The notes below the pieces were generated by a model. The model searched no databases and had not been told where the DNA came from. It saw only the letters and a program-made list of their open reading frames with translations. From NCBI GenBank assembly GCA_964641395.1, contig CAZXKQ010000007.1, positions 7,815-71,814 on the forward strand: a DNA stretch of 64,000 nt, given 5' to 3'. Each line of letters begins with the position of its first letter. Position 1 is the first letter of the stretch. This stretch comes from an uncultured Phascolarctobacterium sp. (GTDB lineage: Bacteria > Bacillota > Negativicutes > Acidaminococcales > Acidaminococcaceae). Positions 1 through 64,000 of this stretch are shown one piece after another. The translations under genes were made by a program, and so were the position numbers.

Positions 1-1260
1 GGCGCAGTTCTGGATGATGGACACGTCCTTAGTGGGCTTAACCCTGGTGGTCAGGGCCCACATTACCTGCTCCAGGTTGAAGGGGTCGACAAACTCGTCT
101 ACCAGGATGATGATCTTGGCATAGGCAGTTCCGTGGGGAGTGCAGAGGAGGCGGAAGGCTGCCGATTTAGCAAAGCCGCCGTAGCGGGACTTGACGGAAA
201 TGATTTCCCCGATACCGTGGGTGTACATGGCGTTGACAGCCTGCACCTCGGGTATGGTGGCCTTCAACTGTTTGTAGATGGGTACAGAGGTATTGAGGGC
301 CATCAGGTAATCGATCTCGGTCCAAGGCAGGCCCAGGTACAGGTTCTCAAAGATCGGGTTGTCCCTATGGGTGATGTGGGTGATTTTAATCTCGCACTGG
401 AGGCGGGCACCGGAGTAGGAGCCAGGGAATTCGCCGAAGGGCCCTTCACAGGTGCGCAGCCGGGGAATCACGTAGCCTTCCAGCACTACTTCCGCATGGG
501 CAGGAACGTAGAGATGCTCAGCAGTGTCGGCCTTGACGATCTCAGTAGGAACCCCGTCCTGCAGGGCGCCTACGAACTCGTACTCGTTTTGGTCGTAGGC
601 TACAGGGGTGGAGGCCATGAAGGTTACCAGAGGAGAGTTGCCCAGGGCGATGGCGATGGGCAGGGGCTCGTTAACCTCCTCTGCCTTACGCAGCTGGATG
701 GCGATGTCGTGGAAGGGCAGGGCCTGGATGCCGATGCGGTCGATATCCTTCACCTGGATGCGGTAGGTGCCTACGTTCAGCTTGTCCAGGTTGTCGGGGT
801 CTTCAGGATCACCGGTCACAACGCTGGCCTTGGAGATGAAGAAGCCGCCGTCCTGGTCGTTAATCCTGTAGAGAGGCAGGATGTCAAAGAGGTTGATGTT
901 CTCGGTGATGGTGTTCTCTTTGCACTTGGCCTGCTCCCGAGGCAGAACTACCGGGGGAACGGGGAACTTGTCCCACCGCCGGTTCAGCTCAAAGAACTGC
1001 TCCTTAACAGAGGAGTTCTTCGGCATGCCCAGCATCAAGGCGTGGTTGGCCCAAGAGCCGTGCACGTTGGTGACTACGGAGTACTTGTAGCCCTTCACCT
1101 TCTCGAACAGCACGGCGGGCTTTTCTTCCAGATTGGCGCAGGCCCGGCCGGCCGCACCGATGTCAGGCTCGGGAGAAACCTCTTCCTTGATGCGGATCAG
1201 TTGGCCCTCTGCTTCCAAAGTAGCCAAAAACTCTCGCAGGTCCTTGTAAGATTTAGCCAT
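1..1260 (-). CDS. UbiD-family (prFMN-dependent) aromatic acid decarboxylase/carboxylase; C-terminus lies beyond the window start
   Basis: Absent from the ORF track because there is no in-window stop. Hand translation of the reverse strand from ATG 1260..1258 gives MAKSYKDLREFLATLEAEGQLIRIKEEV...NVGTYRIQVKD...CEGPFGEFPGSYSG...VMWALTTRVKP, the UbiD signature blocks. AAGGAGG RBS lies ~9 nt upstream. Track ORF 133..1401(+) is its antisense shadow. Confidence 0.85.
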   Translation of the reverse strand, partial: MAKSYKDLREFLATLEAEGQLIRIKEEVSPEPDIGAAGRACANLEEKPAVLFEKVKGYKYSVVTNVHGSWANHALMLGMPKNSSVKEQFFELNRRWDKFPVPPVVLPREQAKCKENTITENINLFDILPLYRINDQDGGFFISKASVVTGDPEDPDNLDKLNVGTYRIQVKDIDRIGIQALPFHDIAIQLRKAEEVNEPLPIAIALGNSPLVTFMASTPVAYDQNEYEFVGALQDGVPTEIVKADTAEHLYVPAHAEVVLEGYVIPRLRTCEGPFGEFPGSYSGARLQCEIKITHITHRDNPIFENLYLGLPWTEIDYLMALNTSVPIYKQLKATIPEVQAVNAMYTHGIGEIISVKSRYGGFAKSAAFRLLCTPHGTAYAKIIILVDEFVDPFNLEQVMWALTTRVKPTKDVSIIQNCA

Positions 1261-1373
1261 AGAAGTAGACCTCCTTTAAAAAATACTAAAACAGTTGCTA
1301 CCTCACAACTTTCACGCCTATTTTATCTAGAGGCAGATACAACGGCAATTCTAATTGGGCAAGAGGAAATGCC

Positions 1374-1422
1374 CTTTTTGAATAGCCCTTTGCGGAATTA
1401 GCCTATTCCTTTTTTGAATTGC
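1374..1422. promoter_or_regulatory. Candidate LysR-type operator: two CTTTTT(T)GAAT boxes; the second forms an ATTC-N7-GAAT dyad (T-N11-A type) at 1405..1419
   Basis: Direct reading of the divergent ubiD-like/lysR intergenic region. LysR regulators usually bind T-N11-A dyads in such regions. This is a motif-only call. Confidence 0.3.
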
Positions 1423-1554
1423 GCCTATAAGGGAAATAATCTAGAATTGAAAGGAACAATGAGTAAAACTTCTCTTGCAAGCCCTATTACAGGGCTTAAT
1501 CTTTTGGCGAACAGGTGGGTTGGTTCTTATAGGTGGACAAGAGGTGGAGCTGTA

Positions 1555-2493
1555 ATGAATATTAACCAGATTCGTTACTTTTTATCAGTTGCGGAAAACA
1601 AGAGCTTTTCCGCAGCCGCCTTTGATTGCTATATTTCCCAATCCTCTGTTTCCAAACACATTAAGGCCTTGGAAGCAGAATTCGGCGTAGTCCTTTTCGA
1701 GCGCAAAAACGCCAAAGTGGATCTGACCCCGGCCGGCCGGGTCTTTTATAAATACGCTGAGAAGGCCCTGAAAGAGTACGGCGAGTTGCAGCTCTTGCTG
1801 GAGGATTACCAAAAATCCAGCCAGTCCACCATCGCCCTGGGCACCATCCCCATCCTTTCTTCCTATGGTATAACCAACATTATCGCAGGCTTTTCCGCCA
1901 AGTATAAGGAGGCCAACATCTACTTCGATGTAAACGAGGACAACCAGGCCGAGATTCTCAAAAAGCTCCATGCCAGAAGTATCAGCCTGGCCCTCATCCG
2001 CACCCGCTATCTGGAACCCCGGGAGAAGTACGAATTCAAGCCCTTCGTCACCGACACCTTTGTAGCCACCTGTCATAAGAACCATCCCCTGGCCCGGGAG
2101 CACAGCCCTGTATCCTTGAAAACCATCAGCAAGTTCAACCTCTACCTGATCGACACCAGTTCCAATCTCAACCGGGTGACCATGGAAGTCCTCAAAGCGG
2201 CTGGGATCAAACCTAGGCTCAGGGGCACCACCACCCGCCATAAAATACTGTTGGAGATGCTCAACAACAAGACCGCCGTCTCCATCCTGCCGGAAAGGCT
2301 GGTGGATAAGAGGCTCTTCCCTGACTTGTTAACCCTGCCCTTAGAAGAGGCGATCACCAGCGAAATCGCCCTGGTAAAGCTTAAGGACTACAAACTCAAC
2401 AAGGTGTCGAAGAATTTTTGGGATTTTTGGTCCAAGGAGAACCTCCAGGCCTGTCTCCGCAACGTCCCTGACGCCCCTTCCTTTTTAACCTAA
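1555..2493 (+). CDS. LysR-family transcriptional regulator
   Basis: MNINQIRYFLSVAENKSFSAAAFDCYISQSSVSKHIKALE is a LysR winged-HTH N-terminus, followed by a substrate-binding domain. ATG 1555 is preceded by a GAGGTGGAG RBS; the track start at 1414 is an upstream extension. Confidence 0.9.
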   Translation: MNINQIRYFLSVAENKSFSAAAFDCYISQSSVSKHIKALEAEFGVVLFERKNAKVDLTPAGRVFYKYAEKALKEYGELQLLLEDYQKSSQSTIALGTIPILSSYGITNIIAGFSAKYKEANIYFDVNEDNQAEILKKLHARSISLALIRTRYLEPREKYEFKPFVTDTFVATCHKNHPLAREHSPVSLKTISKFNLYLIDTSSNLNRVTMEVLKAAGIKPRLRGTTTRHKILLEMLNNKTAVSILPERLVDKRLFPDLLTLPLEEAITSEIALVKLKDYKLNKVSKNFWDFWSKENLQACLRNVPDAPSFLT

Positions 2494-2520
2494 GGGACGG
2501 GCCCGGCCCAGACAGAAAAA

Positions 2521-2559
2521 GGCTGCCCCTGCCTAGCTTGAAACTAGGTAGAGGCAGCC
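2521..2559. terminator. Bidirectional intrinsic terminator between the convergent lysR and ubiD-like genes
   Basis: Hairpin GGCTGCCCCTGCCTAG-cttgaaa-CTAGGTAGAGGCAGCC, with an A-run on the 5' side (a T-run for the minus-strand transcript) and T-rich sequence on the 3' side. Confidence 0.6.
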
Positions 2560-2594
2560 TTAGCTTGTTTGGCTGACTGGGGCAGCCCTGCTCC

Positions 2595-4070
2595 TTATTT
2601 GAAGAGCTCAGGAGCCCACTTAGCAGGATCCACTTCCTTGAACTTGCAGCGCTGGAAGCGGTTCTTCATGGCAAAGGGCACTGTAGCGTCGAAGATGCAC
2701 TTGCAGGCGATGCCGTGATCCCTGATGCTGGGATCAAAGTCCGGGTCATTGGAGGGATCCAGGGGATGGCAGCGAACGCCGGGGATGGGGATGATGTCCA
2801 CATCGGCCTGCAGCCTGGTGGTCATAGCCCACAGCACGTCGTTGGTGTCGAAGATGTCCACGTCATCGTCCACCAGGATGACATGCTTCAATTCAGAGAA
2901 GGCGGAGAAGGCCAGCAGGGCGGCTTGGCGCTGCCTGCCTTCATCAGGAGGAGCCTTCTTTACGAATTGGATCACGGCCAGGTACTTGCCGCCGCCGGAG
3001 CAGTGGGCGTAAACGTTCTTCACGTTGCCAGGCAGAGCCTTCTCCACCATGGTCAGGATGGAGGCCTCGGTAGGCAGGCCGGCCATGTTCACATGCTCCT
3101 CGGAGGGGCCGATGCAGGACTGCATGATGGGGTTGGTCCGGTGGGTTACAGCCTTAACCTTGATAATGGGCAGCTCCGGCTTGCTGGGGCCGGTGTAGCC
3201 GGGGAACTCAGGCATGGCCTTGCCGGTATTGGTATTGATGTCTTCCCTGATCCTTACGTTAGGCAGTAGTTCGCCTTCCACTACGTACTCAGCCCGTGCC
3301 AAGGCCTTCTCGGCGATGGTCTTGCACTGTACCAGCTGCACGGCCTCCTTCCGCAGACCGCCGGCGATGGCCAATTCATTGAAGCCATAGGGGGTGGTGG
3401 GAGCCTCGAAGCAGGCGGCGATTTCAATAGCCGGATCTACGCCGATGCTGATGGAGATAGGCATGGGCTTGCCAGCCTTCTCGTATTTCTGCCGCATAGC
3501 GTCCAGATGGCGGCCAGGTACAAAGTACATGGAGATTTCATCTTTGCTCTGCAGGCAGAGGCGGTGGATGGTGATGTCAGAGGTGCCGGTCTCAGGATCG
3601 GTGCCATAGCACAGGCCCATGGTGATGTAGGGGCCTGCGTCCTCCTCCGTATTGGTGGGGGCGGGGATCAGCTTGCGAATGTCAAAACCTGGTTCGTCCG
3701 CTAGGTGTACCACCTCTTGGCAGGGGGCGGCGGCAGCGTCCACAACCACCGGAGGAATCAGATTTCCCAAGGAGTCTTTAAGCAGGAAGCCCAGCCGGTC
3801 AGGGGGGCAGCCTAGGATATGGCCAACCCGTTCACGGCTAGACAATACGCCGATAACAACCTTGGCGCCTGGATGACCTTTGACTTTGTTGAAAACCATG
3901 GCCGGCCCTAGCTGAGTAGGCCGTTTAACAGTGCCCCTGGCTCCCACCCGGCGGTAAATGCCGGATATCTCGGCCCTGGGATCGGCTTCTACGTCGGTTT
4001 CCAGATACTGGCCGGGGATAGTCTTCAGGTACTCTAGGGCAGAACGTAAATCATTGATCTTATTAGCCAT
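2595..4070 (-). CDS. UbiD-family decarboxylase/carboxylase, divergent paralogue
   Basis: 491 aa with full-length UbiD architecture (DITIHRLCLQSKDEISMYF, VLWAMTTRLQ). The RBS context is nearly identical to the first copy (AAAGGAGGTCTTTCTATG). The canonical EGPFGE block is replaced by GKAMPEFPGY. Confidence 0.88.
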   Translation of the reverse strand: MANKINDLRSALEYLKTIPGQYLETDVEADPRAEISGIYRRVGARGTVKRPTQLGPAMVFNKVKGHPGAKVVIGVLSSRERVGHILGCPPDRLGFLLKDSLGNLIPPVVVDAAAAPCQEVVHLADEPGFDIRKLIPAPTNTEEDAGPYITMGLCYGTDPETGTSDITIHRLCLQSKDEISMYFVPGRHLDAMRQKYEKAGKPMPISISIGVDPAIEIAACFEAPTTPYGFNELAIAGGLRKEAVQLVQCKTIAEKALARAEYVVEGELLPNVRIREDINTNTGKAMPEFPGYTGPSKPELPIIKVKAVTHRTNPIMQSCIGPSEEHVNMAGLPTEASILTMVEKALPGNVKNVYAHCSGGGKYLAVIQFVKKAPPDEGRQRQAALLAFSAFSELKHVILVDDDVDIFDTNDVLWAMTTRLQADVDIIPIPGVRCHPLDPSNDPDFDPSIRDHGIACKCIFDATVPFAMKNRFQRCKFKEVDPAKWAPELFK

Positions 4071-4217
4071 AGAAAGACCTCCTTTTTCTTGGTGGCTTAA
4101 TTATATATTAAATACTTCCCCCTAGCTATTCGATTTGGGAAAGCCTCCTTGCCACACTAGAATAGAAAGAGGGGCCCCCTCCAGGTGTGCCGCTGGTAAA
4201 AGGCCGCCTTCTGCCCC

Positions 4218-4264
4218 TTAAAACCGACAGCTGCCACCCCTCCCCTGCCGGGAAGGATGGCAGC
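4218..4264 (-). terminator. Intrinsic terminator downstream of the DUF1232 gene
   Basis: Minus strand: GCTGCCATCCTTCCC-GGCA-GGGGAGGGGTGGCAGC (about 15 bp with two G-U pairs), followed by TGTCGGTTTT. Confidence 0.5.
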
Positions 4265-4313
4265 CGCTTAAAAAGTTCAGCTGTGAGTTTTTCGTCCCCT
4301 GGCGGCAGCCCCC

Positions 4314-4736
4314 CTACACAGTCCGCCTGGTCAGCTCCCGCCACTGCTCGTACTTCTTGATGTCCCCCTCCACCCACTGGCAGCAGAACTGCAACACCGT
4401 GGCGTCGTCTAGATAGCCCACCAGCGGCAGCCAATCCGGCACCACGTCTAGGGGGGAGACGAAGTAGATCAGAGCGGCCACTATGGCCACCAGGGAGTTA
4501 GAGGGAACAGCCCTGTACTCCCCCTTCACATAGCTCCTAAAGAGGGAGGCCAGGGTGGGCACCAGGGCCAAGCGCTCCCCCACCAGGGGAACCTCCTTCA
4601 GCTTCTGCTCCAGGCGTTGCAAAAAGCGCTCCGCCTTGTCCACGTCCCCGATGATTTCTTCCGCCTTGGCGTACCTCTGCCGCAGTTGCTCCCCTGCTTC
4701 CTCCGCCTGTAATTCTACCCTGTCTTCACCCTTCAT
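4314..4736 (-). CDS. DUF1232 (YkvA-like) membrane protein
   Basis: 140 aa. The C-terminal half LVAIVAALIYFVSPLDVVPDWLPLVGYLDDATVL matches the DUF1232 signature (P.D.IPD..P..G..DD). Confidence 0.75.
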   Translation of the reverse strand: MKGEDRVELQAEEAGEQLRQRYAKAEEIIGDVDKAERFLQRLEQKLKEVPLVGERLALVPTLASLFRSYVKGEYRAVPSNSLVAIVAALIYFVSPLDVVPDWLPLVGYLDDATVLQFCCQWVEGDIKKYEQWRELTRRTV

Positions 4737-4849
4737 CCCGTTCTGCTCCTCTCTAGTTTTGCGTCCTCGACCGCCGGAACCATCTCTATATCCTGAGGCG
4801 GGCCCTGTCTTTCTCTCTAACTCCCCCTGCCTGGGGGCAGCGGCCGGCC

Positions 4850-6403
4850 CTATTCGAACTCTATGGTAGCCGGAGGCTTGGTAGTGTAGTCGAAGAAGAC
4901 CCGGTTGATGTGCTGTACCTCGTTGACGATGCGGTTAGCCGCCGCCGCTATGGTAGCCGCCGGCAGGGGGGTCACCTCGGCTGTCATAAAGTCGGTAGTG
5001 GTGACCGCCCGCAGGGCGATGGCGTAATCATAGGTGCGCTCGTCCCCCATCACCCCTACGCTGCGCATATTGGTGAGGGCGGCGAAGTACTGGCTGGGCC
5101 GCTGGGACAGGGGCAGCTTGTCCACCTCTGCTCTATAGATGGCGTCCGCCTCCTGCACCAAGGCCACCTTCTCCGGGGTCACCGCCCCGATGATGCGGAT
5201 GGCCAGGCCCGGCCCTGGGAAGGGCTGCCTGTTCACCAACTCCTCCGGCAGGCCTAGCTCCCGCCCTGCCTGCCGCACCTCGTCCTTGAACAGGTTCCGC
5301 AGGGGCTCCACTATTTCCTTGAAGTCTACCAGGTCCGGCAGGCCCCCTACGTTGTGGTGGCTCTTGATGGTGGCCGACTCTCCCCCCAGGCCGCTTTCCA
5401 CCACGTCAGGGTAGATGGTGCCCTGGGCTAAAAAGTCCACCGCTCCTATCTTTTGGGCCTCCGCCTCGAAGACCCGGATGAACTCTTCGCCGATCAGCTT
5501 CCGCTTCCGCTCCGGCTCCGCGACCCCGGCCAGCTTGTGGTAAAAGCGCTGCCGGGCGTCTACGCAGATAAAGTTAAGGTGGAACCGTCCCCCCTCGCCG
5601 AAGACGGCGCACACCTCTTCCCGCTCATTCTTCCGCAGCAGGCCGTGATCCACGAAGACGCAGGTCAGCTGCCTGCCTACCGCCCGGGCCAGCATGGCGG
5701 CGCAGACGCTGGAGTCCACGCCTCCGGAGAGGGCGCACAGCACCCGGCCGCTGCCGATGCGCTTGCGCAGGGCGGCCACCGTCTCCTCTACGAAGGAGGC
5801 CATCTTCCAGGTGCCGGCGCAGCCGCACACCTTGTAGACGAAGTTGTGGAGGATGGCTGTGCCGTTCTCCGTGTGGAGTACTTCGGGGTGGAACTGGACG
5901 GAGTAGAGGCGGCGCTGAGGGTCTGCCGCCCCTGCCACTGGGCAGTTAGGGGTGGAGGCGATGACCTGGAAGCCTGGGCCCGCCTCCTGGATGTAGTCGT
6001 TGTGGCTCATCCAGCACACGTTCTGCCGGGGCAGGCCGGCGAAGAGGGGGCTGGCCAGGTCTAAGTCCACCAGGGTCTTGCCGTACTCCCGCTCCGGGGC
6101 TACCGTCACCCGGCCCCCTAAGAGGTGGGCCATGAGCTGGCTGCCGTAGCAGATGCCCAGGACGGGCACCCCCCAGCTGAAGATCGCCGGGTCTATGCTG
6201 GCGGAATCGGGCAGATAGACGCTGTTAGGCCCGCCGGTAAAGATGATGCCCACCGGCTGCTTAGCCTTCAGCTCAGCCAGCGGCTGGGTATAAGAAGCGA
6301 TTTCGCAATACACCCCGCACTCCCTCACCCTGCGGGCGATGAGTTGGTTGTATTGGCCGCCGAAGTCGATCACCAGTATCATTTCCTGCCCTTGTTGAGC
6401 CAT
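4850..6403 (-). CDS. guaA: GMP synthase (glutamine-hydrolysing)
   Basis: 517 aa. N-terminal class I amidotransferase ([20 protein letters not shown]), ATP-pyrophosphatase SGGVDSSV loop, and a conserved C-terminus ending [18 protein letters not shown]. Confidence 0.97.
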
Positions 6404-6438
6404 CCCTGCTGCCTCCTTGTGGTTTTTTTAGTACCCAA

Positions 6439-6467
6439 ATCATACCATAAAGCCAGGGTAATTACAA
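6439..6467 (-). promoter_or_regulatory. Sigma-A type promoter for guaA (TTGTAA-17 nt-TATGAT, with TG extension)
   Basis: Read on the minus strand: CTGTTGTAATTACCCTGGCTTTATGGTATGATTTGG, about 35 nt upstream of the guaA start. Confidence 0.5.
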
Positions 6468-6498
6468 CAGCGCCACCCCTAAAACAGGCACCCCGCCT

Positions 6499-6542
6499 AA
6501 GAAAAGACAGCCCCCGAGCCCCGTGCGGGAGCTGGGGGACTG
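6499..6542 (-). terminator. Intrinsic terminator after groEL
   Basis: Minus strand: imperfect GC-rich hairpin CAGTCCCCCAGCTCC-CGCACG-GGGCTCGGGGGCTG, followed by TCTTTTCTT. Confidence 0.5.
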
Positions 6543-6573
6543 CCCCTAAGACCTTATACCGCTAATGACTTGC

Positions 6574-8217
<1,644 letters not shown>

Positions 8218-8508
8218 TTATTTGTCGAATACGGCCAGGATGTCCTGCTCTTTGATCACCAGATAGTCCTTGCCGTCGTGCTTAACCTCGGTGCCGATGT
8301 ACTTGGCGAAGAGCACCTCTTCCCCTACCTCTACGGCCGGCGCTACGATGCTGCCGTTGTCCAACAGCTTGCCCTTGCCTACAGCCCTCACTATGCCAGT
8401 CTGCGGTTTCTCTTTATGGGCGGTATCCGGCAGAAAGATGCCGCTAGCGGTCTTTTCTTCCTTCGTAACAACTTCTACCAACACGTGATCGTATAAAGGT
8501 CTTAACAT
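8218..8508 (-). CDS. groS: Co-chaperonin GroES
   Basis: 96 aa; [30 protein letters not shown] is a typical Cpn10. Lies 15 nt upstream of groEL. Confidence 0.97.
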
Positions 8509-8561
8509 GCTTGAAACCCCTTTCTCCTATTACTGTCGGCGGGCTGGAAGCCCTTGCTTTG

Positions 8562-8588
8562 TTAGCACTCTTTTGGTGTGAGTGCTAA
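8562..8588. promoter_or_regulatory. CIRCE operator (HrcA binding site)
   Basis: Perfect TTAGCACTC-N9-GAGTGCTAA inverted repeat between the groES promoter and the start codon. Confidence 0.92.
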
Positions 8589-8609
8589 TCACAGTTACTA
8601 TTATAGACG

Positions 8610-8637
8610 ATAGCGGGAAAAAAGCAAGTCTTTTTTT
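8610..8637 (-). promoter_or_regulatory. Sigma-A promoter of groES-groEL (TTGCTT-16 nt-TATAAT)
   Basis: Minus strand ACTTGCTTTTTTCCCGCTATCGTCTATAATAG, immediately upstream of CIRCE. Confidence 0.6.
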
Positions 8638-8786
8638 CCGCTTTTCGAAAAAAAATCCCCCGGCTCCCTCCCGTCCGGCCCGGCCCCGGCCTTTGGCCCT
8701 TGTGGCTGGGGCTGTTTTGGGTTTATAATAGGAGGGGCAGGGGCGCCCTGTCCCTGCCACCCTCTGAACCTGCCTGGGAGGTGTCC

Positions 8787-8990
8787 ATGCTCAACGTCTA
8801 CTTCGGCCTCTTCCTCTTCGCCCTGCTCTGCTTTTTTTGCGGCAGCTTCCTCTACCAGGCCTTCCAGCTGGGCCGGCCTATGACGGGGAAGGATCTAGCC
8901 CTGCTGGCCGCCCTCTCCCTCGGCTCCCTGATCGCCCTGAGCCTGGGCCTGGAACGGCTAGGCTATCCGCCCCTGAACATCACCTTTTAG
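8787..8990 (+). CDS. Small hypothetical membrane protein (67 aa, two predicted TM helices)
   Basis: ATG 8787 follows a GGGAGGTG RBS. Product MLNVYFGLFLFALLCFFCGSFLYQAF...ALLAALSLGSLIALSLGL is hydrophobic. No family recognised. Confidence 0.4.
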   Translation: MLNVYFGLFLFALLCFFCGSFLYQAFQLGRPMTGKDLALLAALSLGSLIALSLGLERLGYPPLNITF

Positions 8991-9030
8991 ACGCAAAAAG
9001 GCACCTGCCTAGCTCCCTGCTGGACGACTG

Positions 9031-9107
9031 TGGTCGGGGCGGCGAGATTCGAACTCACGGCCTCTTGTACCCGAAACAAGCGCGCTACCAAACTGCGCCA
9101 CGCCCCG
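9031..9107 (-). tRNA. tRNA-Pro (anticodon CGG)
   Basis: Reverse complement CGGGGCGTGGCGCAGTTTGGTAGCGCGCTTGTTTCGGGTACAAGAGGCCGTGAGTTCGAATCTCGCCGCCCCGACCA folds as a cloverleaf: 7-bp acceptor stem, GCGC D-stem, CTTGT/ACAAG anticodon stem with loop TTCGGGT, TTCGAAT T-loop and an encoded CCA. Confidence 0.93.
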
Positions 9108-9142
9108 TTCTTAAGGTTGCTAGGTCTTACGATGCCTAGGTA

Positions 9143-9172
9143 ATTATATGGCAGAAGCCTCGGCCTTGTCAA
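9143..9172 (-). promoter_or_regulatory. Sigma-A promoter for tRNA-Pro (TTGACA-18 nt-TATAAT)
   Basis: Minus strand CAGTTGACAAGGCCGAGGCTTCTGCCATATAATTACC, about 30 nt upstream of the tRNA 5' end. Confidence 0.6.
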
Positions 9173-9184
9173 CTGTTATTTTGC

Positions 9185-9520
9185 CTAACCCTGGGTCACC
9201 ACCCGGATGAAGCTCACCTGGAAGGCCTCCTTGATGGCAGGCAGCAGCTCCCGCTCGATGTTGGTGCGGTGCAGCTCGCTCTCCGCCACGATCAACACCT
9301 GGCTGCCGGCGTAGTTGATGTTGTGGATCTTGCTCACCAGGCGTTTGAAGGTGTCGTCCCCTATGGCCTGGCGCAACACCTGTAATTTGGCGTAAACCTG
9401 GGGCTTCTCCTTCTGCATCCGCAACTCTAGCGGGGTGAAGGGCACCGTCACCACCCTGGCATCCCTGGCCAGGACGAAATTCTCCTCTCCCTCGCCGGGC
9501 ACTACTAAATCGTCTCGCAT
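9185..9520 (-). CDS. Hypothetical 111-aa protein; the C-terminal half loosely resembles DnaA domain I
   Basis: GGGAGG RBS and good coding look. FKRLVSKIHNINYAGSQVLIVAESELHRTNIERELLPAIKEAF resembles the DnaA_N pattern (leucine-rich helix, then an L.V.....-type strand, then an I...Y...I..A-type helix). Family assignment is tentative. Confidence 0.55.
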   Translation of the reverse strand: MRDDLVVPGEGEENFVLARDARVVTVPFTPLELRMQKEKPQVYAKLQVLRQAIGDDTFKRLVSKIHNINYAGSQVLIVAESELHRTNIERELLPAIKEAFQVSFIRVVTQG

Positions 9521-9678
9521 CGCTCTCTGCCTCCCTCAGTGTCGGAGCCCTATGAGTCTGGACGGCTCCTCCCTTAATTATAGAGGCTTTCCCGGCTCTG
9601 GTCAAGGGAGGCGGCCCCCTTTCCCCGCCTCTTGGTAGGGACGGGGCCAAGTTAATAGCCGGCTGAGGCCCATTTCCC

Positions 9679-9707
9679 TTGTCAAGGCCTGGGTTCTCTG
9701 ATATAAT
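9679..9707 (+). promoter_or_regulatory. Sigma-A promoter for mscL-tyrS (TTGTCA-17 nt-TATAAT)
   Basis: CCTTGTCAAGGCCTGGGTTCTCTGATATAATTATC, 50 nt upstream of the mscL ATG. Confidence 0.6.
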
Positions 9708-9757
9708 TATCTACACCTTTTAAAACACGGCCCACTATACGGATTGGAGGTTTTAGT

Positions 9758-10189
9758 ATGTCCTTCTTTGAAGAATTCAAAAAATTCGCCCTGCGGGGCA
9801 ACGTGGTCGACATGGCCGTCGGCGTTATCATCGGCGGCGCCTTCGGCAAGATCGTCACCAGCATCGTCAATGACGTGATCATGCCGCCTATCGGCCTCCT
9901 CACCGGCGGCGTAGACTTCGCCAACCTTTTTGTCAGCCTCAACGGCCAGCAGTACGCCACCCTGGAGGCCGCCAAGAAGGCTGGGGCCCCGGTCATCGCC
10001 TACGGCACCTTCATCAACACCATCATCGACTTTGTAATCGTAGCCCTGGTGATCTTCGTCATCATCAGCCAGATCAACAAGATGAAGGCTCCTGAGGCCC
10101 CCCAGCCGGACCCCAGGCTCTGCCCCTACTGCAAGTCGCCTATCGCTGACGACGCCACCCGCTGCCCCCACTGCACTTCCCAGTTATAA
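9758..10189 (+). CDS. mscL: Large-conductance mechanosensitive channel MscL
   Basis: 143 aa. [24 protein letters not shown] is the MscL TM1 signature. The C-terminal tail is CPYC...CPHC, zinc-ribbon-like. Confidence 0.93.
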
Positions 10190-10208
10190 GTAAGGAGACC
10201 CTGGCCCT

Positions 10209-11432
10209 ATGTCCGTCCTAGATCTGCTCCAGGAGCGGGGCTTTATCAAGCAGCTCTCCCACGCTGAAGAAATCGCCCAGCTCTTGGAACGGGAAAAGAT
10301 CACCTTCTACATCGGCTTCGACCCCACCGCCGACAGCCTCCACGTGGGCCACTTCATCGCCCTGATGCTGATGAGCCACATGCAGCAGGCGGGCCACCGG
10401 CCCATCTGCCTCCTAGGGGGCGGCACCGGCATGGTGGGGGATCCCAGCGGCAAGGACGAGATGCGCAAGATGCTGACGCCGGACTTCATCGCCCACAATG
10501 CCGCCTGCTTCAAAAAGCAGATGAGCCGCTTCATCGACTTCAGCGACGGGCGGGCCCTGATGGTCAACAACGCCGACTGGCTCCTGCAGCTCAACTACGT
10601 AGAACTGCTGCGGGAGGTGGGGGTGCACTTCTCCGTCAACCGCATGCTCACTGCGGAATGCTTTAAAAAGCGCTGGGAGAAGGGGCTCACCTTCTTCGAG
10701 TTCAACTACATGATCATGCAGAGCTATGATTTTTGGCGGTTGAACCGGGACTACGGCTGCCTCATGCAGCTGGGGGGAGACGACCAGTGGTCCAACATGC
10801 TGGCAGGGGTGGAGCTGATCCGCCGCAAGGAGCAGCGCCCCGCCTACTGTATGACCTGCAAGCTCCTCACCACCTCGGACGGCCGCAAGATGGGCAAGAC
10901 GGAAAAGGGCGCCCTGTGGCTGGATCCGGCCAAGACCAGCCCCTACGACTTCTACCAGTACTGGCGCAACGTAGACGACAGCGATGTGGAAAACTGCCTG
11001 GCCCTCCTCACCTTCCTGCCTATGGCGGAGGTGCGGCGGCTAGGCGCCCTCCAGGACGCCGCCATCAACCAGGCGAAGAAGGTGCTGGCCTACGAAGTGA
11101 CCAAGCTGGTCCACGGCCAGGCGGAGGCAGACAGGGCCCAGCAGGCCGCGGAAGCCCTCTTCGGCCAGGCTGCCGACCTGAGCGGCGTGCCTGTCACCTA
11201 CCTAGGCCCCGAGGCCATGACCGCCAAGATCGTAGACGTGCTCACCGCCGCCCGGCTCTTCTCCAGCAAGAGGGAGGCCCGGCAGCTGATAGCCCAGGGG
11301 GGCCTCAGCGTCGGCGGCAGCATCCTCAAGGATGCGGAAGCCTGCTTCAGCCCCCAGCTCTTCGATGCCCAAAGAAGCCTCCTCATCCGCAAGGGGAAGA
11401 AGAAGTACTTCCGCCTGGTGGTGAAGGCTTAG
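10209..11432 (+). CDS. tyrS: Tyrosine--tRNA ligase
   Basis: 407 aa; class I HVGH and KMGKT motifs, with a C-terminal S4-like domain. Confidence 0.96.
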
Positions 11433-11454
11433 GCCCTGCTTCTTAACTACTTCT

Positions 11455-11491
11455 GGCAAGGCTTCCCCGCTCAGGGGGCCTTGCCCTTTTC
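11455..11491 (+). terminator. Intrinsic terminator after tyrS
   Basis: GGCAAGGCTTCCCC-gctca-GGGGGCCTTGCC, followed by CTTTTCT. It lies only 13 nt before the next gene, so termination may be partial. Confidence 0.5.
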
Positions 11492-11504
11492 TAGGTGATG
11501 AAAA

Positions 11505-12359
11505 ATGAGTGAAGAAAGACAGTGTTCCAATACTAGCTGCGGCCGCTCCAGCTGCGCCGGCTGCCCCTCGGCCCAGGGGGGCGGGCAGCAGCCTGACTTT
11601 GCCGCCCACCTCAACCCTATGAGCACGGTACGACACGTGCTAGGGGTGGTCAGCGGCAAGGGCGGGGTAGGGAAGTCCCTGCTCACCGCCCTGCTGGCCG
11701 GCGCCCTGCAGCGGCGGGGTCACCAGGCCGCCATCCTGGATGCCGACATCACCGGCCCCTCCATCGGCCACCTGTTCTCCGTGCAGGGGAAGGCCCAGGG
11801 GAACGAGATCGGCATCTTCCCCTTCGTCTCCGCCGGCGGCATCCAAATAATCACCGCCAACATGTTCCTGGCCAACCCGGCTGAGCCGGTGATCTGGCGG
11901 GGCCCCCTGTTGGCGGACATGGTGAAGCAGTTTTTCAGCGACGTGGTCTGGACCGATGTAGACTACATGTTGGTGGACCTGCCCCCAGGCACAGGGGACG
12001 TGCCCCTCACCGTCTTCCAAAGCCTGCCCTTGGACGGCATCATTGTGGTCACCTCCCCCCAGGAGCTGGTGTCCATGATCGTCAGCAAGGCGGTGAAGAT
12101 GGCCCAGCTGCTGAAGGTGCCCATCCTAGGCCTAGTGGAGAACTATGCCTACTTCCTCTGCCCGGACAACGGCCGCCGCTATGAAATCTTCGGCCCCAGC
12201 CACCTGGAGGAAACCGCCGCCGCTTACGGCCTCAAGGTGCTGGCCCGGCTGCCTATCGAGCCCGCCCTGGCCGCCGCCTGCGACCAAGGCCGGATCGAGC
12301 AGGTTCAGTCCCCGGCTGTAGAGGCCTGCCTGGACGCCCTCTTGGAAGCCCTGCCCTAA
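11505..12359 (+). CDS. Mrp/NBP35/ApbC-family Fe-S cluster carrier ATPase
   Basis: 284 aa; VVSGKGGVGKS deviant Walker A. The N-terminus is Cys-rich (C-x4-C-x4-C-x2-C). Confidence 0.9.
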   Translation: MSEERQCSNTSCGRSSCAGCPSAQGGGQQPDFAAHLNPMSTVRHVLGVVSGKGGVGKSLLTALLAGALQRRGHQAAILDADITGPSIGHLFSVQGKAQGNEIGIFPFVSAGGIQIITANMFLANPAEPVIWRGPLLADMVKQFFSDVVWTDVDYMLVDLPPGTGDVPLTVFQSLPLDGIIVVTSPQELVSMIVSKAVKMAQLLKVPILGLVENYAYFLCPDNGRRYEIFGPSHLEETAAAYGLKVLARLPIEPALAAACDQGRIEQVQSPAVEACLDALLEALP

Positions 12360-12378
12360 AAAAGGGCGCACCAAAGGA

Positions 12379-12413
12379 GAGTGTCTGCCTGAAAAGGCAG
12401 GCACTCTTTTTTT
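12379..12413. terminator. Intrinsic terminator between the convergent mrp and aroQ genes
   Basis: GAGTGTCTGCC-tgaaaa-GGCAGGCACTC, followed by TTTTTTT on the plus strand. The reverse orientation has a weaker T-tract. Confidence 0.7.
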
Positions 12414-12430
12414 GCCTGCGGCCAGACGGC

Positions 12431-12865
12431 CTACTTCATCTCTGCCAGGACCTCCAAGGCCAGGGCATAGCCCTTAAAGCCCAGGCCGGTGATCTGGCCT
12501 AGGCAGGCGGCGGCCGTTACAGAATGGTGGCGGAAGTCCTCCCGCTTCTGGATATTGGAGAGGTGCACCTCGATGGTGGGCAGGTTCACCGCCTTCAGGG
12601 CGTCCAGGATGGCGATGCTGTAGTGGCTGAAGGCGGCAGGGTTGATGATGATGCCGTCGTGCTTGCCGTAGGTGGCCTGGATGGCCCCCACCAGCTCCCC
12701 TTCCGAATTGCTCTGGAAGATGTCCACCTGCACCCCTAGCTCGTCTGCCACCGCCTGGATGTAGGCGCTAAGGTCGGCGTAGTCCTTCTGGCCGTAAATC
12801 TCCTTCTCCCTCATGCCTAAAAGGTTGATGTTAGGCCCATTTAAAACAGCGATTCTCTTCATCAT
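12431..12865 (-). CDS. aroQ: Type II 3-dehydroquinate dehydratase
   Basis: 144 aa; VLNGPNINLLGMRE and VHLSNI motifs. Confidence 0.93.
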   Translation of the reverse strand: MMKRIAVLNGPNINLLGMREKEIYGQKDYADLSAYIQAVADELGVQVDIFQSNSEGELVGAIQATYGKHDGIIINPAAFSHYSIAILDALKAVNLPTIEVHLSNIQKREDFRHHSVTAAACLGQITGLGFKGYALALEVLAEMK

Positions 12866-13368
12866 ACAGCCTCCTTCCGGGCGATGGCCAGCAGCTGCTC
12901 CATAGCGGCGGCCTGGCTGCCCTCATTATCCACGGTATAAGCGCTATAGCGGCGGTACAGGCCTATCCTCTCCTGGTAGAGGGTGAAGATCCGCTCCTTA
13001 ACCGTCGCCAGCAGGGGGCGCTCATCCCCTGCTATGGTGCCGCTGGCCAAGATGGCCTGGGGACTTCTGTCGATAAAGATGATGCAGCCCTGGGCGGCCA
13101 GGAGCCGCATGTTCTCCTCCCGCTTCACCGCGCCGCCGCCACAGGCGATGACGCAGCCCTGCAGGCCGGCCAGGTAGGCCAGGGTGCGGCTCTCCGCCTC
13201 CCGGAAGGCTGCCTCGCTTTCGGCGAAGAAGCTTTTGATGCTCCGCCCCTCCCTGGCTTCCAGCACCTGGTCCGCATCGTAGAAGGGCCGGCCCAGGGCC
13301 GCCGCCAGCTGCCGGCCGAAGCTGGTCTTGCCGCAGCCCGGCAGGCCGATTAAGACTAGGTTCTTCAT
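12862..13368 (-). CDS. aroK: Shikimate kinase
   Basis: Start taken at MKNLVLIGLPGCGKTS (P-loop). This ATG overlaps the aroE stop (ATGA). The track ORF extends 20 codons further upstream. Confidence 0.9.
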   Translation of the reverse strand: MKNLVLIGLPGCGKTSFGRQLAAALGRPFYDADQVLEAREGRSIKSFFAESEAAFREAESRTLAYLAGLQGCVIACGGGAVKREENMRLLAAQGCIIFIDRSPQAILASGTIAGDERPLLATVKERIFTLYQERIGLYRRYSAYTVDNEGSQAAAMEQLLAIARKEAV

Positions 13369-14177
13369 GCCGTCAGCGCCTCCATCAGCCGCTGTACCAA
13401 GCTGTCCGGGTAGCTCTCCCCCTGCCACAGTTCCTGGGCCGCCACCGCCTGGGCCACCAGCATGAAGAGGCCGTTGCAGCAGGGCCGGCCCGCCGCCTGG
13501 GCCTGCTGCAAAAAGCGGGTCAGAGGGGGATTGTAGATTAAATCCACCGAGGCGGCGAAGCGGGCGCTGACCTGGGGCCCTACCGGAGCCGCCGCCACCG
13601 CCGGATACATGCCTACCGGGGTGCAGTTGATCAACAGGTCCCCCGCCAGCCCCTCCAGTTCCTGGTAGCTGGTAAAAACCGTCTGGGGGGCCAGGGTGAG
13701 GAAGGCCGGGTCTAGGCCCTGGGGCTGCCTGCTCACCAGGTAGAGCCGTCCTATCCCCTCATCCGCCAGGGCCTTCACCACCGCCCGGGCCGCTCCCCCG
13801 CTGCCCAGCACCGCCGCCACCTTGCCCCGGGGGTTGAAGCCGTAGTGGGCCAGCAGCCGGCGGAAGCCGTGGTAATCCGTATTATAGCCGTAGGCCCCCT
13901 GGGGGGTGAAGCTGATAGTGTTCACCGCCCCGATGGCGGCCGCCTCCCCTGCCACCCCGTCTAAGAGAGGCAGCACTGCCAGCTTGTGGGGGATGGTCAC
14001 ATTGCAGCCCCGGTAGCCGGAGCGGAGTTCCTGGAACAGGGCGGGCAGCTCCGCCGCCTCCGCCTCCAGCAGCCTGTACTCCCCCTCCTTGCCAGCGTAC
14101 TGGAAGAAGAGCTGGTGGATGGCGGGGGAGAGGCTGTGGCCCAGTCTGCCTCCCAGGAGGCCGTAACGGGGGGCCAT
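13365..14177 (-). CDS. aroE: Shikimate dehydrogenase
   Basis: MAPRYGLLGGRLGHSLSPAIH..., GCNVTIPHK. The ATG at 14177 shares its A with the pheA stop. Confidence 0.9.
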   Translation of the reverse strand: MAPRYGLLGGRLGHSLSPAIHQLFFQYAGKEGEYRLLEAEAAELPALFQELRSGYRGCNVTIPHKLAVLPLLDGVAGEAAAIGAVNTISFTPQGAYGYNTDYHGFRRLLAHYGFNPRGKVAAVLGSGGAARAVVKALADEGIGRLYLVSRQPQGLDPAFLTLAPQTVFTSYQELEGLAGDLLINCTPVGMYPAVAAAPVGPQVSARFAASVDLIYNPPLTRFLQQAQAAGRPCCNGLFMLVAQAVAAQELWQGESYPDSLVQRLMEALTA

Positions 14178-15298
14178 CAGCCTTTGCGGCGCTCGTACGC
14201 CTTGTAATTGCCTAGGATCTTGCAGTAGGTGCACTTGCCGGCTATTTCTTCCATCAGATCCACCACCAGGGGGTCTGCCAGGTTGCCTGTTACGTCGATG
14301 TAGAAGAAGTACTCCCAGCTCTTCCCCTCCATGGGCCGGCTCTCCAGGTTCAACAGGTTCAGGCCGGTGTGGTAGAAGGAGGCCAGCATCTTGTAGAGGG
14401 AGCCGGTCTCGTGCTTCACCGCCACGATGAGGGTGATCTTGTCCGCATTAGGCACCACCCCGGCCTTGCGGGCGATGATCACGAAACGGGTGGTATTGTT
14501 GGATTCGTAGTTAATGGCGGGGACGATGATCTGCAGGCCGTAGAGTTCCGCCGCCTTCTTCCCGGCTACGGCGCCCAGGCTCACGTCCTGCTTCAGGGCC
14601 ACCTCTTCCGCGCTCTTAGAGGTGCTGAAGAAGGGCACCTGCTCGATGGCTGGGTACTGCTTGAAGAATTCCTTGCTCTGCTTAAAGCCCTGGGGGTGGG
14701 AGTACACCGTCTTGATGCTGTCCATGGTGGCCCCCTCTATCCCCAGCAGGTTCTGCTCGATCTTCACACACTGCTCCCCTACGATGTGGCAGTCGTACTG
14801 ACGCAGCAGATCGTAGACCTCGGTGATGCCGCCGGTGGAGGAATTCTCTATCGGCAGCACCCCGTAGTCCATCTGGCCCAGGGCCACGCCGCTGATCACC
14901 TCTTCAAAGGTGTTGTAGTGGTGCCGGTCCACGGTCCGTTGCTGGAAGAAGTCCTCCAGGGCCTGATGGGTGAAGGAGCCGGGAGGGCCGAAGCAGGCCA
15001 CCTTGTAGACCCTGTCGTCCAGTTCCGCCAGGGCCGCCTCCTCCAGCACGCAGGCCTGGTCGATAATCCCCCGCATAATATTCTTCACCGCCAGGCTGTA
15101 GTCCTGGTTTTCCAGGAAGCCGGCCACCTTGGCGATGACCTTGGCCTCCCTGTTCTTGTCCTTCAAGGGCAGGCCCTGGGCCTTCTTGTAGGCGGCCACC
15201 TCCATCACCAGCTGCAGGCGCTTTTCCAGCACGTCTGCCAAGTCCTGATCCACCTGGTCGATTTCCTGCCGCAATAGTTCTAAGTCCCGCTCTCCCAT
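14177..15298 (-). CDS. pheA: Bifunctional chorismate mutase / prephenate dehydratase (P-protein)
   Basis: 373 aa. N-terminal AroQ-type chorismate mutase helix (LELLRQEIDQVDQDLADVLEKRLQLV), a prephenate dehydratase core, and a C-terminal ACT domain. Confidence 0.92.
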   Translation of the reverse strand: MGERDLELLRQEIDQVDQDLADVLEKRLQLVMEVAAYKKAQGLPLKDKNREAKVIAKVAGFLENQDYSLAVKNIMRGIIDQACVLEEAALAELDDRVYKVACFGPPGSFTHQALEDFFQQRTVDRHHYNTFEEVISGVALGQMDYGVLPIENSSTGGITEVYDLLRQYDCHIVGEQCVKIEQNLLGIEGATMDSIKTVYSHPQGFKQSKEFFKQYPAIEQVPFFSTSKSAEEVALKQDVSLGAVAGKKAAELYGLQIIVPAINYESNNTTRFVIIARKAGVVPNADKITLIVAVKHETGSLYKMLASFYHTGLNLLNLESRPMEGKSWEYFFYIDVTGNLADPLVVDLMEEIAGKCTYCKILGNYKAYERRKG

Positions 15299-15299
15299 C

Positions 15300-16397
15300 T
15301 CACTTCACCCACTTTTTAGCACTCAGGAGCAGATCGTAGAGCTGCCAGGCGGTCACCGCCTCCACCACCGGCACTGCCCTGGGCACGATGCAGGGGTCGT
15401 GGCGGCCTGCTATGGTCAGCTGGCAGTTTTCCCCCTTGGCCACGTCCACCGTGGCCTGGGGCCGGGCGATGGAGGGGGTGGGCTTGATGGCCACCCGCAG
15501 CAGCAGGGGCATGCCGTTAGACAGGCCCCCGGTGAGGCCGCCGTTGTTGTTGCTGGAACAGCGCACCCGGCCTGCCTGGTCGTAGTACATAGGATCATTG
15601 GCCTCGGCCCCGGTGAAGGAGGCCAGGCGGAAGCCGGCGCCGAACTCTATCCCCTTCACCGCCGGTACGGAGAAGAGGCCGTGGGCCAGGCGGCTTTCCA
15701 CCGAGTCAAAATAGGGCTCTCCCAGGCCGGGGGGCAGGCCTAGGGCCATCACTTCCACCACCCCGCCCAGGCTGTTCTGCTCCTCCTTGGCGGCCAGGAT
15801 GGCTGCTTCCATAGCCTGGCCCGCCGCCTCCTCCAGGACGCAGAAGGGCTTGCCGGCCAGGGCGGCCAGCTCCTCCTCTGCCTCCCCTAGGGGGTTGAAG
15901 GGCCGCTCCTCCACCGGTCCGATGCGGAGGATGTGGGCATAGACCCCTATCCCCTCCAGGGCCAGGGCCTGCTTGGCTATAGCCCCTGCTACCACCAAGG
16001 GGGCGGTGAGCCGGCCGGAAAAGTGGCCGCCGCCTCGGTAATCGTTGTAACCCTGGTAGTGGACGTAGCCGGCGTAGTCGGCGTGGCCCGGCCGCATCAC
16101 CCTGGCCAGCTGGCTGTAGTCCTTGGACTGCTGGCCCTTGTTGGCGATGCGGGCGCAGAGGGGAGTGCCGGTGGTGCGGCCGTTGAAAAGGCCGCTCTCT
16201 ATGTTGAGCCGATCCCCCTCCTGGCGGGCAGTGGCAGTCTTGCTCCTGCCTGGAGCCCGCCGCTCCAGCTCCCTCTGCACCTGGCCCAGGTCTAGGGCCA
16301 GGCCGGGGGGCAGGCCGTCCAGCACCAGGCCGATGGCCGGGCCGTGGGACTCGCCGAAGATGCTCAACCTAAGGTTGAGGCCCATGCTTCCGCTCAT
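15300..16397 (-). CDS. aroC: Chorismate synthase
   Basis: The start MSGSMGLNLRLSIFGESHGPAIG overlaps the aroA stop (ATGA). Conserved GESHG and RHDPC blocks are present. Confidence 0.93.
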   Translation of the reverse strand: MSGSMGLNLRLSIFGESHGPAIGLVLDGLPPGLALDLGQVQRELERRAPGRSKTATARQEGDRLNIESGLFNGRTTGTPLCARIANKGQQSKDYSQLARVMRPGHADYAGYVHYQGYNDYRGGGHFSGRLTAPLVVAGAIAKQALALEGIGVYAHILRIGPVEERPFNPLGEAEEELAALAGKPFCVLEEAAGQAMEAAILAAKEEQNSLGGVVEVMALGLPPGLGEPYFDSVESRLAHGLFSVPAVKGIEFGAGFRLASFTGAEANDPMYYDQAGRVRCSSNNNGGLTGGLSNGMPLLLRVAIKPTPSIARPQATVDVAKGENCQLTIAGRHDPCIVPRAVPVVEAVTAWQLYDLLLSAKKWVK

Positions 16398-17710
16398 GCT
16401 AACACCTCGAACTTGCCTCCCACCTGGGCGTAGTCCTGCCAAAAGGCGGGATAGGACTTGCTGACGCTGCCTGCCCCAGTCAGGATGATGGGCTGCTGGC
16501 AGCAGCTGGCGGCGATGGCCAGGCTCATGGCGATGCGGTGGTCGTTCCAGGCGTCTACCTGGGCTCCCCCTGCCAGGCTGGCCACCCCCTCTATTTCTAA
16601 GCCGTCAGGCCGCTCTTGGATGCGGGCGCCTAACTTGTTCAATTCCGTACTGATGGCCGCCAACCGGTCGCACTCCTTCAGCCGCAGCCGGCCGGCCTTG
16701 ATGACGCTGCTGTGGCCTGGGCAGAGGGCGGCCAGCACCGTCAGCACCGGTATGATGTCCGGGCAGTCGCTGCCGTCCAGCACCCAGGGCCGCCCCTGGC
16801 CCCGGCTCACCTGGAGGCCCCCCTCCGTCTCCTCCACCTCTGCCCCTAGGCAGGCCGCTAGGTCGGCTACCACCCTGTCCCCCTGCAGGGAGGCTAGGTC
16901 CAGGCCCTGGCAGCGGACCGGCCCTCCCAGGGCGCCGGCCACCGTCCAGAAGGCCGCCTGGGACCAGTCCCCCTCCACAGAGCGGGAGCGGGCCTGGTAG
17001 CGCTGCCCCCCTGGCACCAGGTAGCGGCGGTGGCGGCCGTCTTCATTGACCACCCTGATGCCGTACTTAGCCAGGCTGGCCAGGGTGAGGTTCACATAGG
17101 AGGCGGATTCCAGGGGAGAGGTCAGCTCTATCACCGAGTCCCCCTCCAAGAGGGGCAGGGCGAAGAGGAGGCCGCTGACGTACTGGCTGCTGACGTTGCC
17201 CGGCAGGGTGAAGGTGCCTGGCTGCAACCTGCCGTCCACCGTCAAAGGCAGGTGGAGGCCGGTCTGGGCCACCGGGCTGCGGTAGCTCAGGCCCTGCTGC
17301 TGGAAGATGCTGTAGTAGGCCTCCAAGGGCCGGCTGGCCAGCTTCCCGCCCCCGGTAAAGGTGAAGGGGGCGGCTAGGAGGGCCGCCAGAGGCACGAAGA
17401 AGCGGAGGGTGGAACCGCTTTCCCCGCAGTCCGCCCCTGGGGCCGCAGCCCAGAGGCGGCCCTGGCCTTTGATGAGCAGGGCGCTGCGGCCTGGGTAGGC
17501 GCTGGCCGTGGGAGCCAGCTCCACCCCCATGGCCCCCAGGCAGCGGCAGGTGGCCTCGATGTCCTTAGAGAGGCTGATATTGTCGATCTTACTGGTGCCG
17601 GCCGCCAGGGCGGCGCAGATGATCTCCCGGTGCCCCATGCTCTTAGAGGAGGGGGCGGTCACCTGGCCCTGGAGGCGGCTGGGATAAAGGCGTAGCTTGT
17701 CCATAATCAT
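16394..17710 (-). CDS. aroA: 3-phosphoshikimate 1-carboxyvinyltransferase (EPSP synthase)
   Basis: 438 aa; APSSKSMGHREI N-terminal motif and DHRIAMSLAIAA C-terminal motif. Confidence 0.95.
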   Translation of the reverse strand: MIMDKLRLYPSRLQGQVTAPSSKSMGHREIICAALAAGTSKIDNISLSKDIEATCRCLGAMGVELAPTASAYPGRSALLIKGQGRLWAAAPGADCGESGSTLRFFVPLAALLAAPFTFTGGGKLASRPLEAYYSIFQQQGLSYRSPVAQTGLHLPLTVDGRLQPGTFTLPGNVSSQYVSGLLFALPLLEGDSVIELTSPLESASYVNLTLASLAKYGIRVVNEDGRHRRYLVPGGQRYQARSRSVEGDWSQAAFWTVAGALGGPVRCQGLDLASLQGDRVVADLAACLGAEVEETEGGLQVSRGQGRPWVLDGSDCPDIIPVLTVLAALCPGHSSVIKAGRLRLKECDRLAAISTELNKLGARIQERPDGLEIEGVASLAGGAQVDAWNDHRIAMSLAIAASCCQQPIILTGAGSVSKSYPAFWQDYAQVGGKFEVLA

Positions 17711-18792
17711 GCTAGGTAGGCAGGGGCTTCCTGCCAGGGCAGGCTGTGCAGGACGGCCTCCCCGATGCGTTTTAATATAACCAGGGTGAGCCTGTCCCCC
17801 TGTTTCTTCTTATCCTTGGCCATCACCGCCAGCAGGGGCTGCTTAGGCAGCTCCTCCCCTAGGGGCAGCTGGTAGCGGAGCAGGGCCTGCTTAAGGGCGG
17901 CGGTGGTGCCGGGGGCGGTGAGGCCCAGGGCCTCCGTCCGCTTGGTGAGCTGGTACATGCCGATGGCCACCCCCTCCCCGTGGGTGTAGGTGCCGTAGCC
18001 GTAGTACTGCTCCACTGCATGGCCCAGGGTGTGGCCGAAGTTCAAAAGGGCCCGCAGCCCGGTGTCCAGTTCGTCCTGCTCTACGATCCGGGCCTTGATG
18101 GCGCAGCAGGCGGCCACCAGCTGGGGAGCCGCCGCCAAGAGGGCGGCGTCGTCCTCACAGGCGGCCAACTGCCGGAAGAGGGCTGCGTCCTTGATGCAGC
18201 CGTACTTGATGGCCTCCGCCGTACCGTCGTGGAGGAAGCGGGTGGGCAGGGTGCCGAGCAGCTCTGTGTCGATGTACACCGCCTTAGGCTGGTAGAAGGC
18301 GCCGGCCAGGTTCTTCCCCGCTGCCAGGTCCACCGCCACCTTCCCTCCTACGCTGCTGTCGATCTGGGCCAGCAGGGAGGTGGGCACCTGGACGAAGCTG
18401 AGGCCCCGCATGTAGCAGGCGGCGGCGAAGCCGCCTAGATCCCCCACCACCCCTCCTCCCAGGGTGAGGACCAGGTCGCTGCGGGTCAGCCCGGCCTGGG
18501 CCATGGCCTCCAAGAGCCGGCCTAGGTGGGCCAGGTTCTTGCTCCCCTCCCCGGCGGGGATGAGGAGGCTGAAGCTGGCCAGCCCCGCCTCCGCCAAGGA
18601 GGCGGCCAGCCGCCGGCCGTAGAGGGGGCCTACATTGCTGTCGCTGATGATGCAGGCCTGGCGGGCCTTAGGCAGCAGCTGGGCCACCGCCCCGCCCACG
18701 CCGTCCAGCAGGCCACGGCCGCTGTAGATGTGGTAGGCCTTAGGGCCTAGGTCCACGGTAATAGTCTGGTGCAGGCCTTTAAGGGTTGCCAC
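17707..18792 (-). CDS. aroB: 3-dehydroquinate synthase
   Basis: 361 aa; GGGVVGDLGGFAAA nucleotide loop and the HTLGHAVE metal site. GTG start preceded by GAGGAGAAGGGG. Confidence 0.93.
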   Translation of the reverse strand: MATLKGLHQTITVDLGPKAYHIYSGRGLLDGVGGAVAQLLPKARQACIISDSNVGPLYGRRLAASLAEAGLASFSLLIPAGEGSKNLAHLGRLLEAMAQAGLTRSDLVLTLGGGVVGDLGGFAAACYMRGLSFVQVPTSLLAQIDSSVGGKVAVDLAAGKNLAGAFYQPKAVYIDTELLGTLPTRFLHDGTAEAIKYGCIKDAALFRQLAACEDDAALLAAAPQLVAACCAIKARIVEQDELDTGLRALLNFGHTLGHAVEQYYGYGTYTHGEGVAIGMYQLTKRTEALGLTAPGTTAALKQALLRYQLPLGEELPKQPLLAVMAKDKKKQGDRLTLVILKRIGEAVLHSLPWQEAPAYLA

Positions 18793-19681
18793 GGTTCAAT
18801 CCCCTTCTCCTCTCCCTGGCCAGGCGCATCAAGGCCTTCATAGCCTCTCCGTCCCCCCGGCCCAGGGCCTGCTGCCACAGGTGCAGCTGTGCTACGTACT
18901 TGTCCAGCTCCGCCAGCAGTTCCTCCCTGTTGCTCAAGAAGAGGTCGCACCACAGCTCCGGATTGATGTCTGCCACCCTGGTGCCGTCCTTAAAGCTGCC
19001 AGCCACAAAAAAGCGGGTGTTCTCGTTATAGGAGGGGCTGTCGATGAGGGCCACGGCGGCCACATGGGTGAGCTGGCTCACGTAGGCGATGATCCTGTCG
19101 TGCTCCTGGGGCGTCACCGTCACCGTCTGCTTACAGCCCAGGGCCAGGGCGAAGCTGCGCAGCCAGGCCACAGCCTGGGGGCTGTTGGCCTCCGTAGGCA
19201 CCACGATGTAGTTGGCCGAGTGGAAGATCTTCTCCGAGGCCATGGCCAGGCCCTGGGCCTCCCGCCCTGCCATAGGGTGGCCGGCGATGAACTCCATGCC
19301 CTGGGGCAGCACCCTCTGGATGTCGTAGGGCAGGCTGCCCTTGATGCCGGTCACATCCGTCACCAAGGCGTCGGCCTTGAAGTAGGCCGCATTGGCCGTG
19401 ATGAAACTGTACACCGCCTCAGGGTAGATGGCGCAGAGCACCACGTCCGCCTCTCCCAGGGCCGGCCCCGGCTGCTGGAGGGCCAGGTCTAGCAGGCCCA
19501 GGGCCTGGGCCTCCTCTAGCACCGCCCCCTCCCTGTCCAGGCCGATGATGCGCTTCACTCCCAGGCAGCGCAGGGCCTTGGCCATAGAGCCGCCGATGAC
19601 GCCTAGGCCGATGATGGCGAAGCTCAGCCCCCCTAGGGAGAGGCCGCCGTCAGGGCCTAGGCCCTTAAAACCACTGTCCAC
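18779..19681 (-). CDS. tyrA: Prephenate dehydrogenase
   Basis: 300 aa; IIGLGVIGGSMAKAL Rossmann motif and the HPMAG block. GTG start with a GGAGGT RBS. Confidence 0.9.
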   Translation of the reverse strand: MDSGFKGLGPDGGLSLGGLSFAIIGLGVIGGSMAKALRCLGVKRIIGLDREGAVLEEAQALGLLDLALQQPGPALGEADVVLCAIYPEAVYSFITANAAYFKADALVTDVTGIKGSLPYDIQRVLPQGMEFIAGHPMAGREAQGLAMASEKIFHSANYIVVPTEANSPQAVAWLRSFALALGCKQTVTVTPQEHDRIIAYVSQLTHVAAVALIDSPSYNENTRFFVAGSFKDGTRVADINPELWCDLFLSNREELLAELDKYVAQLHLWQQALGRGDGEAMKALMRLARERRRGLNRGNP

Positions 19682-19731
19682 GCTAATTTACCTCCATCCT
19701 ACCGTACTACTATATAAATTAGCCTTTCAGT

Positions 19732-20745
19732 CTACAAATCCCTGCCTATAATGCGGGCAATGCCCTTTAATTCTCCCATTAAGCGGGCGAAGCGCTCCGG
19801 TTTCAAGGACTGGGCCCCGTCGCAGAGGGCGGCCTCCGGATTGTTGTGCACCTCGATGATCAGGCCGTCCGCCCCTACGGCCACCGCCGCCTTGGCCAGG
19901 GGCTCCACCATCCACCACATGCCGGCGGCGTGGCTGGGATCCACGATCACCGGCAGGTGGGAGAGCTTCTTCACTGCAGGGATGGCGCTCAGGTCCAAGG
20001 TGTTGCGGGTGTACTGCTCAAAGGTGCGGATGCCCCGCTCGCAGAGGATGACGTTGTCGTTGCCCCCTGCCATAATGTATTCGGCGCTCATGATCCACTC
20101 CTCGATAGTGGCGGCCAGGCCCCGTTTCAGCAGGATGGGCTTGCGGATCTTCCCCAGCTCCTTCAACAGGCTGAAGTTCTGCATGTTGCGGGCCCCCACC
20201 TGGATCAGGTCCACATCCTCCACGTAGCGCTCTATCATGTCGGCGCTCATGATCTCGGTGACGATGGGCAGGCCGGAGGCCTCCCGGGCCGCCTTCAGGT
20301 AGTCCAGGCCCAGCTCCTGCAGGCCCTGGAAGGAGTAGGGGGAGGTGCGGGGTTTGAAGGCCCCGCCCCGCAGCATGCTGGCACCGCCGATCTTCACCGC
20401 GGCGGCGATCTGGCACACCTGCTCCTCAGTCTCTACCGAGCAGGGGCCGGCGATGACCTGGAGCTTGCGGCCCCCCACCTTGACCCCCGCCACATCCACC
20501 ACCGTGTCATCTGGGTGGAACATCCGGTTGGCCCGTTTGAAGGGCTCCTGCACCCGCATAACCTTCTCCACGCTGTCGTCCACCCGGTACTGGTTGATGT
20601 CCAGCACGCTGGTGTCGCCGATGATGCCGAAGATGGTCATGTTGACGCCGTTGATCTCGTTAATCTGGAAGCCGCTGGCCTCCAGGTTGGCCTTGATCTT
20701 GTTCCTGCTCTCTACAGAAGCGCCGGGTTTGAATACGATTACCAT
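19732..20745 (-). CDS. aroF: 3-deoxy-7-phosphoheptulonate (DAHP) synthase, class I-beta, with an N-terminal ferredoxin-like regulatory domain
   Basis: Start MVIVFKPG follows AAAGGAGAGG. About 75 aa of ACT/FL-like domain are followed by a KDO8PS-like TIM barrel (QVIAGPCSVE, VIVDPSHA). Confidence 0.92.
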   Translation of the reverse strand: MVIVFKPGASVESRNKIKANLEASGFQINEINGVNMTIFGIIGDTSVLDINQYRVDDSVEKVMRVQEPFKRANRMFHPDDTVVDVAGVKVGGRKLQVIAGPCSVETEEQVCQIAAAVKIGGASMLRGGAFKPRTSPYSFQGLQELGLDYLKAAREASGLPIVTEIMSADMIERYVEDVDLIQVGARNMQNFSLLKELGKIRKPILLKRGLAATIEEWIMSAEYIMAGGNDNVILCERGIRTFEQYTRNTLDLSAIPAVKKLSHLPVIVDPSHAAGMWWMVEPLAKAAVAVGADGLIIEVHNNPEAALCDGAQSLKPERFARLMGELKGIARIIGRDL

Positions 20746-20821
20746 GATGTCCTCTCCTTTTTCCTTCAGAGTCGCCTTAACCACACCTTAAGCTGGCCAG
20801 TCCCTGGTCAGGGCCCGCCTA

Positions 20822-20854
20822 TAAGAAAAAGCAGGCCCACGTAAATGAGCCTGC
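20822..20854 (-). terminator. Intrinsic terminator (attenuator) inside the aro operon leader
   Basis: Minus strand GCAGGCTCA-tttacg-TGGGCCTGC (9 bp including one G-U), followed by TTTTTCTTAT, 76 nt upstream of the aroF start. Confidence 0.7.
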
Positions 20855-20908
20855 TGCAAGCTGCGCCGCTGTCAATCGTTCCAACAGCTGTCAACCCTTG
20901 GCTACTTT

Positions 20909-21034
20909 TTACGGAACTGATGCTTGTGGACTTTTCTCCGCCATAGCGAAAGCGCCGGTGCTAAAGTAATAGCTAAAGACCGGGGCGTAAGGAAAGTCGA
21001 AATAAGCATTAGCGTTCTGTCTTAAAGCAGCCAT
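20909..21034 (-). CDS. Candidate aro operon leader peptide, 41 aa, Phe/Tyr-rich
   Basis: Too short for the ORF track. GGTGGA RBS, 4 nt, then ATG. Product MAALRQNANAYFDFPYAPVFSYYFSTGAFAMAEKSPQASVP has 5 Phe and 4 Tyr within residues 11-29. It lies between the promoter and the terminator. Confidence 0.55.
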   Translation of the reverse strand: MAALRQNANAYFDFPYAPVFSYYFSTGAFAMAEKSPQASVP

Positions 21035-21084
21035 CTAATCCACCTGTAAAGGAAGGGCGAAGGCGGAAGCCAACGATTAGGCTT

Positions 21085-21113
21085 ATTGTAACCCAGCCCA
21101 GGGCCTGCGTCAA
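21085..21113 (-). promoter_or_regulatory. Sigma-A promoter of the aro operon (TTGACG-17 nt-TACAAT)
   Basis: Minus strand CCCTTGACGCAGGCCCTGGGCTGGGTTACAATAAGC. Confidence 0.7.
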
Positions 21114-21201
21114 GGGAAAAGTAGAAAAACTGTTACAAAATAGTCCTGGCCGACCGCTATTGTAATATAGTTTACACTCACAAGCTTTGGGCCAAGACGG
21201 C

Positions 21202-21534
21202 CTACTTAGAACTGATGTAGTCAAAGGCCCGGGCCTTGTCCATGTGCACCTTCTCCACCCAGGCCCGGAAGCGGGCGTGGTTGGTTACGTCCAGCACCTC
21301 ACAGCTGCCGTAGCGGTCGATGTCCCCTTCCACTACATCCCCCACCTGGGGGAAGCGGGACAGGTAGAAGTTGACCTTGAGGCCGCTGTACTGGGCGTAG
21401 CGCTGGGTCTGCACCACGAAGAAGCGCTTCCCCTTGTCCGCATAGACCACCCTGCCGCCGGCAGCAGAGCAGAGGGCGGCGAGGCTCACTAAGAAGGCGG
21501 TCAAGAACAGCAGAAAAAGTTTTTTCATCTCCAT
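21202..21534 (-). CDS. Hypothetical secreted protein (signal peptide)
   Basis: 110 aa. MEMKKLFLLFLTAFLVSLAALCSAAGG is a signal-peptide-like N-terminus. No family recognised. The start could instead be M3 (21528). Confidence 0.6.
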   Translation of the reverse strand: MEMKKLFLLFLTAFLVSLAALCSAAGGRVVYADKGKRFFVVQTQRYAQYSGLKVNFYLSRFPQVGDVVEGDIDRYGSCEVLDVTNHARFRAWVEKVHMDKARAFDYISSK

Positions 21535-21569
21535 CCCTCCCTAAGGGTATTGTAGAACCGCCGTCCCCC

Positions 21570-22304
21570 TCAGGCCAGGGCCCGCCAGACCAGGCTCAGG
21601 CCTCCCAGCCCCACCACCAAGAGGGCCAGGCGGCGGAAGAGGGCGGGGTTCAGCTTGCTGAAGAACCGGTTCCCCACCAGGGTGCCGATGAGCATGGCCG
21701 GCAGCATGGCTCCCAGCAGGGTCCAGTCCTCCACCGCCTGGGTATTGCCTACCAGGTAGTTGAAGGCCAGGCTGCAGAAGGATTGGAAGCCGAAGTACCA
21801 GATTAAATTGGAGCGGAGGGCGCCCTTCTCCATCCCCTCGTTCAGGCAGTAGAGGATGATAGGGGGGCCGCTGACCCCGGTGGCCGTGCCGAAGAAGCCG
21901 CTGACGCAGCCGGCCGCCAGCCGGCCCAGCCTTTTATCGGCCACGGGAAAGGAGAACTGCCGGCCTAGCAGGAGGGCGGCCAGCAGGAGGACGCAGCCAA
22001 GGAACAGCTCCATCTGCCGCAGGGGCAGCCGCTGCAGGGCCAGCACCCCGGGCACCGCCCCTACCAGGCTGCCTAGGGCGAAGGCGGCCACCACCTGCCA
22101 CTGCCACTGGCCCCAGGTCTGGGCCATGTTCACCAGCCGGGTGACCAGGGCCAGGAAGAGCACCAGGATGATGGAGGCCTTCACCGACAGCACCAGGTTC
22201 AAGAGGGGCAGGGCCACCAGGGCGAAGCCGAAGCCGGTGACGGTGGTGAAGAAGGAGCCGGCCAGCACCGCCAGCCCTGCTAGAAGGTAGGTGGCTGCCG
22301 TCAT
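21570..22304 (-). CDS. TauE/SafE (DUF81) family anion exporter
   Basis: 244 aa polytopic membrane protein with the internally duplicated 4-TM pattern typical of TauE/SafE. Confidence 0.8.
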   Translation of the reverse strand: MTAATYLLAGLAVLAGSFFTTVTGFGFALVALPLLNLVLSVKASIILVLFLALVTRLVNMAQTWGQWQWQVVAAFALGSLVGAVPGVLALQRLPLRQMELFLGCVLLLAALLLGRQFSFPVADKRLGRLAAGCVSGFFGTATGVSGPPIILYCLNEGMEKGALRSNLIWYFGFQSFCSLAFNYLVGNTQAVEDWTLLGAMLPAMLIGTLVGNRFFSKLNPALFRRLALLVVGLGGLSLVWRALA

Positions 22305-22356
22305 GCCGCCTCCCCGGCCGCCCTGCCGCCAGCCAGCCCCTCCCTAGCTGCAGCCC

Positions 22357-22785
22357 TCACCACTTTTCCGGCAGCTTCTCTGCCACCGGGCCCATGATGA
22401 ACATGATGGTGCTGGCCTGGGCGATGAGGGAGCCGTCTTCCTCGGTGATCTGGGCCGCGATGTTGATGGTGGACTGGCCCCGGTGGACGATGGAGCTGCT
22501 GCAGCGGAGGCTGCCGAAGCCCTTCACCCCTGCCAGGTAGGTGATATTCATGTTGAGGGTGGTGGCCATCTTGCCTACGGAAGCGCAGGTGATGCCGTTG
22601 ACGCAGTCCGCCAGGGCCGCCAGGGCGCCCCCGTGGACCCCCAGCCAGTGGTTGGTGTGGATGTCGAAGTCGATGGGCATCACCAGGCTGCAGCCGCCGC
22701 AGTGCACCTCTTGGATCTGGATCTTCAAAACGTTCATAAAGGCGTTGGTGCTCCACATCTTGCGGATTAGGGCTTCTGGGTTCAT
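22357..22785 (-). CDS. PaaI-family hotdog-fold thioesterase
   Basis: 142 aa. NHWLGVHGGALAALADCVNGITC matches the PaaI/DUF4442 signature (G..HGG....LAD). AAGGAGG RBS. Confidence 0.85.
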   Translation of the reverse strand: MNPEALIRKMWSTNAFMNVLKIQIQEVHCGGCSLVMPIDFDIHTNHWLGVHGGALAALADCVNGITCASVGKMATTLNMNITYLAGVKGFGSLRCSSSIVHRGQSTINIAAQITEEDGSLIAQASTIMFIMGPVAEKLPEKW

Positions 22786-22829
22786 AGGGTACCTCCTTAA
22801 GGTTTAGATACAGGAGCCAGACTGGTCTA

Positions 22830-22859
22830 ATTATAGTCTAGGCCGGCCCTGGAAGGCAA
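22830..22859 (-). promoter_or_regulatory. Possible sigma-A promoter for the thioesterase-tauE unit (TTGCCT-18 nt-TATAAT)
   Basis: Minus strand GGCCTTGCCTTCCAGGGCCGGCCTAGACTATAATTAG. Confidence 0.45.
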
Positions 22860-22885
22860 GGCCTTTTTCGCACCAGAGCCGGGGC

Positions 22886-23839
22886 TCAGAAGAAGACGTT
22901 GACGACGGTCATGTAGAGGGGGATGACGATGAGGCCCCCTAGGATGGTGATGAAGGAGAGGGCGGCGGCGTAGGAACTGTCCGCCCCGTACTGCTTAGAG
23001 ACGATGGCCATCTGGGTCATGGCGGGCATGGCGGCCTGCATGGTGAAGACCCGCAGGGAGATGGGGGCCACCGGGATGAAGGGGGCCAGCACCAGGACGC
23101 AGAGGGGGCAGACTAGGAAGCGGCCTAGGAGGCCCAGGTAGATGTCCCGCTCAAAGTTGAAGTGGCGCAGGCTGATCTTGCTGATCTCGATGCCGATGAA
23201 GACCAGGGAGAGGGGGGTGGTGAGGTTGCCGATGTACTGGAAGCCCCTAAAGAGGAAGCGAGGCACCGGGATGCTGAAGATGATCAACAGCAGGGCCGCC
23301 ACGAAGGCGATGAGGGGCGGGGACCACAGCTTCTTCAGCACCGAAAGGGAGAAGGGGTTGCTCCCCTTCCCCTCCACGTCGGCCACGATGTTCTGCACCC
23401 CCAGGGTCCAGAAGAAGACCAGGTTGACGATGTAGTAGAGCATCACCGAGGGGATGCTCACATCCCCGAAGAGGGCCTGGTTCACCGGCAGGCCGATGAA
23501 CATAGTGTTGGCGATGAAGAAGTTGGTGATGAAGATGCCCCGCCGGCCGTGGCGCACTTGAAAGACCCGGCCTACCAGCCTGCCCACTATCAGGGCCAGG
23601 ACGATGGAGCAGACAGGCAGCAGGGTGTCCGGCGCCAGCTCCGCCAACTGCTGGGCGGTGAAGTTCTTGGTCAAGCTGGTGATCATGTAGAGGGGGAGGG
23701 AGACGTTGGTGACCAGGCGGGCGATGATGGTGCTGCTGTTCTCGGCAAACCAGCCTTTCAGGCTCAGCACGTAGCCCACCCCTACGATGAAGACGATGGT
23801 GAAGATGCCCTCCAGGGCCTGCAAGATGAAGCCTAACAT
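22886..23839 (-). CDS. AEC (auxin efflux carrier) family transporter, MdcF-like
   Basis: 317 aa with about 10 TM segments. AEC family fold; the putative malonate carrier MdcF of proteobacterial mdc clusters belongs to this family. Confidence 0.85.
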   Translation of the reverse strand: MLGFILQALEGIFTIVFIVGVGYVLSLKGWFAENSSTIIARLVTNVSLPLYMITSLTKNFTAQQLAELAPDTLLPVCSIVLALIVGRLVGRVFQVRHGRRGIFITNFFIANTMFIGLPVNQALFGDVSIPSVMLYYIVNLVFFWTLGVQNIVADVEGKGSNPFSLSVLKKLWSPPLIAFVAALLLIIFSIPVPRFLFRGFQYIGNLTTPLSLVFIGIEISKISLRHFNFERDIYLGLLGRFLVCPLCVLVLAPFIPVAPISLRVFTMQAAMPAMTQMAIVSKQYGADSSYAAALSFITILGGLIVIPLYMTVVNVFF

Positions 23840-23974
23840 AGAAATAATCCTTTCCTAAGCCAAGGGAGTTAAAGACACACAAGGTCCGCCTGCAGAGGCG
23901 AACCTTGTATGCTTTTTAGGAGGTGTTAAGATTGGGATGTGTTTATGCTAAGGAGGGCCGCCCTGCTCATGTCC

Positions 23975-24922
23975 CTAAAGCAGGGCAGTGGGAAACTCCT
24001 TATTTTCTAAGAGATAGAGGGCTATGGTGATAGAAAGGAGGTCTGCGCTGCCTCCGGGGCTGATGCCCTGGCTGACGAAGGCCCGCTCCGCCTCTGCCAA
24101 GGCCTGGCGGCCGGCGGGGGTGAAGACGCTGCCTAGCTCCAAGAGCCGGGCCGCCTCTTCCTTGACCTGCCGGGCGGCTGCTGTGCCTGCCCGCCAAACC
24201 ACGTTGCTGTCTTCTACCACGGCCAGGAGCTGGATGAAGCTGTGCACTAAAGCGTCATTCAGGCTGGCCCCTGCGGCCAGGGCGGCGGTGAGGGCCGGCA
24301 GCCCCCAGCCTACCACGCTGGGAAAGCCCTGTTCAATTTCGCCTCTGATGCCTATTATACCATAGCGCCGGTACAATTGCTCCCCTGCCGTCCGGCTTTT
24401 TTTACAGTTGGCTAACTCTCGCTCCACCAGCCCTGCGGTCATGGCCCGGACTACCGGGAGGAGGTCCTCCTTCCCTAGGCGGTGTTGCAGGCAGTAGCCT
24501 GCCGCGGCACAGAGGAGGCCGCCGCTGAAGAGGATGCCCCGCTGGGTGTTCACGCCCTTGGTAGCCTGCAGCATCTCCCTCTCCGCCCCTACCCCGTAGG
24601 CCCTGGCCCTTTGGAAGAGGTCTTGGGGACTGCCGGGGCGGCACAGGCCCAGCTCCAAAAGATCGGCAAAGGCCTGGGCCAGCACGGCGCTGCTGGCGGC
24701 AAAGGTGAGGATGTCCATGTCCCGGTGGGCCCCCTGGCTGCACCTGGTGACCAGGCCGGGCTTAGGATGGACGCACACTTCTAACATGACGGCCTGGCTG
24801 AGGTAGAGGCCCAGCCTCACCAGGCCCGGATCCGGGTGGGGAAGGGAAGCAAGCTGATACGCCGCCTGTCCAGGCCCTAGGCTGGCGCCTAGCGCCTCCG
24901 CCTTCATCATAGCTTGCCACAC
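23975..24922 (-). CDS. madG: Triphosphoribosyl-dephospho-CoA synthase (CitG/MdcB/MadG family)
   Basis: 315 aa; VHPKPGLVTRCSQGAHRDMD and GVNTQRGILFSGGLL are CitG-family blocks. The start codon is uncertain (GTG 24922 or ATG 24910). Confidence 0.85.
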   Translation of the reverse strand: MWQAMMKAEALGASLGPGQAAYQLASLPHPDPGLVRLGLYLSQAVMLEVCVHPKPGLVTRCSQGAHRDMDILTFAASSAVLAQAFADLLELGLCRPGSPQDLFQRARAYGVGAEREMLQATKGVNTQRGILFSGGLLCAAAGYCLQHRLGKEDLLPVVRAMTAGLVERELANCKKSRTAGEQLYRRYGIIGIRGEIEQGFPSVVGWGLPALTAALAAGASLNDALVHSFIQLLAVVEDSNVVWRAGTAAARQVKEEAARLLELGSVFTPAGRQALAEAERAFVSQGISPGGSADLLSITIALYLLENKEFPTALL

Positions 24923-25047
24923 GCAGCGCTCAGCTCCTTCTCATCCTTCTCGTCTTACTCAACCTTCTCAACCTCATCCCCTGCCGCCCCTGGGGCCTGG
25001 CAGGCCGGCTAGGGCGGCACGGGGTACTTGCAAGAGGAACCTAGGGC

Positions 25048-25803
25048 TTAACCAAAGATGGCCTTGGTCAGGAAGTAGAAGATAGAGGGGAAGGTCAGGC
25101 AGCCAGAGCCGGTGTAGAAGGTGGCAGTCATGGCTGCGTAGGGAACCAGCTTAGGATCTACTGCGGCCATACCGGCAGCAGTGCCAGAGGTGGTGCCTGC
25201 CAACCCGCCGAAGACCATGGCCGACTGAGGATTGTTGATGCCCAGGGGCTTGGCCACGAAGGGGGTGAAGATCATTACTGCCAGGGACTTAACTACGCCG
25301 GCAGCAATGGAGATGGCGATAACCTCGCTAGAGGCGCCTAAGGCCGCACCAGTTACAGGGCCTACTACGAAGGTAGCTACCCCTGCACCGATGGTAACTA
25401 GGTCGACGCTGGAACGATAGCCCAGGGCGAAGGCCACTACCACGCCGGCGATCCAGGAGGTGATGAGGCCGAAGACCAGGGACAGCACGCCTACGATGCC
25501 TACTTTCTTGATCTCCCGCAGGTCGGCGCCGAAGGCGGTAGATACGATGGCGAAGTCACGGAACATAGCGCCGCCCATCAGGCCGATGCCAGCGAAGAGG
25601 GGGATGGTGGCGATACCCTTGGAGCCGCCGCCGATATAGGCCATTACCAGGCCGAAGAGGATGGCTACCGCGCTGCCGTGGATACGGCCCTTGGACAGCC
25701 CTGCCAGCTTATAAGCGATTAAGTTGGCGATGGCGATAATAACGAAAGCGGTAATCAAACCGTTTGACATTAAAACTTTGCCAAACATCGCACCGAAGTT
25801 CAT
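25048..25803 (-). CDS. madM: Malonate transporter subunit MadM
   Basis: 251 aa polytopic membrane protein. Its size, its position after madL and its glycine-rich TM pattern fit MadM. Confidence 0.8.
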   Translation of the reverse strand: MNFGAMFGKVLMSNGLITAFVIIAIANLIAYKLAGLSKGRIHGSAVAILFGLVMAYIGGGSKGIATIPLFAGIGLMGGAMFRDFAIVSTAFGADLREIKKVGIVGVLSLVFGLITSWIAGVVVAFALGYRSSVDLVTIGAGVATFVVGPVTGAALGASSEVIAISIAAGVVKSLAVMIFTPFVAKPLGINNPQSAMVFGGLAGTTSGTAAGMAAVDPKLVPYAAMTATFYTGSGCLTFPSIFYFLTKAIFG

Positions 25804-25822
25804 AATGATACCTCCTATCTAC

Positions 25823-26179
25823 TTATTTCTTAGCAAACGAGCTGAGCACGGGTATCAGCAGGAAGGCCAGGGCGGAGCCTAACAGGCCGCCTAAGAAGGC
25901 TACGATGCCGCCGGAAACGGCTGCTGCTACGTTCTGAATGGAGCTCATCGCTACTACGATAGGAATGTACATTGCGGACCAGAAGGCGATGCCCTCTTGG
26001 GACTTCTTGTCCAACCAGCCGGCGTCGATGCCCTTGTTGCTCAAAAGGATCAGGAAGAGCATGGCAAAGCCTACGCCGCCGATGTTGGCCTTAACCCCCA
26101 GCAGGGCGCCTAGCACATCGCCGATATACATGCCAGTTAGATAGCAGAAAGCTAGCAAACCTACACCATAAATTACCAT
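25823..26179 (-). CDS. madL: Malonate transporter subunit MadL
   Basis: Start MVIYGVGLLAF is preceded by AAGGAGAG (the track start lies 12 codons upstream). 118 aa, 4 TM; pairs with madM. Confidence 0.8.
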   Translation of the reverse strand: MVIYGVGLLAFCYLTGMYIGDVLGALLGVKANIGGVGFAMLFLILLSNKGIDAGWLDKKSQEGIAFWSAMYIPIVVAMSSIQNVAAAVSGGIVAFLGGLLGSALAFLLIPVLSSFAKK

Positions 26180-26294
26180 AATAAATCTCTCCTTAGTACA
26201 ATTTTTTATTATCACCGCCCAGGCCTAGGGGTAGGCCCAGGCGGCGAAACAACTAAAGGGATTAATATGCGGCTCTTAGGAAACTTGTTTCAGC

Positions 26295-26504
26295 TTATTC
26301 CACAACGGCCAGGACGGTGCCGGCGCTAACCCGGTCACCAGGCTGTACCTTGTACTCCTTAACCACGCCGGCTACGGGAGAGGGAACCAGCTGTTTCATC
26401 TTCATAGCTTCCATGACGATCAAAACGTCCTTAACGTTTACCTTGTCGCCAACTTGCTTCTCAAAACGAACGATCTTGCCAGGTACGCGGGATTTAATTT
26501 CCAT
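26295..26504 (-). CDS. madF: Biotin carboxyl carrier protein (biotinyl domain), distal copy
   Basis: 69 aa, MEIKSRVPGKIVRF...VMEAMKMKQLV...VLAVVE, with the EAMKM biotinylation motif. AAGGAGA RBS. The track ORF adds 8 spurious N-terminal codons. Confidence 0.88.
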   Translation of the reverse strand: MEIKSRVPGKIVRFEKQVGDKVNVKDVLIVMEAMKMKQLVPSPVAGVVKEYKVQPGDRVSAGTVLAVVE

Positions 26505-26538
26505 AATGCTATCTCCTTTGCTACACAAACCCTGAGGC

Positions 26539-26748
26539 TTACTCTACAACGGCCAGGACGGTGCCGGCGCTAACCCGGTCACCAGGCTGTACCTTGTACT
26601 CTTTAACTACGCCAGCTACGGGAGAGGGAACTAATTGTTTCATCTTCATAGCTTCCATGACGATCAAAACGTCCTTAACGTTCACTTTGTCGCCCACTTG
26701 TTTCTCGAAACGAACGATTTTGCCAGGTACACGAGATTTGATTTCCAT
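26539..26748 (-). CDS. madF: Biotin carboxyl carrier protein (biotinyl domain), proximal copy
   Basis: 69 aa, amino-acid sequence identical to the 26295..26504 product. AAGGAGA RBS. Confidence 0.88.
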   Translation of the reverse strand: MEIKSRVPGKIVRFEKQVGDKVNVKDVLIVMEAMKMKQLVPSPVAGVVKEYKVQPGDRVSAGTVLAVVE

Positions 26749-26762
26749 AATGCATGTCTCCT

Positions 26763-27449
26763 TTACTTTAAATATTCCAGCGTGTCCGCTTTGGACAGCA
26801 GTTGGACGTCTTCCATGCTCTTCCCTAACACCGTGCTGGTGTCCATGAAGAGCTCGACCAGCTTCACCCCGTAACCATTGGGCAGGTCCACCTCAAAGTC
26901 CAGACTCACTCCTAAGGAGGAGTGGCGGGCCTTGCTGTACAGCTCTTGCAAGCCTTCCAGGGGGGCGGACTGCACCAAGATGTCCAGGTCGGAAGCATCG
27001 TCAGTATAGGGCAGGCCGGTGGCCAGCTCCAAGGCGGCGGAGCCTAGGATGCCCACTTGCAAGCCTAGATCCACAGCTAGCTCAAAGACATTGGCGGCGG
27101 CCTCCAGGCAGTGGTTGCGGGGGGTCCAGTCCTCCTGGCCGTAGACCCGGCCCTGGAGCAGCTCGTAGGGGGTCACTACGGCCTCGATGGCTGCTTCCTG
27201 GGCGTAGGCCGGCAGCCGCAGCCGCTGCTCCTCGACCCGTCCGTAGTGGACGAAGCCCAGGGGGACGGCCTGGGGCCGTTCCGGGGCCCGGCGCATAATG
27301 CCCGGTATGTCGGTGGGGCTCAGCAGCACCTCCCGCACCATGGCCAGGAAGGCCCCGCTGTAATGGGGGGCTGCCTCCTGGTAGATGGCCCGGCGGCCTG
27401 CCTCTGTCACATAGGCTAGGTTGTGTCTCTTTAGCTTCGCTTTGTCCAT
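26763..27449 (-). CDS. mdcG: Malonate decarboxylase holo-ACP synthase (phosphoribosyl-dephospho-CoA transferase, MdcG family)
   Basis: 228 aa. GILGSAALELATGLPYTDDASDLDILV is the nucleotidyltransferase-like MdcG core (GS...TG......SDLDL). Confidence 0.8.
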   Translation of the reverse strand: MDKAKLKRHNLAYVTEAGRRAIYQEAAPHYSGAFLAMVREVLLSPTDIPGIMRRAPERPQAVPLGFVHYGRVEEQRLRLPAYAQEAAIEAVVTPYELLQGRVYGQEDWTPRNHCLEAAANVFELAVDLGLQVGILGSAALELATGLPYTDDASDLDILVQSAPLEGLQELYSKARHSSLGVSLDFEVDLPNGYGVKLVELFMDTSTVLGKSMEDVQLLSKADTLEYLK

Positions 27450-28531
27450 ACTGGGTCCGCCTTGCTGTTTTGTTGGTAATCCAGTTGGGCCTGCACCAAG
27501 TCGTCGAAGAACTTGGTCTTAGAAGGCTGGTCTAGCACATAGCCTGGCTGCTCCCGGCCGCTGGCTATGTAGTCGGGCCGCAGTTCCAGGATGGTCCGGG
27601 GAGCCTTCAATACTACGTCAGGGGCTATCTTCACCACCCTGCCCTTGATCCGCAGGATGGTGCGGGCTACCCGGCCCAGGGTGGTCTGGGAGGCCAGCTT
27701 GCTGGCCTTCACGATCACCTCGAACTCCGGATAGGTCCGCTCCCTTCGGTAGGTGATGATGGAGCCGGAGCGGTTGCAGACATGGCCGCTGCTGCTGACG
27801 GGGAAGCTGTCCCCCATAGGCAGGCCGCCTACCACCAGCTCGTAGAGCCCCTTGTTCCCCGGCAGGGGCAGCAGCTCCACGTCCTCCCGCAGAGGCACCC
27901 CGTCCAGGGCCAGCCAGCCGAACTCCTGGCAGCCGTACAGGTCGTGGACCTCTGCCTGCAGCACCTTCTGGGCGATGGGCAGCAGCTCTAGGTCCAGGGG
28001 AGTGCCGGCAGTGAGGAGGATGAGGCCCTGGGGCAGCTCGCCGGCCACCCCCATGTGCACCGCGTCCTCCAGGGCCGCCCGCAGGAAGGAGCTCTCCCCT
28101 ACCACCACCCGGGGCTGCTGTTCGTAGAGGGCGGCCAAGAAGGCGTCCCGGCTGGAGCGGATCAAGAAGGACCACTCCAAGCCGTAGGCCCGCAGGGCCT
28201 CCCCGGCGAAAACGTTCACCAAGGGGGGGTAGGTCACCACCAGCCTGTCCCCCGGCCTCACCCCAGCCCGCCGCAGGGCCTCCTGGGAGGCTGCCAGCCG
28301 GGCCGGCAGCTCCGCATGGGTGATGCCTACGATGTTCTGGAAGGCCGAGGAACCGGTAGTGAAGGTGAGATAGCTTAGGTTGAGGGGGGTATGGACTTCC
28401 TCAATAACGTGAGCCGCCGTAGGGCCGGCTATGCCCTTGTCCGCCAAGGAGCGGCGGGGCATTTCCCCCATGGTGGGGGCAGAGCCGAAGTCTTTGACTA
28501 ATGCGCTTATTTCTTGCAGGATGCTGGCCAT
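27431..28531 (-). CDS. madH: Adenylate-forming ligase, probably the MadH-type acetate--[ACP-SH] ligase
   Basis: 366 aa. LTFTTGSSAFQNIV is a degenerate AMP-binding T[ST]G[ST]TG motif. The position between madD and mdcG corresponds to madH of the Malonomonas cluster. Function is inferred from context. Confidence 0.6.
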   Translation of the reverse strand: MASILQEISALVKDFGSAPTMGEMPRRSLADKGIAGPTAAHVIEEVHTPLNLSYLTFTTGSSAFQNIVGITHAELPARLAASQEALRRAGVRPGDRLVVTYPPLVNVFAGEALRAYGLEWSFLIRSSRDAFLAALYEQQPRVVVGESSFLRAALEDAVHMGVAGELPQGLILLTAGTPLDLELLPIAQKVLQAEVHDLYGCQEFGWLALDGVPLREDVELLPLPGNKGLYELVVGGLPMGDSFPVSSSGHVCNRSGSIITYRRERTYPEFEVIVKASKLASQTTLGRVARTILRIKGRVVKIAPDVVLKAPRTILELRPDYIASGREQPGYVLDQPSKTKFFDDLVQAQLDYQQNSKADPVWTKRS

Positions 28532-28555
28532 ACTACCCCTGTTTCCTCCTTAAGC

Positions 28556-29446
28556 TTAAGCGTTGAGATACTTGTCAGCCACAGCGGCGAACTCTTCGTT
28601 CATCTTGGCGATGGCCTTCAGCCGCTGTACCCGGCCGCCCCGCTGGTCGCCTAAGAGGCCGCGGCCCCAGGGGCCTAGCTTCTCGTACTCGCCGGCGGCC
28701 TTCAGGGCTGCCACCTCTTTCACATGCTTGGCGATGACCGGCCGCATGTCTTCTACCTTCTCCACGATCTCCTGCACGCCGCCTAGGTTGTAGAAGAAGT
28801 CTACGCCGGGGGCGAAGACCGGGTTAACCTTGGACAGCTCTTCCAGGCGCTCGATGTCCATCTTGGTGATACGGGAGATGGAGGTGATAGGCATTACGTG
28901 GATCATGGTGCCGAAGTCCTTGGAGAGGGCCAGGATGTGGTCGGCCTGGAGGCCGTGGCACAGGAAGGCGCCGGAGATGGCACGGCCGATAACCATGGCG
29001 ATAACCGGATGGCCGGCCTTGCGGGCTTCAGCCAGGGCCAGCTGGTAGCCGCCGGTGGACTTGTTCATGCCGGCGATCTCTTCCATCTTGCCAGGGCCGT
29101 TGCCTGGGGTGTCGACGATGAGGATCAGGGGCCGTTTCTCTGCCAGGGGCTTGTCAGCATCGGCTTCCATGCTGCGATAAACAGCGGTAGCCATCTTGTA
29201 GCCCTCTTCCAGGCCGATTACGCCGCCGAAAACTACTGGGAAGCGCTCGTTGAAGGCGTACGCGTCGTTGGCGATAACGGTGCAGGTGGTGCCCTCTAAC
29301 TTAGCGGTACCTACTACGCTGCCAGGACCGTACTCAGGATCGAAGTCTGCATCGCCTACTTTGTTCTCTACGAAAGTGCCCTCGTCCACAATCATCTCGA
29401 TTGCGTCACGACCGCGGCCTATCATAGTGTTGTCCATTTCATCCAT
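28556..29446 (-). CDS. madD: Malonate decarboxylase carboxyltransferase subunit (MadD / MdcE-like)
   Basis: 296 aa. Crotonase-superfamily carboxyltransferase alpha-type fold (PLILIVDTPGNGPG, VIGRAISGAF). Confidence 0.85.
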   Translation of the reverse strand: MDEMDNTMIGRGRDAIEMIVDEGTFVENKVGDADFDPEYGPGSVVGTAKLEGTTCTVIANDAYAFNERFPVVFGGVIGLEEGYKMATAVYRSMEADADKPLAEKRPLILIVDTPGNGPGKMEEIAGMNKSTGGYQLALAEARKAGHPVIAMVIGRAISGAFLCHGLQADHILALSKDFGTMIHVMPITSISRITKMDIERLEELSKVNPVFAPGVDFFYNLGGVQEIVEKVEDMRPVIAKHVKEVAALKAAGEYEKLGPWGRGLLGDQRGGRVQRLKAIAKMNEEFAAVADKYLNA

Positions 29447-29464
29447 CTTCGTTACCTCCTCGCT

Positions 29465-30424
29465 TTAGGGGCGTACCCTGCGTTTAACGACTTTCAGGAA
29501 TTCCTCGGTAGTCAGTTCGGGGAGTTCAGCCGGGTTCTCGTTGCCGTAGTACTTCCACAGGTCCATGGAATCCTTGGGCTGCATATCGCCTACCAGCTTA
29601 ACCAGGCCTTGCTGCTCCTGCACTAGCTTCAGGGAGCCGATGCGGCGCATAGCTTCGATCTCTTCCATGCTCTTGCCGGCTACGTCGGCCAGGGCGGCGT
29701 GGAAGGCGCCGATCTGATCCTCTACCAGGTAGTTGCAGTCGCCGATGATGTATTTGTGCTTGGCGCCGGTGGTGCGGTATACCAGGGCCTTGTTGGAAGC
29801 GTCGAACTCTTCCTTGCCCATCTCCTGCTCGATAACCTCAGGACCGGTGAGGCCGATACGGCCCTCCTCGTTCATGATGATTACGTCAGTGGCGGCGGCT
29901 ACGAAGCCCATGCCGCCGAAGCAGCCCACCTTGGAGCCTACTACGGACACTACAGGGAGTTTCTTGCGGCAGTCTTGGAAGGCGTCCATAACCTCTGCAT
30001 GGGCCAGCAGGCCGGCATTGGCCTCGTGGAGGCGTACGCCGCCGGTCTCGAAGGAGATGACCACCATGGGACGGCGCTCTGCGTAATCCTCGGGATGGGC
30101 GGCCTTGATCTCCTCAGCAGCCTTCAGGGCCAGGCGGATGGAGCCTACCATCTTGGCGCCGTTCACCTCGCCGATGGCGCCGCCGATGAACTTGCCTTCC
30201 ATGGAGATTACGAAGACAGGGTGCTTGCCGATGAGGCCGACGCCGGTAACGGTGCCGTCATCGAACTCTACAGCGGTGCCCAGTACTGGCAGATGGGGGC
30301 TCATGAAGCGGTCTAGGGGCCCTAACAGTTCGGTAAAGCTACCCTTATCCACCATGCCGATGGCCCGTTCCCGAGCATTGGCATCAAAGAAACTGCTGGT
30401 CTCTAACTCATTCCAGGATTTCAT
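29465..30424 (-). CDS. madC: Malonate decarboxylase carboxyltransferase subunit (MadC / MdcD-like)
   Basis: 319 aa. Carboxyltransferase beta-type fold (GGAIGEVNGAKM, ETGGVRLHEANAGL). Confidence 0.85.
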   Translation of the reverse strand: MKSWNELETSSFFDANARERAIGMVDKGSFTELLGPLDRFMSPHLPVLGTAVEFDDGTVTGVGLIGKHPVFVISMEGKFIGGAIGEVNGAKMVGSIRLALKAAEEIKAAHPEDYAERRPMVVISFETGGVRLHEANAGLLAHAEVMDAFQDCRKKLPVVSVVGSKVGCFGGMGFVAAATDVIIMNEEGRIGLTGPEVIEQEMGKEEFDASNKALVYRTTGAKHKYIIGDCNYLVEDQIGAFHAALADVAGKSMEEIEAMRRIGSLKLVQEQQGLVKLVGDMQPKDSMDLWKYYGNENPAELPELTTEEFLKVVKRRVRP

Positions 30425-30426
30425 TC

Positions 30427-30753
30427 TTACTCAGCCTCCTCTTGTTGTGCTTCTGCCAGGGCCTGACGCAAGCGCATGTACACTACGATGGGGGTGGCGT
30501 TGTCATCGTTGATCTCGATGCTGATGTTGCCTACGCCGGTATCGTTGACGAATTTGGCCAGCATCCGCTCCCAAACTTGGTCGAAGCCTTTAACGGGGGT
30601 GATGACCTTGGCCTTCACGTCGCCGCCGAGGTCCTTCTTCTCCATCAATACTTCCAGGTCGCCGCTGCCGGTCACCCCTAGGTGGGACCAAGCCTTGGCA
30701 ATGCCTTGGGTAGCTTCGGATTTGAAAGAAAATTCTAAAGTTTGTAATGCCAC
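30427..30753 (-). CDS. madE: Malonate decarboxylase acyl carrier protein (delta subunit)
   Basis: 108 aa. HLGVTGSGDLEVLM contains the conserved Ser that carries the 2'-(5''-phosphoribosyl)-3'-dephospho-CoA group. GTG start after GAGGAGGAG. Confidence 0.88.
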   Translation of the reverse strand: MALQTLEFSFKSEATQGIAKAWSHLGVTGSGDLEVLMEKKDLGGDVKAKVITPVKGFDQVWERMLAKFVNDTGVGNISIEINDDNATPIVVYMRLRQALAEAQQEEAE

Positions 30754-30768
30754 TTTACTCTCCTCCTC

Positions 30769-32442
30769 TTACCAGTTCCTGAATTTAGCAGGCGGATTGT
30801 AAAGACCGCCAGACCATTCTACCAAGTCATGAACGTTCTTGGCTGCCAGCATGGACCGAGTGGCCTTGGTGATGTCGATGCCCAGGTCGGCCGGAGTCTT
30901 GATGATGCCGGCTTCCCGCAGGCGTTTGGTCTCCTTGGGATCGGCCTTCAGGCCTACTTCGGTGAAGCCTGCGATGCCCCGGATGGCGGCGGTGCGCTCG
31001 TCCATGGTGCGGCACTTGTGCAGGTAGGCAATGCCTTCCTCGGTGATGACGTGGGTCAGGTCGTCGCCGTAGATCATAACCGGCTCAATGGCCAGGTTGG
31101 CGTTCTTAGCCAGCTTGAAGGCGTCCAGCTCCTCTACGAAGCCAGGGGCCAGCTTCTCCCGGAAGGTCTCGGCCAGCTGTACTACCAGCCGTTTGCCCCG
31201 GTGTACAGGGCCCCACATCTGCTCCTTGATGCCGTACTCTTCGCCGCATTTCAGCCAGGCGTAGGAGGAATGACGACGGCCCTTAGGATCGCAGCCCATG
31301 TTGGGGGCGCCGCCGAAGCCTGCTACCCGGTTGGCGGTAGCGGTGGAGGAGTTGCCGTAGGGGTCGATCTGCAGGGTGCCGCCGATGAACATATCGATGG
31401 CATAGTGGCCTGCAGTCTGGGAGAAGGCCCGGTTGGAACGCATGGAGCCGTCAGGCCCTACGAAGAAGATGTCGCTGCGGGCGGCTACATAGTCTTCCAT
31501 GCCCAGCTCGCCGCCGAAGCAGTGAACCGACTCTACCCAGCCGGTCTCGATGGCGGGGATGAGGGAGGGATGGGGGTTGAGGATGAAGTTCTTGCAGATC
31601 TTCCCCTTCAGGCCCAGCTGCTCGCCGTAGGTGGGCAGCAGCAGCTCGATGGCGGCGGTATCGAAGCCGATGCCGTGGTTCATGGACTCTACCTGGTACT
31701 CCCCGTAGATGCCCTTGATGGCCATCATGCCCTTCAGTACCTGGGCGTCGGTGATGAGGGCCGGGTCGCGGGTGAAGAGGGGCTCGATATAGAAGGGTTT
31801 GGGAGACTGGATGACAAAGTCTACCCAGTCGGCAGGAATGTCCACCCGGGGCAGCTTGTCCACGATCTGGTTAACCTGCACTACTACGATGCCTTGGCGG
31901 AACTTGGTGGCTTCCACGATGGCAGGAGTATCCTCAGTGCTGAAGCCGGTGAAGAGGTTGCCGTCCCGGTCGGCCATGGTGGCGGCTACCAGGGCTACCT
32001 TAGGAGTCAGATCCAGGAAGTAACGGCCATACAGCTCTAGGTAGGTGTGGATGGCGCCTAGCTCTAGCTTGCCAGACTGGAGGAACTCGGCGATGCGGCC
32101 GGCCTGGGGGCCGGAGAAGGACATGTCCAGCTTCTTGGCGATGCCTTTTTCGAACACGTCCAGGTGCTCAGGCAGGGTCAGTACCGACTGAACCATGTGC
32201 AGATCATGCACCTTGCCCGGATCAACCTGGCACAGGCACTTGGCCAGGAAGTCGGCCTGCTTCTGGTTGTTGCCCTCGATGTTGACCTTGTCAAAAGGCT
32301 TGATCACGGTCTCCAGCAAGGCGACTGCGTCCTTGGCATCCACGATCTTGCCTTCCTTAACCAGCGGAGCTGCTGCGCTAAGGCGGGCCAGGGTGTCTTT
32401 CTTGCGAGTATCCCACTCACGAGTGACTTTTTGAAACTCCAT
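30769..32442 (-). CDS. madA: Malonate decarboxylase alpha subunit (acetyl-S-ACP:malonate ACP transferase)
   Basis: 557 aa; long collinear identity blocks with MdcA as I recall it (EGNNQKQADFL, IGAIHTY.ELY, FYIEPLFTRDP, LNPHPSLIPAIE.GWVESVHCFG, AGFGGAPNMG). Confidence 0.93.
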   Translation of the reverse strand: MEFQKVTREWDTRKKDTLARLSAAAPLVKEGKIVDAKDAVALLETVIKPFDKVNIEGNNQKQADFLAKCLCQVDPGKVHDLHMVQSVLTLPEHLDVFEKGIAKKLDMSFSGPQAGRIAEFLQSGKLELGAIHTYLELYGRYFLDLTPKVALVAATMADRDGNLFTGFSTEDTPAIVEATKFRQGIVVVQVNQIVDKLPRVDIPADWVDFVIQSPKPFYIEPLFTRDPALITDAQVLKGMMAIKGIYGEYQVESMNHGIGFDTAAIELLLPTYGEQLGLKGKICKNFILNPHPSLIPAIETGWVESVHCFGGELGMEDYVAARSDIFFVGPDGSMRSNRAFSQTAGHYAIDMFIGGTLQIDPYGNSSTATANRVAGFGGAPNMGCDPKGRRHSSYAWLKCGEEYGIKEQMWGPVHRGKRLVVQLAETFREKLAPGFVEELDAFKLAKNANLAIEPVMIYGDDLTHVITEEGIAYLHKCRTMDERTAAIRGIAGFTEVGLKADPKETKRLREAGIIKTPADLGIDITKATRSMLAAKNVHDLVEWSGGLYNPPAKFRNW

Positions 32443-32489
32443 TACGGTCTCTCCTTTCTGAACTATAAAAACTCCTTAATCTAAGAACC

Positions 32490-32540
32490 GCAAAAAAGCA
32501 AAAGAGAGACCTAGGCGGGTGGTGCCGCTTATTCTCTCTC
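32490..32540 (-). terminator. Intrinsic terminator between the hutP-like gene and madA (T3)
   Basis: Minus strand GAGAGAGAATAAGCGG-caccac-CCGCCTAGGTCTCTC (outer AGAGAGA/TCTCTCT stem, inner GCGG/CCGC stem, internal loop), followed by TTTTGCTTTTTT. Confidence 0.5.
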
Positions 32541-32580
32541 ATATGCCACTATGAAGTTGTGGAATAGCTGCCTCTTGCGG

Positions 32581-33027
32581 TTAGATGTGCATAATACCCA
32601 GTCCCGCCCGCTCATGATTAGTCATGTAGTGGAGGGCGGATAGGCCGAACATGGCCACTGCCAGCCAGTGCTCGTCCCTGGCGATGACCACCTTCATGGC
32701 CAGGCTGCTGGTACGGCTGACGCTGATCAGTATGCCCTTCTTGGCCTCTTCGGTGGCGTGGACCAGGGCGTGGATCTCGTTGCTCTGCTTGGCGATGATG
32801 CCGCCGTTGAGGCCGGCGCCTACCACCGCCTTGATGACCTTTTCATCGAACTCGTTAAAGCTGTTCCTGGCACCGACTTCGGTAACCACCACCCTGTAAC
32901 CCAGCCGCACAGCCGCATCCTTCAGCCGCTGCTCGTCCAGCAGGGTCTTGCTCAAGGCGATGAGCATAGCTGCAGAGCCTACGCCTCTGATACTATTGGT
33001 GATAAAATCTGAGGTACTGGTACTCAT
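32581..33027 (-). CDS. HutP-family RNA-binding (antiterminator-type) protein
   Basis: 148 aa from ATG 33027 (GGAGGAG RBS; the track ORF carries a 67-codon false extension). Collinear with B. subtilis HutP: EIHALVHATEEA / ESHALYHATMEA, HWLAVAMFG / DWIAVSLYG, and C-terminus NHERAGLGIMHI / EHETFGVGINHI. Confidence 0.85.
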   Translation of the reverse strand: MSTSTSDFITNSIRGVGSAAMLIALSKTLLDEQRLKDAAVRLGYRVVVTEVGARNSFNEFDEKVIKAVVGAGLNGGIIAKQSNEIHALVHATEEAKKGILISVSRTSSLAMKVVIARDEHWLAVAMFGLSALHYMTNHERAGLGIMHI

Positions 33028-33122
33028 AGTAGCATGCTCCTCCCCGCCGTCAGGCGGCTGAATGTGAGGGCGGCGCTTGCTCAGAAGCCGGCCAGGCTCT
33101 AGGCCGGGCTGGCGCTTCTCAG

Positions 33123-33863
33123 TCAACGCAGCTTGATTTCGCCAAAGTTGAAGGTGCGCACAGGGCCTCCCTCCTCCTGGATCAGGATGGCCCCGGCAGG
33201 GTCGATGTCCAGGGCCCTGCCCCGGCACAGCTCCTCCTCATCATCCCAGACCCGGACGCTGCTCCCCAGGGTGCAGTTGAGCTGCCGCCACCGCTCCAGC
33301 ATGGGGGCCGCTCCCTGGGCCAGCCACTCCTCATAGAGGGGGGCGAAGCGCTGCAGGATGGCCTCCAGCACCTGCCGGGGAGCCAGCTTGATGCCGGTCT
33401 CCAGCAGCAGCGAGGTGGCGATGGCAGCCAGGTCCGAGGGAAGGTCCTGGGCTGCGAGGGCTACATTGACGCCGATGCCGATTACCACGTAGTCTATGCC
33501 CGTCTCGTCCAAGGCCAGCTCAGAGAGGATGCCGCACAGCTTCCGCCCCTGCCAGAGGAGGTCGTTGGGCCACTTGATCCGCACCTGGTCCGTGCCGTAG
33601 AGGCTGTTGAGGGCCTCTGCTACCGCAACGCCGGCCAGCAGGGTGAGCTGGGCGGCGCAGTCCGGATTGATAGCAGGGCGCAGGATCAGGGAGAAGTAGA
33701 GGCCGCCCTGGGGGGAGAAGAAGCTTCTGGCCAACCGCCCCTTGCCGCCGCTCTGCCGGGCAGCGACTATGACGGTGCCGTCGGCCGCCCCCTGGGAGGC
33801 GGCAGCCGCGGCAGTGCTATTAGTGGATGCTAGCAGGTCATAAAAGCGTAGTTGGAAATCCAT
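33123..33863 (-). CDS. birA: Biotin--protein ligase, class I (no N-terminal HTH domain)
   Basis: QSGGKGRLARSFFSPQGGLYFS (the GRGRxGR-type biotinyl-AMP loop) and KWPNDLL motifs. About 246 aa from ATG 33863; the track start at 33878 is a TTG. Confidence 0.85.
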   Translation of the reverse strand: MDFQLRFYDLLASTNSTAAAAASQGAADGTVIVAARQSGGKGRLARSFFSPQGGLYFSLILRPAINPDCAAQLTLLAGVAVAEALNSLYGTDQVRIKWPNDLLWQGRKLCGILSELALDETGIDYVVIGIGVNVALAAQDLPSDLAAIATSLLLETGIKLAPRQVLEAILQRFAPLYEEWLAQGAAPMLERWRQLNCTLGSSVRVWDDEEELCRGRALDIDPAGAILIQEEGGPVRTFNFGEIKLR

Positions 33864-33919
33864 GGCTCCACATGCCAAGGCCGCAGCCTAGGCTGCGGCA
33901 GAAAAACTGGGTACTGCCC

Positions 33920-35134
33920 CTATACTTTAACCATGCCGATGGTAGCGATGAAGACGCCGCAGGCGATGGCGGATACGATGACGCCGGCGATGTTAGCGCC
34001 CATGGCTACAGGCATTACTACGGCGAACATGTCTACATCCTCAGCAGCGTGCTGGGCGATCTTGGCGGTAGTAGGTACGCAGGATACGCCGGAAACGCCG
34101 ACTACAGGGTTGAATTCGCCCTTCTTGAACCAGTACACTACCCAGCCGCCCAAGATGCCTACGGCACCGGATACGGTCAAGGCCAGGACGCCGAGGACGA
34201 TTAGAGGAGCTACCTTAGGATTCAACAGGGTGGAGGCTTCGCAGAGGGTGCCCAGCAGGAGGCCCAGCATCAAGGTGCCGCTGTAGAGGAGGGCGCCTTC
34301 CAGCAGGTCCTGGTAGGGAACGATCTCGGCTTCTTTAATAGCCAAACCTAAGAAGAAGCTCATGATAAGGGGAGCAGCCATGGGCAGCAGCAGGCAGAGC
34401 AGGCCGCAGCAAACCAGGATGAAGATGAACTTCTTAGCTTTGGGCACTTCAGGAGCGTCGAAGAGGATGTCCTTGCCGCGATACTTCTCCGGTACCAGGG
34501 CCTTTAACAGCCAGGGATAGCCGGCGTAGGTAAGGGACAGGTAGAGGTAGGCGATGACGCTGATAGGCACGAAGAGGTGGGGTGCCAGCATCAAGGAGGT
34601 AAACAGAACCATGGGGCCGTCAGCGCCGCCGATGGAGGCTACGGCTGCTGCTTCATGGGGGGTCAGGCCTAGGTGAACGCCCAGCACCAGGGTAGCGAAG
34701 GTGCCGCACTCGGCGAAGATGGCGATGATGATACTAGTCCAAGGATTGGCCAGGATGAAGCCGATCTCGCACATAGCGCCTACGCCTAGGAAGACCATGC
34801 AGGCTACCAGGGAGTTAGAGAAGGTCAGGTTGTAGATGGGCTGCAAGAAGTTGACTTGCATAATGTCCACTAGTTCCTTAGGATCGCTGATCAGAGGATC
34901 CAGGAACAGGGTGCCTAGCTTGCCCCCCTCTAAGAAGAGGACGCCGCAGTTGATACAGATCATGCCTATGCCCATGGGCACCATGATCAAGGGCTCCAAC
35001 ACCCGCTTAAAGCCCAGGTAGGCCAGGACGAAGCCGAAGGCCACCAGGAAGATACGGGCGATGGCGATGGTGGGTTCTTGCACCAAGAGGGATGCAATAC
35101 CAGGGAATAACTCAGCTACAAAAGATGCATCCAT
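33920..35134 (-). CDS. madB: Na+-translocating carboxybiotin decarboxylase, beta (membrane) subunit (OadB/GcdB/MadB family)
   Basis: 404 aa polytopic protein; SIGGADGPMVLF and other OadB-family blocks. Confidence 0.92.
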   Translation of the reverse strand: MDASFVAELFPGIASLLVQEPTIAIARIFLVAFGFVLAYLGFKRVLEPLIMVPMGIGMICINCGVLFLEGGKLGTLFLDPLISDPKELVDIMQVNFLQPIYNLTFSNSLVACMVFLGVGAMCEIGFILANPWTSIIIAIFAECGTFATLVLGVHLGLTPHEAAAVASIGGADGPMVLFTSLMLAPHLFVPISVIAYLYLSLTYAGYPWLLKALVPEKYRGKDILFDAPEVPKAKKFIFILVCCGLLCLLLPMAAPLIMSFFLGLAIKEAEIVPYQDLLEGALLYSGTLMLGLLLGTLCEASTLLNPKVAPLIVLGVLALTVSGAVGILGGWVVYWFKKGEFNPVVGVSGVSCVPTTAKIAQHAAEDVDMFAVVMPVAMGANIAGVIVSAIACGVFIATIGMVKV

Positions 35135-35265
35135 TATTGCTCGCCTCCTTCACTACTCTTAGAGCCGCCCATGAGCTTGTTCAACAAGACGACGATGGCG
35201 ATCATGAAGAGGGCGATCGCCGCTGTGAACGCGTAAGAGAATAGTGCGTAAATCTCAACGCTCAT
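35134..35265 (-). CDS. Small single-TM protein, OadG-like (decarboxylase gamma subunit candidate)
   Basis: Not in the track (43 aa): MSVEIYALFSYAFTAAIALFMIAIVVLLNKLMGGSKSSEGGEQ. AAGGAG RBS. Its TAA overlaps the madB ATG (TAATG). Confidence 0.5.
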   Translation of the reverse strand: MSVEIYALFSYAFTAAIALFMIAIVVLLNKLMGGSKSSEGGEQ

Positions 35266-35348
35266 CACAAATTACTCCTTTCGACACTGAAGATTTACTG
35301 GAAAAGACCTGTATATTATTGCCGCCCCAGGTTTCCGGACACCAGGGG

Positions 35349-35388
35349 AAACAAAAATACCCTCTTCCGCACTGTACGGAAAAGGGTA
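35349..35388 (-). terminator. Intrinsic terminator T2 in the mad leader
   Basis: Minus strand TACCCTTTTCCG-tacagtg-CGGAAGAGGGTA (12 bp with one G-U), followed by TTTTTGTTT, 84 nt upstream of the oadG-like start. Confidence 0.6.
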
Positions 35389-35810
35389 CTGGCGCACCAG
35401 GGTTTCGCACCTAAGAGGTCGACCGCTCTACGCTGAAGGCCGCCTCTGCCTTCCTAAGGCTAGGCAGCAGGCTTGTTGGCAGGCTGGCGTCCCAAGCAGG
35501 GGCTGTGTGGGGTGGGCGTACACATTCCGTCACTCGCGGAAACATGTAAAGAGTTAAGACCGTGACCTGACTTTGCTGAAAAGCATCACAGAGGCGTGAC
35601 CGTTGCAGAATTCCACTGCATTCTCACCAGCAGAGCACCTCGGGGTGGGGGCAGGCCACCGTGCCGCAGCTCCGCTGCCGCACTGGAAGGCTCCGCTAAG
35701 CGTCTTAATCACTTTCCTTTATTTTTCCCAACAACTATCCAGCCAACACTCTCTTCACTCGCACCACTTCACTGCCGAACAACCATTGAGATAAGCCAGG
35801 CTCCGTCACC

Positions 35811-35854
35811 AAAACAAAAAAGGAGACTGAATGACTCACGATCACTCAATCTCC
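35811..35854 (-). terminator. Intrinsic terminator T1 in the mad leader
   Basis: Minus strand GGAGATTGAGTGA-tcgtgag-TCATTCAGTCTCC (13 bp with two G-U), followed by TTTTTTGTTTT, about 60-100 nt downstream of the predicted TSS. Confidence 0.7.
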
Positions 35855-35885
35855 ACTATTGGTCATGTCGGTCTCACAGGGGGTA

Positions 35886-35909
35886 GCTCTCTCAGACTCT
35901 CGATCTCTA
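35886..35909 (-). promoter_or_regulatory. Three tandem 8-nt NAGAG-N3 units at the 5' end of the mad leader RNA (candidate protein-binding NAG array)
   Basis: Minus strand TAGAGATC GAGAGTCT GAGAGAGC, read directly. Function is inferred only from the NAG-triplet preference of HutP proteins. Confidence 0.3.
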
Positions 35910-35917
35910 TGGCCCAT

Positions 35918-35946
35918 ATTTTATCTAATAAGTCCCTCCTTGTCAA
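35918..35946 (-). promoter_or_regulatory. Strong sigma-A promoter of the mad leader (TTGACA-17 nt-TAAAAT) with an A/T-rich UP-like element upstream
   Basis: Minus strand TTATTTTTTGCCAAAAAAGCCCTTGACAAGGAGGGACTTATTAGATAAAATATGG. Confidence 0.7.
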
Positions 35947-36009
35947 GGGCTTTTTTGGCAAAAAATAAGGAAAAAGAGAACTAAAGGCAGGGGAAGCCCT
36001 CTCTGGCGG

Positions 36010-37047
36010 CTAGTCCTTCTCTGCCCCTTCTCCTCCGGCCTGGACCAGGTAGGTCCAGCCTCCCTCCTGGCGGATCTTCCCCTCCTTCAGCAGGTGGCCC
36101 AGGGCCCGTTTGAAGGCGGCCTTGGAGAGGTCGAACCTTTGCTTGATGATCTCCGGCGGGGTGCCGTCCCCGTAGGGCATGCTGCCGCCCCGCTGCTGCA
36201 AAAAGGCCTCTAAGCGGCGGGCGTCTAGGTAGAGGGCGTCCTCCTTAGGCGGCCGCAGGGAAGCGTTCACCCGGCCGTCCGGGCGGAGGAAGGTGGCCCG
36301 GCACTGCACCTTCTGGCCGAAGTCCAGCCTGCCCCCCGGCACCTGGTCCCGATGGAGGAAGACTACGTAGCGCTCCTTGGTAAAGAGGAAGAAGCCCTCC
36401 GGCACGATGTTGTAGACGATGCCTTCCAGCCTGTCCCCCACCCGGACGGCGGTGGCAGGCTTGGCGGCCCGCTGCAAGTCTTCCTCCACCCGCATGGTGA
36501 CCGCAGGCCGGCCGCTCTTATCCCGATACAGCTTCACCCACACCAGCTGGCCGGGGCTCACATAGCCCCGCATCTCGCTGTAGGGGAGGAAGACCCCCCG
36601 CTCTCCGCCTAGGTCCACGAAGCCCCCGTCCTTGGTGACGCTGAGGACCTTGGCATAGGTGAGCTGGCCCTCCTTCAGCTTGGGCAGCTTCATGCTGGCC
36701 GTCAAGCGCTTGGCCGGATCCAGGTACAGGTAGACCCGCACCTGCTGGCCCACCTCCACCGGGGCGGTCTGCTGGAAGCGGTGGAGCAGGATGTCGTCAG
36801 AGGTGTTGCCGGTGCCTGCGTCTAAAAAGGCGCCGTTTTCGTCTACCCGGGCCACGGTGAGGGTCACTACGTCCCCCGGCCTGGCGCCGCCGGCCCGCAG
36901 CGGCCCCTCTTCTGTTGTTGTCGGGGCCGGACCTGGGGGAGCAGCCGGCCGCCGGCCCTGCCGCGACCCTCTTCCCTCAGAGGCTGCCGGCCTGGGCCCT
37001 GGGGCCCTGTCCTGGGGTCTGCCGCCCCGCCTCGTTCTCTCCTGCAT
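36010..37047 (-). CDS. cvfB: CvfB/YitL-family S1-like RNA-binding protein with an Arg/Pro/Gly-rich N-terminal extension
   Basis: 345 aa. Repeated S1-like domains and a C-terminal winged helix (FDLSKAAFKRALGHLLKEGKI). The first ~55 residues are low complexity, so the true start may lie further downstream at a non-ATG codon. Confidence 0.82.
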   Translation of the reverse strand: MQERTRRGGRPQDRAPGPRPAASEGRGSRQGRRPAAPPGPAPTTTEEGPLRAGGARPGDVVTLTVARVDENGAFLDAGTGNTSDDILLHRFQQTAPVEVGQQVRVYLYLDPAKRLTASMKLPKLKEGQLTYAKVLSVTKDGGFVDLGGERGVFLPYSEMRGYVSPGQLVWVKLYRDKSGRPAVTMRVEEDLQRAAKPATAVRVGDRLEGIVYNIVPEGFFLFTKERYVVFLHRDQVPGGRLDFGQKVQCRATFLRPDGRVNASLRPPKEDALYLDARRLEAFLQQRGGSMPYGDGTPPEIIKQRFDLSKAAFKRALGHLLKEGKIRQEGGWTYLVQAGGEGAEKD

Positions 37048-37404
37048 CTATTGCTCCTCAGCCGGGCTGTAGGCTTCCGAGGGGGCGTCGGCCCACAGCT
37101 GCTCCAAGTTGTAAAAATCCCGCTCCTCTTCTAAGAAGATGTGGGCCACCACGTCGCCGTAGTCCAACAGCACCCAGCTTCCCTGGTCATAGCCTTCCTT
37201 GTGCAGGGGGTAGAGCCCCTCCTGGGCCAGTTCGTCCTCAATATTGTCCACTATGGCCCGGGTGAGGATGTTATTAGGGGCGCTGCCGATTACGAAGTAG
37301 TCGGTGACCGGGGAGAGCCCCTGTACGTCTAAAATCAAGACATCCGCCGCCTTCTTGGCGTCGGCGTAGTGGGCGATCTTTCTAGCTAGTTCCTTGCTTT
37401 CCAT
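37048..37404 (-). CDS. rsfS: Ribosome silencing factor RsfS
   Basis: 118 aa; DVLILDVQGLSPVTDYFVIGSA and GSWVLLDYGDVVAHIF motifs. Confidence 0.93.
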   Translation of the reverse strand: MESKELARKIAHYADAKKAADVLILDVQGLSPVTDYFVIGSAPNNILTRAIVDNIEDELAQEGLYPLHKEGYDQGSWVLLDYGDVVAHIFLEEERDFYNLEQLWADAPSEAYSPAEEQ

Positions 37405-37451
37405 CTTCTCTAACCTCCTGTGTATGGCTCAGCCTCTCTCTTCTATACCTG

Positions 37452-38570
37452 CTACTGTTCCTTGCCTTCTTTATTCTCCTTACCGTCGGCTTTTTCCTGC
37501 CCTTGGGGGTCTGGCAGGTAGGGTATGCCTAGCTCGTCCAGGCTTTTCCGCACCGACTCCCTGTCCACCGCCCAGTAGCTGATGCCGCTGCTGTCGTCAA
37601 AGCGGCCGTAGAGCATGCAGCTCTTCACCGTGCTGTCGCCAAAAAGCTTGAAGCTGTTGGCCGCCTTCAGCATGGTCAGGGTGTCCAGGTCCGTCTCCAC
37701 GTACTTCTCCAAGGTGGCCAGCAGGCTGCCGATATTGGTCAGGTTCTGGACGGACACCAGCTGCTTGGCGGCCGCCTTGAGGAACTTCTGCTGCCGCTGC
37801 ACCCGGCCTATGTCCCCCAGCTCGTCGCTGCGGAAGCGGACGTACTTCCCCGCCAGCTTGCCGTCCATGTGCTGGGAGCCCTTCTTGATGTCGATCACCA
37901 GGTCTGCGTAGGGATCCTCGTAGTGCATGTCGTTTTCTACGTAGAGGTCCACCCCGCCGATCTGGTCCACCACGTCGATGAAGCCCTGCCAGTTGGCCAG
38001 GGCGTAGTAGTGGACGGGCACTTCCAGCAGCTGCTCCACCGTCTGCTTGGCCATGATGACCCCGCCGAAGGTGTAGGCGGAGTTGATCTTGGAAGGATCC
38101 CGGTGGCCGGGCAGCACTACCCGGGTGTCCCTGGGGATGGAGAGGATGCCCACCTGGTCCCCCTTAGGGTCGAAGCTGAGGAGGAGGATGGCGTCTGTAC
38201 GCTTAGGCTCGCTTTCAGCCGCCTCGCTGTCCCCGTCGTCGATGCCCAGCAGCAGCACGTTGATCCGCTGGTTGAGCCGCTCGGAGCCAGCCATCTTCTG
38301 GCCTAGCTCCGTCTTGGCCCCGGCAGGCTTCTCCCCCTGGCCCATCTGCTGGGCGGCAGGGTGGAGGAGGCCGTAGAGCAGCACGGTGCCCTTGAAGATG
38401 CCCCAGGCCAGGGCCGCTACGATGACCAGGCACAGCACTACCCGGCCCCAGCGCACCTTCTTCCGCACCCGGTGAGGGGGCCTGGGGCCACCCTCCCGCC
38501 CTTCAGGGCGTTCTTCCCGCTTTTCTTCCTGGATCTCTTCCTGTTTTTCGTCCTGCTTGTCTTCGTCCAT
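37452..38570 (-). CDS. LytR-CpsA-Psr (LCP) family cell-envelope phosphotransferase
   Basis: 372 aa. Charged N-terminus, one TM segment, then the LCP core (INVLLLGIDDGD, RTDAILLLSFDP, ILSIPRDT). Confidence 0.88.
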   Translation of the reverse strand: MDEDKQDEKQEEIQEEKREERPEGREGGPRPPHRVRKKVRWGRVVLCLVIVAALAWGIFKGTVLLYGLLHPAAQQMGQGEKPAGAKTELGQKMAGSERLNQRINVLLLGIDDGDSEAAESEPKRTDAILLLSFDPKGDQVGILSIPRDTRVVLPGHRDPSKINSAYTFGGVIMAKQTVEQLLEVPVHYYALANWQGFIDVVDQIGGVDLYVENDMHYEDPYADLVIDIKKGSQHMDGKLAGKYVRFRSDELGDIGRVQRQQKFLKAAAKQLVSVQNLTNIGSLLATLEKYVETDLDTLTMLKAANSFKLFGDSTVKSCMLYGRFDDSSGISYWAVDRESVRKSLDELGIPYLPDPQGQEKADGKENKEGKEQ

Positions 38571-38572
38571 GC

Positions 38573-39214
38573 CTATCGCTCCGTCCCGCCTTCCCCCGGC
38601 TCCCCGCCTGCCTCCTTGGCGGCCTTGGCCCCCTTGGCGGCTTTAAGGGTTGAGAGCAGCTGGTTATAACCGGCGATACAGTCAGGGTGGATGAAGCGGC
38701 CGTCGGCCACCAGATGGTTGATAGTGTAGCCGTAGGCGGCCAGCAGGGCCCGGTCCAGATCCTGGAAGCTCAGGCGGCGCACATCCTCCGCCCACTCACA
38801 GTCCCGGCCAGGCTCGATCAAGTCGGCTAGGAAGACCAGCTTGGCCAGGCGGCTCATGTTGGGGGCGCCAGTGGTGTGGTAGCGGATGCCCGCCAGGATC
38901 TCCTCATCCTCCACCCCGTACTTAGTCCTAGCATAGTAGGCCCCTAGCTTCTGGTGCAACAGGATGGGCTGCTGCTCCTCGATAGGCTCCAGCGCCAGTC
39001 CCAGCTTTTTCGCCAGGGCGGGGCTGGCCTTGCTGCCCACCTCCCGGCCGCAGTCGTGGAGCAGGGCGCAGACACCCACCTGCTGCTGCTCCGCCGGGCT
39101 TAGGCCGTAGTGGACGGCCAGGGCCCCGGCCGTCTTGTACACCGCCAGGGAGTGCTTGTAGCGCTTAGGTGGCAAGGACTCCTTCAGCAGGGCGGCCATC
39201 GCTTCTATCTCCAT
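38573..39214 (-). CDS. yqeK: HD-domain bis(5'-nucleosyl)-tetraphosphatase YqeK
   Basis: 213 aa; KRYKHSLAVY...LLHDCGRE HD motif. Conserved nadD-yqeK pairing. Confidence 0.88.
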   Translation of the reverse strand: MEIEAMAALLKESLPPKRYKHSLAVYKTAGALAVHYGLSPAEQQQVGVCALLHDCGREVGSKASPALAKKLGLALEPIEEQQPILLHQKLGAYYARTKYGVEDEEILAGIRYHTTGAPNMSRLAKLVFLADLIEPGRDCEWAEDVRRLSFQDLDRALLAAYGYTINHLVADGRFIHPDCIAGYNQLLSTLKAAKGAKAAKEAGGEPGEGGTER

Positions 39215-39215
39215 A

Positions 39216-39824
39216 TTACTCTCCCCTATACAGGCCTGTTCGGTATATATAAGACTCTACAGCGGCAGGCACCAGGCCGGCCAGGCTCTCCCCCCGGGCC
39301 ACCGCCTGGCGGATCTGGGTGCTGGATATGTCGTAGGCAGGGGTGGCCAAGGTCAGGATGCGGCCTGCCCTAGCCGCGGCCAAGAGGGGTCCCAGTCCGT
39401 CTAACTCCTCCTGGTAGCCCGGCCGGCCGGCGGCCACGAAGACGGCCAACTGCAGCTGTTCCTGGATGCAATGCCAGGTAGGCAGCTGGCTGAGGCTGTC
39501 GGCCCCGATGATGAAGTAGAGCTGCCGTCCTGGGTAGAGGCTGCGCAGCTGCCGCAGGCTGTCCACCGTGTAGGACACGCCGGAGCGGCGCAGCTCTATG
39601 TCGCTGAGGGCGAAGAGAGGGTGGCCGGCTATGGCCAGCCGCACCATCTCGTAGCGGGCAGGGGCGGGGGCGCAGCGCAGGCCCTGCTTGTGGGGGGCCA
39701 CTGCCGCCGGCAGGAAGAGCACCTGCTCCAAGCCCAGCTGCTCCGCCACCGCCTGGGCCATGGCCAGATGGCCTAGATGAACGGGGTCAAAGGTTCCCCC
39801 CAGGATGCCTAAACTGCCTGCCAT
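39216..39824 (-). CDS. nadD: Nicotinate-nucleotide adenylyltransferase
   Basis: GILGGTFDPVHLGHL (HxGH) motif. Start taken at MAGSLGILGG after GGAGGCGGAG; the track start at 39839 would be almost leaderless. Confidence 0.92.
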   Translation of the reverse strand: MAGSLGILGGTFDPVHLGHLAMAQAVAEQLGLEQVLFLPAAVAPHKQGLRCAPAPARYEMVRLAIAGHPLFALSDIELRRSGVSYTVDSLRQLRSLYPGRQLYFIIGADSLSQLPTWHCIQEQLQLAVFVAAGRPGYQEELDGLGPLLAAARAGRILTLATPAYDISSTQIRQAVARGESLAGLVPAAVESYIYRTGLYRGE

Positions 39825-39852
39825 GGGCTCCGCCTCCATTAGGTCTCAACTA

Positions 39853-39881
39853 ATTATAACAAGGGCACAGCCATCTTACAA
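39853..39881 (-). promoter_or_regulatory. Sigma-A promoter for nadD-yqeK... (TTGTAA-17 nt-TATAAT, TG-extended)
   Basis: Minus strand CCCTTGTAAGATGGCTGTGCCCTTGTTATAATTAG. Confidence 0.6.
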
Positions 39882-40024
39882 GGGTTTGCAAAATAATCAC
39901 TATCCCGGCCAGGAGGAGCAGGGCCTTGGCCCTGTCCTTGAGATCAAAAACAGTTTTAGGCCTCCTTAGAAAATCTAAGCAGGCCCTTAGGTAGGCTGTG
40001 AGTTTGAGCTTCGGCCGGCCCTCC

Positions 40025-41239
40025 CTACTCATAGCGGAGGGCGTCTATGGGATCCAGCAGGGCCGCCTTGCGGGCCGGGTAGATACCGAAGAAGAGGCCT
40101 ATGCCCACAGAGAAGACTACGGCGATCAGGATGGCCGCCCCGGAGATCACCGTGTTCCAGCCGGCGAAGTTGCTGATGCAGATGCTGGCCGTCACCCCTA
40201 GCACCACCCCGAAGAAGCCGCCGATGATGCCGATGACCATGGCCTCCATCAGGAACTGGAGCAGGATGTTGTTATAGGTGGCCCCCAGGGCCTTGCGGAT
40301 GCCTATCTCCCTGGTCCGCTCCGTCACCGAGACCAGCATGATGTTCATAATGCCTATGCCCCCCACCAGGAGGCTGATGGCGGCTATGCAGCCTAGGAGC
40401 ATGGTGATGCTGTTAGCCGTCTCCATCATAGTGTCCATCACCGCCGCCATGTTGCCTACGGTGAAGTCGTCATCGTCCCCCTCCCGGATCTTGTGCCGGT
40501 TCCGCAGCACCTGCTCCACCTCTGCCTGGACGTCGTTGATGACGTTTTCGTTGGCCGCCTGGACGGTGATCCGCTGCACATGGGTGATGCCCATCATCCG
40601 GCTCTGGGCGGTGGTCAGGGGGATGAAGACGATGTCGTCCTGGTCCATGCCCATGCCGGACTGGCCCTTGCTCTTCAACAGGCCGATGACCTGGAAGGGG
40701 GCCCTGTTCACCCGCATGATCTGGCCCACCGGGTCGCTGCCGGGAAAGAGGGCGTCGGCCACCGTCTTGCCGATGATGGCCACCCGGTTACGGCTGTTGA
40801 TGTCCCGCTGGTAGAAGAAGCGGCCCTCGCTGACCTCGTAGTTCTGGATGGAAAAGTTGGCGGGGGTGGTGCCCTCCACCCGGCTGGTCCAGTTTTGGTT
40901 CCCCACTACCAGCTGGTAGGTGCGGGAGACGCTGGCGGTAATGCCGGCGATATTGTCCACCTGCTGCTCAATGGCGGCAGCATCGTCCCAGGTCAGCCGG
41001 GCTCCCTCCCCGGCGGCTATGCGGGCGCCGCTGGCGGTACGGCCGCCGCTGGTGATGATCAACAGGTTGCTGCCTAGGCGGGAGATGTTGTCCTTGATGT
41101 TTTCCTTCACCCCTAGGCCCAGGCCTACCATGGCGATGACGGCGCCTACGCCGATGATGATGCCCAGCAGGGTCAGGAAGGTGCGCATCTTGTTGCTCAG
41201 CATCCCTTCCAGGGCCATCTTGACCGACTCATTCAGCAT
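40025..41239 (-). CDS. ABC transporter permease, MacB/FtsX family
   Basis: 404 aa. MacB_PCD periplasmic domain between TM1 and TM2, and a C-terminal FtsX domain (RTREIGIRKALGA). Confidence 0.9.
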   Translation of the reverse strand: MLNESVKMALEGMLSNKMRTFLTLLGIIIGVGAVIAMVGLGLGVKENIKDNISRLGSNLLIITSGGRTASGARIAAGEGARLTWDDAAAIEQQVDNIAGITASVSRTYQLVVGNQNWTSRVEGTTPANFSIQNYEVSEGRFFYQRDINSRNRVAIIGKTVADALFPGSDPVGQIMRVNRAPFQVIGLLKSKGQSGMGMDQDDIVFIPLTTAQSRMMGITHVQRITVQAANENVINDVQAEVEQVLRNRHKIREGDDDDFTVGNMAAVMDTMMETANSITMLLGCIAAISLLVGGIGIMNIMLVSVTERTREIGIRKALGATYNNILLQFLMEAMVIGIIGGFFGVVLGVTASICISNFAGWNTVISGAAILIAVVFSVGIGLFFGIYPARKAALLDPIDALRYE

Positions 41240-41942
41240 AGGTCCACTCCCCCTTCAGGATGCGGTCATCGCTGCTCAGCTTCCCGTCCCGCATGATCAG
41301 CACCCGTTTAGTCTGGCGGGCAATGTCCGGCTCGTGGGTGACCATCACCACCGTCTTGCCCTCTTCGTTCAGGTTTTTAAAGATGTCCATGATCTCGTAG
41401 CTGGACTTGGTGTCCAAGTTGCCGGTAGGCTCATCGGCCATGATGATGGCGGGATTGTTGATCAGGGCCCGGGCGATGGCCACCCGCTGCCGCTGGCCGC
41501 CGCTCATCTCCGTAGGCCTGTGGTCCAGCCTGCCCCCTAGGCCCACGGCGGTGAGGGTCTGCTTGGCCCGCTCCATCCTCTCCTCCTCCTCCACCCCGGC
41601 GTAGATGAGGGGCAGGGCCACATTGGCCTGGGCCGTCAGCTTGCTGAGCAGGTTGAAGTTTTGGAAGACGAAGCCGATCTTGGCGTTGCGGGTGCGGGCC
41701 AGCTCATCGTCGTTGTAGCCGGCTATCTCCTTGCCGTCTAGGTAGTACTCCCCGGAGGTGGGCCTATCCAGGCAGCCCAGGATGTTCATCATGGTGCTTT
41801 TGCCGCTGCCGGAAGGGCCCATGATGGAGGTGAACTCGCCGAACTCGATCTTCACATTGACGTGGAAGAGGGCGTGGACCAGGCTGTCCCCCATCACATA
41901 GGTCTTCATAATGTCCTTTAGCTCTATCACTACGGCGCTCAT
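41229..41942 (-). CDS. ABC transporter ATP-binding protein (MacB/LolD type)
   Basis: 237 aa; GPSGSGKST Walker [16 protein letters not shown] signature, and [12 protein letters not shown] Walker B. Confidence 0.94.
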
Positions 41943-41987
41943 CTCGCCCCTCCCCTGTGCTGCCTCTTGCTCCCTCTCAGCCCTGCC

Positions 41988-43061
41988 TTAGAGCCGGATG
42001 GGCCGGCGCTGCTGGTTGGTCTGCTTGGCCACCGCCTTGCGGGCCAGGAGGGTCTCCCCCTCCTTCAGTTCCGGGGCGGTGACGCTGACCTCGCTGTCGT
42101 TGGAGAGGCCCACGCTGACGTTGACCCGGCGGGTCTCCTTGGTCTCCTTATTGTAAACCAGCACGTAGCTCTGCTTGTTCTCCCGGTAGATGCAGTTGGT
42201 AGGCACCATCATGGTGTCGGCGGCCTCGGAGACGATGATCTCCGTACGGGCGGTCATGGTGGGCAGCAGCTTGCCCCTGGCATCGTCCACGTCTACATAT
42301 ACCTTGTAGTAGACTACGTTGTTCTCCGTCTGGGCGGCCCTGCTCACCGAGCGCACCTTGCCGGTAAAGGTTTCTTCGCTGTAGGCGTCCACGGTGAAGC
42401 GCACCTTCTGGCCTGCTACCACCTGGCCGATGTCGGTCTCGTCCACCAAGGTTTCGATCTGCATCTTATCCAGGGTGGCTACGGACATGATGACCTGGGG
42501 AGTGCTGATACCGGAGCTGATGGTCTGGCCTACCGGGGTAGGCTTGCCGATGATGTAGCCGTCAATGGGAGTGACGATGACCGTATCCTCCACATCGGAC
42601 ACCGCCTTCTCGTAGGCGTTGCGGGCCACCAGGTAGTCCGCATAGACGGTGTCGTATTCCGACTGGGAGACGGCCCCCTGGCTCAGCAGGTTCTCGTAGC
42701 GCAGGTACTGGACCTCCGCCAGGTCCAGCCGGGCCTTGTTCTGGAGCATGGTGGCCTCCAAGGCGGTGGCATCCAGCCGCACCAGCACGTCCCCGGCCTT
42801 CACGTGCTGGTTCTCCTCTACCAGCACCTCTACGATCCTGCCGGTGATCTTGGAGCTGATGTCTACGTTGTCCACGGCGCTGAGGCTGCCGGTGGCGGAG
42901 ATGCTCTTCACCAGGCTGCCCTTGGTGACGGTGCCCACCTTGACCGCCTCCTCCGGCAGCTGGTTGCTCCTGTAGTATTCATAACCGCCCCAGGCTGCCG
43001 CCAACAGGACTATGGCGGCGGCCACTAGGTATTTATTGCGATAAAAGAAGTTGTCAGCCAT
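41988..43061 (-). CDS. Efflux transporter periplasmic adaptor (HlyD/MacA family)
   Basis: About 357 aa from ATG 43061. N-terminal TM anchor, a coiled-coil hairpin and beta-barrel domains typical of membrane fusion proteins. Confidence 0.88.
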   Translation of the reverse strand: MADNFFYRNKYLVAAAIVLLAAAWGGYEYYRSNQLPEEAVKVGTVTKGSLVKSISATGSLSAVDNVDISSKITGRIVEVLVEENQHVKAGDVLVRLDATALEATMLQNKARLDLAEVQYLRYENLLSQGAVSQSEYDTVYADYLVARNAYEKAVSDVEDTVIVTPIDGYIIGKPTPVGQTISSGISTPQVIMSVATLDKMQIETLVDETDIGQVVAGQKVRFTVDAYSEETFTGKVRSVSRAAQTENNVVYYKVYVDVDDARGKLLPTMTARTEIIVSEAADTMMVPTNCIYRENKQSYVLVYNKETKETRRVNVSVGLSNDSEVSVTAPELKEGETLLARKAVAKQTNQQRRPIRL

Positions 43062-43109
43062 CACTGCACCCCCGCTTGTTCAAAATTACTCCAGGCCGTC
43101 TACGTACCT

Positions 43110-43139
43110 ATTATACTCCCTTCTTGGCTTCTAGGTTAA
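43110..43139 (-). promoter_or_regulatory. Possible promoter of the efflux operon (TTAACC-18 nt-TATAAT), overlapped by a TCTAG-N7-CTAGA dyad
   Basis: Minus strand AATCTAGTGTTAACCTAGAAGCCAAGAAGGGAGTATAATAGG. Confidence 0.4.
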
Positions 43140-43232
43140 CACTAGATTGTGTTATTTCTATGTTTTTCTCGCCTTTTTTCGTCTATAAGTAGGGATTTTT
43201 TTCTGGCCCCAGGCAGTAGGGCGGGAGGGGCC

Positions 43233-43264
43233 AAAAAAGACCTCCCAGTGTAAGCTGGAAGGTC
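43233..43264 (-). terminator. Intrinsic terminator after comEB
   Basis: Minus strand GACCTTCCAG-cttaca-CTGGGAGGTC, followed by TTTTTT. Confidence 0.7.
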
Positions 43265-43310
43265 TCGAACTGTTGGGAACCTTTTGCGCCGGGCCGGCCC
43301 TGCTCCAAGG

Positions 43311-43772
43311 CTAGCGGCCTGCTGTCGGGCCGGGGAAGACTTCCACCTCTATCCCCGAGGACGCCAGCATGGCCTCTGCCAGCTTGTCCGGGTAGGGGTT
43401 GGCGTAGACGATGCGGCTGATGCCGGCGTTGAGCAGGATCTTGGTGCAGACTACGCAGGGCTGGTGGGTGCAGTAGAGGGTGCCTCCCTGGACCGATACC
43501 CCGTGATAGGCCGCCTGCACCACTGCGTTCTGCTCCGCATGGATGCCCCGGCACAGCTCGTGGTTCTGGCCGCTAGGAACCTGCAGCTGCTCCCGCAGGC
43601 AGCCGGTCTCCTCGCAGTGGGCCATGTTCACCGGGCTGCCGTTGTAGCCGGTGGCCACGATCTGCCGGTTCTTCACGATGAGGGCCCCCACCTGGCGGCG
43701 CAGGCAGGTGGACCGCTTGCTCACCACGGCGGCGATTTCCATAAAGTACTGATCCCAATCCGGCCTCTTCAT
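43311..43772 (-). CDS. comEB: dCMP deaminase (ComEB family)
   Basis: 153 aa; HAEQNA and PCVVCTK zinc motifs. Confidence 0.9.
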
Positions 43773-43832
43773 AGCCGCCTCCTTTCCCTAGCTCCTCGCT
43801 GCCTAGGCCTGCTGCCTGCCAGAACCCTCAGG

Positions 43833-45083
43833 CTACAGCCCTGGGTAGAGGGGGAAGGCCTGGCAGAGGGCTGCCACCCGGGCGGCCGCCTCCTCCTGGG
43901 CTGCCGCCGACTGGGGCTGGTGCAGCACCAGGCTGATGATGGCGCCGATCTCCCGGAACTCAGCGGTGCCGAAGCCCCTGGTGGTGCCAGGAGGAGTGCC
44001 TAGGCGGATGCCGCTGGTGATGAAGGGGGAGGCAGGGTCAAAGGGGATGGTGTTCTTGTTGCAGGTGATGCCCACCTCGTCCAGCAGGTGCTCTGCCTCC
44101 TTGCCGGTCAGGCCCACGCTGCGGGTGTCCACCAAGAGCAGGTGGTTGTCGGTGCCGCCGCTGACCAGCCGCAGCCCCTCCTGCTGGAGGCTGGCGGCCA
44201 GGGCCTGGGCGTTGGCTACGATCTGCCGGGCATAGGCCTTGAACTCAGGCTGCAGGGCCTCCCCTAGGGCCACCGCCTTGGCGGCGATGATGTGCATCAA
44301 GGGGCCTCCCTGCACCCCGGGGAAGATGGCCTTGTCCACCGCCTTGGCCAGTTCCGGATCGTTGGTCAGGATCAGGCCGCCCCTAGGCCCCCGCAGGGTC
44401 TTGTGGGTGGTGGTGGTCACTACGTCCGCATAGGGCAGGGGGGAGGGATGGAGCCCGGCTGCCACCAGGCCGGCGATGTGGGCCATGTCTACCAGGAGCT
44501 TGGCCCCTACCCCGTGGGCGATCTCCGCCAAGCGTTGAAAGTCGATGAGGCGGGGATAGGCGCTGGCCCCGGCTATCACCAGTTGGGGCCGGTTCTCCAC
44601 CGCCAGCCGCTCCACCTCTTGGTAGTCGATGGTTTCCGTGTCCCTGGCCACCCCGTAGGGCACGATGCGCCAGTACTTGCCGCTGATGTTCACCGGGGAG
44701 CCGTGGCTCAGGTGGCCCCCCTGGGAGAGGTTCATGCCCATGATGGTGTCCCCCGGCTTGGTGAGGGCGAAGAAGACGGCCAGGTTGGTGCTGGCGCCGC
44801 TGTGGGCCTGGACGTTGGCGTACTGGCAGTGGAACAGCTCCTTAGCCCGCTCCCGGGCCAGATTCTCTAGCTTGTCTACGTGCTCGCAGCCGCCGTAGTA
44901 GCGGTGGCCTGGGTAGCCCTCCGCATACTTATTGGTGAGGACGGTGCCCATGGCCTCCATCACTGCGGGAGAGACGAAGTTCTCCGATGCGATAAGTTCG
45001 ATCTTATGCCGCTGCCGCTCTAGTTCCATGCGGATTATGGCGGCTACCTGGGGGTCGGCGACCCCTAGAGGTGCTAAGTTCAT
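43833..45083 (-). CDS. glyA: Serine hydroxymethyltransferase
   Basis: 416 aa; [18 protein letters not shown]-lysine block. Confidence 0.97.
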
Positions 45084-45123
45084 CTGCCTGCCTCCTTCTT
45101 GTGCTACATACGGCCCTCAGCGG

Positions 45124-45693
45124 CTAGCGGAGCTGCCGGGGGTACTGGGCCCGCTCCCCGCCGATGAGGGGCGGCCGGGTACGGGCGGCGGTCAGCACCG
45201 CTGCCCCTATCTTCTTCCTGCTCAGCCGTACCGGCACGGCCACCGGCTTCAGGTGCATGCCGATAAGGGTCTGGCCTATGTCCAGCCCAAGGTGGGCCTG
45301 GAGCCTGGCCACTACCAGGGGCTCCGCCAAGGCCTCATAGGCGGCGGTGGCTAGGCTGCCGCCGGCGTGGACCACCGGCCGCACCGTCACCTCTTCCAGG
45401 AAGTAGCGCTCTGCCGCCTCCCGGCTGAGGACCAGGGCCCGGTTCAGATGCTCGCAGCACTGGGCCGCTAGGTAGAGCTGGTGCTTGGCGGCCACAGCCT
45501 GCAGGGCCTCCCACAGGGCCTCTGCCAGCTCCTTGCTCCCCTGGCTGCCTATGGTACAGCCTAGGATTTCGCTGGTGCTGCAGCCTATGACCAGGATGCT
45601 GCCTGGCCGGGGCTGGGCCAGGGCGATGAGCTCTTCTGCCGCCTGGGCGGCTTCCCGGGCTAGGTCTAGGTAGAGATCCTCCGGCATCAACAT
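45124..45693 (-). CDS. TIGR01440/UPF0340 (YwlG) family protein
   Basis: 189 aa; ILVIGCSTSEI and AAQCCEHLNRALV blocks. Conserved position next to rpiB and glyA. Confidence 0.85.
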   Translation of the reverse strand: MLMPEDLYLDLAREAAQAAEELIALAQPRPGSILVIGCSTSEILGCTIGSQGSKELAEALWEALQAVAAKHQLYLAAQCCEHLNRALVLSREAAERYFLEEVTVRPVVHAGGSLATAAYEALAEPLVVARLQAHLGLDIGQTLIGMHLKPVAVPVRLSRKKIGAAVLTAARTRPPLIGGERAQYPRQLR

Positions 45694-45706
45694 GGCTGCC
45701 TCCTTC

Positions 45707-46162
45707 TCACTGCCCTTCCAGGGCCATCACCTGGGCCACCCGCCGGGCGTGGCGGCCGCCGGCGAAGGAGGTGTGGAGGAAGGTGTGGCAGATCAGTTCC
45801 GCCAAACCCGGCCCCAGCACCCTGGCTCCTAGGCAGAGTACGTTAGCGTCGTTGTGTTCCCGGCTCATCTGGGCGGAATAGACGTCGCCGCAGAGGGCGG
45901 CCCGGATGCCCCTGCACTTGTTGGCGGCGATGGACATCCCTATACCGGTACCGCAGATAAGTATGCCCCGCCGGCAGCCGCCGTCGGCCGCCGTCAGCTC
46001 CTGGCATAACCTTGCTGCGATAGCGGGATAGTCGCAACTGGCCTCGCTGTAGGTGCCCAGGTCCAGCACCTGGTAGCCCTGTTCCGTCAGATAGGCCTTT
46101 AAGTGTTCTTTCAACGGAAACCCGCCGTGGTCGCTGGCCAAGGCCAGCCCTTCTTTAGCCAT
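45707..46162 (-). CDS. rpiB: Ribose-5-phosphate isomerase B
   Basis: 151 aa; ILICGTGIGMSIAANK motif. Confidence 0.93.
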   Translation of the reverse strand: MAKEGLALASDHGGFPLKEHLKAYLTEQGYQVLDLGTYSEASCDYPAIAARLCQELTAADGGCRRGILICGTGIGMSIAANKCRGIRAALCGDVYSAQMSREHNDANVLCLGARVLGPGLAELICHTFLHTSFAGGRHARRVAQVMALEGQ

Positions 46163-46277
46163 AGGGCAACCTTCCCTTCTGCAGCCCCTGCCCCAGCCGC
46201 AGGGCGGGCCCTAGAGGCTGAGGAGGCTACACCCCTATTGTAGCACAAGCGGGGGCGGGCGTATAGCAAATCTTCAC

Positions 46278-47384
46278 TTAAACCAACCACCTAGGCCTGA
46301 TTTTCCCCTCCGGCAACACCAGCCGGCCGGCCTCCAGGCGCAGGCTGTTGTAGCCGGCGGCCTTCCGCAGCCGGTTCATAATGGCCAGGCCCAGGCCTGC
46401 CTCATCCACCCCTGCCGCCAGGATCACCTCAGCCCCTCGGCGGTCAAAGTTCCGCAGGAGGGAGAAGAGGCCTGCGGCCAGCCCTGCCTTGTCCCGGCCC
46501 CAGGAGCAGAGCACCAGTCCGGAGCGGCTGCCTAGGGCAGAGCCTGTCTGGGCGATCAGCCTTTCGTCTGCCAGCACCCCCACCTGCAGCCCGGCCTGGA
46601 GGGCCTGGGCGGCCAGCTGGGGCAGGCAGTTCACTGCCTCCCCCTCTAGCAGGTAGAGGGGGGCCTGGGGGGCGTAGTGGCGGTACTTCATCCCCGGAGC
46701 CTTAGGCCGGAGGGCTTCCTGCCCCCGGAGGGCCGGGTCTAGCTCCACCGCTCCCAGGGCCTCCTCCAACATCTCGTAGGTGATGCCTCCCGGCCGCAGG
46801 ATGCAGGGCACCGGGCTGGTGGTGTCCACCACCGTAGACTCCAGGCCGATGCCGCAGGGGCCCCCCTCCAGGACGCAGGCGATCTTCCCCGCCATATCCT
46901 CCAGCACGTCCCGCCCGGTAGTGGGGCTGGGCCGGCCGCTGATATTGGCGGAGGGGGCGGCGATGGGCCGGCCGCTGGCCTGGATCAGGGCCTGGGCGTA
47001 GCTATTGGCCGGGTAGCGCACTGCCACCGTAGGCAGGCCGGCGCTGACCCGGTCCGGCACCAGGGCCGACTTAGGCACCACCAGGGTGAGGGGGCCGGGC
47101 CAGAAGCGGCGGGCCAGCTCCCTGGCGTTGGCGTTGAGACCCCGGCTGAGGGGCTCCAGGTCCTGTCTGCAGGCGATGTGGAGGATGAGGGGGTTGTCGC
47201 TAGGCCGGCCCTTGGCGGCGTAGATCCTCTCCACTGCCGCCTCGTCCAGCCCGTCCGCCCCCAGGCCGTACACCGTCTCCGTAGGAAAGGCCACCACCTG
47301 GCCCTGGCGGATGAAGGCCGCCGCCCGGGCGATGATGGGGCCGTTGTCCCCCGTCTCACTTAGTCGCCAATAGTAAGTCTGCAT
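46278..47384 (-). CDS. tsaC: L-threonylcarbamoyladenylate synthase (Sua5/YwlC long form)
   Basis: 368 aa. YrdC domain (FPTETVYGLGA, KGRPSDNPLILH) plus a C-terminal Sua5 domain. Confidence 0.92.
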   Translation of the reverse strand: MQTYYWRLSETGDNGPIIARAAAFIRQGQVVAFPTETVYGLGADGLDEAAVERIYAAKGRPSDNPLILHIACRQDLEPLSRGLNANARELARRFWPGPLTLVVPKSALVPDRVSAGLPTVAVRYPANSYAQALIQASGRPIAAPSANISGRPSPTTGRDVLEDMAGKIACVLEGGPCGIGLESTVVDTTSPVPCILRPGGITYEMLEEALGAVELDPALRGQEALRPKAPGMKYRHYAPQAPLYLLEGEAVNCLPQLAAQALQAGLQVGVLADERLIAQTGSALGSRSGLVLCSWGRDKAGLAAGLFSLLRNFDRRGAEVILAAGVDEAGLGLAIMNRLRKAAGYNSLRLEAGRLVLPEGKIRPRWLV

Positions 47385-48246
47385 AAGGGCTGTCCTTCCT
47401 AGCGGCCAGCACCAGCCTGTCCAGGCCGGCGTAATCCTGGCCCACTGCCACCTGGCTGAAGCCTGCGCTGCGGCAGAGGGCCGTCACTGCCGCCCCCTGT
47501 TCCGCCCCGATTTCCAAGGCCAGCAGGCCGTCAGCAGCCAGGTGCCGGGGGGCCTCCCCCAGCAGGCGGCGGTAGAAGGCCAGGCCGTCCGGGCCTCCGT
47601 CCAGGGCCAGACGGGGCTCCCGGCGCACCTCCGGCTGCAGGGCGGCCAGGTCCCCCCGTCGCACATAGGGGGGATTGGAGATGAGCACGTCGTAGCTGCG
47701 GCCGGGGGGGAGGCTGGCGTAAAGATCGCTGACTACGAAGCCGCAGCGGCCCTTCACTCCCAAACGGACCGCATTGTCCCTGGCCACCGCCAAGGCGGCG
47801 GGGGAGATGTCGCTGCCTATGCCCAGGGCCTGGGGCAGCAGGGTGAGGAGGGAGATGAGGATGGCGCCGCTGCCGGTGCCCAGGTCCAGCAGCTTGGCCG
47901 TCGCCGGCCCGGCTGCCTGCACCAGCCCAGCCACCCGCTCCACCAGCAGTTCCGTCTCCGGCCGCGGCACCAGGCAGGCAGGGGTGACGGTAAAGTCCAG
48001 GCCCATGAACTCCTTGTGGCCGGTGATGTAGGCCACTGGGTAGCGGGCCCCCCGCTGGGCCACGTATTTCCGATAGGCGTCCACCTCCCCCTGGCTGAGG
48101 GGCCGCTCAAAGTCTACGTAGAGCCTGACCCTGTCACAGCCTAAAACGGCGCACAGCAGCACCTCTGCCTCCAGCCGGGGGTTATCCAGCCCCTTGGCGG
48201 CAAAGTAGCCCTGGCTCTGCTTGAGGATGCCCAAGATGGTCCACAT
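47356..48246 (-). CDS. prmC: Release factor glutamine N5-methyltransferase
   Basis: Start MWTILGILKQSQGYF lies 5 nt after the prfA stop. DLGTGSGAI SAM motif and the NPPY motif (ISNPPYV). The track ORF 47356..48558 carries a 104-codon false extension overlapping prfA. Confidence 0.92.
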   Translation of the reverse strand: MWTILGILKQSQGYFAAKGLDNPRLEAEVLLCAVLGCDRVRLYVDFERPLSQGEVDAYRKYVAQRGARYPVAYITGHKEFMGLDFTVTPACLVPRPETELLVERVAGLVQAAGPATAKLLDLGTGSGAILISLLTLLPQALGIGSDISPAALAVARDNAVRLGVKGRCGFVVSDLYASLPPGRSYDVLISNPPYVRRGDLAALQPEVRREPRLALDGGPDGLAFYRRLLGEAPRHLAADGLLALEIGAEQGAAVTALCRSAGFSQVAVGQDYAGLDRLVLAARKDSPYADLLLATK

Positions 48247-48251
48247 GGCTC

Positions 48252-49322
48252 CTACTTCATCTCTTGTAACAACTGGCTCTGCTTGGCGGCGATGAGGCTG
48301 TCGGTGAGCTGGTCTAGGTCTCCGTTCAGGACTGCCTCCAGTTTGTACAGGGTGAGGCCGATACGGTGGTCCGTCACCCGGCCCTGGGGGTAGTTGTAGG
48401 TGCGGATCCGCTCGCTGCGGTCGCCGCTGCCTACCTGGCTGCGCCTGTCCTGGGCGGTGGCGCTGCGCTGTTCTTCCTGCCGGGCCTCCAGGATCCGGGC
48501 CCGTAGCACCCGCAGGCACTTCTCCCTGTTCTTCAACTGGGACTTTTCGTCCTGGCACTGGGCCACGATGCCGGTAGGCAGGTGGGTGATCCGCACTGCC
48601 GACTCCGTCTTGTTGACGTACTGGCCGCCGGCCCCGCCCGCCCGATAGGTGTCGATCCGCAGGTCCTGGGGGTTGAGCTCCACCTCCACCTCCTCCGCCT
48701 CTGGCAGCACTGCCACAGTGCAGGTGGAAGTGTGGATCCGGCCCTGGGACTCGGTCTCCGGCACCCGCTGCACCCGGTGGACGCCGCTTTCAAACTTCAG
48801 CCGGCTGTACACCGCCTGGCCGTTGACCTGGAAGACCACCTCTTTGAAGCCCCCTAGCTCGGTGGGGCTCATGTCCAGCACCTCGGTGCGCCAGCCGTGG
48901 GCCTCCGCATAATAGCCGTACATGCGGAAGAGGACGCCGGCAAAGAGGGCCGCCTCCTCCCCGCCGGCCCCGGCACGGATCTCTACAATGACGTTCTTCT
49001 CATCGTTAGGATCCTCCGGCAGCAGCAGGATGGTCAGCTGCCGCTCCAAGTCCTCCAGGGCCGGCCGCAGCTCCTTCAGCTCCTCCTTGGCCATGGCCGT
49101 CAGTTCTTCATCCTCTCCGGCAGCCACCAGTTCCTGGGCCTCCTGCTGCCGGGCCGTCAGCTGGCGGTAGCGGCGGTAGGCGCTCACCACCGGCTCCAGC
49201 TTGGCATGGGCCTTCATCCGCCGCTGCCACTCCTCCTGCCGGGCTATCACCTCAGGGTCGCTGAGGCCTGCCTCTAGGTCCAGGTAGCGCTCCTCCAAGG
49301 CCTGTAGTTTGTCTAACATCAT
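48252..49322 (-). CDS. prfA: Peptide chain release factor 1
   Basis: 356 aa; PET tripeptide anticodon-like motif ([12 protein letters not shown]) and GGQ motif ([11 protein letters not shown]). Confidence 0.97.
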
Positions 49323-49371
49323 AGCTTTTAGTTCTCTACTTTCTAGTTACATCCGGCCGGCAGCCCCCTGC

Positions 49372-50304
49372 TCAGGCGGGATCGGCCTGGCCTGACCCTG
49401 CATCTGGAGCCTGGGCAGCCGGGCCTTCCTCCTCCGGCAGCACCGCCTGCAGGGCGGCCAGGGCCACCTCCAGCTGGCTGTCGTCAGGCTGCCTGGTGGT
49501 GAGCTTCTGCAGCAGCAGGCCGGGCAGGATGGCGTAGTGGACCAGGGGGTTGGCGGCGTGGCGGCCGGCGAAGCGGATCAGCTCGTAGCTCAGACCGGCT
49601 ATGAGGGGCATCAGCAGCACCCGGGAGAGGATGCGCAGCAGCAGGCTGGGCCAGCCTAGGAAGGCGAAGCTGAAGATGCTGATCAGCATCACGATCATCA
49701 AGAAGTTGGTGCCGCAACGGGGATGGAGGGTGGTGAAGGGACGGGCGCTGGCCGGGGTGAGGGGCAGGCCGGCCTCGTAGGCGTAGATGCTCTTGTGCTC
49801 CGCCCCGTGGTACTGGAAGACCCGCCTGATGTCCCCCATGCTGCTGATGCCGACTATGTAGGCCAGGAAGATCAGCAGCCGCAGGCAGCCCTCCGCCAGG
49901 TTGAGCAGCAGGGGCTCCTCCGTCAGGCTGTGGAGGAAGCGCATGGACCAGGTGGGGATGACGATGAAGAGGCCCACAGCCAGGGCCACCGCGGCGGCGA
50001 TGGTCAGGGCCACCGCCTTATCGTCCATCTCCTCCCCCTCCTCCCCTGCCAGCTTGGCAGAGTGGGCCAGGGCCTTCATCCCGTCCGCCAGGGACTCGAA
50101 CAGGGTCACCACCCCTCGCAGCAGGGGCAGGGCCAGCACAGGGTAGCGCTCCTTCAGGCTGGTGCTGGGCCGCACGTCCAGGCTGATGCTGCCGTCAGGC
50201 AGGCGGCAGGCCACTGCCAGCTTCCGGGGCCCCCGCATCATGACTCCCTCTATCACCGCTTGCCCGCCTACGGTATAGGCGGGGCAGGTCTTCCTCTCCT
50301 TCAT
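49372..50304 (-). CDS. DUF1385 (YqhQ-like) membrane protein
   Basis: 310 aa; GGQAVIEGVMMRG N-terminus and YHGAEHK block. Conserved neighbour of prfA and rpmE. Confidence 0.85.
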   Translation of the reverse strand: MKERKTCPAYTVGGQAVIEGVMMRGPRKLAVACRLPDGSISLDVRPSTSLKERYPVLALPLLRGVVTLFESLADGMKALAHSAKLAGEEGEEMDDKAVALTIAAAVALAVGLFIVIPTWSMRFLHSLTEEPLLLNLAEGCLRLLIFLAYIVGISSMGDIRRVFQYHGAEHKSIYAYEAGLPLTPASARPFTTLHPRCGTNFLMIVMLISIFSFAFLGWPSLLLRILSRVLLMPLIAGLSYELIRFAGRHAANPLVHYAILPGLLLQKLTTRQPDDSQLEVALAALQAVLPEEEGPAAQAPDAGSGQADPA

Positions 50305-50377
50305 CTCTGTCTCCCTAAAAACCGGGGAATATAAATACAGCAGAGCCCCGCAAGAAGCTCTGCTAGGTATTTACTTT

Positions 50378-50578
50378 TTAGTCTTTGCTGTAGCGTTTGT
50401 TGAACTTCTCTATACGGCCTCTGGCAGCTACGCTCCTCTGTTGGCCGGTGAAGAAGGGGTGGCACTTGGAGCACACATCCACTCTGATCTCCCCCTTGGT
50501 GCTGCCGGTCATAAAGGTGTTGCCGCAGGCGCAGGTGGCCTTGACAACCTGGTACTTAGGATGGATCTTTTCTTTCAT
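50378..50578 (-). CDS. rpmE: 50S ribosomal protein L31 (type A, CxxC zinc form)
   Basis: 66 aa; MKEKIHPKY...CACG...[10 protein letters not shown]. Confidence 0.95.
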
Positions 50579-50665
50579 AACTGTAACACCTCTTTTCCTC
50601 TCTAGGATGGCTGACCTCCTATGCTATCGCCGGCCCAGGGCCGGCTCCTTAATTGGCGCTTAAAT

Positions 50666-50695
50666 AGTATACCACAGCCCGGCTGGGAAAGGCAA
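50666..50695 (-). promoter_or_regulatory. Sigma-A promoter for rpmE (TTGCCT-18 nt-TATACT)
   Basis: Minus strand TTCCTTGCCTTTCCCAGCCGGGCTGTGGTATACTATTT, followed by a GCCGGCC-ctg-GGCCGGC hairpin in the 5' UTR. Confidence 0.5.
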
Positions 50696-50715
50696 GGAAA
50701 ATTTCTGACGGAGCC

Positions 50716-51651
50716 TCAGTCCTGCTTCAAAGGCTGGTTGAACACCGCCGGATCCCCGCCGCCGTAGTCCAGCTCCTGGTTCTTGATGCTGATGCGGGAG
50801 TTGGGCTTGACGCTGAAGGTGATGAAGGCGTTGGAGCCGATGACCGAATCGTGGCCTATAGTGGTCCCTCCCCCTAGGATGGAGGCGCCGGAATAGATGG
50901 TGACCCTGTCCTCGATGGTAGGGTGGCGCTGCTTGCCCCGCAGCAGCTGGCCGGCCCTGGTAGAGAGGGCCCCCAGGGTCACCCCCTGGTAGATCTTCAC
51001 ATGGTGGCCGATGTGGGTGGTCTCCCCCACCACGATGCCGGTGCCGTGGTCGATGAAGAAGTACTTGCCGATGCTGGCCCCAGGGTGGATGTCGATGCCG
51101 GTGAGGGTGTGGGCGTACTCCGTCATGATGCGGGGGATGAGGGGCACCTTCAGCTCGTAGAGCTGGTGGGCCAGGCGGTAGACGGTGATGGCCAGGATGC
51201 CGGGATAGGCGAAGATGATCTCATCCTTGTTCTGGGCCGCCGGATCCCCGTCCAGGGTGGCCTGGAGGTCCGTGTCCAGATACTCCCGCACCTGGGGGAT
51301 GCGGCGGAAGAACTCCAGGGTGATCCGCTGGGCCTCCTCCTCAATGGCGGCGGCCGGCACCTGCCCGTACTTCAGCACGGTGGAGATCTGCTGGTGGAGC
51401 CGATACATCACATCCTCGATAAGGGCCGCCACATTGTTGCGGGCGTTGTAGATGTAGTAGGCCTTGTCACGGTAATAGCCCGGGTAGATGATACGCCGCA
51501 GCTTTTGCACGATGTCTTCGATGGCAAACCTGTCCACGCTGGCGTAAAAATCCAGCCGGTCTATATCCCTGTCGTTGTCGTAGTCCTTGATGATGCTGTC
51601 GGTAATAGACGCTACCGCCGCCTCTAAGGCGGCATCCTTGCTGATATCCAT
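50716..51651 (-). CDS. cysE: Serine O-acetyltransferase
   Basis: Start MDISKD follows GGGAGGTG. N-terminal SATase helical domain and hexapeptide-repeat C-terminal domain (GTGIVVGETTHIGHHVKIYQGVTLG). Confidence 0.88.
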   Translation of the reverse strand: MDISKDAALEAAVASITDSIIKDYDNDRDIDRLDFYASVDRFAIEDIVQKLRRIIYPGYYRDKAYYIYNARNNVAALIEDVMYRLHQQISTVLKYGQVPAAAIEEEAQRITLEFFRRIPQVREYLDTDLQATLDGDPAAQNKDEIIFAYPGILAITVYRLAHQLYELKVPLIPRIMTEYAHTLTGIDIHPGASIGKYFFIDHGTGIVVGETTHIGHHVKIYQGVTLGALSTRAGQLLRGKQRHPTIEDRVTIYSGASILGGGTTIGHDSVIGSNAFITFSVKPNSRISIKNQELDYGGGDPAVFNQPLKQD

Positions 51652-51697
51652 GCTTCCCACCTCCCGCTCCAGCTGCCGGCAAAGCTGATGTATACCT

Positions 51698-51726
51698 ATG
51701 TTATCACTCTCCCGTCTAAGTGTAAA
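51698..51726 (-). promoter_or_regulatory. Possible cysE promoter (TTTACA-17 nt-TAACAT)
   Basis: Minus strand GCCTTTACACTTAGACGGGAGAGTGATAACATAGG. Confidence 0.4.
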
Positions 51727-51784
51727 GGCTTTTGCCAGAGAAAAATTCACAAGAAGTTGACAAAGCCTCGTCTTCGCTTTAGCA

Positions 51785-51814
51785 TTGACTAGCCTGGCCC
51801 TTTTTCGTTATAAT
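51785..51814 (+). promoter_or_regulatory. Sigma-A promoter for the DUF362/AKR pair (TTGACT-18 nt-TATAAT)
   Basis: GCATTGACTAGCCTGGCCCTTTTTCGTTATAATAAAG. Confidence 0.5.
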
Positions 51815-51872
51815 AAAGATGAGGTTCTTTATCCACAAGCAATATCTTCCCCTAGAGAAAGGACTTGAGAAA

Positions 51873-53012
51873 ATGGCAAAGGCTAAGGTATACTTTACTG
51901 ATTTTCGCACTGCCTACATGGGCACCGGCCTGCCAGGCAAGCTGGCCAAGCTGGCCCTGAAGGCCGGCATCGACAGCATAGACATGGAGGGCAAGTTCGT
52001 AGCCATCAAGATGCACTTTGGCGAGCTAGGCAACGTAAGCTATCTGCGGCCCAACTACGCCCGGGCCATAGTGGACCTGGTTAAGTCTCTAGGGGGCAAG
52101 CCCTTCCTCACCGACTGCAACACCATGTACCCCGGCTTCCGGAAAAACGCCTTAGAGCATCTGGAATGCGCCTGGCAGAACGGCTTCACCCCTCTGACGG
52201 TGGGCTGTCCGGTGCTCATCGCCGACGGGCTGAAGGGCACCGATGACATAGCCGTACCCCTGGAAGGCTGCCAGTACACCAAGGAGGCCCGCATCGGCCG
52301 GGCCCTGATGGATGCGGACATCATCATCTCCCTCACCCACTTCAAGGGCCACGAGATGACCGGTTACGGAGGCACCATCAAGAACCTGGGCATGGGCAGC
52401 GGCTCCCGGGCCGGCAAGAAGGACCAGCACTCTAACGGCAAGCCGGTGATCGACCAGGCTAAGTGCCGGGGCTGCCGCCGCTGCCAGCGGGAGTGCGCCA
52501 ACGGGGGCCTGGTCTTCGATGCCGCCCGCCGCAAGATGCAGGTGGCCTTGGAGAACTGCGTAGGCTGCGGCCGCTGCCTAGGGGCCTGCAACTTCGACGC
52601 CATCGACTTCGCCCAGAACCAGGCCATCCCCGTCCTCAACGCCAAGATGGCGGAATACACCAAGGCCGTCTGCGCCGGCCGGCCTAACTTCCACCTCTCC
52701 CTCATCGTAGACGTGTCGCCTAACTGCGACTGCCATCCGGAGAACGACGCCCCCATCCTGCCCAACATCGGTATGTACGCCTCCTTCGACCCTGTGGCCC
52801 TGGACCAGGCCTGCGTCGACGCCTGCCTGGCCGCCACCCCCCTGCCTGGCAGCATGCTGGCAGAGCACCTGGCCCAGCCGGGCTTCGTCGACCGCCACGA
52901 TCACTTCCGCAACAGCCATCCCGACATCGAATGGGAGACCCAGCTGGCCCACGGGGAGAAGATCGGCCTAGGCACCAGGGACTACGAATTAATCAAGGTG
53001 AAGATCGTCTAG
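51873..53012 (+). CDS. DUF362 domain protein with an inserted 2x[4Fe-4S] ferredoxin module
   Basis: Start MAKAKVYFTDF. DUF362 core (ISLTHFKGHEMTGYGGTIKNLGMG) and CRGCRRCQREC...CVGCGRCLGAC cluster motifs. Confidence 0.85.
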   Translation: MAKAKVYFTDFRTAYMGTGLPGKLAKLALKAGIDSIDMEGKFVAIKMHFGELGNVSYLRPNYARAIVDLVKSLGGKPFLTDCNTMYPGFRKNALEHLECAWQNGFTPLTVGCPVLIADGLKGTDDIAVPLEGCQYTKEARIGRALMDADIIISLTHFKGHEMTGYGGTIKNLGMGSGSRAGKKDQHSNGKPVIDQAKCRGCRRCQRECANGGLVFDAARRKMQVALENCVGCGRCLGACNFDAIDFAQNQAIPVLNAKMAEYTKAVCAGRPNFHLSLIVDVSPNCDCHPENDAPILPNIGMYASFDPVALDQACVDACLAATPLPGSMLAEHLAQPGFVDRHDHFRNSHPDIEWETQLAHGEKIGLGTRDYELIKVKIV

Positions 53013-53025
53013 GAGGCGGACTACC

Positions 53026-54060
53026 ATGAAAAAGAAAGCTTTAGGCTCTACCGGCCTGGTGATTTCCAAGATAGGCCTGGGCTGCCTGCCCCTGCAGCGC
53101 TGCTCGGTGGACTATGCGGTGAAGCTGCTGCAGGCGGCCTACGCCGGAGGCATCACCTTCTTCGACACCGCCAACGCCTACACCGACAGCGAGTACAAGA
53201 TCGGCCTGGCCCTGGCCCCGGTGCGGCAGCACATCGTGCTGGCCACTAAGAGCGCCGCCACCGACAAGCAGGGCGTCCTGGCCCACATCGAAAACAGCCT
53301 GCGCCAGCTGCGCACCGACTATATCGACCTCTTCCAGTTCCACAATGTGGCGGCAGTGCCCGACCCTGAGGATCCCCAGGGGGCCTACGCCGGGGCCCTG
53401 GAGGCTAAGGCGAAGGGCTATATCCGGCACATCGGGGTCACCAGCCACCGGCTGCAGGTGGCCGAGGCCTGCGTTGACTCCGGCAACTTCGAGACCATCC
53501 AGTTCCCCTTCAGCTACCTGGCCAGTCCGGGAGAAATCGCCCTGGTGGAGAAGTGCCGCCAGGCCGGCCTGGGCTTCATCGCCATGAAGGGCCTCAGCGG
53601 CGGCCTCCTGACTAACAGCCGGGCCTGCGCCGCCTTCATGGACCAGTTTGAGCCTGCAGTGGTGCCCATCTGGGGCGTCCAGCGCCTAGAGGAGCTGGAA
53701 CAGTGGCTGGCCCTGGCCCAGGGAGAGACCCCGCTGGACGAAGAGCTGGCCGCCGTCATCGCCAAGGATAAGGAGGAGCTGGCCGGCTCCTTCTGCCGCA
53801 GCTGCGGGTACTGCATGCCCTGCACCGTAGGCATCGAGATCAGGAACTGCGCCCGGATGAACCGGCTGCTGCGCCGCTCCCCCTACCAGCCCTACCTGAC
53901 CCCGGAGTGGAAGGCCAAGATGGAACAGATCCGCAACTGCGTAGACTGCGGCCTCTGCAAGAGCCGCTGCCCCTACCAGCTGGACACTCCCAAGCTGCTG
54001 CGGGAGATGCTGGCCGATTACGAAGAGTTCTACGCCCAGCACATTAACGAGGTGCAGTAG
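53026..54060 (+). CDS. Aldo/keto reductase with a C-terminal Cys-rich (Fe-S) extension
   Basis: 344 aa. AKR N-terminus (GLGCLPLQR, FFDTANAY, DYIDLFQFH), then CRSCGYCMPC...CVDCGLCKSRCP. Confidence 0.88.
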   Translation: MKKKALGSTGLVISKIGLGCLPLQRCSVDYAVKLLQAAYAGGITFFDTANAYTDSEYKIGLALAPVRQHIVLATKSAATDKQGVLAHIENSLRQLRTDYIDLFQFHNVAAVPDPEDPQGAYAGALEAKAKGYIRHIGVTSHRLQVAEACVDSGNFETIQFPFSYLASPGEIALVEKCRQAGLGFIAMKGLSGGLLTNSRACAAFMDQFEPAVVPIWGVQRLEELEQWLALAQGETPLDEELAAVIAKDKEELAGSFCRSCGYCMPCTVGIEIRNCARMNRLLRRSPYQPYLTPEWKAKMEQIRNCVDCGLCKSRCPYQLDTPKLLREMLADYEEFYAQHINEVQ

Positions 54061-54121
54061 GACCCAAGCTTAACCCCCCCCAGCCTCCCTCAGGGAGGCC
54101 GCGACAGAGGCAAACTAAAAA

Positions 54122-54180
54122 GAGGCTGCCCCTTCCAGAAAACCGGTTTCTAGAGAGGCAGCCCCTTCTTTTGCTGTTTT
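54122..54180. terminator. Bidirectional intrinsic terminator between the convergent AKR and lysA genes
   Basis: GAGGCTGCC...TCCAGAAA-accgg-TTTCTAGA...GGCAGCC long hairpin, flanked by an A-run (5') and TTCTTTTGCTGTTTTTTT (3'). Confidence 0.6.
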
Positions 54181-54187
54181 TTTGGGC

Positions 54188-55486
54188 TTACAGGCACTTT
54201 TCCGCCCGCCGGGTGGCGGCGGCCAGGGCCTGGGCGTAGGCCCCCTGGTCAAAGGTGGCGAAGTAGTCTGCCGGGGTTTCCGCCCGCCGGATGAGCTGGA
54301 CGCTCCCGTCCTCCTTCAACAGCAGCTCCGCACTGCGCAGCTTGCCGTTGTAGTTGTAGCCCATGGAGAAGCCGTGGGCGCCGGCATCGTGGATGTAGAG
54401 GAGGTCCCCTGGCTCTATCAGGGGCAGGGGCCTGTCGATGGCGAACTTATCGTTGTTCTCGCACAGGCCGCCGGTCACATCGTACACGTGGTCACAGGGA
54501 GCCCCCTCCTTGCCCATGACGGTGATGTGGTGGTAGGCGCCGTAGATGGCCGGCCGCATCAGGTTGGCGGCGCAGGCATCGCAGCCCACGTAGTCCTTGT
54601 AGGTGTGCTTAAGGTGGATGGCCCTGGTGACCAAGGCCCCGTGAGGCCCCAGCATGTAGCGGCCTAGCTCGGTGTAGATCTTCACCTGGTCCAGGCCGGC
54701 AGGCCGCAGGATGGCCTCATAGGCCTGGCGCACCCCTGCCCCGATTACCGCCAGATCATTGTCCGGCTGCTCCGGCCGGTAGGCCACCCCTATGCCGCCG
54801 GAAAGGTTGATGAACTCCAGGGCTATGCCTGTGGCCTCCTTGAGCTCTACCGCCACCTTGAAGAGGATGGCGGCCAGTTCCGGATAGTAAGCGTTGGTAA
54901 CCGTATTGGAGGCCAAGAAGGCGTGGAGGCCGAAGCGCTTCACCCCCTCGGCCTGGAGCCGCCTATAGGCCTCCAGCAGCTGGGGGTGGGTCATGCCGTA
55001 CTTAGCATCCCCTGGGTTGTCCATAATGCTGTTGGCGATGGCGAAGCTGCCTCCCGGGTTGTAGCGGCAGCAGATCAGCTCCGGCAGGCCGGCCACCTGC
55101 TCTAAAAAGTCGATGTGGCTGATGTCATCCAGGTTGATGATTACCCCTAGGTCCCTGGCCAGCCGCATATCCTCTGCCGGGGTGGCATTGGAGGAAAACA
55201 TAACCTCCTCCCCCTTGAAGCCTACGGCGTCGCTCATGATCAGCTCCGTGAAGGAGCTGCAGTCGGTGCCGCAGCCCTCCTGGCGCAGCAGCTCCAGCAG
55301 GTAGGGGTTGGGGGTGGCCTTGACGGCGAAGTACTCCTTGAAGCCCTTGTTCCAGGCAAAGGCATCATACAGGGCCCGGGCGGTACGGCGGATGCCGGCC
55401 TCATCGTAGATATGGAAGGGAGTAGGGTAGGTCTTGGCTATCTCCTCCAAGGCCTCCCTGCTGACGAAGGGTATTTTGGCGGACAT
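54188..55486 (-). CDS. lysA: Diaminopimelate decarboxylase (fold-type III PLP decarboxylase)
   Basis: 432 aa; YPTPFHIYDE, FAVKATPNP (PLP Lys), and GGGIGV-type and CENND blocks. The substrate is assigned by family resemblance only. Confidence 0.8.
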   Translation of the reverse strand: MSAKIPFVSREALEEIAKTYPTPFHIYDEAGIRRTARALYDAFAWNKGFKEYFAVKATPNPYLLELLRQEGCGTDCSSFTELIMSDAVGFKGEEVMFSSNATPAEDMRLARDLGVIINLDDISHIDFLEQVAGLPELICCRYNPGGSFAIANSIMDNPGDAKYGMTHPQLLEAYRRLQAEGVKRFGLHAFLASNTVTNAYYPELAAILFKVAVELKEATGIALEFINLSGGIGVAYRPEQPDNDLAVIGAGVRQAYEAILRPAGLDQVKIYTELGRYMLGPHGALVTRAIHLKHTYKDYVGCDACAANLMRPAIYGAYHHITVMGKEGAPCDHVYDVTGGLCENNDKFAIDRPLPLIEPGDLLYIHDAGAHGFSMGYNYNGKLRSAELLLKEDGSVQLIRRAETPADYFATFDQGAYAQALAAATRRAEKCL

Positions 55487-55572
55487 GGGCTCACCTCTAT
55501 CTAGATCCTGCCTGGGGCAGGGAATGCAAGTTCTACTATAAGGCCCCGGAGCCCCCTTGTCAAGGCGTAAAG

Positions 55573-56355
55573 TCAGGGACGGGGGATTTTTTGGAAGAGG
55601 CGCAGGGTGTTCTCCCTGGTGAAGGCCGCCACCTCTTCATAGTCCGTCCCTAGCAGCAGGGCCATGTTCTGGGCGATCAGCTTGGTGTAGAGGGGCTGGT
55701 TCCGCTTCCCCCGGTAGGGGACGGGAGCCAGGTAGGGGCTGTCAGTCTCTAAGAGCAGCAGCTCCCTAGGCAGGCTCAGCAGCACCTCCCGCACCTTGCG
55801 GGCGTTCTTGTAGGTGGAGGTGCCGCCGAAGCCGAAGTAGTAACCCTTCTTGGCCAGCTCCTTAGCCATCTCCACGCTGCCGCTGAAGCAGTGGAAGACT
55901 GCCGCCACTCCCCGGGCCTCCTTCTGGAAGAGCTCCAGCATGTCCCCGTGGGCCTCCCGGTCGTGGATGATGAGGGGCAGGCGGAGCTGCACGGCCAGGT
56001 CTATCTGCTCCTTGAAGACCCGCCGCTGCACCTCCCGGGGGGCGTTGTCCGGCCAGTAGTAGTCCAGGCCCACCTCCCCTATGGCCACCACCTTGGGCAG
56101 GGCGGCCCAGGCCGCCAGTTGCTGCAGGTAGTCCTTAGGCAGGTTCTGTAAGTTTTCCGGGTGCCAGCCTACTGCCGCATAGAGGCAGGGGTGGGCCGCC
56201 GCCAGCTCTACCGCCATGGCGTTGCTGGCCCCGTCGCAGCCTGGGTTGATGACCCCGGCCATCTCTCGCTCTACAGCCGCCAGCACTTCCTCCCTATCCC
56301 CGGCGAAGCGGGGATCGTCTAGGTGGGCGTGGCTGTCCCACAAGCCCTGCTCCAT
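55573..56355 (-). CDS. tatD: TatD-family metal-dependent hydrolase (YabD)
   Basis: 260 aa; WDSHAHLDD, AIGEVGLDY, IHDREAH and ETDSPYL motifs. Directly downstream of metG. Confidence 0.92.
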   Translation of the reverse strand: MEQGLWDSHAHLDDPRFAGDREEVLAAVEREMAGVINPGCDGASNAMAVELAAAHPCLYAAVGWHPENLQNLPKDYLQQLAAWAALPKVVAIGEVGLDYYWPDNAPREVQRRVFKEQIDLAVQLRLPLIIHDREAHGDMLELFQKEARGVAAVFHCFSGSVEMAKELAKKGYYFGFGGTSTYKNARKVREVLLSLPRELLLLETDSPYLAPVPYRGKRNQPLYTKLIAQNMALLLGTDYEEVAAFTRENTLRLFQKIPRP

Positions 56356-56358
56356 GGC

Positions 56359-58323
56359 CTATTTCACCCGGCAGCCGCTGTCCATGCCTGGCACCTCTGC
56401 CAGCACCAGCTTGCCTAGGCCGTCGCTGGCGGCCAGCAGCATGCCCTTGGACTCGATGCCGAAAAGCTTGGCCGGGGCCAGGTTGGCCACCACGATGATG
56501 TTGCGGCCCAGCAGCTGCTCCGGCTCATAGGCTTGGGCGATGCCGCTGACGATGATCCGCTCCTCGCTGCCGATGCGGATCTGGAGCTTTAACAGCTTCT
56601 TGGCCTTCTTCACCCTTTCCGCAGCCACTATGGTGGCCACCCGCAGATCCAGCTTGGCGAAGTCCTCGATGCTGATCTCTTCCTTGATGGGCTCAGGCAC
56701 GAAGGCCGGCTGGGCCTCAGCGGCAGCCGCCGCCCCCTTATGCTCGTAGCGTTTGCCGCCGATGAGGGTGGCGCCGTCTTCCGTAACCTCGATGCGGGGG
56801 TAGAGCTGCTCCGCCTTGCCCACCTTGGTGCCGCTGGCCAGCCTGCCGAACACAGCCTCCTCCAACAGGAAGCGCTGGGGCAGGGCCAGGCCTAGCTGGC
56901 TGTAGATCTTGGGACTGGTGGAGGGGATGTAGGGCTCTATTAAGATGGCGGTGATCCGCAGCACCTCGGCCAGATTGTAGAGGACGGTCTGGAGGCGCTG
57001 CTGCTGGGCCGGCTCCTTAGCCAGCAGCCAGGGCGTAGTTTCATCTATATACTTATTAGCCCGGGAGATCAGGGCCCAGACCCCCTTGATGGCGCTATTC
57101 AGCTCCATGGCCTCCATGTTGGCCCGGTAGGCGCTGACGGTGCTGGCGGCCAGGGCCTGGAGCTCCTCATCCACCGGGGCCGGGCAGTTGGCGGCGGTGA
57201 TGATGCCTCCGTGGTACTTGTTGATCATGGATACGGTACGGTGCAGCAGGTTGCCCAGGTCGTTGGCCAGATCGGCGTTGATGCGGTTGATCAGGGCGTC
57301 CCGGGAGAAGTTGCCGTCGCTGCCCAGGTTGATCTCCCGCAGCAGGAAGTAGCGGATGGCATCGGCGCCGAACTCGTCGATCAGGGCCAGGGGGTCGATG
57401 ACGTTGCCCTTGGACTTGCTGATCTTGTCCCCCTCCACGATCAACCAGCCGTGGCCGTAGACCTTCTTAGGCAGCTCCACTCCCATAGCGTGGAGCATGA
57501 TGGGCCAGATGATGGTGTGGAAGCGGACGATCTCCTTCCCCACCAGGTGCAGGTCGGCCGGCCAGAACTTGTGGAAGAAGGCCTCGTCAGTGCCGTACTT
57601 GATCCCCGTCAGGTAGTTGAGCAGGGCGTCGAACCACACGTAGACTACGTGCTTCTTGTCAAAGGGCACGGGTATGCCCCAGTCGAAGGTGGTGCGAGTG
57701 ATGCACAGATCCTCCAGGCCCTGTTTGACGAAGTTGATCATCTCGTTGCGGCGGCTCACCGGCTGGATGAAGTCAGGGTTGTCCTGGATGAACTGCAGCC
57801 ACCAGTCCTCATACTTGCTGAGCTTGAAGAAGTAGCTCTCCTCCTCCATCTCTTCCACCGGCCGGCCGCAGTCCGGACACTTGCCGTCCACCAGCTGCCG
57901 CTCCAGCCAGTAGCTTTCGCAGGGCACGCAGTAGAGGCCCTTGTAATTTTTCTTATAGATATCCCCCTGCTGGTAGATCTTGGCCAGGGCGTCCTGCACC
58001 ACCTTGTGGTGCCTGGCCTCGCTGGTGCGGATGAAGTCATCGTTGGAGATGTTCAAACGCCGCCACAGCAGCTTGAAATTGTCGATGATCCTGTCTACGT
58101 AGGCCAGGGGGGTGACCCCCTTTTCATCCGCCTTGCGCTGGATCTTCAGGCCGTGCTCATCACTGCCGGTAAGGAAGAAGACCTCCTGGCCCAGGTTGCG
58201 GTGGAAGCGGGCCAGGCAGTCGGCCACCGTAGTGCAGTAGGCGTGGCCGATGTGCAGGTTGTCACTGGGATAGTAGATAGGGGTGGTGATGTAGTAGCTC
58301 CCCTTCTGGCACTGGTTACACAT
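56359..58323 (-). CDS. metG: Methionine--tRNA ligase with a C-terminal tRNA-binding (EMAP-like) domain
   Basis: Start MCNQCQKGSYYITTPIYYPSDNLHIGHAY (the track start is 19 codons upstream). HIGH motif and KISKSKGN (KMSKS) motif. The C-terminal LDLRVATIV...IESKGMLLAA forms an OB fold. Confidence 0.95.
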   Translation of the reverse strand: MCNQCQKGSYYITTPIYYPSDNLHIGHAYCTTVADCLARFHRNLGQEVFFLTGSDEHGLKIQRKADEKGVTPLAYVDRIIDNFKLLWRRLNISNDDFIRTSEARHHKVVQDALAKIYQQGDIYKKNYKGLYCVPCESYWLERQLVDGKCPDCGRPVEEMEEESYFFKLSKYEDWWLQFIQDNPDFIQPVSRRNEMINFVKQGLEDLCITRTTFDWGIPVPFDKKHVVYVWFDALLNYLTGIKYGTDEAFFHKFWPADLHLVGKEIVRFHTIIWPIMLHAMGVELPKKVYGHGWLIVEGDKISKSKGNVIDPLALIDEFGADAIRYFLLREINLGSDGNFSRDALINRINADLANDLGNLLHRTVSMINKYHGGIITAANCPAPVDEELQALAASTVSAYRANMEAMELNSAIKGVWALISRANKYIDETTPWLLAKEPAQQQRLQTVLYNLAEVLRITAILIEPYIPSTSPKIYSQLGLALPQRFLLEEAVFGRLASGTKVGKAEQLYPRIEVTEDGATLIGGKRYEHKGAAAAAEAQPAFVPEPIKEEISIEDFAKLDLRVATIVAAERVKKAKKLLKLQIRIGSEERIIVSGIAQAYEPEQLLGRNIIVVANLAPAKLFGIESKGMLLAASDGLGKLVLAEVPGMDSGCRVK

Positions 58324-58462
58324 TGCTAAAACCTCTCTCACAGCTTTATTTCCGGCAGTCTGCCTGGAACTGTCTTTCATAATTAATCATCTTATCACAT
58401 TTCCCGGCAAATTTACATAGGCAGAAGCTGTTTTTGGAAAAATTACCCGCCGGGCCCAAGGC

Positions 58463-58498
58463 AAGAGAAAACCTCCCAGGCCGCTAAGGCCTGGAAGG
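58463..58498 (-). terminator. Intrinsic terminator after rsmI
   Basis: Minus strand CCTTCCAGGCC-ttagc-GGCCTGGGAGG (11 bp with one G-U), followed by TTTTCTCTT. Confidence 0.75.
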
Positions 58499-58501
58499 CC
58501 G

Positions 58502-59419
58502 TCAAACTTTCCTCTCGTCAACCCTGCCGGGCTCCGCCTCGGGCGGTTCAACATCCTCCCTGCCCGCCTCCCAGGCGTTGTACAGCTGCCGCTTCGGCAG
58601 GCCGTAGGCCGCAGCCGCCTGGGCTAGGGCCTCCTTCTTGCTGAGGCCCTGCTCTAAGAGGGCCGCTACCTCTGCCAGGGCTTCCTCTACCGCAGCACAG
58701 GCTTCCGCCTCCGACCCGTCCCCTGCCAGAGGGGGCGGCTGGGGCGGGGCGCCGATGACCAGGCAGTACTCCCCCCTGGGGGGCTGCTGCTGTAACCACT
58801 CCAGCCCCCCTGTGAGGCTGCCGCGGTAAAACTCTTCGTGGATCTTGGTCAGCTCCCGGGCTAGCACCAGGGGCCGCTCCCCCCACGTCTGGAGGATGTC
58901 GGCCACCACCTCTGCCAGGCGGTGGGGAGCCTCGTAGAGGACCACCGTAGCCGGCAGGGCCTGCCAGGCCGCCAACTGCTCCAAGCGGTGCTTCTTCCGC
59001 TTTGGCAGGAAGCCGCCGAAGAAGAAGGGGGTGGACGGCAGGCCGGAGGCCACCAGGGCGCAGAGGGCGGCGTTAGGCCCAGGAACGGGCACCACCTGGA
59101 TCCCTGCCGCTACACAGCGCCGTACCAGGTCCTCCCCTGGATCCGCCAGGCCGGGGTAGCCGGCATCGCTGACCAGGGCCACCTGCTTCCCCGCCTGTAA
59201 CTGCTGCACCAGGTAGGCTCCTTGGCCCTCCTTAGTGTGCTCATCGTAGCGGACCAGGCGGGCCTTCAGGCCTAGGTGGGTCAAAAGGGCCAGGCTGCGC
59301 CGGGTATCCTCTGCCGCCACCAGGTCCGCCTGGCCTAGGACCTGGGCCAGCCTCGGGCTGAGGTCCTGCAAGTTGCCTATAGGGGTGGCGCAGAGGTAGA
59401 GGCAGCCCGCCTCCCTCAT
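58502..59419 (-). CDS. rsmI: 16S rRNA (cytidine1402-2'-O)-methyltransferase
   Basis: 305 aa; LYLCATPIGNLQDLSPR and VSDAGYPGLADPG blocks. The ATG overlaps the ilvB stop (ATGA). Confidence 0.92.
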   Translation of the reverse strand: MREAGCLYLCATPIGNLQDLSPRLAQVLGQADLVAAEDTRRSLALLTHLGLKARLVRYDEHTKEGQGAYLVQQLQAGKQVALVSDAGYPGLADPGEDLVRRCVAAGIQVVPVPGPNAALCALVASGLPSTPFFFGGFLPKRKKHRLEQLAAWQALPATVVLYEAPHRLAEVVADILQTWGERPLVLARELTKIHEEFYRGSLTGGLEWLQQQPPRGEYCLVIGAPPQPPPLAGDGSEAEACAAVEEALAEVAALLEQGLSKKEALAQAAAAYGLPKRQLYNAWEAGREDVEPPEAEPGRVDERKV

Positions 59420-61071
59420 TCCTGCTCCTCGAACTTCACAAAGTCGCCGATTCCCAGTCCCGGCACTACCATGGGCAGCACCATGTCCTTAGGATTGATC
59501 TCTACTTCGATCAGGTAGGGCTCGTTGAGCTCCATGGCCTTGGCCACCGCCTCTGCCAGCTGTTCCGGCGTCTGGACGTGCTCCCCCTGCACCCCGAAGG
59601 CGGCCGCATACTTGACGAAGTCTACGTAGCCAGGGAATTCGCAGGCGGTAAAGCGTTTTTCAAACTGCACCGTCTGCAGCTGCCGGATCATGCCTAGGCC
59701 GTGGTTGTTGAAGACGATGGCGGTGACTGGGATCCGGTGGGTGGAGATGGTGTACAGTTCGGAGCCGGTCATCTTGAAGCCCCCGTCGCCGCTGATGCTG
59801 ATGATCCGGCTCTGGGGCCGGGCCAGGGCCGCCCCCATGGCCGCCGGCAGGCTGAAGCCCATGGTGCCTAGGCCGCCGGAGGTGATGAACTGGCGGGCGA
59901 ACTGGATCTTTAAGTGCTGGGCCGCCCACATCTGGTGCTGGCCTACGTCGGTGGTGACGATGTAGTCCTTATCCTTGATTACCGCGTTCAGGGCCTTGAG
60001 GAAGAGGGGGGCCTGCTCGTCGCCGAAGTCCTCCTCCATGCTGGTCCAGGACTCGATCCGCTGCCACCAGGGGCTGAGGTCCTTCACCTTGCTGCCCTGC
60101 TCCAGCAGGTTCAAGATCTGCTTCATAGGGCCGGCGATGCCGATGTGGGAATAGATGTTCTTGTCCAGCTCCGCCGGGTCGATGTCCAGGTGGACCACCT
60201 TCTTGTTGGCCCCGTAGCTGGACCGCTCCCCTGTCACCCTGTCGTTAAAGCGGCTGCCCACCGCCAGGATCAGGTCCGCCTCCTTGACGGCGTTATTGGC
60301 CCGCTCGTGACCGTGGAGGCCGGTCATGCCTAGGAACAGCTTCCGGTAGGCGCTGATGGCCCCCAGGCCCATCAGGGTGCTGACTACCGGCATGTGCAGC
60401 TTTTCGCAGAGGTGCATGGCATCGTACTCTGCATCAGCCCGGATGACGCCGCCGCCGATGAGCATTACCGGCCGCTGGGCCTCGTTGATGGCGGCGATGG
60501 CCCGGGCCACCCGGGTCATGTCAGGCTGGGGCAGGGGCACCTCCGGCAGCTTGTCGTGGACGTATTCGATCAACTCCGTCTGCACATCCCTGGGCACGTC
60601 CACCAGTACCGGCCCCGGCCGCCCGTGCTTGGCCAACTGGAAGGCCAGCCGCAGGGTGTGGGCCAGCTGCTCCGGCTCCTTCACCAGGAAGTTGTGCTTG
60701 GTACAGGGCATGGTGATGCCGGTAATATCCACCTCTTGGAAGGCATCGTGGCCGATCATAGGCCGGGCCACCTGGCCGGTGAGGGCTACCACGGGGATGG
60801 AATCCAGGTAGGCGGTAGCCAGGCCGGTGACTAAGTTGGTGGCCCCGGGGCCGGAGGTAGCCACGCACACCCCTACCTGGCCGGTGGCCCGGGCCCAGCC
60901 GTCGGCGGCGTGGCTGGCCCCCTGCTCATGGGCCGTCAGGATGTGGCGGATCTTGGAAGTGCGCAAGGCATCGTAAAAAGGCAGGATGGCGCCGCCGGGA
61001 TAGCCGAAGATGGTGCTAACGCCCTCCTCTGCCAGGCAGCGTACCATGATTTCTGCGCCGGTTAGCTTCAT
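59416..61071 (-). CDS. ilvB: Acetolactate synthase large (catalytic, ThDP) subunit
   Basis: 551 aa; FGYPGGAILPFYDAL, GPGATNLVTG, and the GLGTMGFSLPAAMGA ThDP motif. Confidence 0.93.
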   Translation of the reverse strand: MKLTGAEIMVRCLAEEGVSTIFGYPGGAILPFYDALRTSKIRHILTAHEQGASHAADGWARATGQVGVCVATSGPGATNLVTGLATAYLDSIPVVALTGQVARPMIGHDAFQEVDITGITMPCTKHNFLVKEPEQLAHTLRLAFQLAKHGRPGPVLVDVPRDVQTELIEYVHDKLPEVPLPQPDMTRVARAIAAINEAQRPVMLIGGGVIRADAEYDAMHLCEKLHMPVVSTLMGLGAISAYRKLFLGMTGLHGHERANNAVKEADLILAVGSRFNDRVTGERSSYGANKKVVHLDIDPAELDKNIYSHIGIAGPMKQILNLLEQGSKVKDLSPWWQRIESWTSMEEDFGDEQAPLFLKALNAVIKDKDYIVTTDVGQHQMWAAQHLKIQFARQFITSGGLGTMGFSLPAAMGAALARPQSRIISISGDGGFKMTGSELYTISTHRIPVTAIVFNNHGLGMIRQLQTVQFEKRFTACEFPGYVDFVKYAAAFGVQGEHVQTPEQLAEAVAKAMELNEPYLIEVEINPKDMVLPMVVPGLGIGDFVKFEEQE

Positions 61072-61112
61072 GATTCATCACTCCGTTTGCTTATACTCTC
61101 ACCCTGGGGGGC

Positions 61113-61631
61113 TCAGTCCCGCGGCCAGCTGAAGCGGGAGCGCTCCACCCTCAGGCTGCTGTCGCCCCGCTCTAGGGCCACCAGGCCGGTCTGCACCATC
61201 TCTAAGATACCGTAGGGCCGCATCACGTCGATGAGGGCCCGCAGCTTGCCTTCGTCCCCAGTGGCCACGAAGGTGAGGGAGTCCCCCTTCACATCTACGG
61301 CGTGGGCCCTGAACACGTCGGCCAGGCGCAACAATTCGATCCGCCGCTCCCCGGCATGGACCTTGAGAAGGATCATGCTGCGTTTGGAGCTGCTGTCAGG
61401 GGGCAGCACCTTCACCGCCTCCACCTCCACCAGCTTTTCCAACTGCTTGCACACCTGCTGGATGGTAGCCTCGTCTGCCTCCATGGTCACAGTCATACGG
61501 CTGAACTCCGGGGTTTCCGTAGTGCCCACAGCCAGACTGTCGATGTTGTAGCCCCGCCTGGAGAACATGCCTGCCACCCGCATCAATACGCCGGGTTGGT
61601 TGCGGGTCACGATTGAGATGATCTGTTCCAT
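61113..61631 (-). CDS. ilvN: Acetolactate synthase small (regulatory, ACT) subunit
   Basis: Start MEQIISIVTRNQPGVLMRVAGMFSRRGYNIDSLAVG follows GGAGGAG. 172 aa: an ACT domain plus the ALS_ss_C domain. Confidence 0.9.
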   Translation of the reverse strand: MEQIISIVTRNQPGVLMRVAGMFSRRGYNIDSLAVGTTETPEFSRMTVTMEADEATIQQVCKQLEKLVEVEAVKVLPPDSSSKRSMILLKVHAGERRIELLRLADVFRAHAVDVKGDSLTFVATGDEGKLRALIDVMRPYGILEMVQTGLVALERGDSSLRVERSRFSWPRD

Positions 61632-61650
61632 ACTCTCCTCCAACCTTTCT

Positions 61651-61686
61651 CTATAAAATAGCCCTACCTGAAGCAACAGATAGGGC
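61651..61686 (-). terminator. Terminator-like hairpin just upstream of ilvN (attenuator, or terminator of the upstream HD gene)
   Basis: Minus strand GCCCTATCTG-ttgctt-CAGGTAGGGC (10 bp with one G-U), followed by TATTTTAT, 20 nt before the ilvN RBS. Confidence 0.45.
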
Positions 61687-61767
61687 CATGCATCATCGCA
61701 CCTGTCAAGCTGACAGCCTTACTCCTTATATTTTCTCAAAAAGGTTACACTTTGTCAATATTTTTTG

Positions 61768-62307
61768 TTAGCTTCTCAGGCTGTTTACAGCCTCGGAGCA
61801 GGCTTTTTCCCCGCCCAGGCCGTACATGGCCTCGGCCAGGGCCCGGCCGCTGGCAGAGCGGAAGAGCTTTGCCACCACAGGCCTGAGCCCGTCCTGGCTG
61901 AGCCCGTCCTCGTAAAAATTCACCAGCAGGTCTGCCTCTACCAGGAGCTGGAAGTCCAGGCCCTGGATCTGCTCATAGCTGTGGTGGTGGCCCACTAGGT
62001 AGCAGATCCTCTCCAGCTGCCCCTCCCCCAGGCCCAGGGGGGCTAACAGCTGCCTGGCCGCCCCAGGGCCGTAGGCCTCCTGCAGCTTGCCGTTGTTGTA
62101 GCCCAGCTGGGCCTCTGCCGGCTTGATGCCGCAGTCGTGGCAGAGGGCGGCCAGTTCCAGGGTTTCCTGGCTGGCAGGGTCCAAGCCCTCAGCCCGGCCC
62201 AGGCGGGCGGCCAGGCTGTGCACCTTCAGCAGGTGCTGGCAGCGGCGGGGATCCCCGGCGAAGTAGGCCAGCATAGCGTCGTACAGACGGTCCACCCTAG
62301 TAGTCAT
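61768..62307 (-). CDS. HD-domain phosphohydrolase
   Basis: 179 aa; H..KV...A...LAALCHDCG (HD motif), then VGHHHSY. Confidence 0.8.
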   Translation of the reverse strand: MTTRVDRLYDAMLAYFAGDPRRCQHLLKVHSLAARLGRAEGLDPASQETLELAALCHDCGIKPAEAQLGYNNGKLQEAYGPGAARQLLAPLGLGEGQLERICYLVGHHHSYEQIQGLDFQLLVEADLLVNFYEDGLSQDGLRPVVAKLFRSASGRALAEAMYGLGGEKACSEAVNSLRS

Positions 62308-62342
62308 GTCTCTGCCTCCTTTTTCCTCAAAGCCGCCCCGGC

Positions 62343-63689
62343 CTAGGGCAGGCCCTTATGCTTCCGCTCCAAAAGGTTGATAAAGTAGTGGAAGGCGGCG
62401 AAGCAGAAGAGGGAGTTGCTCACCCAGGCGATGGGAGAGGCCATGCAGATGCCTCTGAAGCCCAGGTACTGGCTCAGCACTAAGGCCGCCCCGGAGCGCA
62501 TTACGAATTCGATGCTGGAAGCCAGCATGGGGATGAGGCTGATGCCCATCCCCTGGCAGCTGTTGCGGTAGATGAAGATCTGGCTCAAAAAGATGTAGCA
62601 GGGCACAGTGTGGAAGATGTACAGCTTGGCCGCCTCCACCACCGGCGCCTCAGGATTGTCCAGGAAGATGGCGATAATCTGGTTGCCGAAAGAAAAGATC
62701 AGCAGGGCGGACAGGAGGCTGAAGCCCCCTGCCAAAAAGGAGCACCTGCGCACCGCCTCCCGGATGCGGTCGAAGCGGCGGGCGCCGTAGTTCTGGGCGG
62801 TGAAGACCGCCATGGAGATGCCGCAGGAGATGAGGGGCTGGAAGGCGATCTGCTCCATCCGCACCGCGGCGGTGAAGCCGGCGATGGCGGCAGTGCCGAA
62901 GCTGTTGCAGACCGACTGGAGGATGAGGACGGCCAGGCCGATGAGGGAAAACTGCACCGCCATAGGCAGGCCCATCCGCAGGTGGGCCCACAGCTCCGGC
63001 CAGTCTAAGCGGAAGTCCTGGCGGCCGATGTGGAGCTGGGGAAAGCGGCGGTAGATGTACCACAGGCAGAGGAAGGCGGAGAAGGCCTGGGCGATGACCA
63101 TGGCCACGGCGCTGCCCGGCACCCCCCAGCCGCAGTAGATGATGAAGAAGAGGGCCAGGGCGATGTTCACCAAGGTGGCTATGATTAAAAAGTAGAGGGG
63201 GGTCCGGCTGTCCCCCAGGGAGCGCATGATGGCGGAGAGGAGGTTGTAGGCCATCATGGCCGTTATGCCGTCTACGATGATCATCACATAGGAGCGGGCA
63301 TCCGGCACCAGGGCCGCCGGTATGTTCATCAGCACCAGCACCGGGTCGATGAGCAGGTGCATGAGGGCCATGATCAGCACCACCCCGGAGCAGGCCAAAA
63401 AGAGGCAGGTGGCTATGCTGCGGCGCATCCCCGCCATGTCCCCCGCCCCGTAGCGTTGGCCTGTTACTACGGTGTAACCGTTGCAGGAGCCTATGGTCAG
63501 CATCACTCCGAACATGAAGAGGGGCGAAACGGAGCCTACCGCGGCCAGGGCCTCTACCCCTATGGTGCGGCCTACGATGATGATGTCGGCTATGTTGTAC
63601 AGTTGTTGGAAGATGTTGCCTATTAGAAGGGGGACCATGAAGGGCAGGATCAGGCTCAGGGGCCTGCCCTCGGTCATGTTGTGCAACAT
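62343..63689 (-). CDS. MATE-family efflux transporter
   Basis: 448 aa, 12 TM. N-terminus EGRPLSLILPFMVPLLIGNIFQQLYNIADIIIVGR is typical of MatE. Confidence 0.9.
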   Translation of the reverse strand: MLHNMTEGRPLSLILPFMVPLLIGNIFQQLYNIADIIIVGRTIGVEALAAVGSVSPLFMFGVMLTIGSCNGYTVVTGQRYGAGDMAGMRRSIATCLFLACSGVVLIMALMHLLIDPVLVLMNIPAALVPDARSYVMIIVDGITAMMAYNLLSAIMRSLGDSRTPLYFLIIATLVNIALALFFIIYCGWGVPGSAVAMVIAQAFSAFLCLWYIYRRFPQLHIGRQDFRLDWPELWAHLRMGLPMAVQFSLIGLAVLILQSVCNSFGTAAIAGFTAAVRMEQIAFQPLISCGISMAVFTAQNYGARRFDRIREAVRRCSFLAGGFSLLSALLIFSFGNQIIAIFLDNPEAPVVEAAKLYIFHTVPCYIFLSQIFIYRNSCQGMGISLIPMLASSIEFVMRSGAALVLSQYLGFRGICMASPIAWVSNSLFCFAAFHYFINLLERKHKGLP

Positions 63690-63754
63690 AGGCTCCTCCC
63701 TAGCTGGGCAGAAGATGGGGCTGGGCAGGGATACTGCCAGGGGTATTTCACATC

Positions 63755-63784
63755 ATTATAACATAGGCCCCGCTCCTCTGTCAG
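63755..63784 (-). promoter_or_regulatory. Possible promoter for the MATE gene (CTGACA-18 nt-TATAAT)
   Basis: Minus strand GTACTGACAGAGGAGCGGGGCCTATGTTATAATGATG. Confidence 0.45.
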
Positions 63785-63840
63785 TACCTAAAGCCCCCTT
63801 CAAGCCCCCGCCTGTCAAAAAAGGAATGGGGCGGCCGCTG

Positions 63841-63869
63841 TTGCCAAAGGGGATAAAAACAGGTATAAT
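63841..63869 (+). promoter_or_regulatory. Sigma-A promoter driving the TPP riboswitch (TTGCCA-17 nt-TATAAT)
   Basis: TTGCCAAAGGGGATAAAAACAGGTATAATAGCC. Confidence 0.6.
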
Positions 63870-63882
63870 AGCCTTGACAACT

Positions 63883-63975
63883 GCATGCGGGAGCTTGTGT
63901 TACAGGCTGAGAGGAAGGTGCTACCTTCGACTGCGAACCTGATTTGGATAATGCCAACGTAGGGAAGACGGTGAC
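63883..63975 (+). promoter_or_regulatory. TPP (THI-box) riboswitch aptamer; the expression platform and regulated gene lie beyond the window end
   Basis: GGGAGC...GGCTGAGAGG...GCGAACCTGATTTGGATAATGCCAACGTAGGGAAG matches the conserved THI-box core (CTGAGA, ACCTGAT, GGATAATGCC, CGTAGGGAA). Confidence 0.85.
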
Positions 63976-64000
63976 AGGGCTGCCAAATCGGCGGCCCTTC

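Follow-up and report, generated by a model that had tools for sequence, protein, structure and literature searches.

The 18-nt motif that had been flagged at two terminators of a malonate decarboxylase (mad) operon is, judged from aligned sequences, the core of a longer conserved GA-rich RNA box of about 26 nt. It occurs at 56 terminators distributed over 27 mad clusters of Phascolarctobacterium/Acidaminococcaceae, and all 27 encode a protein of the HutP family. We consider it likely that a ligand-activated, HutP-like antiterminator uses the box as its RNA operator at both terminators, T1 and T3, although binding, ligand and direction of control are inferred. What the analysis shows is the sequence of the box, its conservation, its linkage to hutP and the terminator structures.

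The GA-rich box at terminators of the mad operon

The window, by which we mean the whole stretch of 64,000 nucleotides analysed, comes from a Phascolarctobacterium-like member of the Acidaminococcaceae, and the minus-strand genes in question form a Malonomonas-type, biotin-dependent malonate decarboxylase cluster. The operon runs from a 43-codon ORF through madB (OAD_beta), a biotin ligase gene, a HutP-family gene, madA, madE, madC, madD and a madH-like ligase gene to mdcG. It was compared with 26 orthologous loci taken from species-representative genomes (HutP identity 56-90%). In every one of the 26, the small ORF, madB, birA and hutP are followed by a spacer of 117-187 nt and then by madA-E-C-D-H. 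The order of hutP, intrinsic terminator and structural genes is found here (33027..32581, 32540..32491 and 32442 onwards) as well as in the orthologs. The features that bear on the box are the following.

35835..35860, minus strand: the complete box at T1 (site B), which contains the flagged motif, AAUAGUGGAGAUUGAGUGAUCGUGAG (weight matrix 33.8 bits, rank 1)
35859..35842, minus strand: flagged motif at T1, reading ATAGTGGAGATTGAGTGA
35811..35854, minus strand: terminator T1, a 14-bp hairpin (35854..35822) and U-tract UUUUUUGUUU
33920..35265, minus strand: small 43-codon ORF and madB (OAD_beta), the first genes 3' of T1 and T2
32581..33027, minus strand: hutP-like gene, 148 aa, presumed trans factor (Pfam HutP PF09021, 102 bits)
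32528..32553, minus strand: the corresponding box at T3 (site B), which contains the flagged motif, CAUAGUGGCAUAUGAGAGAGAAUAAG (weight matrix 26.7 bits, rank 2)
32552..32535, minus strand: flagged motif at T3, reading ATAGTGGCATATGAGAGA
32491..32540, minus strand: terminator T3, P1 stem GAGAGAGA/UCUCUCUU around an inner hairpin (32540..32502) and U-tract UUUUGCUUUUUU
30769..32442, minus strand: madA, first gene 3' of T3 (Pfam Mal_decarbox_Al, 961 bits)

On re-reading the sequence, both copies of the motif were found at the positions given in the preliminary description. Their identity, put there at 14 of 18 positions, came to 13 of 18 on recounting (7+4+2). The pattern ATAGTGGNNNNTGAGNGA has two matches in the window, and still two when one mismatch is allowed, whereas none of 100 shuffles reached two; in the complete 1.68-Mb genome it again has two matches. 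Since this pattern was derived from the same two sites, shuffling both 44-nt terminator flanks is the fairer test of chance. With the register left free, 90 of 5000 such shuffles gave a 13/18 match; with the register required to be the same, 4 of 5000 did. The pair of sites by itself is therefore only moderately unlikely, and is suggestive rather than compelling.

These counts leave room for the view that the box has no regulatory role, T1 and T3 being related or duplicated terminators whose GA-rich 5' arms are kept only for pairing with CU-rich 3' arms. Much of the 18-mer does overlap the stem, and GA/CU stems are of low complexity. The evidence that weighs on this view comes from the orthologs. 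We trained a 26-nt weight matrix on distant orthologs, excluding this genome and two close relatives, and T1 (33.8 bits) and T3 (26.7 bits) ranked first and second among about 3.4 million positions of the genome. The third-best position scored 20.0 bits, and its 60-nt 3' flank is without a hairpin plus T-run. The argument that two occurrences are unlikely to be due to chance thus has only moderate force on the pair alone and gains strength once the ortholog matrix is brought in; nor is the motif frequent genome-wide away from terminators, which would have refuted the original proposal.

When the T1 site was aligned together with the 55 other sites on the GAGWGA core, the consensus cAUA-NN-GG-N-GA-YN-GAGWGA-N2-4-GAG was obtained, with an A-rich stretch 5' of it. 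Terminators of both types, T1 and T3, carry the conserved box in the 26 orthologous clusters, so that the other outcome named as refuting the proposal, a lack of conservation in orthologs, did not occur either. Among the 27 loci the box has been kept while the spacer sequence around it has diverged. Nearly all hutP-madA spacers contain A[U/A]A[G/U][U/A]GG-N-GA..GAGAGAG, which enters the terminator with GAGAGAG as its 5' arm (one spacer, that of locus L024, has only a weaker GA-rich variant), and the ortholog leaders carry the same box at the T1-type terminator. The conserved features are AUA, GG, and GA at positions -4, 0, +4 and about +8. Counted from the GAGWGA anchor, the first position of the stem is -7 for sites of the T1 type and 0 for those of the T3 type; the box is thus conserved whatever the register of the stem.

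A box retained only for stem pairing is hard to reconcile with these observations: the unpaired AUA..GG..GA is conserved too, the box is kept although the stem register differs between T1 and T3, inner stems covary freely where P1 does not, other terminators in the same loci are without the box, and T1 and T3 alone score high genome-wide. We regard the absence of any regulatory role as very unlikely.

The positional profile of AG over 51 non-redundant sites showed AG to be universal at +1 only, with no period-7 series. A classical HutP site, with a period-7 XAG series, was ruled out on this ground, which bears out the earlier remark that the spacing is not of the canonical B. subtilis type. 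The motif had also been read as a UAG followed by GAG, triplets of the NAG type recognised by HutP proteins. The UAG is indeed present in the flagged copies, but among the same 51 sites the first triplet may be UAG, UAA, UAU, AAG or GAG, and because the leading UAG is not invariant in the orthologs a strict NAG-triplet code is not upheld.

Terminator structures and the mad leader

T1 and T3 both satisfy the criterion for an intrinsic terminator, namely a G+C-containing hairpin with a U-tract directly after it. T1 folds at -20.3 kcal/mol (z -6.0) and T3 at -20.6 kcal/mol. The motif was said to run into the 5' arm of each stem, and it does so, wholly covering the arm at T1 and ending inside it at T3. 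In the hutP-madA spacers of the orthologs the P1 stem (GAGAGAG/CUCUCUC) is essentially invariant, and the inner hairpin varies freely between species. T3 is in turn enclosed by an outer helix, P0.

32568..32586, minus strand: 5' strand of P0, covering the hutP stop codon
32479..32501, minus strand: 3' strand of P0, formed by the U-tract and the next bases

P0 pairs the last hutP codons and the bases following them with the T3 U-tract and bases beyond it. Compensatory changes support it, CCGCAA/UUGCGG in this genome being replaced by UCAAACA/UGUUUGA, AUCGGAC/GUCCGAU or GUUAGAU/AUCUAAC in orthologs, and most of the duplex energies lie 2-5 standard deviations below those of shuffles. RNAalifold, applied to a MAFFT alignment of the hutP-madA spacers, recovered the invariant P1 stem alone; MAFFT lost the register of the outer helix, and the evidence for P0 is therefore that of per-sequence duplex tests against shuffles. 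In this genome the 113-nt T3 element folds at -38.5 kcal/mol (z -4.2), with AUAGUGG-N-GAU in a 5' internal loop and the remaining part of the box in the terminator 5' arm. P0 (32479-32586, minus strand) is able to form only in read-through transcripts.

We also considered an antiterminator helix between AUAGUGG and CCAC-like segments. Such pairs exist in the fold of the window, but their register is not conserved across orthologs and the candidate was rejected. No promoter-like site was found between T3 and madA, and madA accordingly depends on read-through.

The leader upstream of the small ORF holds further conserved elements.

35918..35946, minus strand: sigma-70-type promoter of the mad leader, TTGACA-17-TAAAAT, 11/12 consensus matches
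35884..35907, minus strand: site A, GA-rich repeats 3' of the -10 box, UAGAGAUC GAGAGUCU GAGAGAGC
35515..35638, minus strand: cobalamin-riboswitch-like aptamer in the T1-T2 interval, diverged here (AdoCbl RF01482, 38.2 bits)
35356..35390, minus strand: terminator T2, with no GA box; GUAUCCUUUUCCG...CGGAAAAGGAUAU conserved in orthologs
35321..35352, minus strand: unexplained hairpin with covarying stems and the invariant 8-nt loop GUCCGGAA

The promoter recurs as TTGACAAA...TATAAT in 23 of the 24 ortholog leaders examined. Site A consists of three 8-nt NAGAG units in this genome and has the consensus YCGAGAGAWUWUGAGAG, whose core, GAGAGA-N4-GAGAG, resembles that of the terminator-proximal box. 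At least three GAG within 40 nt after the -10 box were present in 22 of 23 leaders, as against 2.8% of windows locus-wide. The site lies outside any structure, and its distance to site B, measured from the -10 box to AUA, is 53-105 nt. No obvious site A was seen at T3.

The aptamer match is the only cmscan match in the leader and falls below the gathering score of 50; at the same position four orthologous loci (L007, L012, L015 and L019) reach 46-49 bits on RF00174, for which the gathering score is 31.5. T2 is most likely the expression platform of this cobalamin riboswitch. The preliminary description had remarked that T2 does not show the motif, and we likewise found none at T2 (35390..35356), which is accounted for if T2 belongs, as is most likely, to the riboswitch. 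The leader would then most likely comprise two switches in series, the GA box with T1 followed by the cobalamin riboswitch with T2, and since the two terminators are in series both must be open for the first block to be expressed. One would not expect a malonate decarboxylase operon to be under a B12 switch, which may link the use of malonate to the B12-dependent route from succinate to propionate.

In P. faecium and its relatives (L022, L024 and L026-L028) a second hutP paralog, of 41-53% identity, lies directly upstream of the mad promoter. These loci have no cobalamin riboswitch, and the leaders of L026-L028 contain an extra box-bearing terminator; they represent a different wiring of the same parts. 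Almost every mad leader has the GUCCGGAA hairpin, which lies 49-91 nt ahead of the small ORF and is present whether or not the leader contains a riboswitch.

The HutP-like protein and its linkage to the box

The presumed trans factor scores 102 bits on PF09021 against a cut-off of 25. Against the B. subtilis HutP chains in the PDB it gave 27.6 bits (E 2.7e-5, phmmer), which makes it a distant relative, and a protein homolog search returned 343 relatives, whose names go no further than 'HutP family protein' or 'hut operon positive regulatory protein'. Kumarevel et al. are said to have described in 2005 that H73, H77 and H138 of B. subtilis HutP form a divalent-metal site, and the equivalents of all three are histidine in 31 of 31 unique proteins of the subfamily. 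The L-histidine pocket is reportedly made up of Tyr69, Glu81, Arg88 and Arg98 in the 2005 HutP structure paper, where R88, Y69, E137 and T56 are reportedly ligand and RNA contacts. The positions of Y69 and R88 are deleted in all 31 proteins. The R98 position is occupied by A, S, T or V according to MAFFT, whereas HMMER places an Arg there in the protein of the window. E81 is kept in 27 of the 31, E137 is replaced by Asn in 30 of the 31 and T56 by Gly. The subfamily, on these 31 unique proteins, does not fit the description of an L-histidine pocket. With Tyr69 and the region of Arg88 lost and Glu137 changed to Asn, both the ligand and the reading of RNA probably differ from those of B. subtilis HutP. 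As far as residues alone can tell, this is in keeping with a protein that has retained the fold and the metal site but binds another ligand and reads RNA by another code.

Comparison with the B. subtilis hut system (hutPHUIGM; PDB 1wmq, 1vea and 2gzt) brings out both likenesses and differences. The HutP domain and the three aligned histidines are shared. In both, an intrinsic terminator stands immediately after the regulator gene and ahead of the catabolic genes under control, and in both a purine-rich (xAG/GAG) site starts single-stranded and enters the 5' side of the terminator, within a long structure that extends back to the hutP stop codon. In B. subtilis the terminator structure spans that codon, its 5' site being single-stranded and its 3' site paired (PMC2425495). 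HutP there binds single-stranded RNA with the bases facing the protein, and recognises A and G in two XAG-rich clusters that are joined by a 12-17-nt linker and contain three XAG each, with spacers of 4 nt (PMC2425495). The consensus described here differs in having neither the periodicity of three XAG with 4-nt spacers nor the 12-17-nt linker. The regulated genes here are madA, madE, madC, madD, madH and mdcG instead of those for histidine utilisation, and there is a second checkpoint, T1, upstream of hutP itself.

Another parallel is provided by TRAP. Its binding promotes termination at a site of 11 repeats with 2-3-nt spacers, and its fold is unrelated to that of HutP. As is proposed here, an oligomer (the mtrB product) reads repeated (G/U)AG in a single-stranded leader beside a terminator, that of the Bacillus trp leader (PMC2425495). 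Tandem leader regulators likewise place a protein- or riboswitch-controlled terminator before a second riboswitch, as in the mad leader. To our knowledge, a protein switch of the HutP type combined with a cobalamin riboswitch has not been described, and the literature searched contained no such case.

To follow the box beyond the orthologous loci, a degenerate pattern, ATANNGGNGANNGAGWGA, was scored in 61 relatives, where it has 22 matches. Fifteen of these, in 10 genomes, lie at most 3 kb from a mad-type hutP and on the same strand as that gene; the remaining seven lie elsewhere, a number that matches the six of the reversed-pattern control. All 12 MadA-positive genomes among the 61 have hutP beside madA, and hence no mad cluster without hutP was available for the converse comparison. 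In one lineage (genome G043, locus L043, 294-385), hutP lies 92 nt before madA with neither a U-tract terminator nor a GA box between them; it is the one lineage seen without the T3 checkpoint.

HutP homologs of 49-55% identity were also found in three other Negativicutes families (L038/L059, L041/L060 and L042/L061). No mad genes were present in the fetched flanks of these three loci, apart from an unconfirmed CitF/MadA-like ORF just upstream in G038. The layout in all three families is that of a promoter, a GA-rich leader, hutP, a GA-rich terminator site and a CoA-transferase family III gene. Across the three 13-kb loci every matrix match above 11 bits on the hutP strand adjoins hutP, with matches in the hutP leader in three of three families and at the hutP terminator in two of three. 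Since GA-rich sites persist beside hutP when the cargo is another, the box travels with the regulator and not with the cargo. The CoA-transferase operons suggest a wider dicarboxylate or acyl-CoA regulon of this HutP subfamily.

The same comparison bears on whether the box belongs instead to an independent structured RNA, be it a small riboswitch or a target for another factor, whose link to hutP is mere operon co-inheritance. Its conserved unpaired nucleotides lie in an internal loop that is flanked by an outer helix, which covaries, and an inner stem, which is invariant; this architecture is possible for a riboswitch, and another riboswitch is present in the same leader. Against this, GA-rich sites adjoin hutP each time in operons with different cargo, and cmscan with Rfam 15 (E<=1, positions 24000-40000) gave no covariance-model match at T1 or T3. 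Moreover, what is conserved consists of simple GA repeats, as is typical of single-stranded RNA read by proteins, and repeats of the same type occur after the -10 box, outside any structure. We therefore find an RNA acting without HutP improbable.

This genome has a second HutP-family gene (contig C32:16588-17025, L001; 138 bits on Pfam), which belongs to a different subfamily and lies after a sodium:solute symporter gene at the end of the contig. In most of the relatives examined, paralogs of this type are followed by a plain terminator and then by apparent L-serine dehydratase genes. Neither a GA box at their terminators nor XAG repeats were found. The gene was considered as a canonical control and set aside on account of its different subfamily and of the missing GA box and XAG repeats, and it was used solely as a negative control. 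The paralogs may represent another non-histidine HutP regulon.

The preliminary description had named the motif as the best candidate cis-element for the hutP-like gene product. Its specificity, its conservation and its linkage to hutP support this choice, the function itself being inferred.

Proposed mechanism and its meaning for malonate use

By analogy with B. subtilis HutP, a ligand-activated, metal-bound oligomer would grip the box as it emerges from the polymerase. With the box bound, the 5' arm could not pair, and RNA polymerase would read through T1 and T3. T1 would gate the small ORF, madB, birA and hutP, which would amount to positive feedback on hutP, and T3 would gate madA-E-C-D-H together with the genes that follow. 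The other face of the oligomer may be taken up by site A. Binding, read-through, direction of control and ligand are all inferred here, there being no experimental or transcript evidence. The ligand is probably not histidine and is possibly malonate, which is the obvious candidate. Several observations count against the operator reading: the protein is distant, the spacing is non-canonical, hutP lies behind T1, G043 is an exception and T3 has no site A. As hutP is downstream of T1, induction would need leaky termination.

This last point would be easier to square with negative autoregulation, and the protein might bind the box only to stabilise the hairpin or the outer helix and so promote termination, as a ligand-dependent attenuator or repressor. 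P0 encloses the element, and AUAGUGG lies in an internal loop which such a protein could clamp. We nevertheless think this unlikely. What does not vary in the box is the very sequence of the 5' arm; the RNA bound by B. subtilis HutP is single-stranded (PMC2425495), and a hairpin is normally blocked when its 5' arm is occupied. Induction also fits a catabolic operon in which the regulator gene precedes the genes that are gated.

Antitermination through the box thus remains our preferred reading. A more specific proposal can be made only tentatively, and we hold it to be possible without leaning towards it. The mad-associated proteins would be a HutP subfamily retargeted from histidine to dicarboxylate catabolism, in which the metal site is kept and the remodelled pocket could hold a malonate-Mg2+ chelate. 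Such a protein would read a GAGWGA-centred box without period 7, may wrap sites A and B on its two faces, and would act at two terminators in series with a cobalamin riboswitch. If this holds, the malonate pump would be made only with the inducer present and B12 low, that is, when the B12-dependent route from succinate to propionate is unavailable.

The literature searched reports HutP from a single type of operon, that for histidine utilisation in Bacillus, and nothing relevant was found linking it to malonate; a 2025 review gives HutP for hutPHUIGM in Bacillus only (PMC12591593). With its coordinates, its consensus and dozens of natural variants, the box makes a second HutP regulon directly testable. 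Such a regulon would reveal how a change of ligand and a change of RNA code are both possible within the fold. The hosts are gut anaerobes, Phascolarctobacterium and its relatives, which are notable propionate producers, and the element would also tell how these organisms decide on the use of malonate, a decision apparently integrated with vitamin B12 status.
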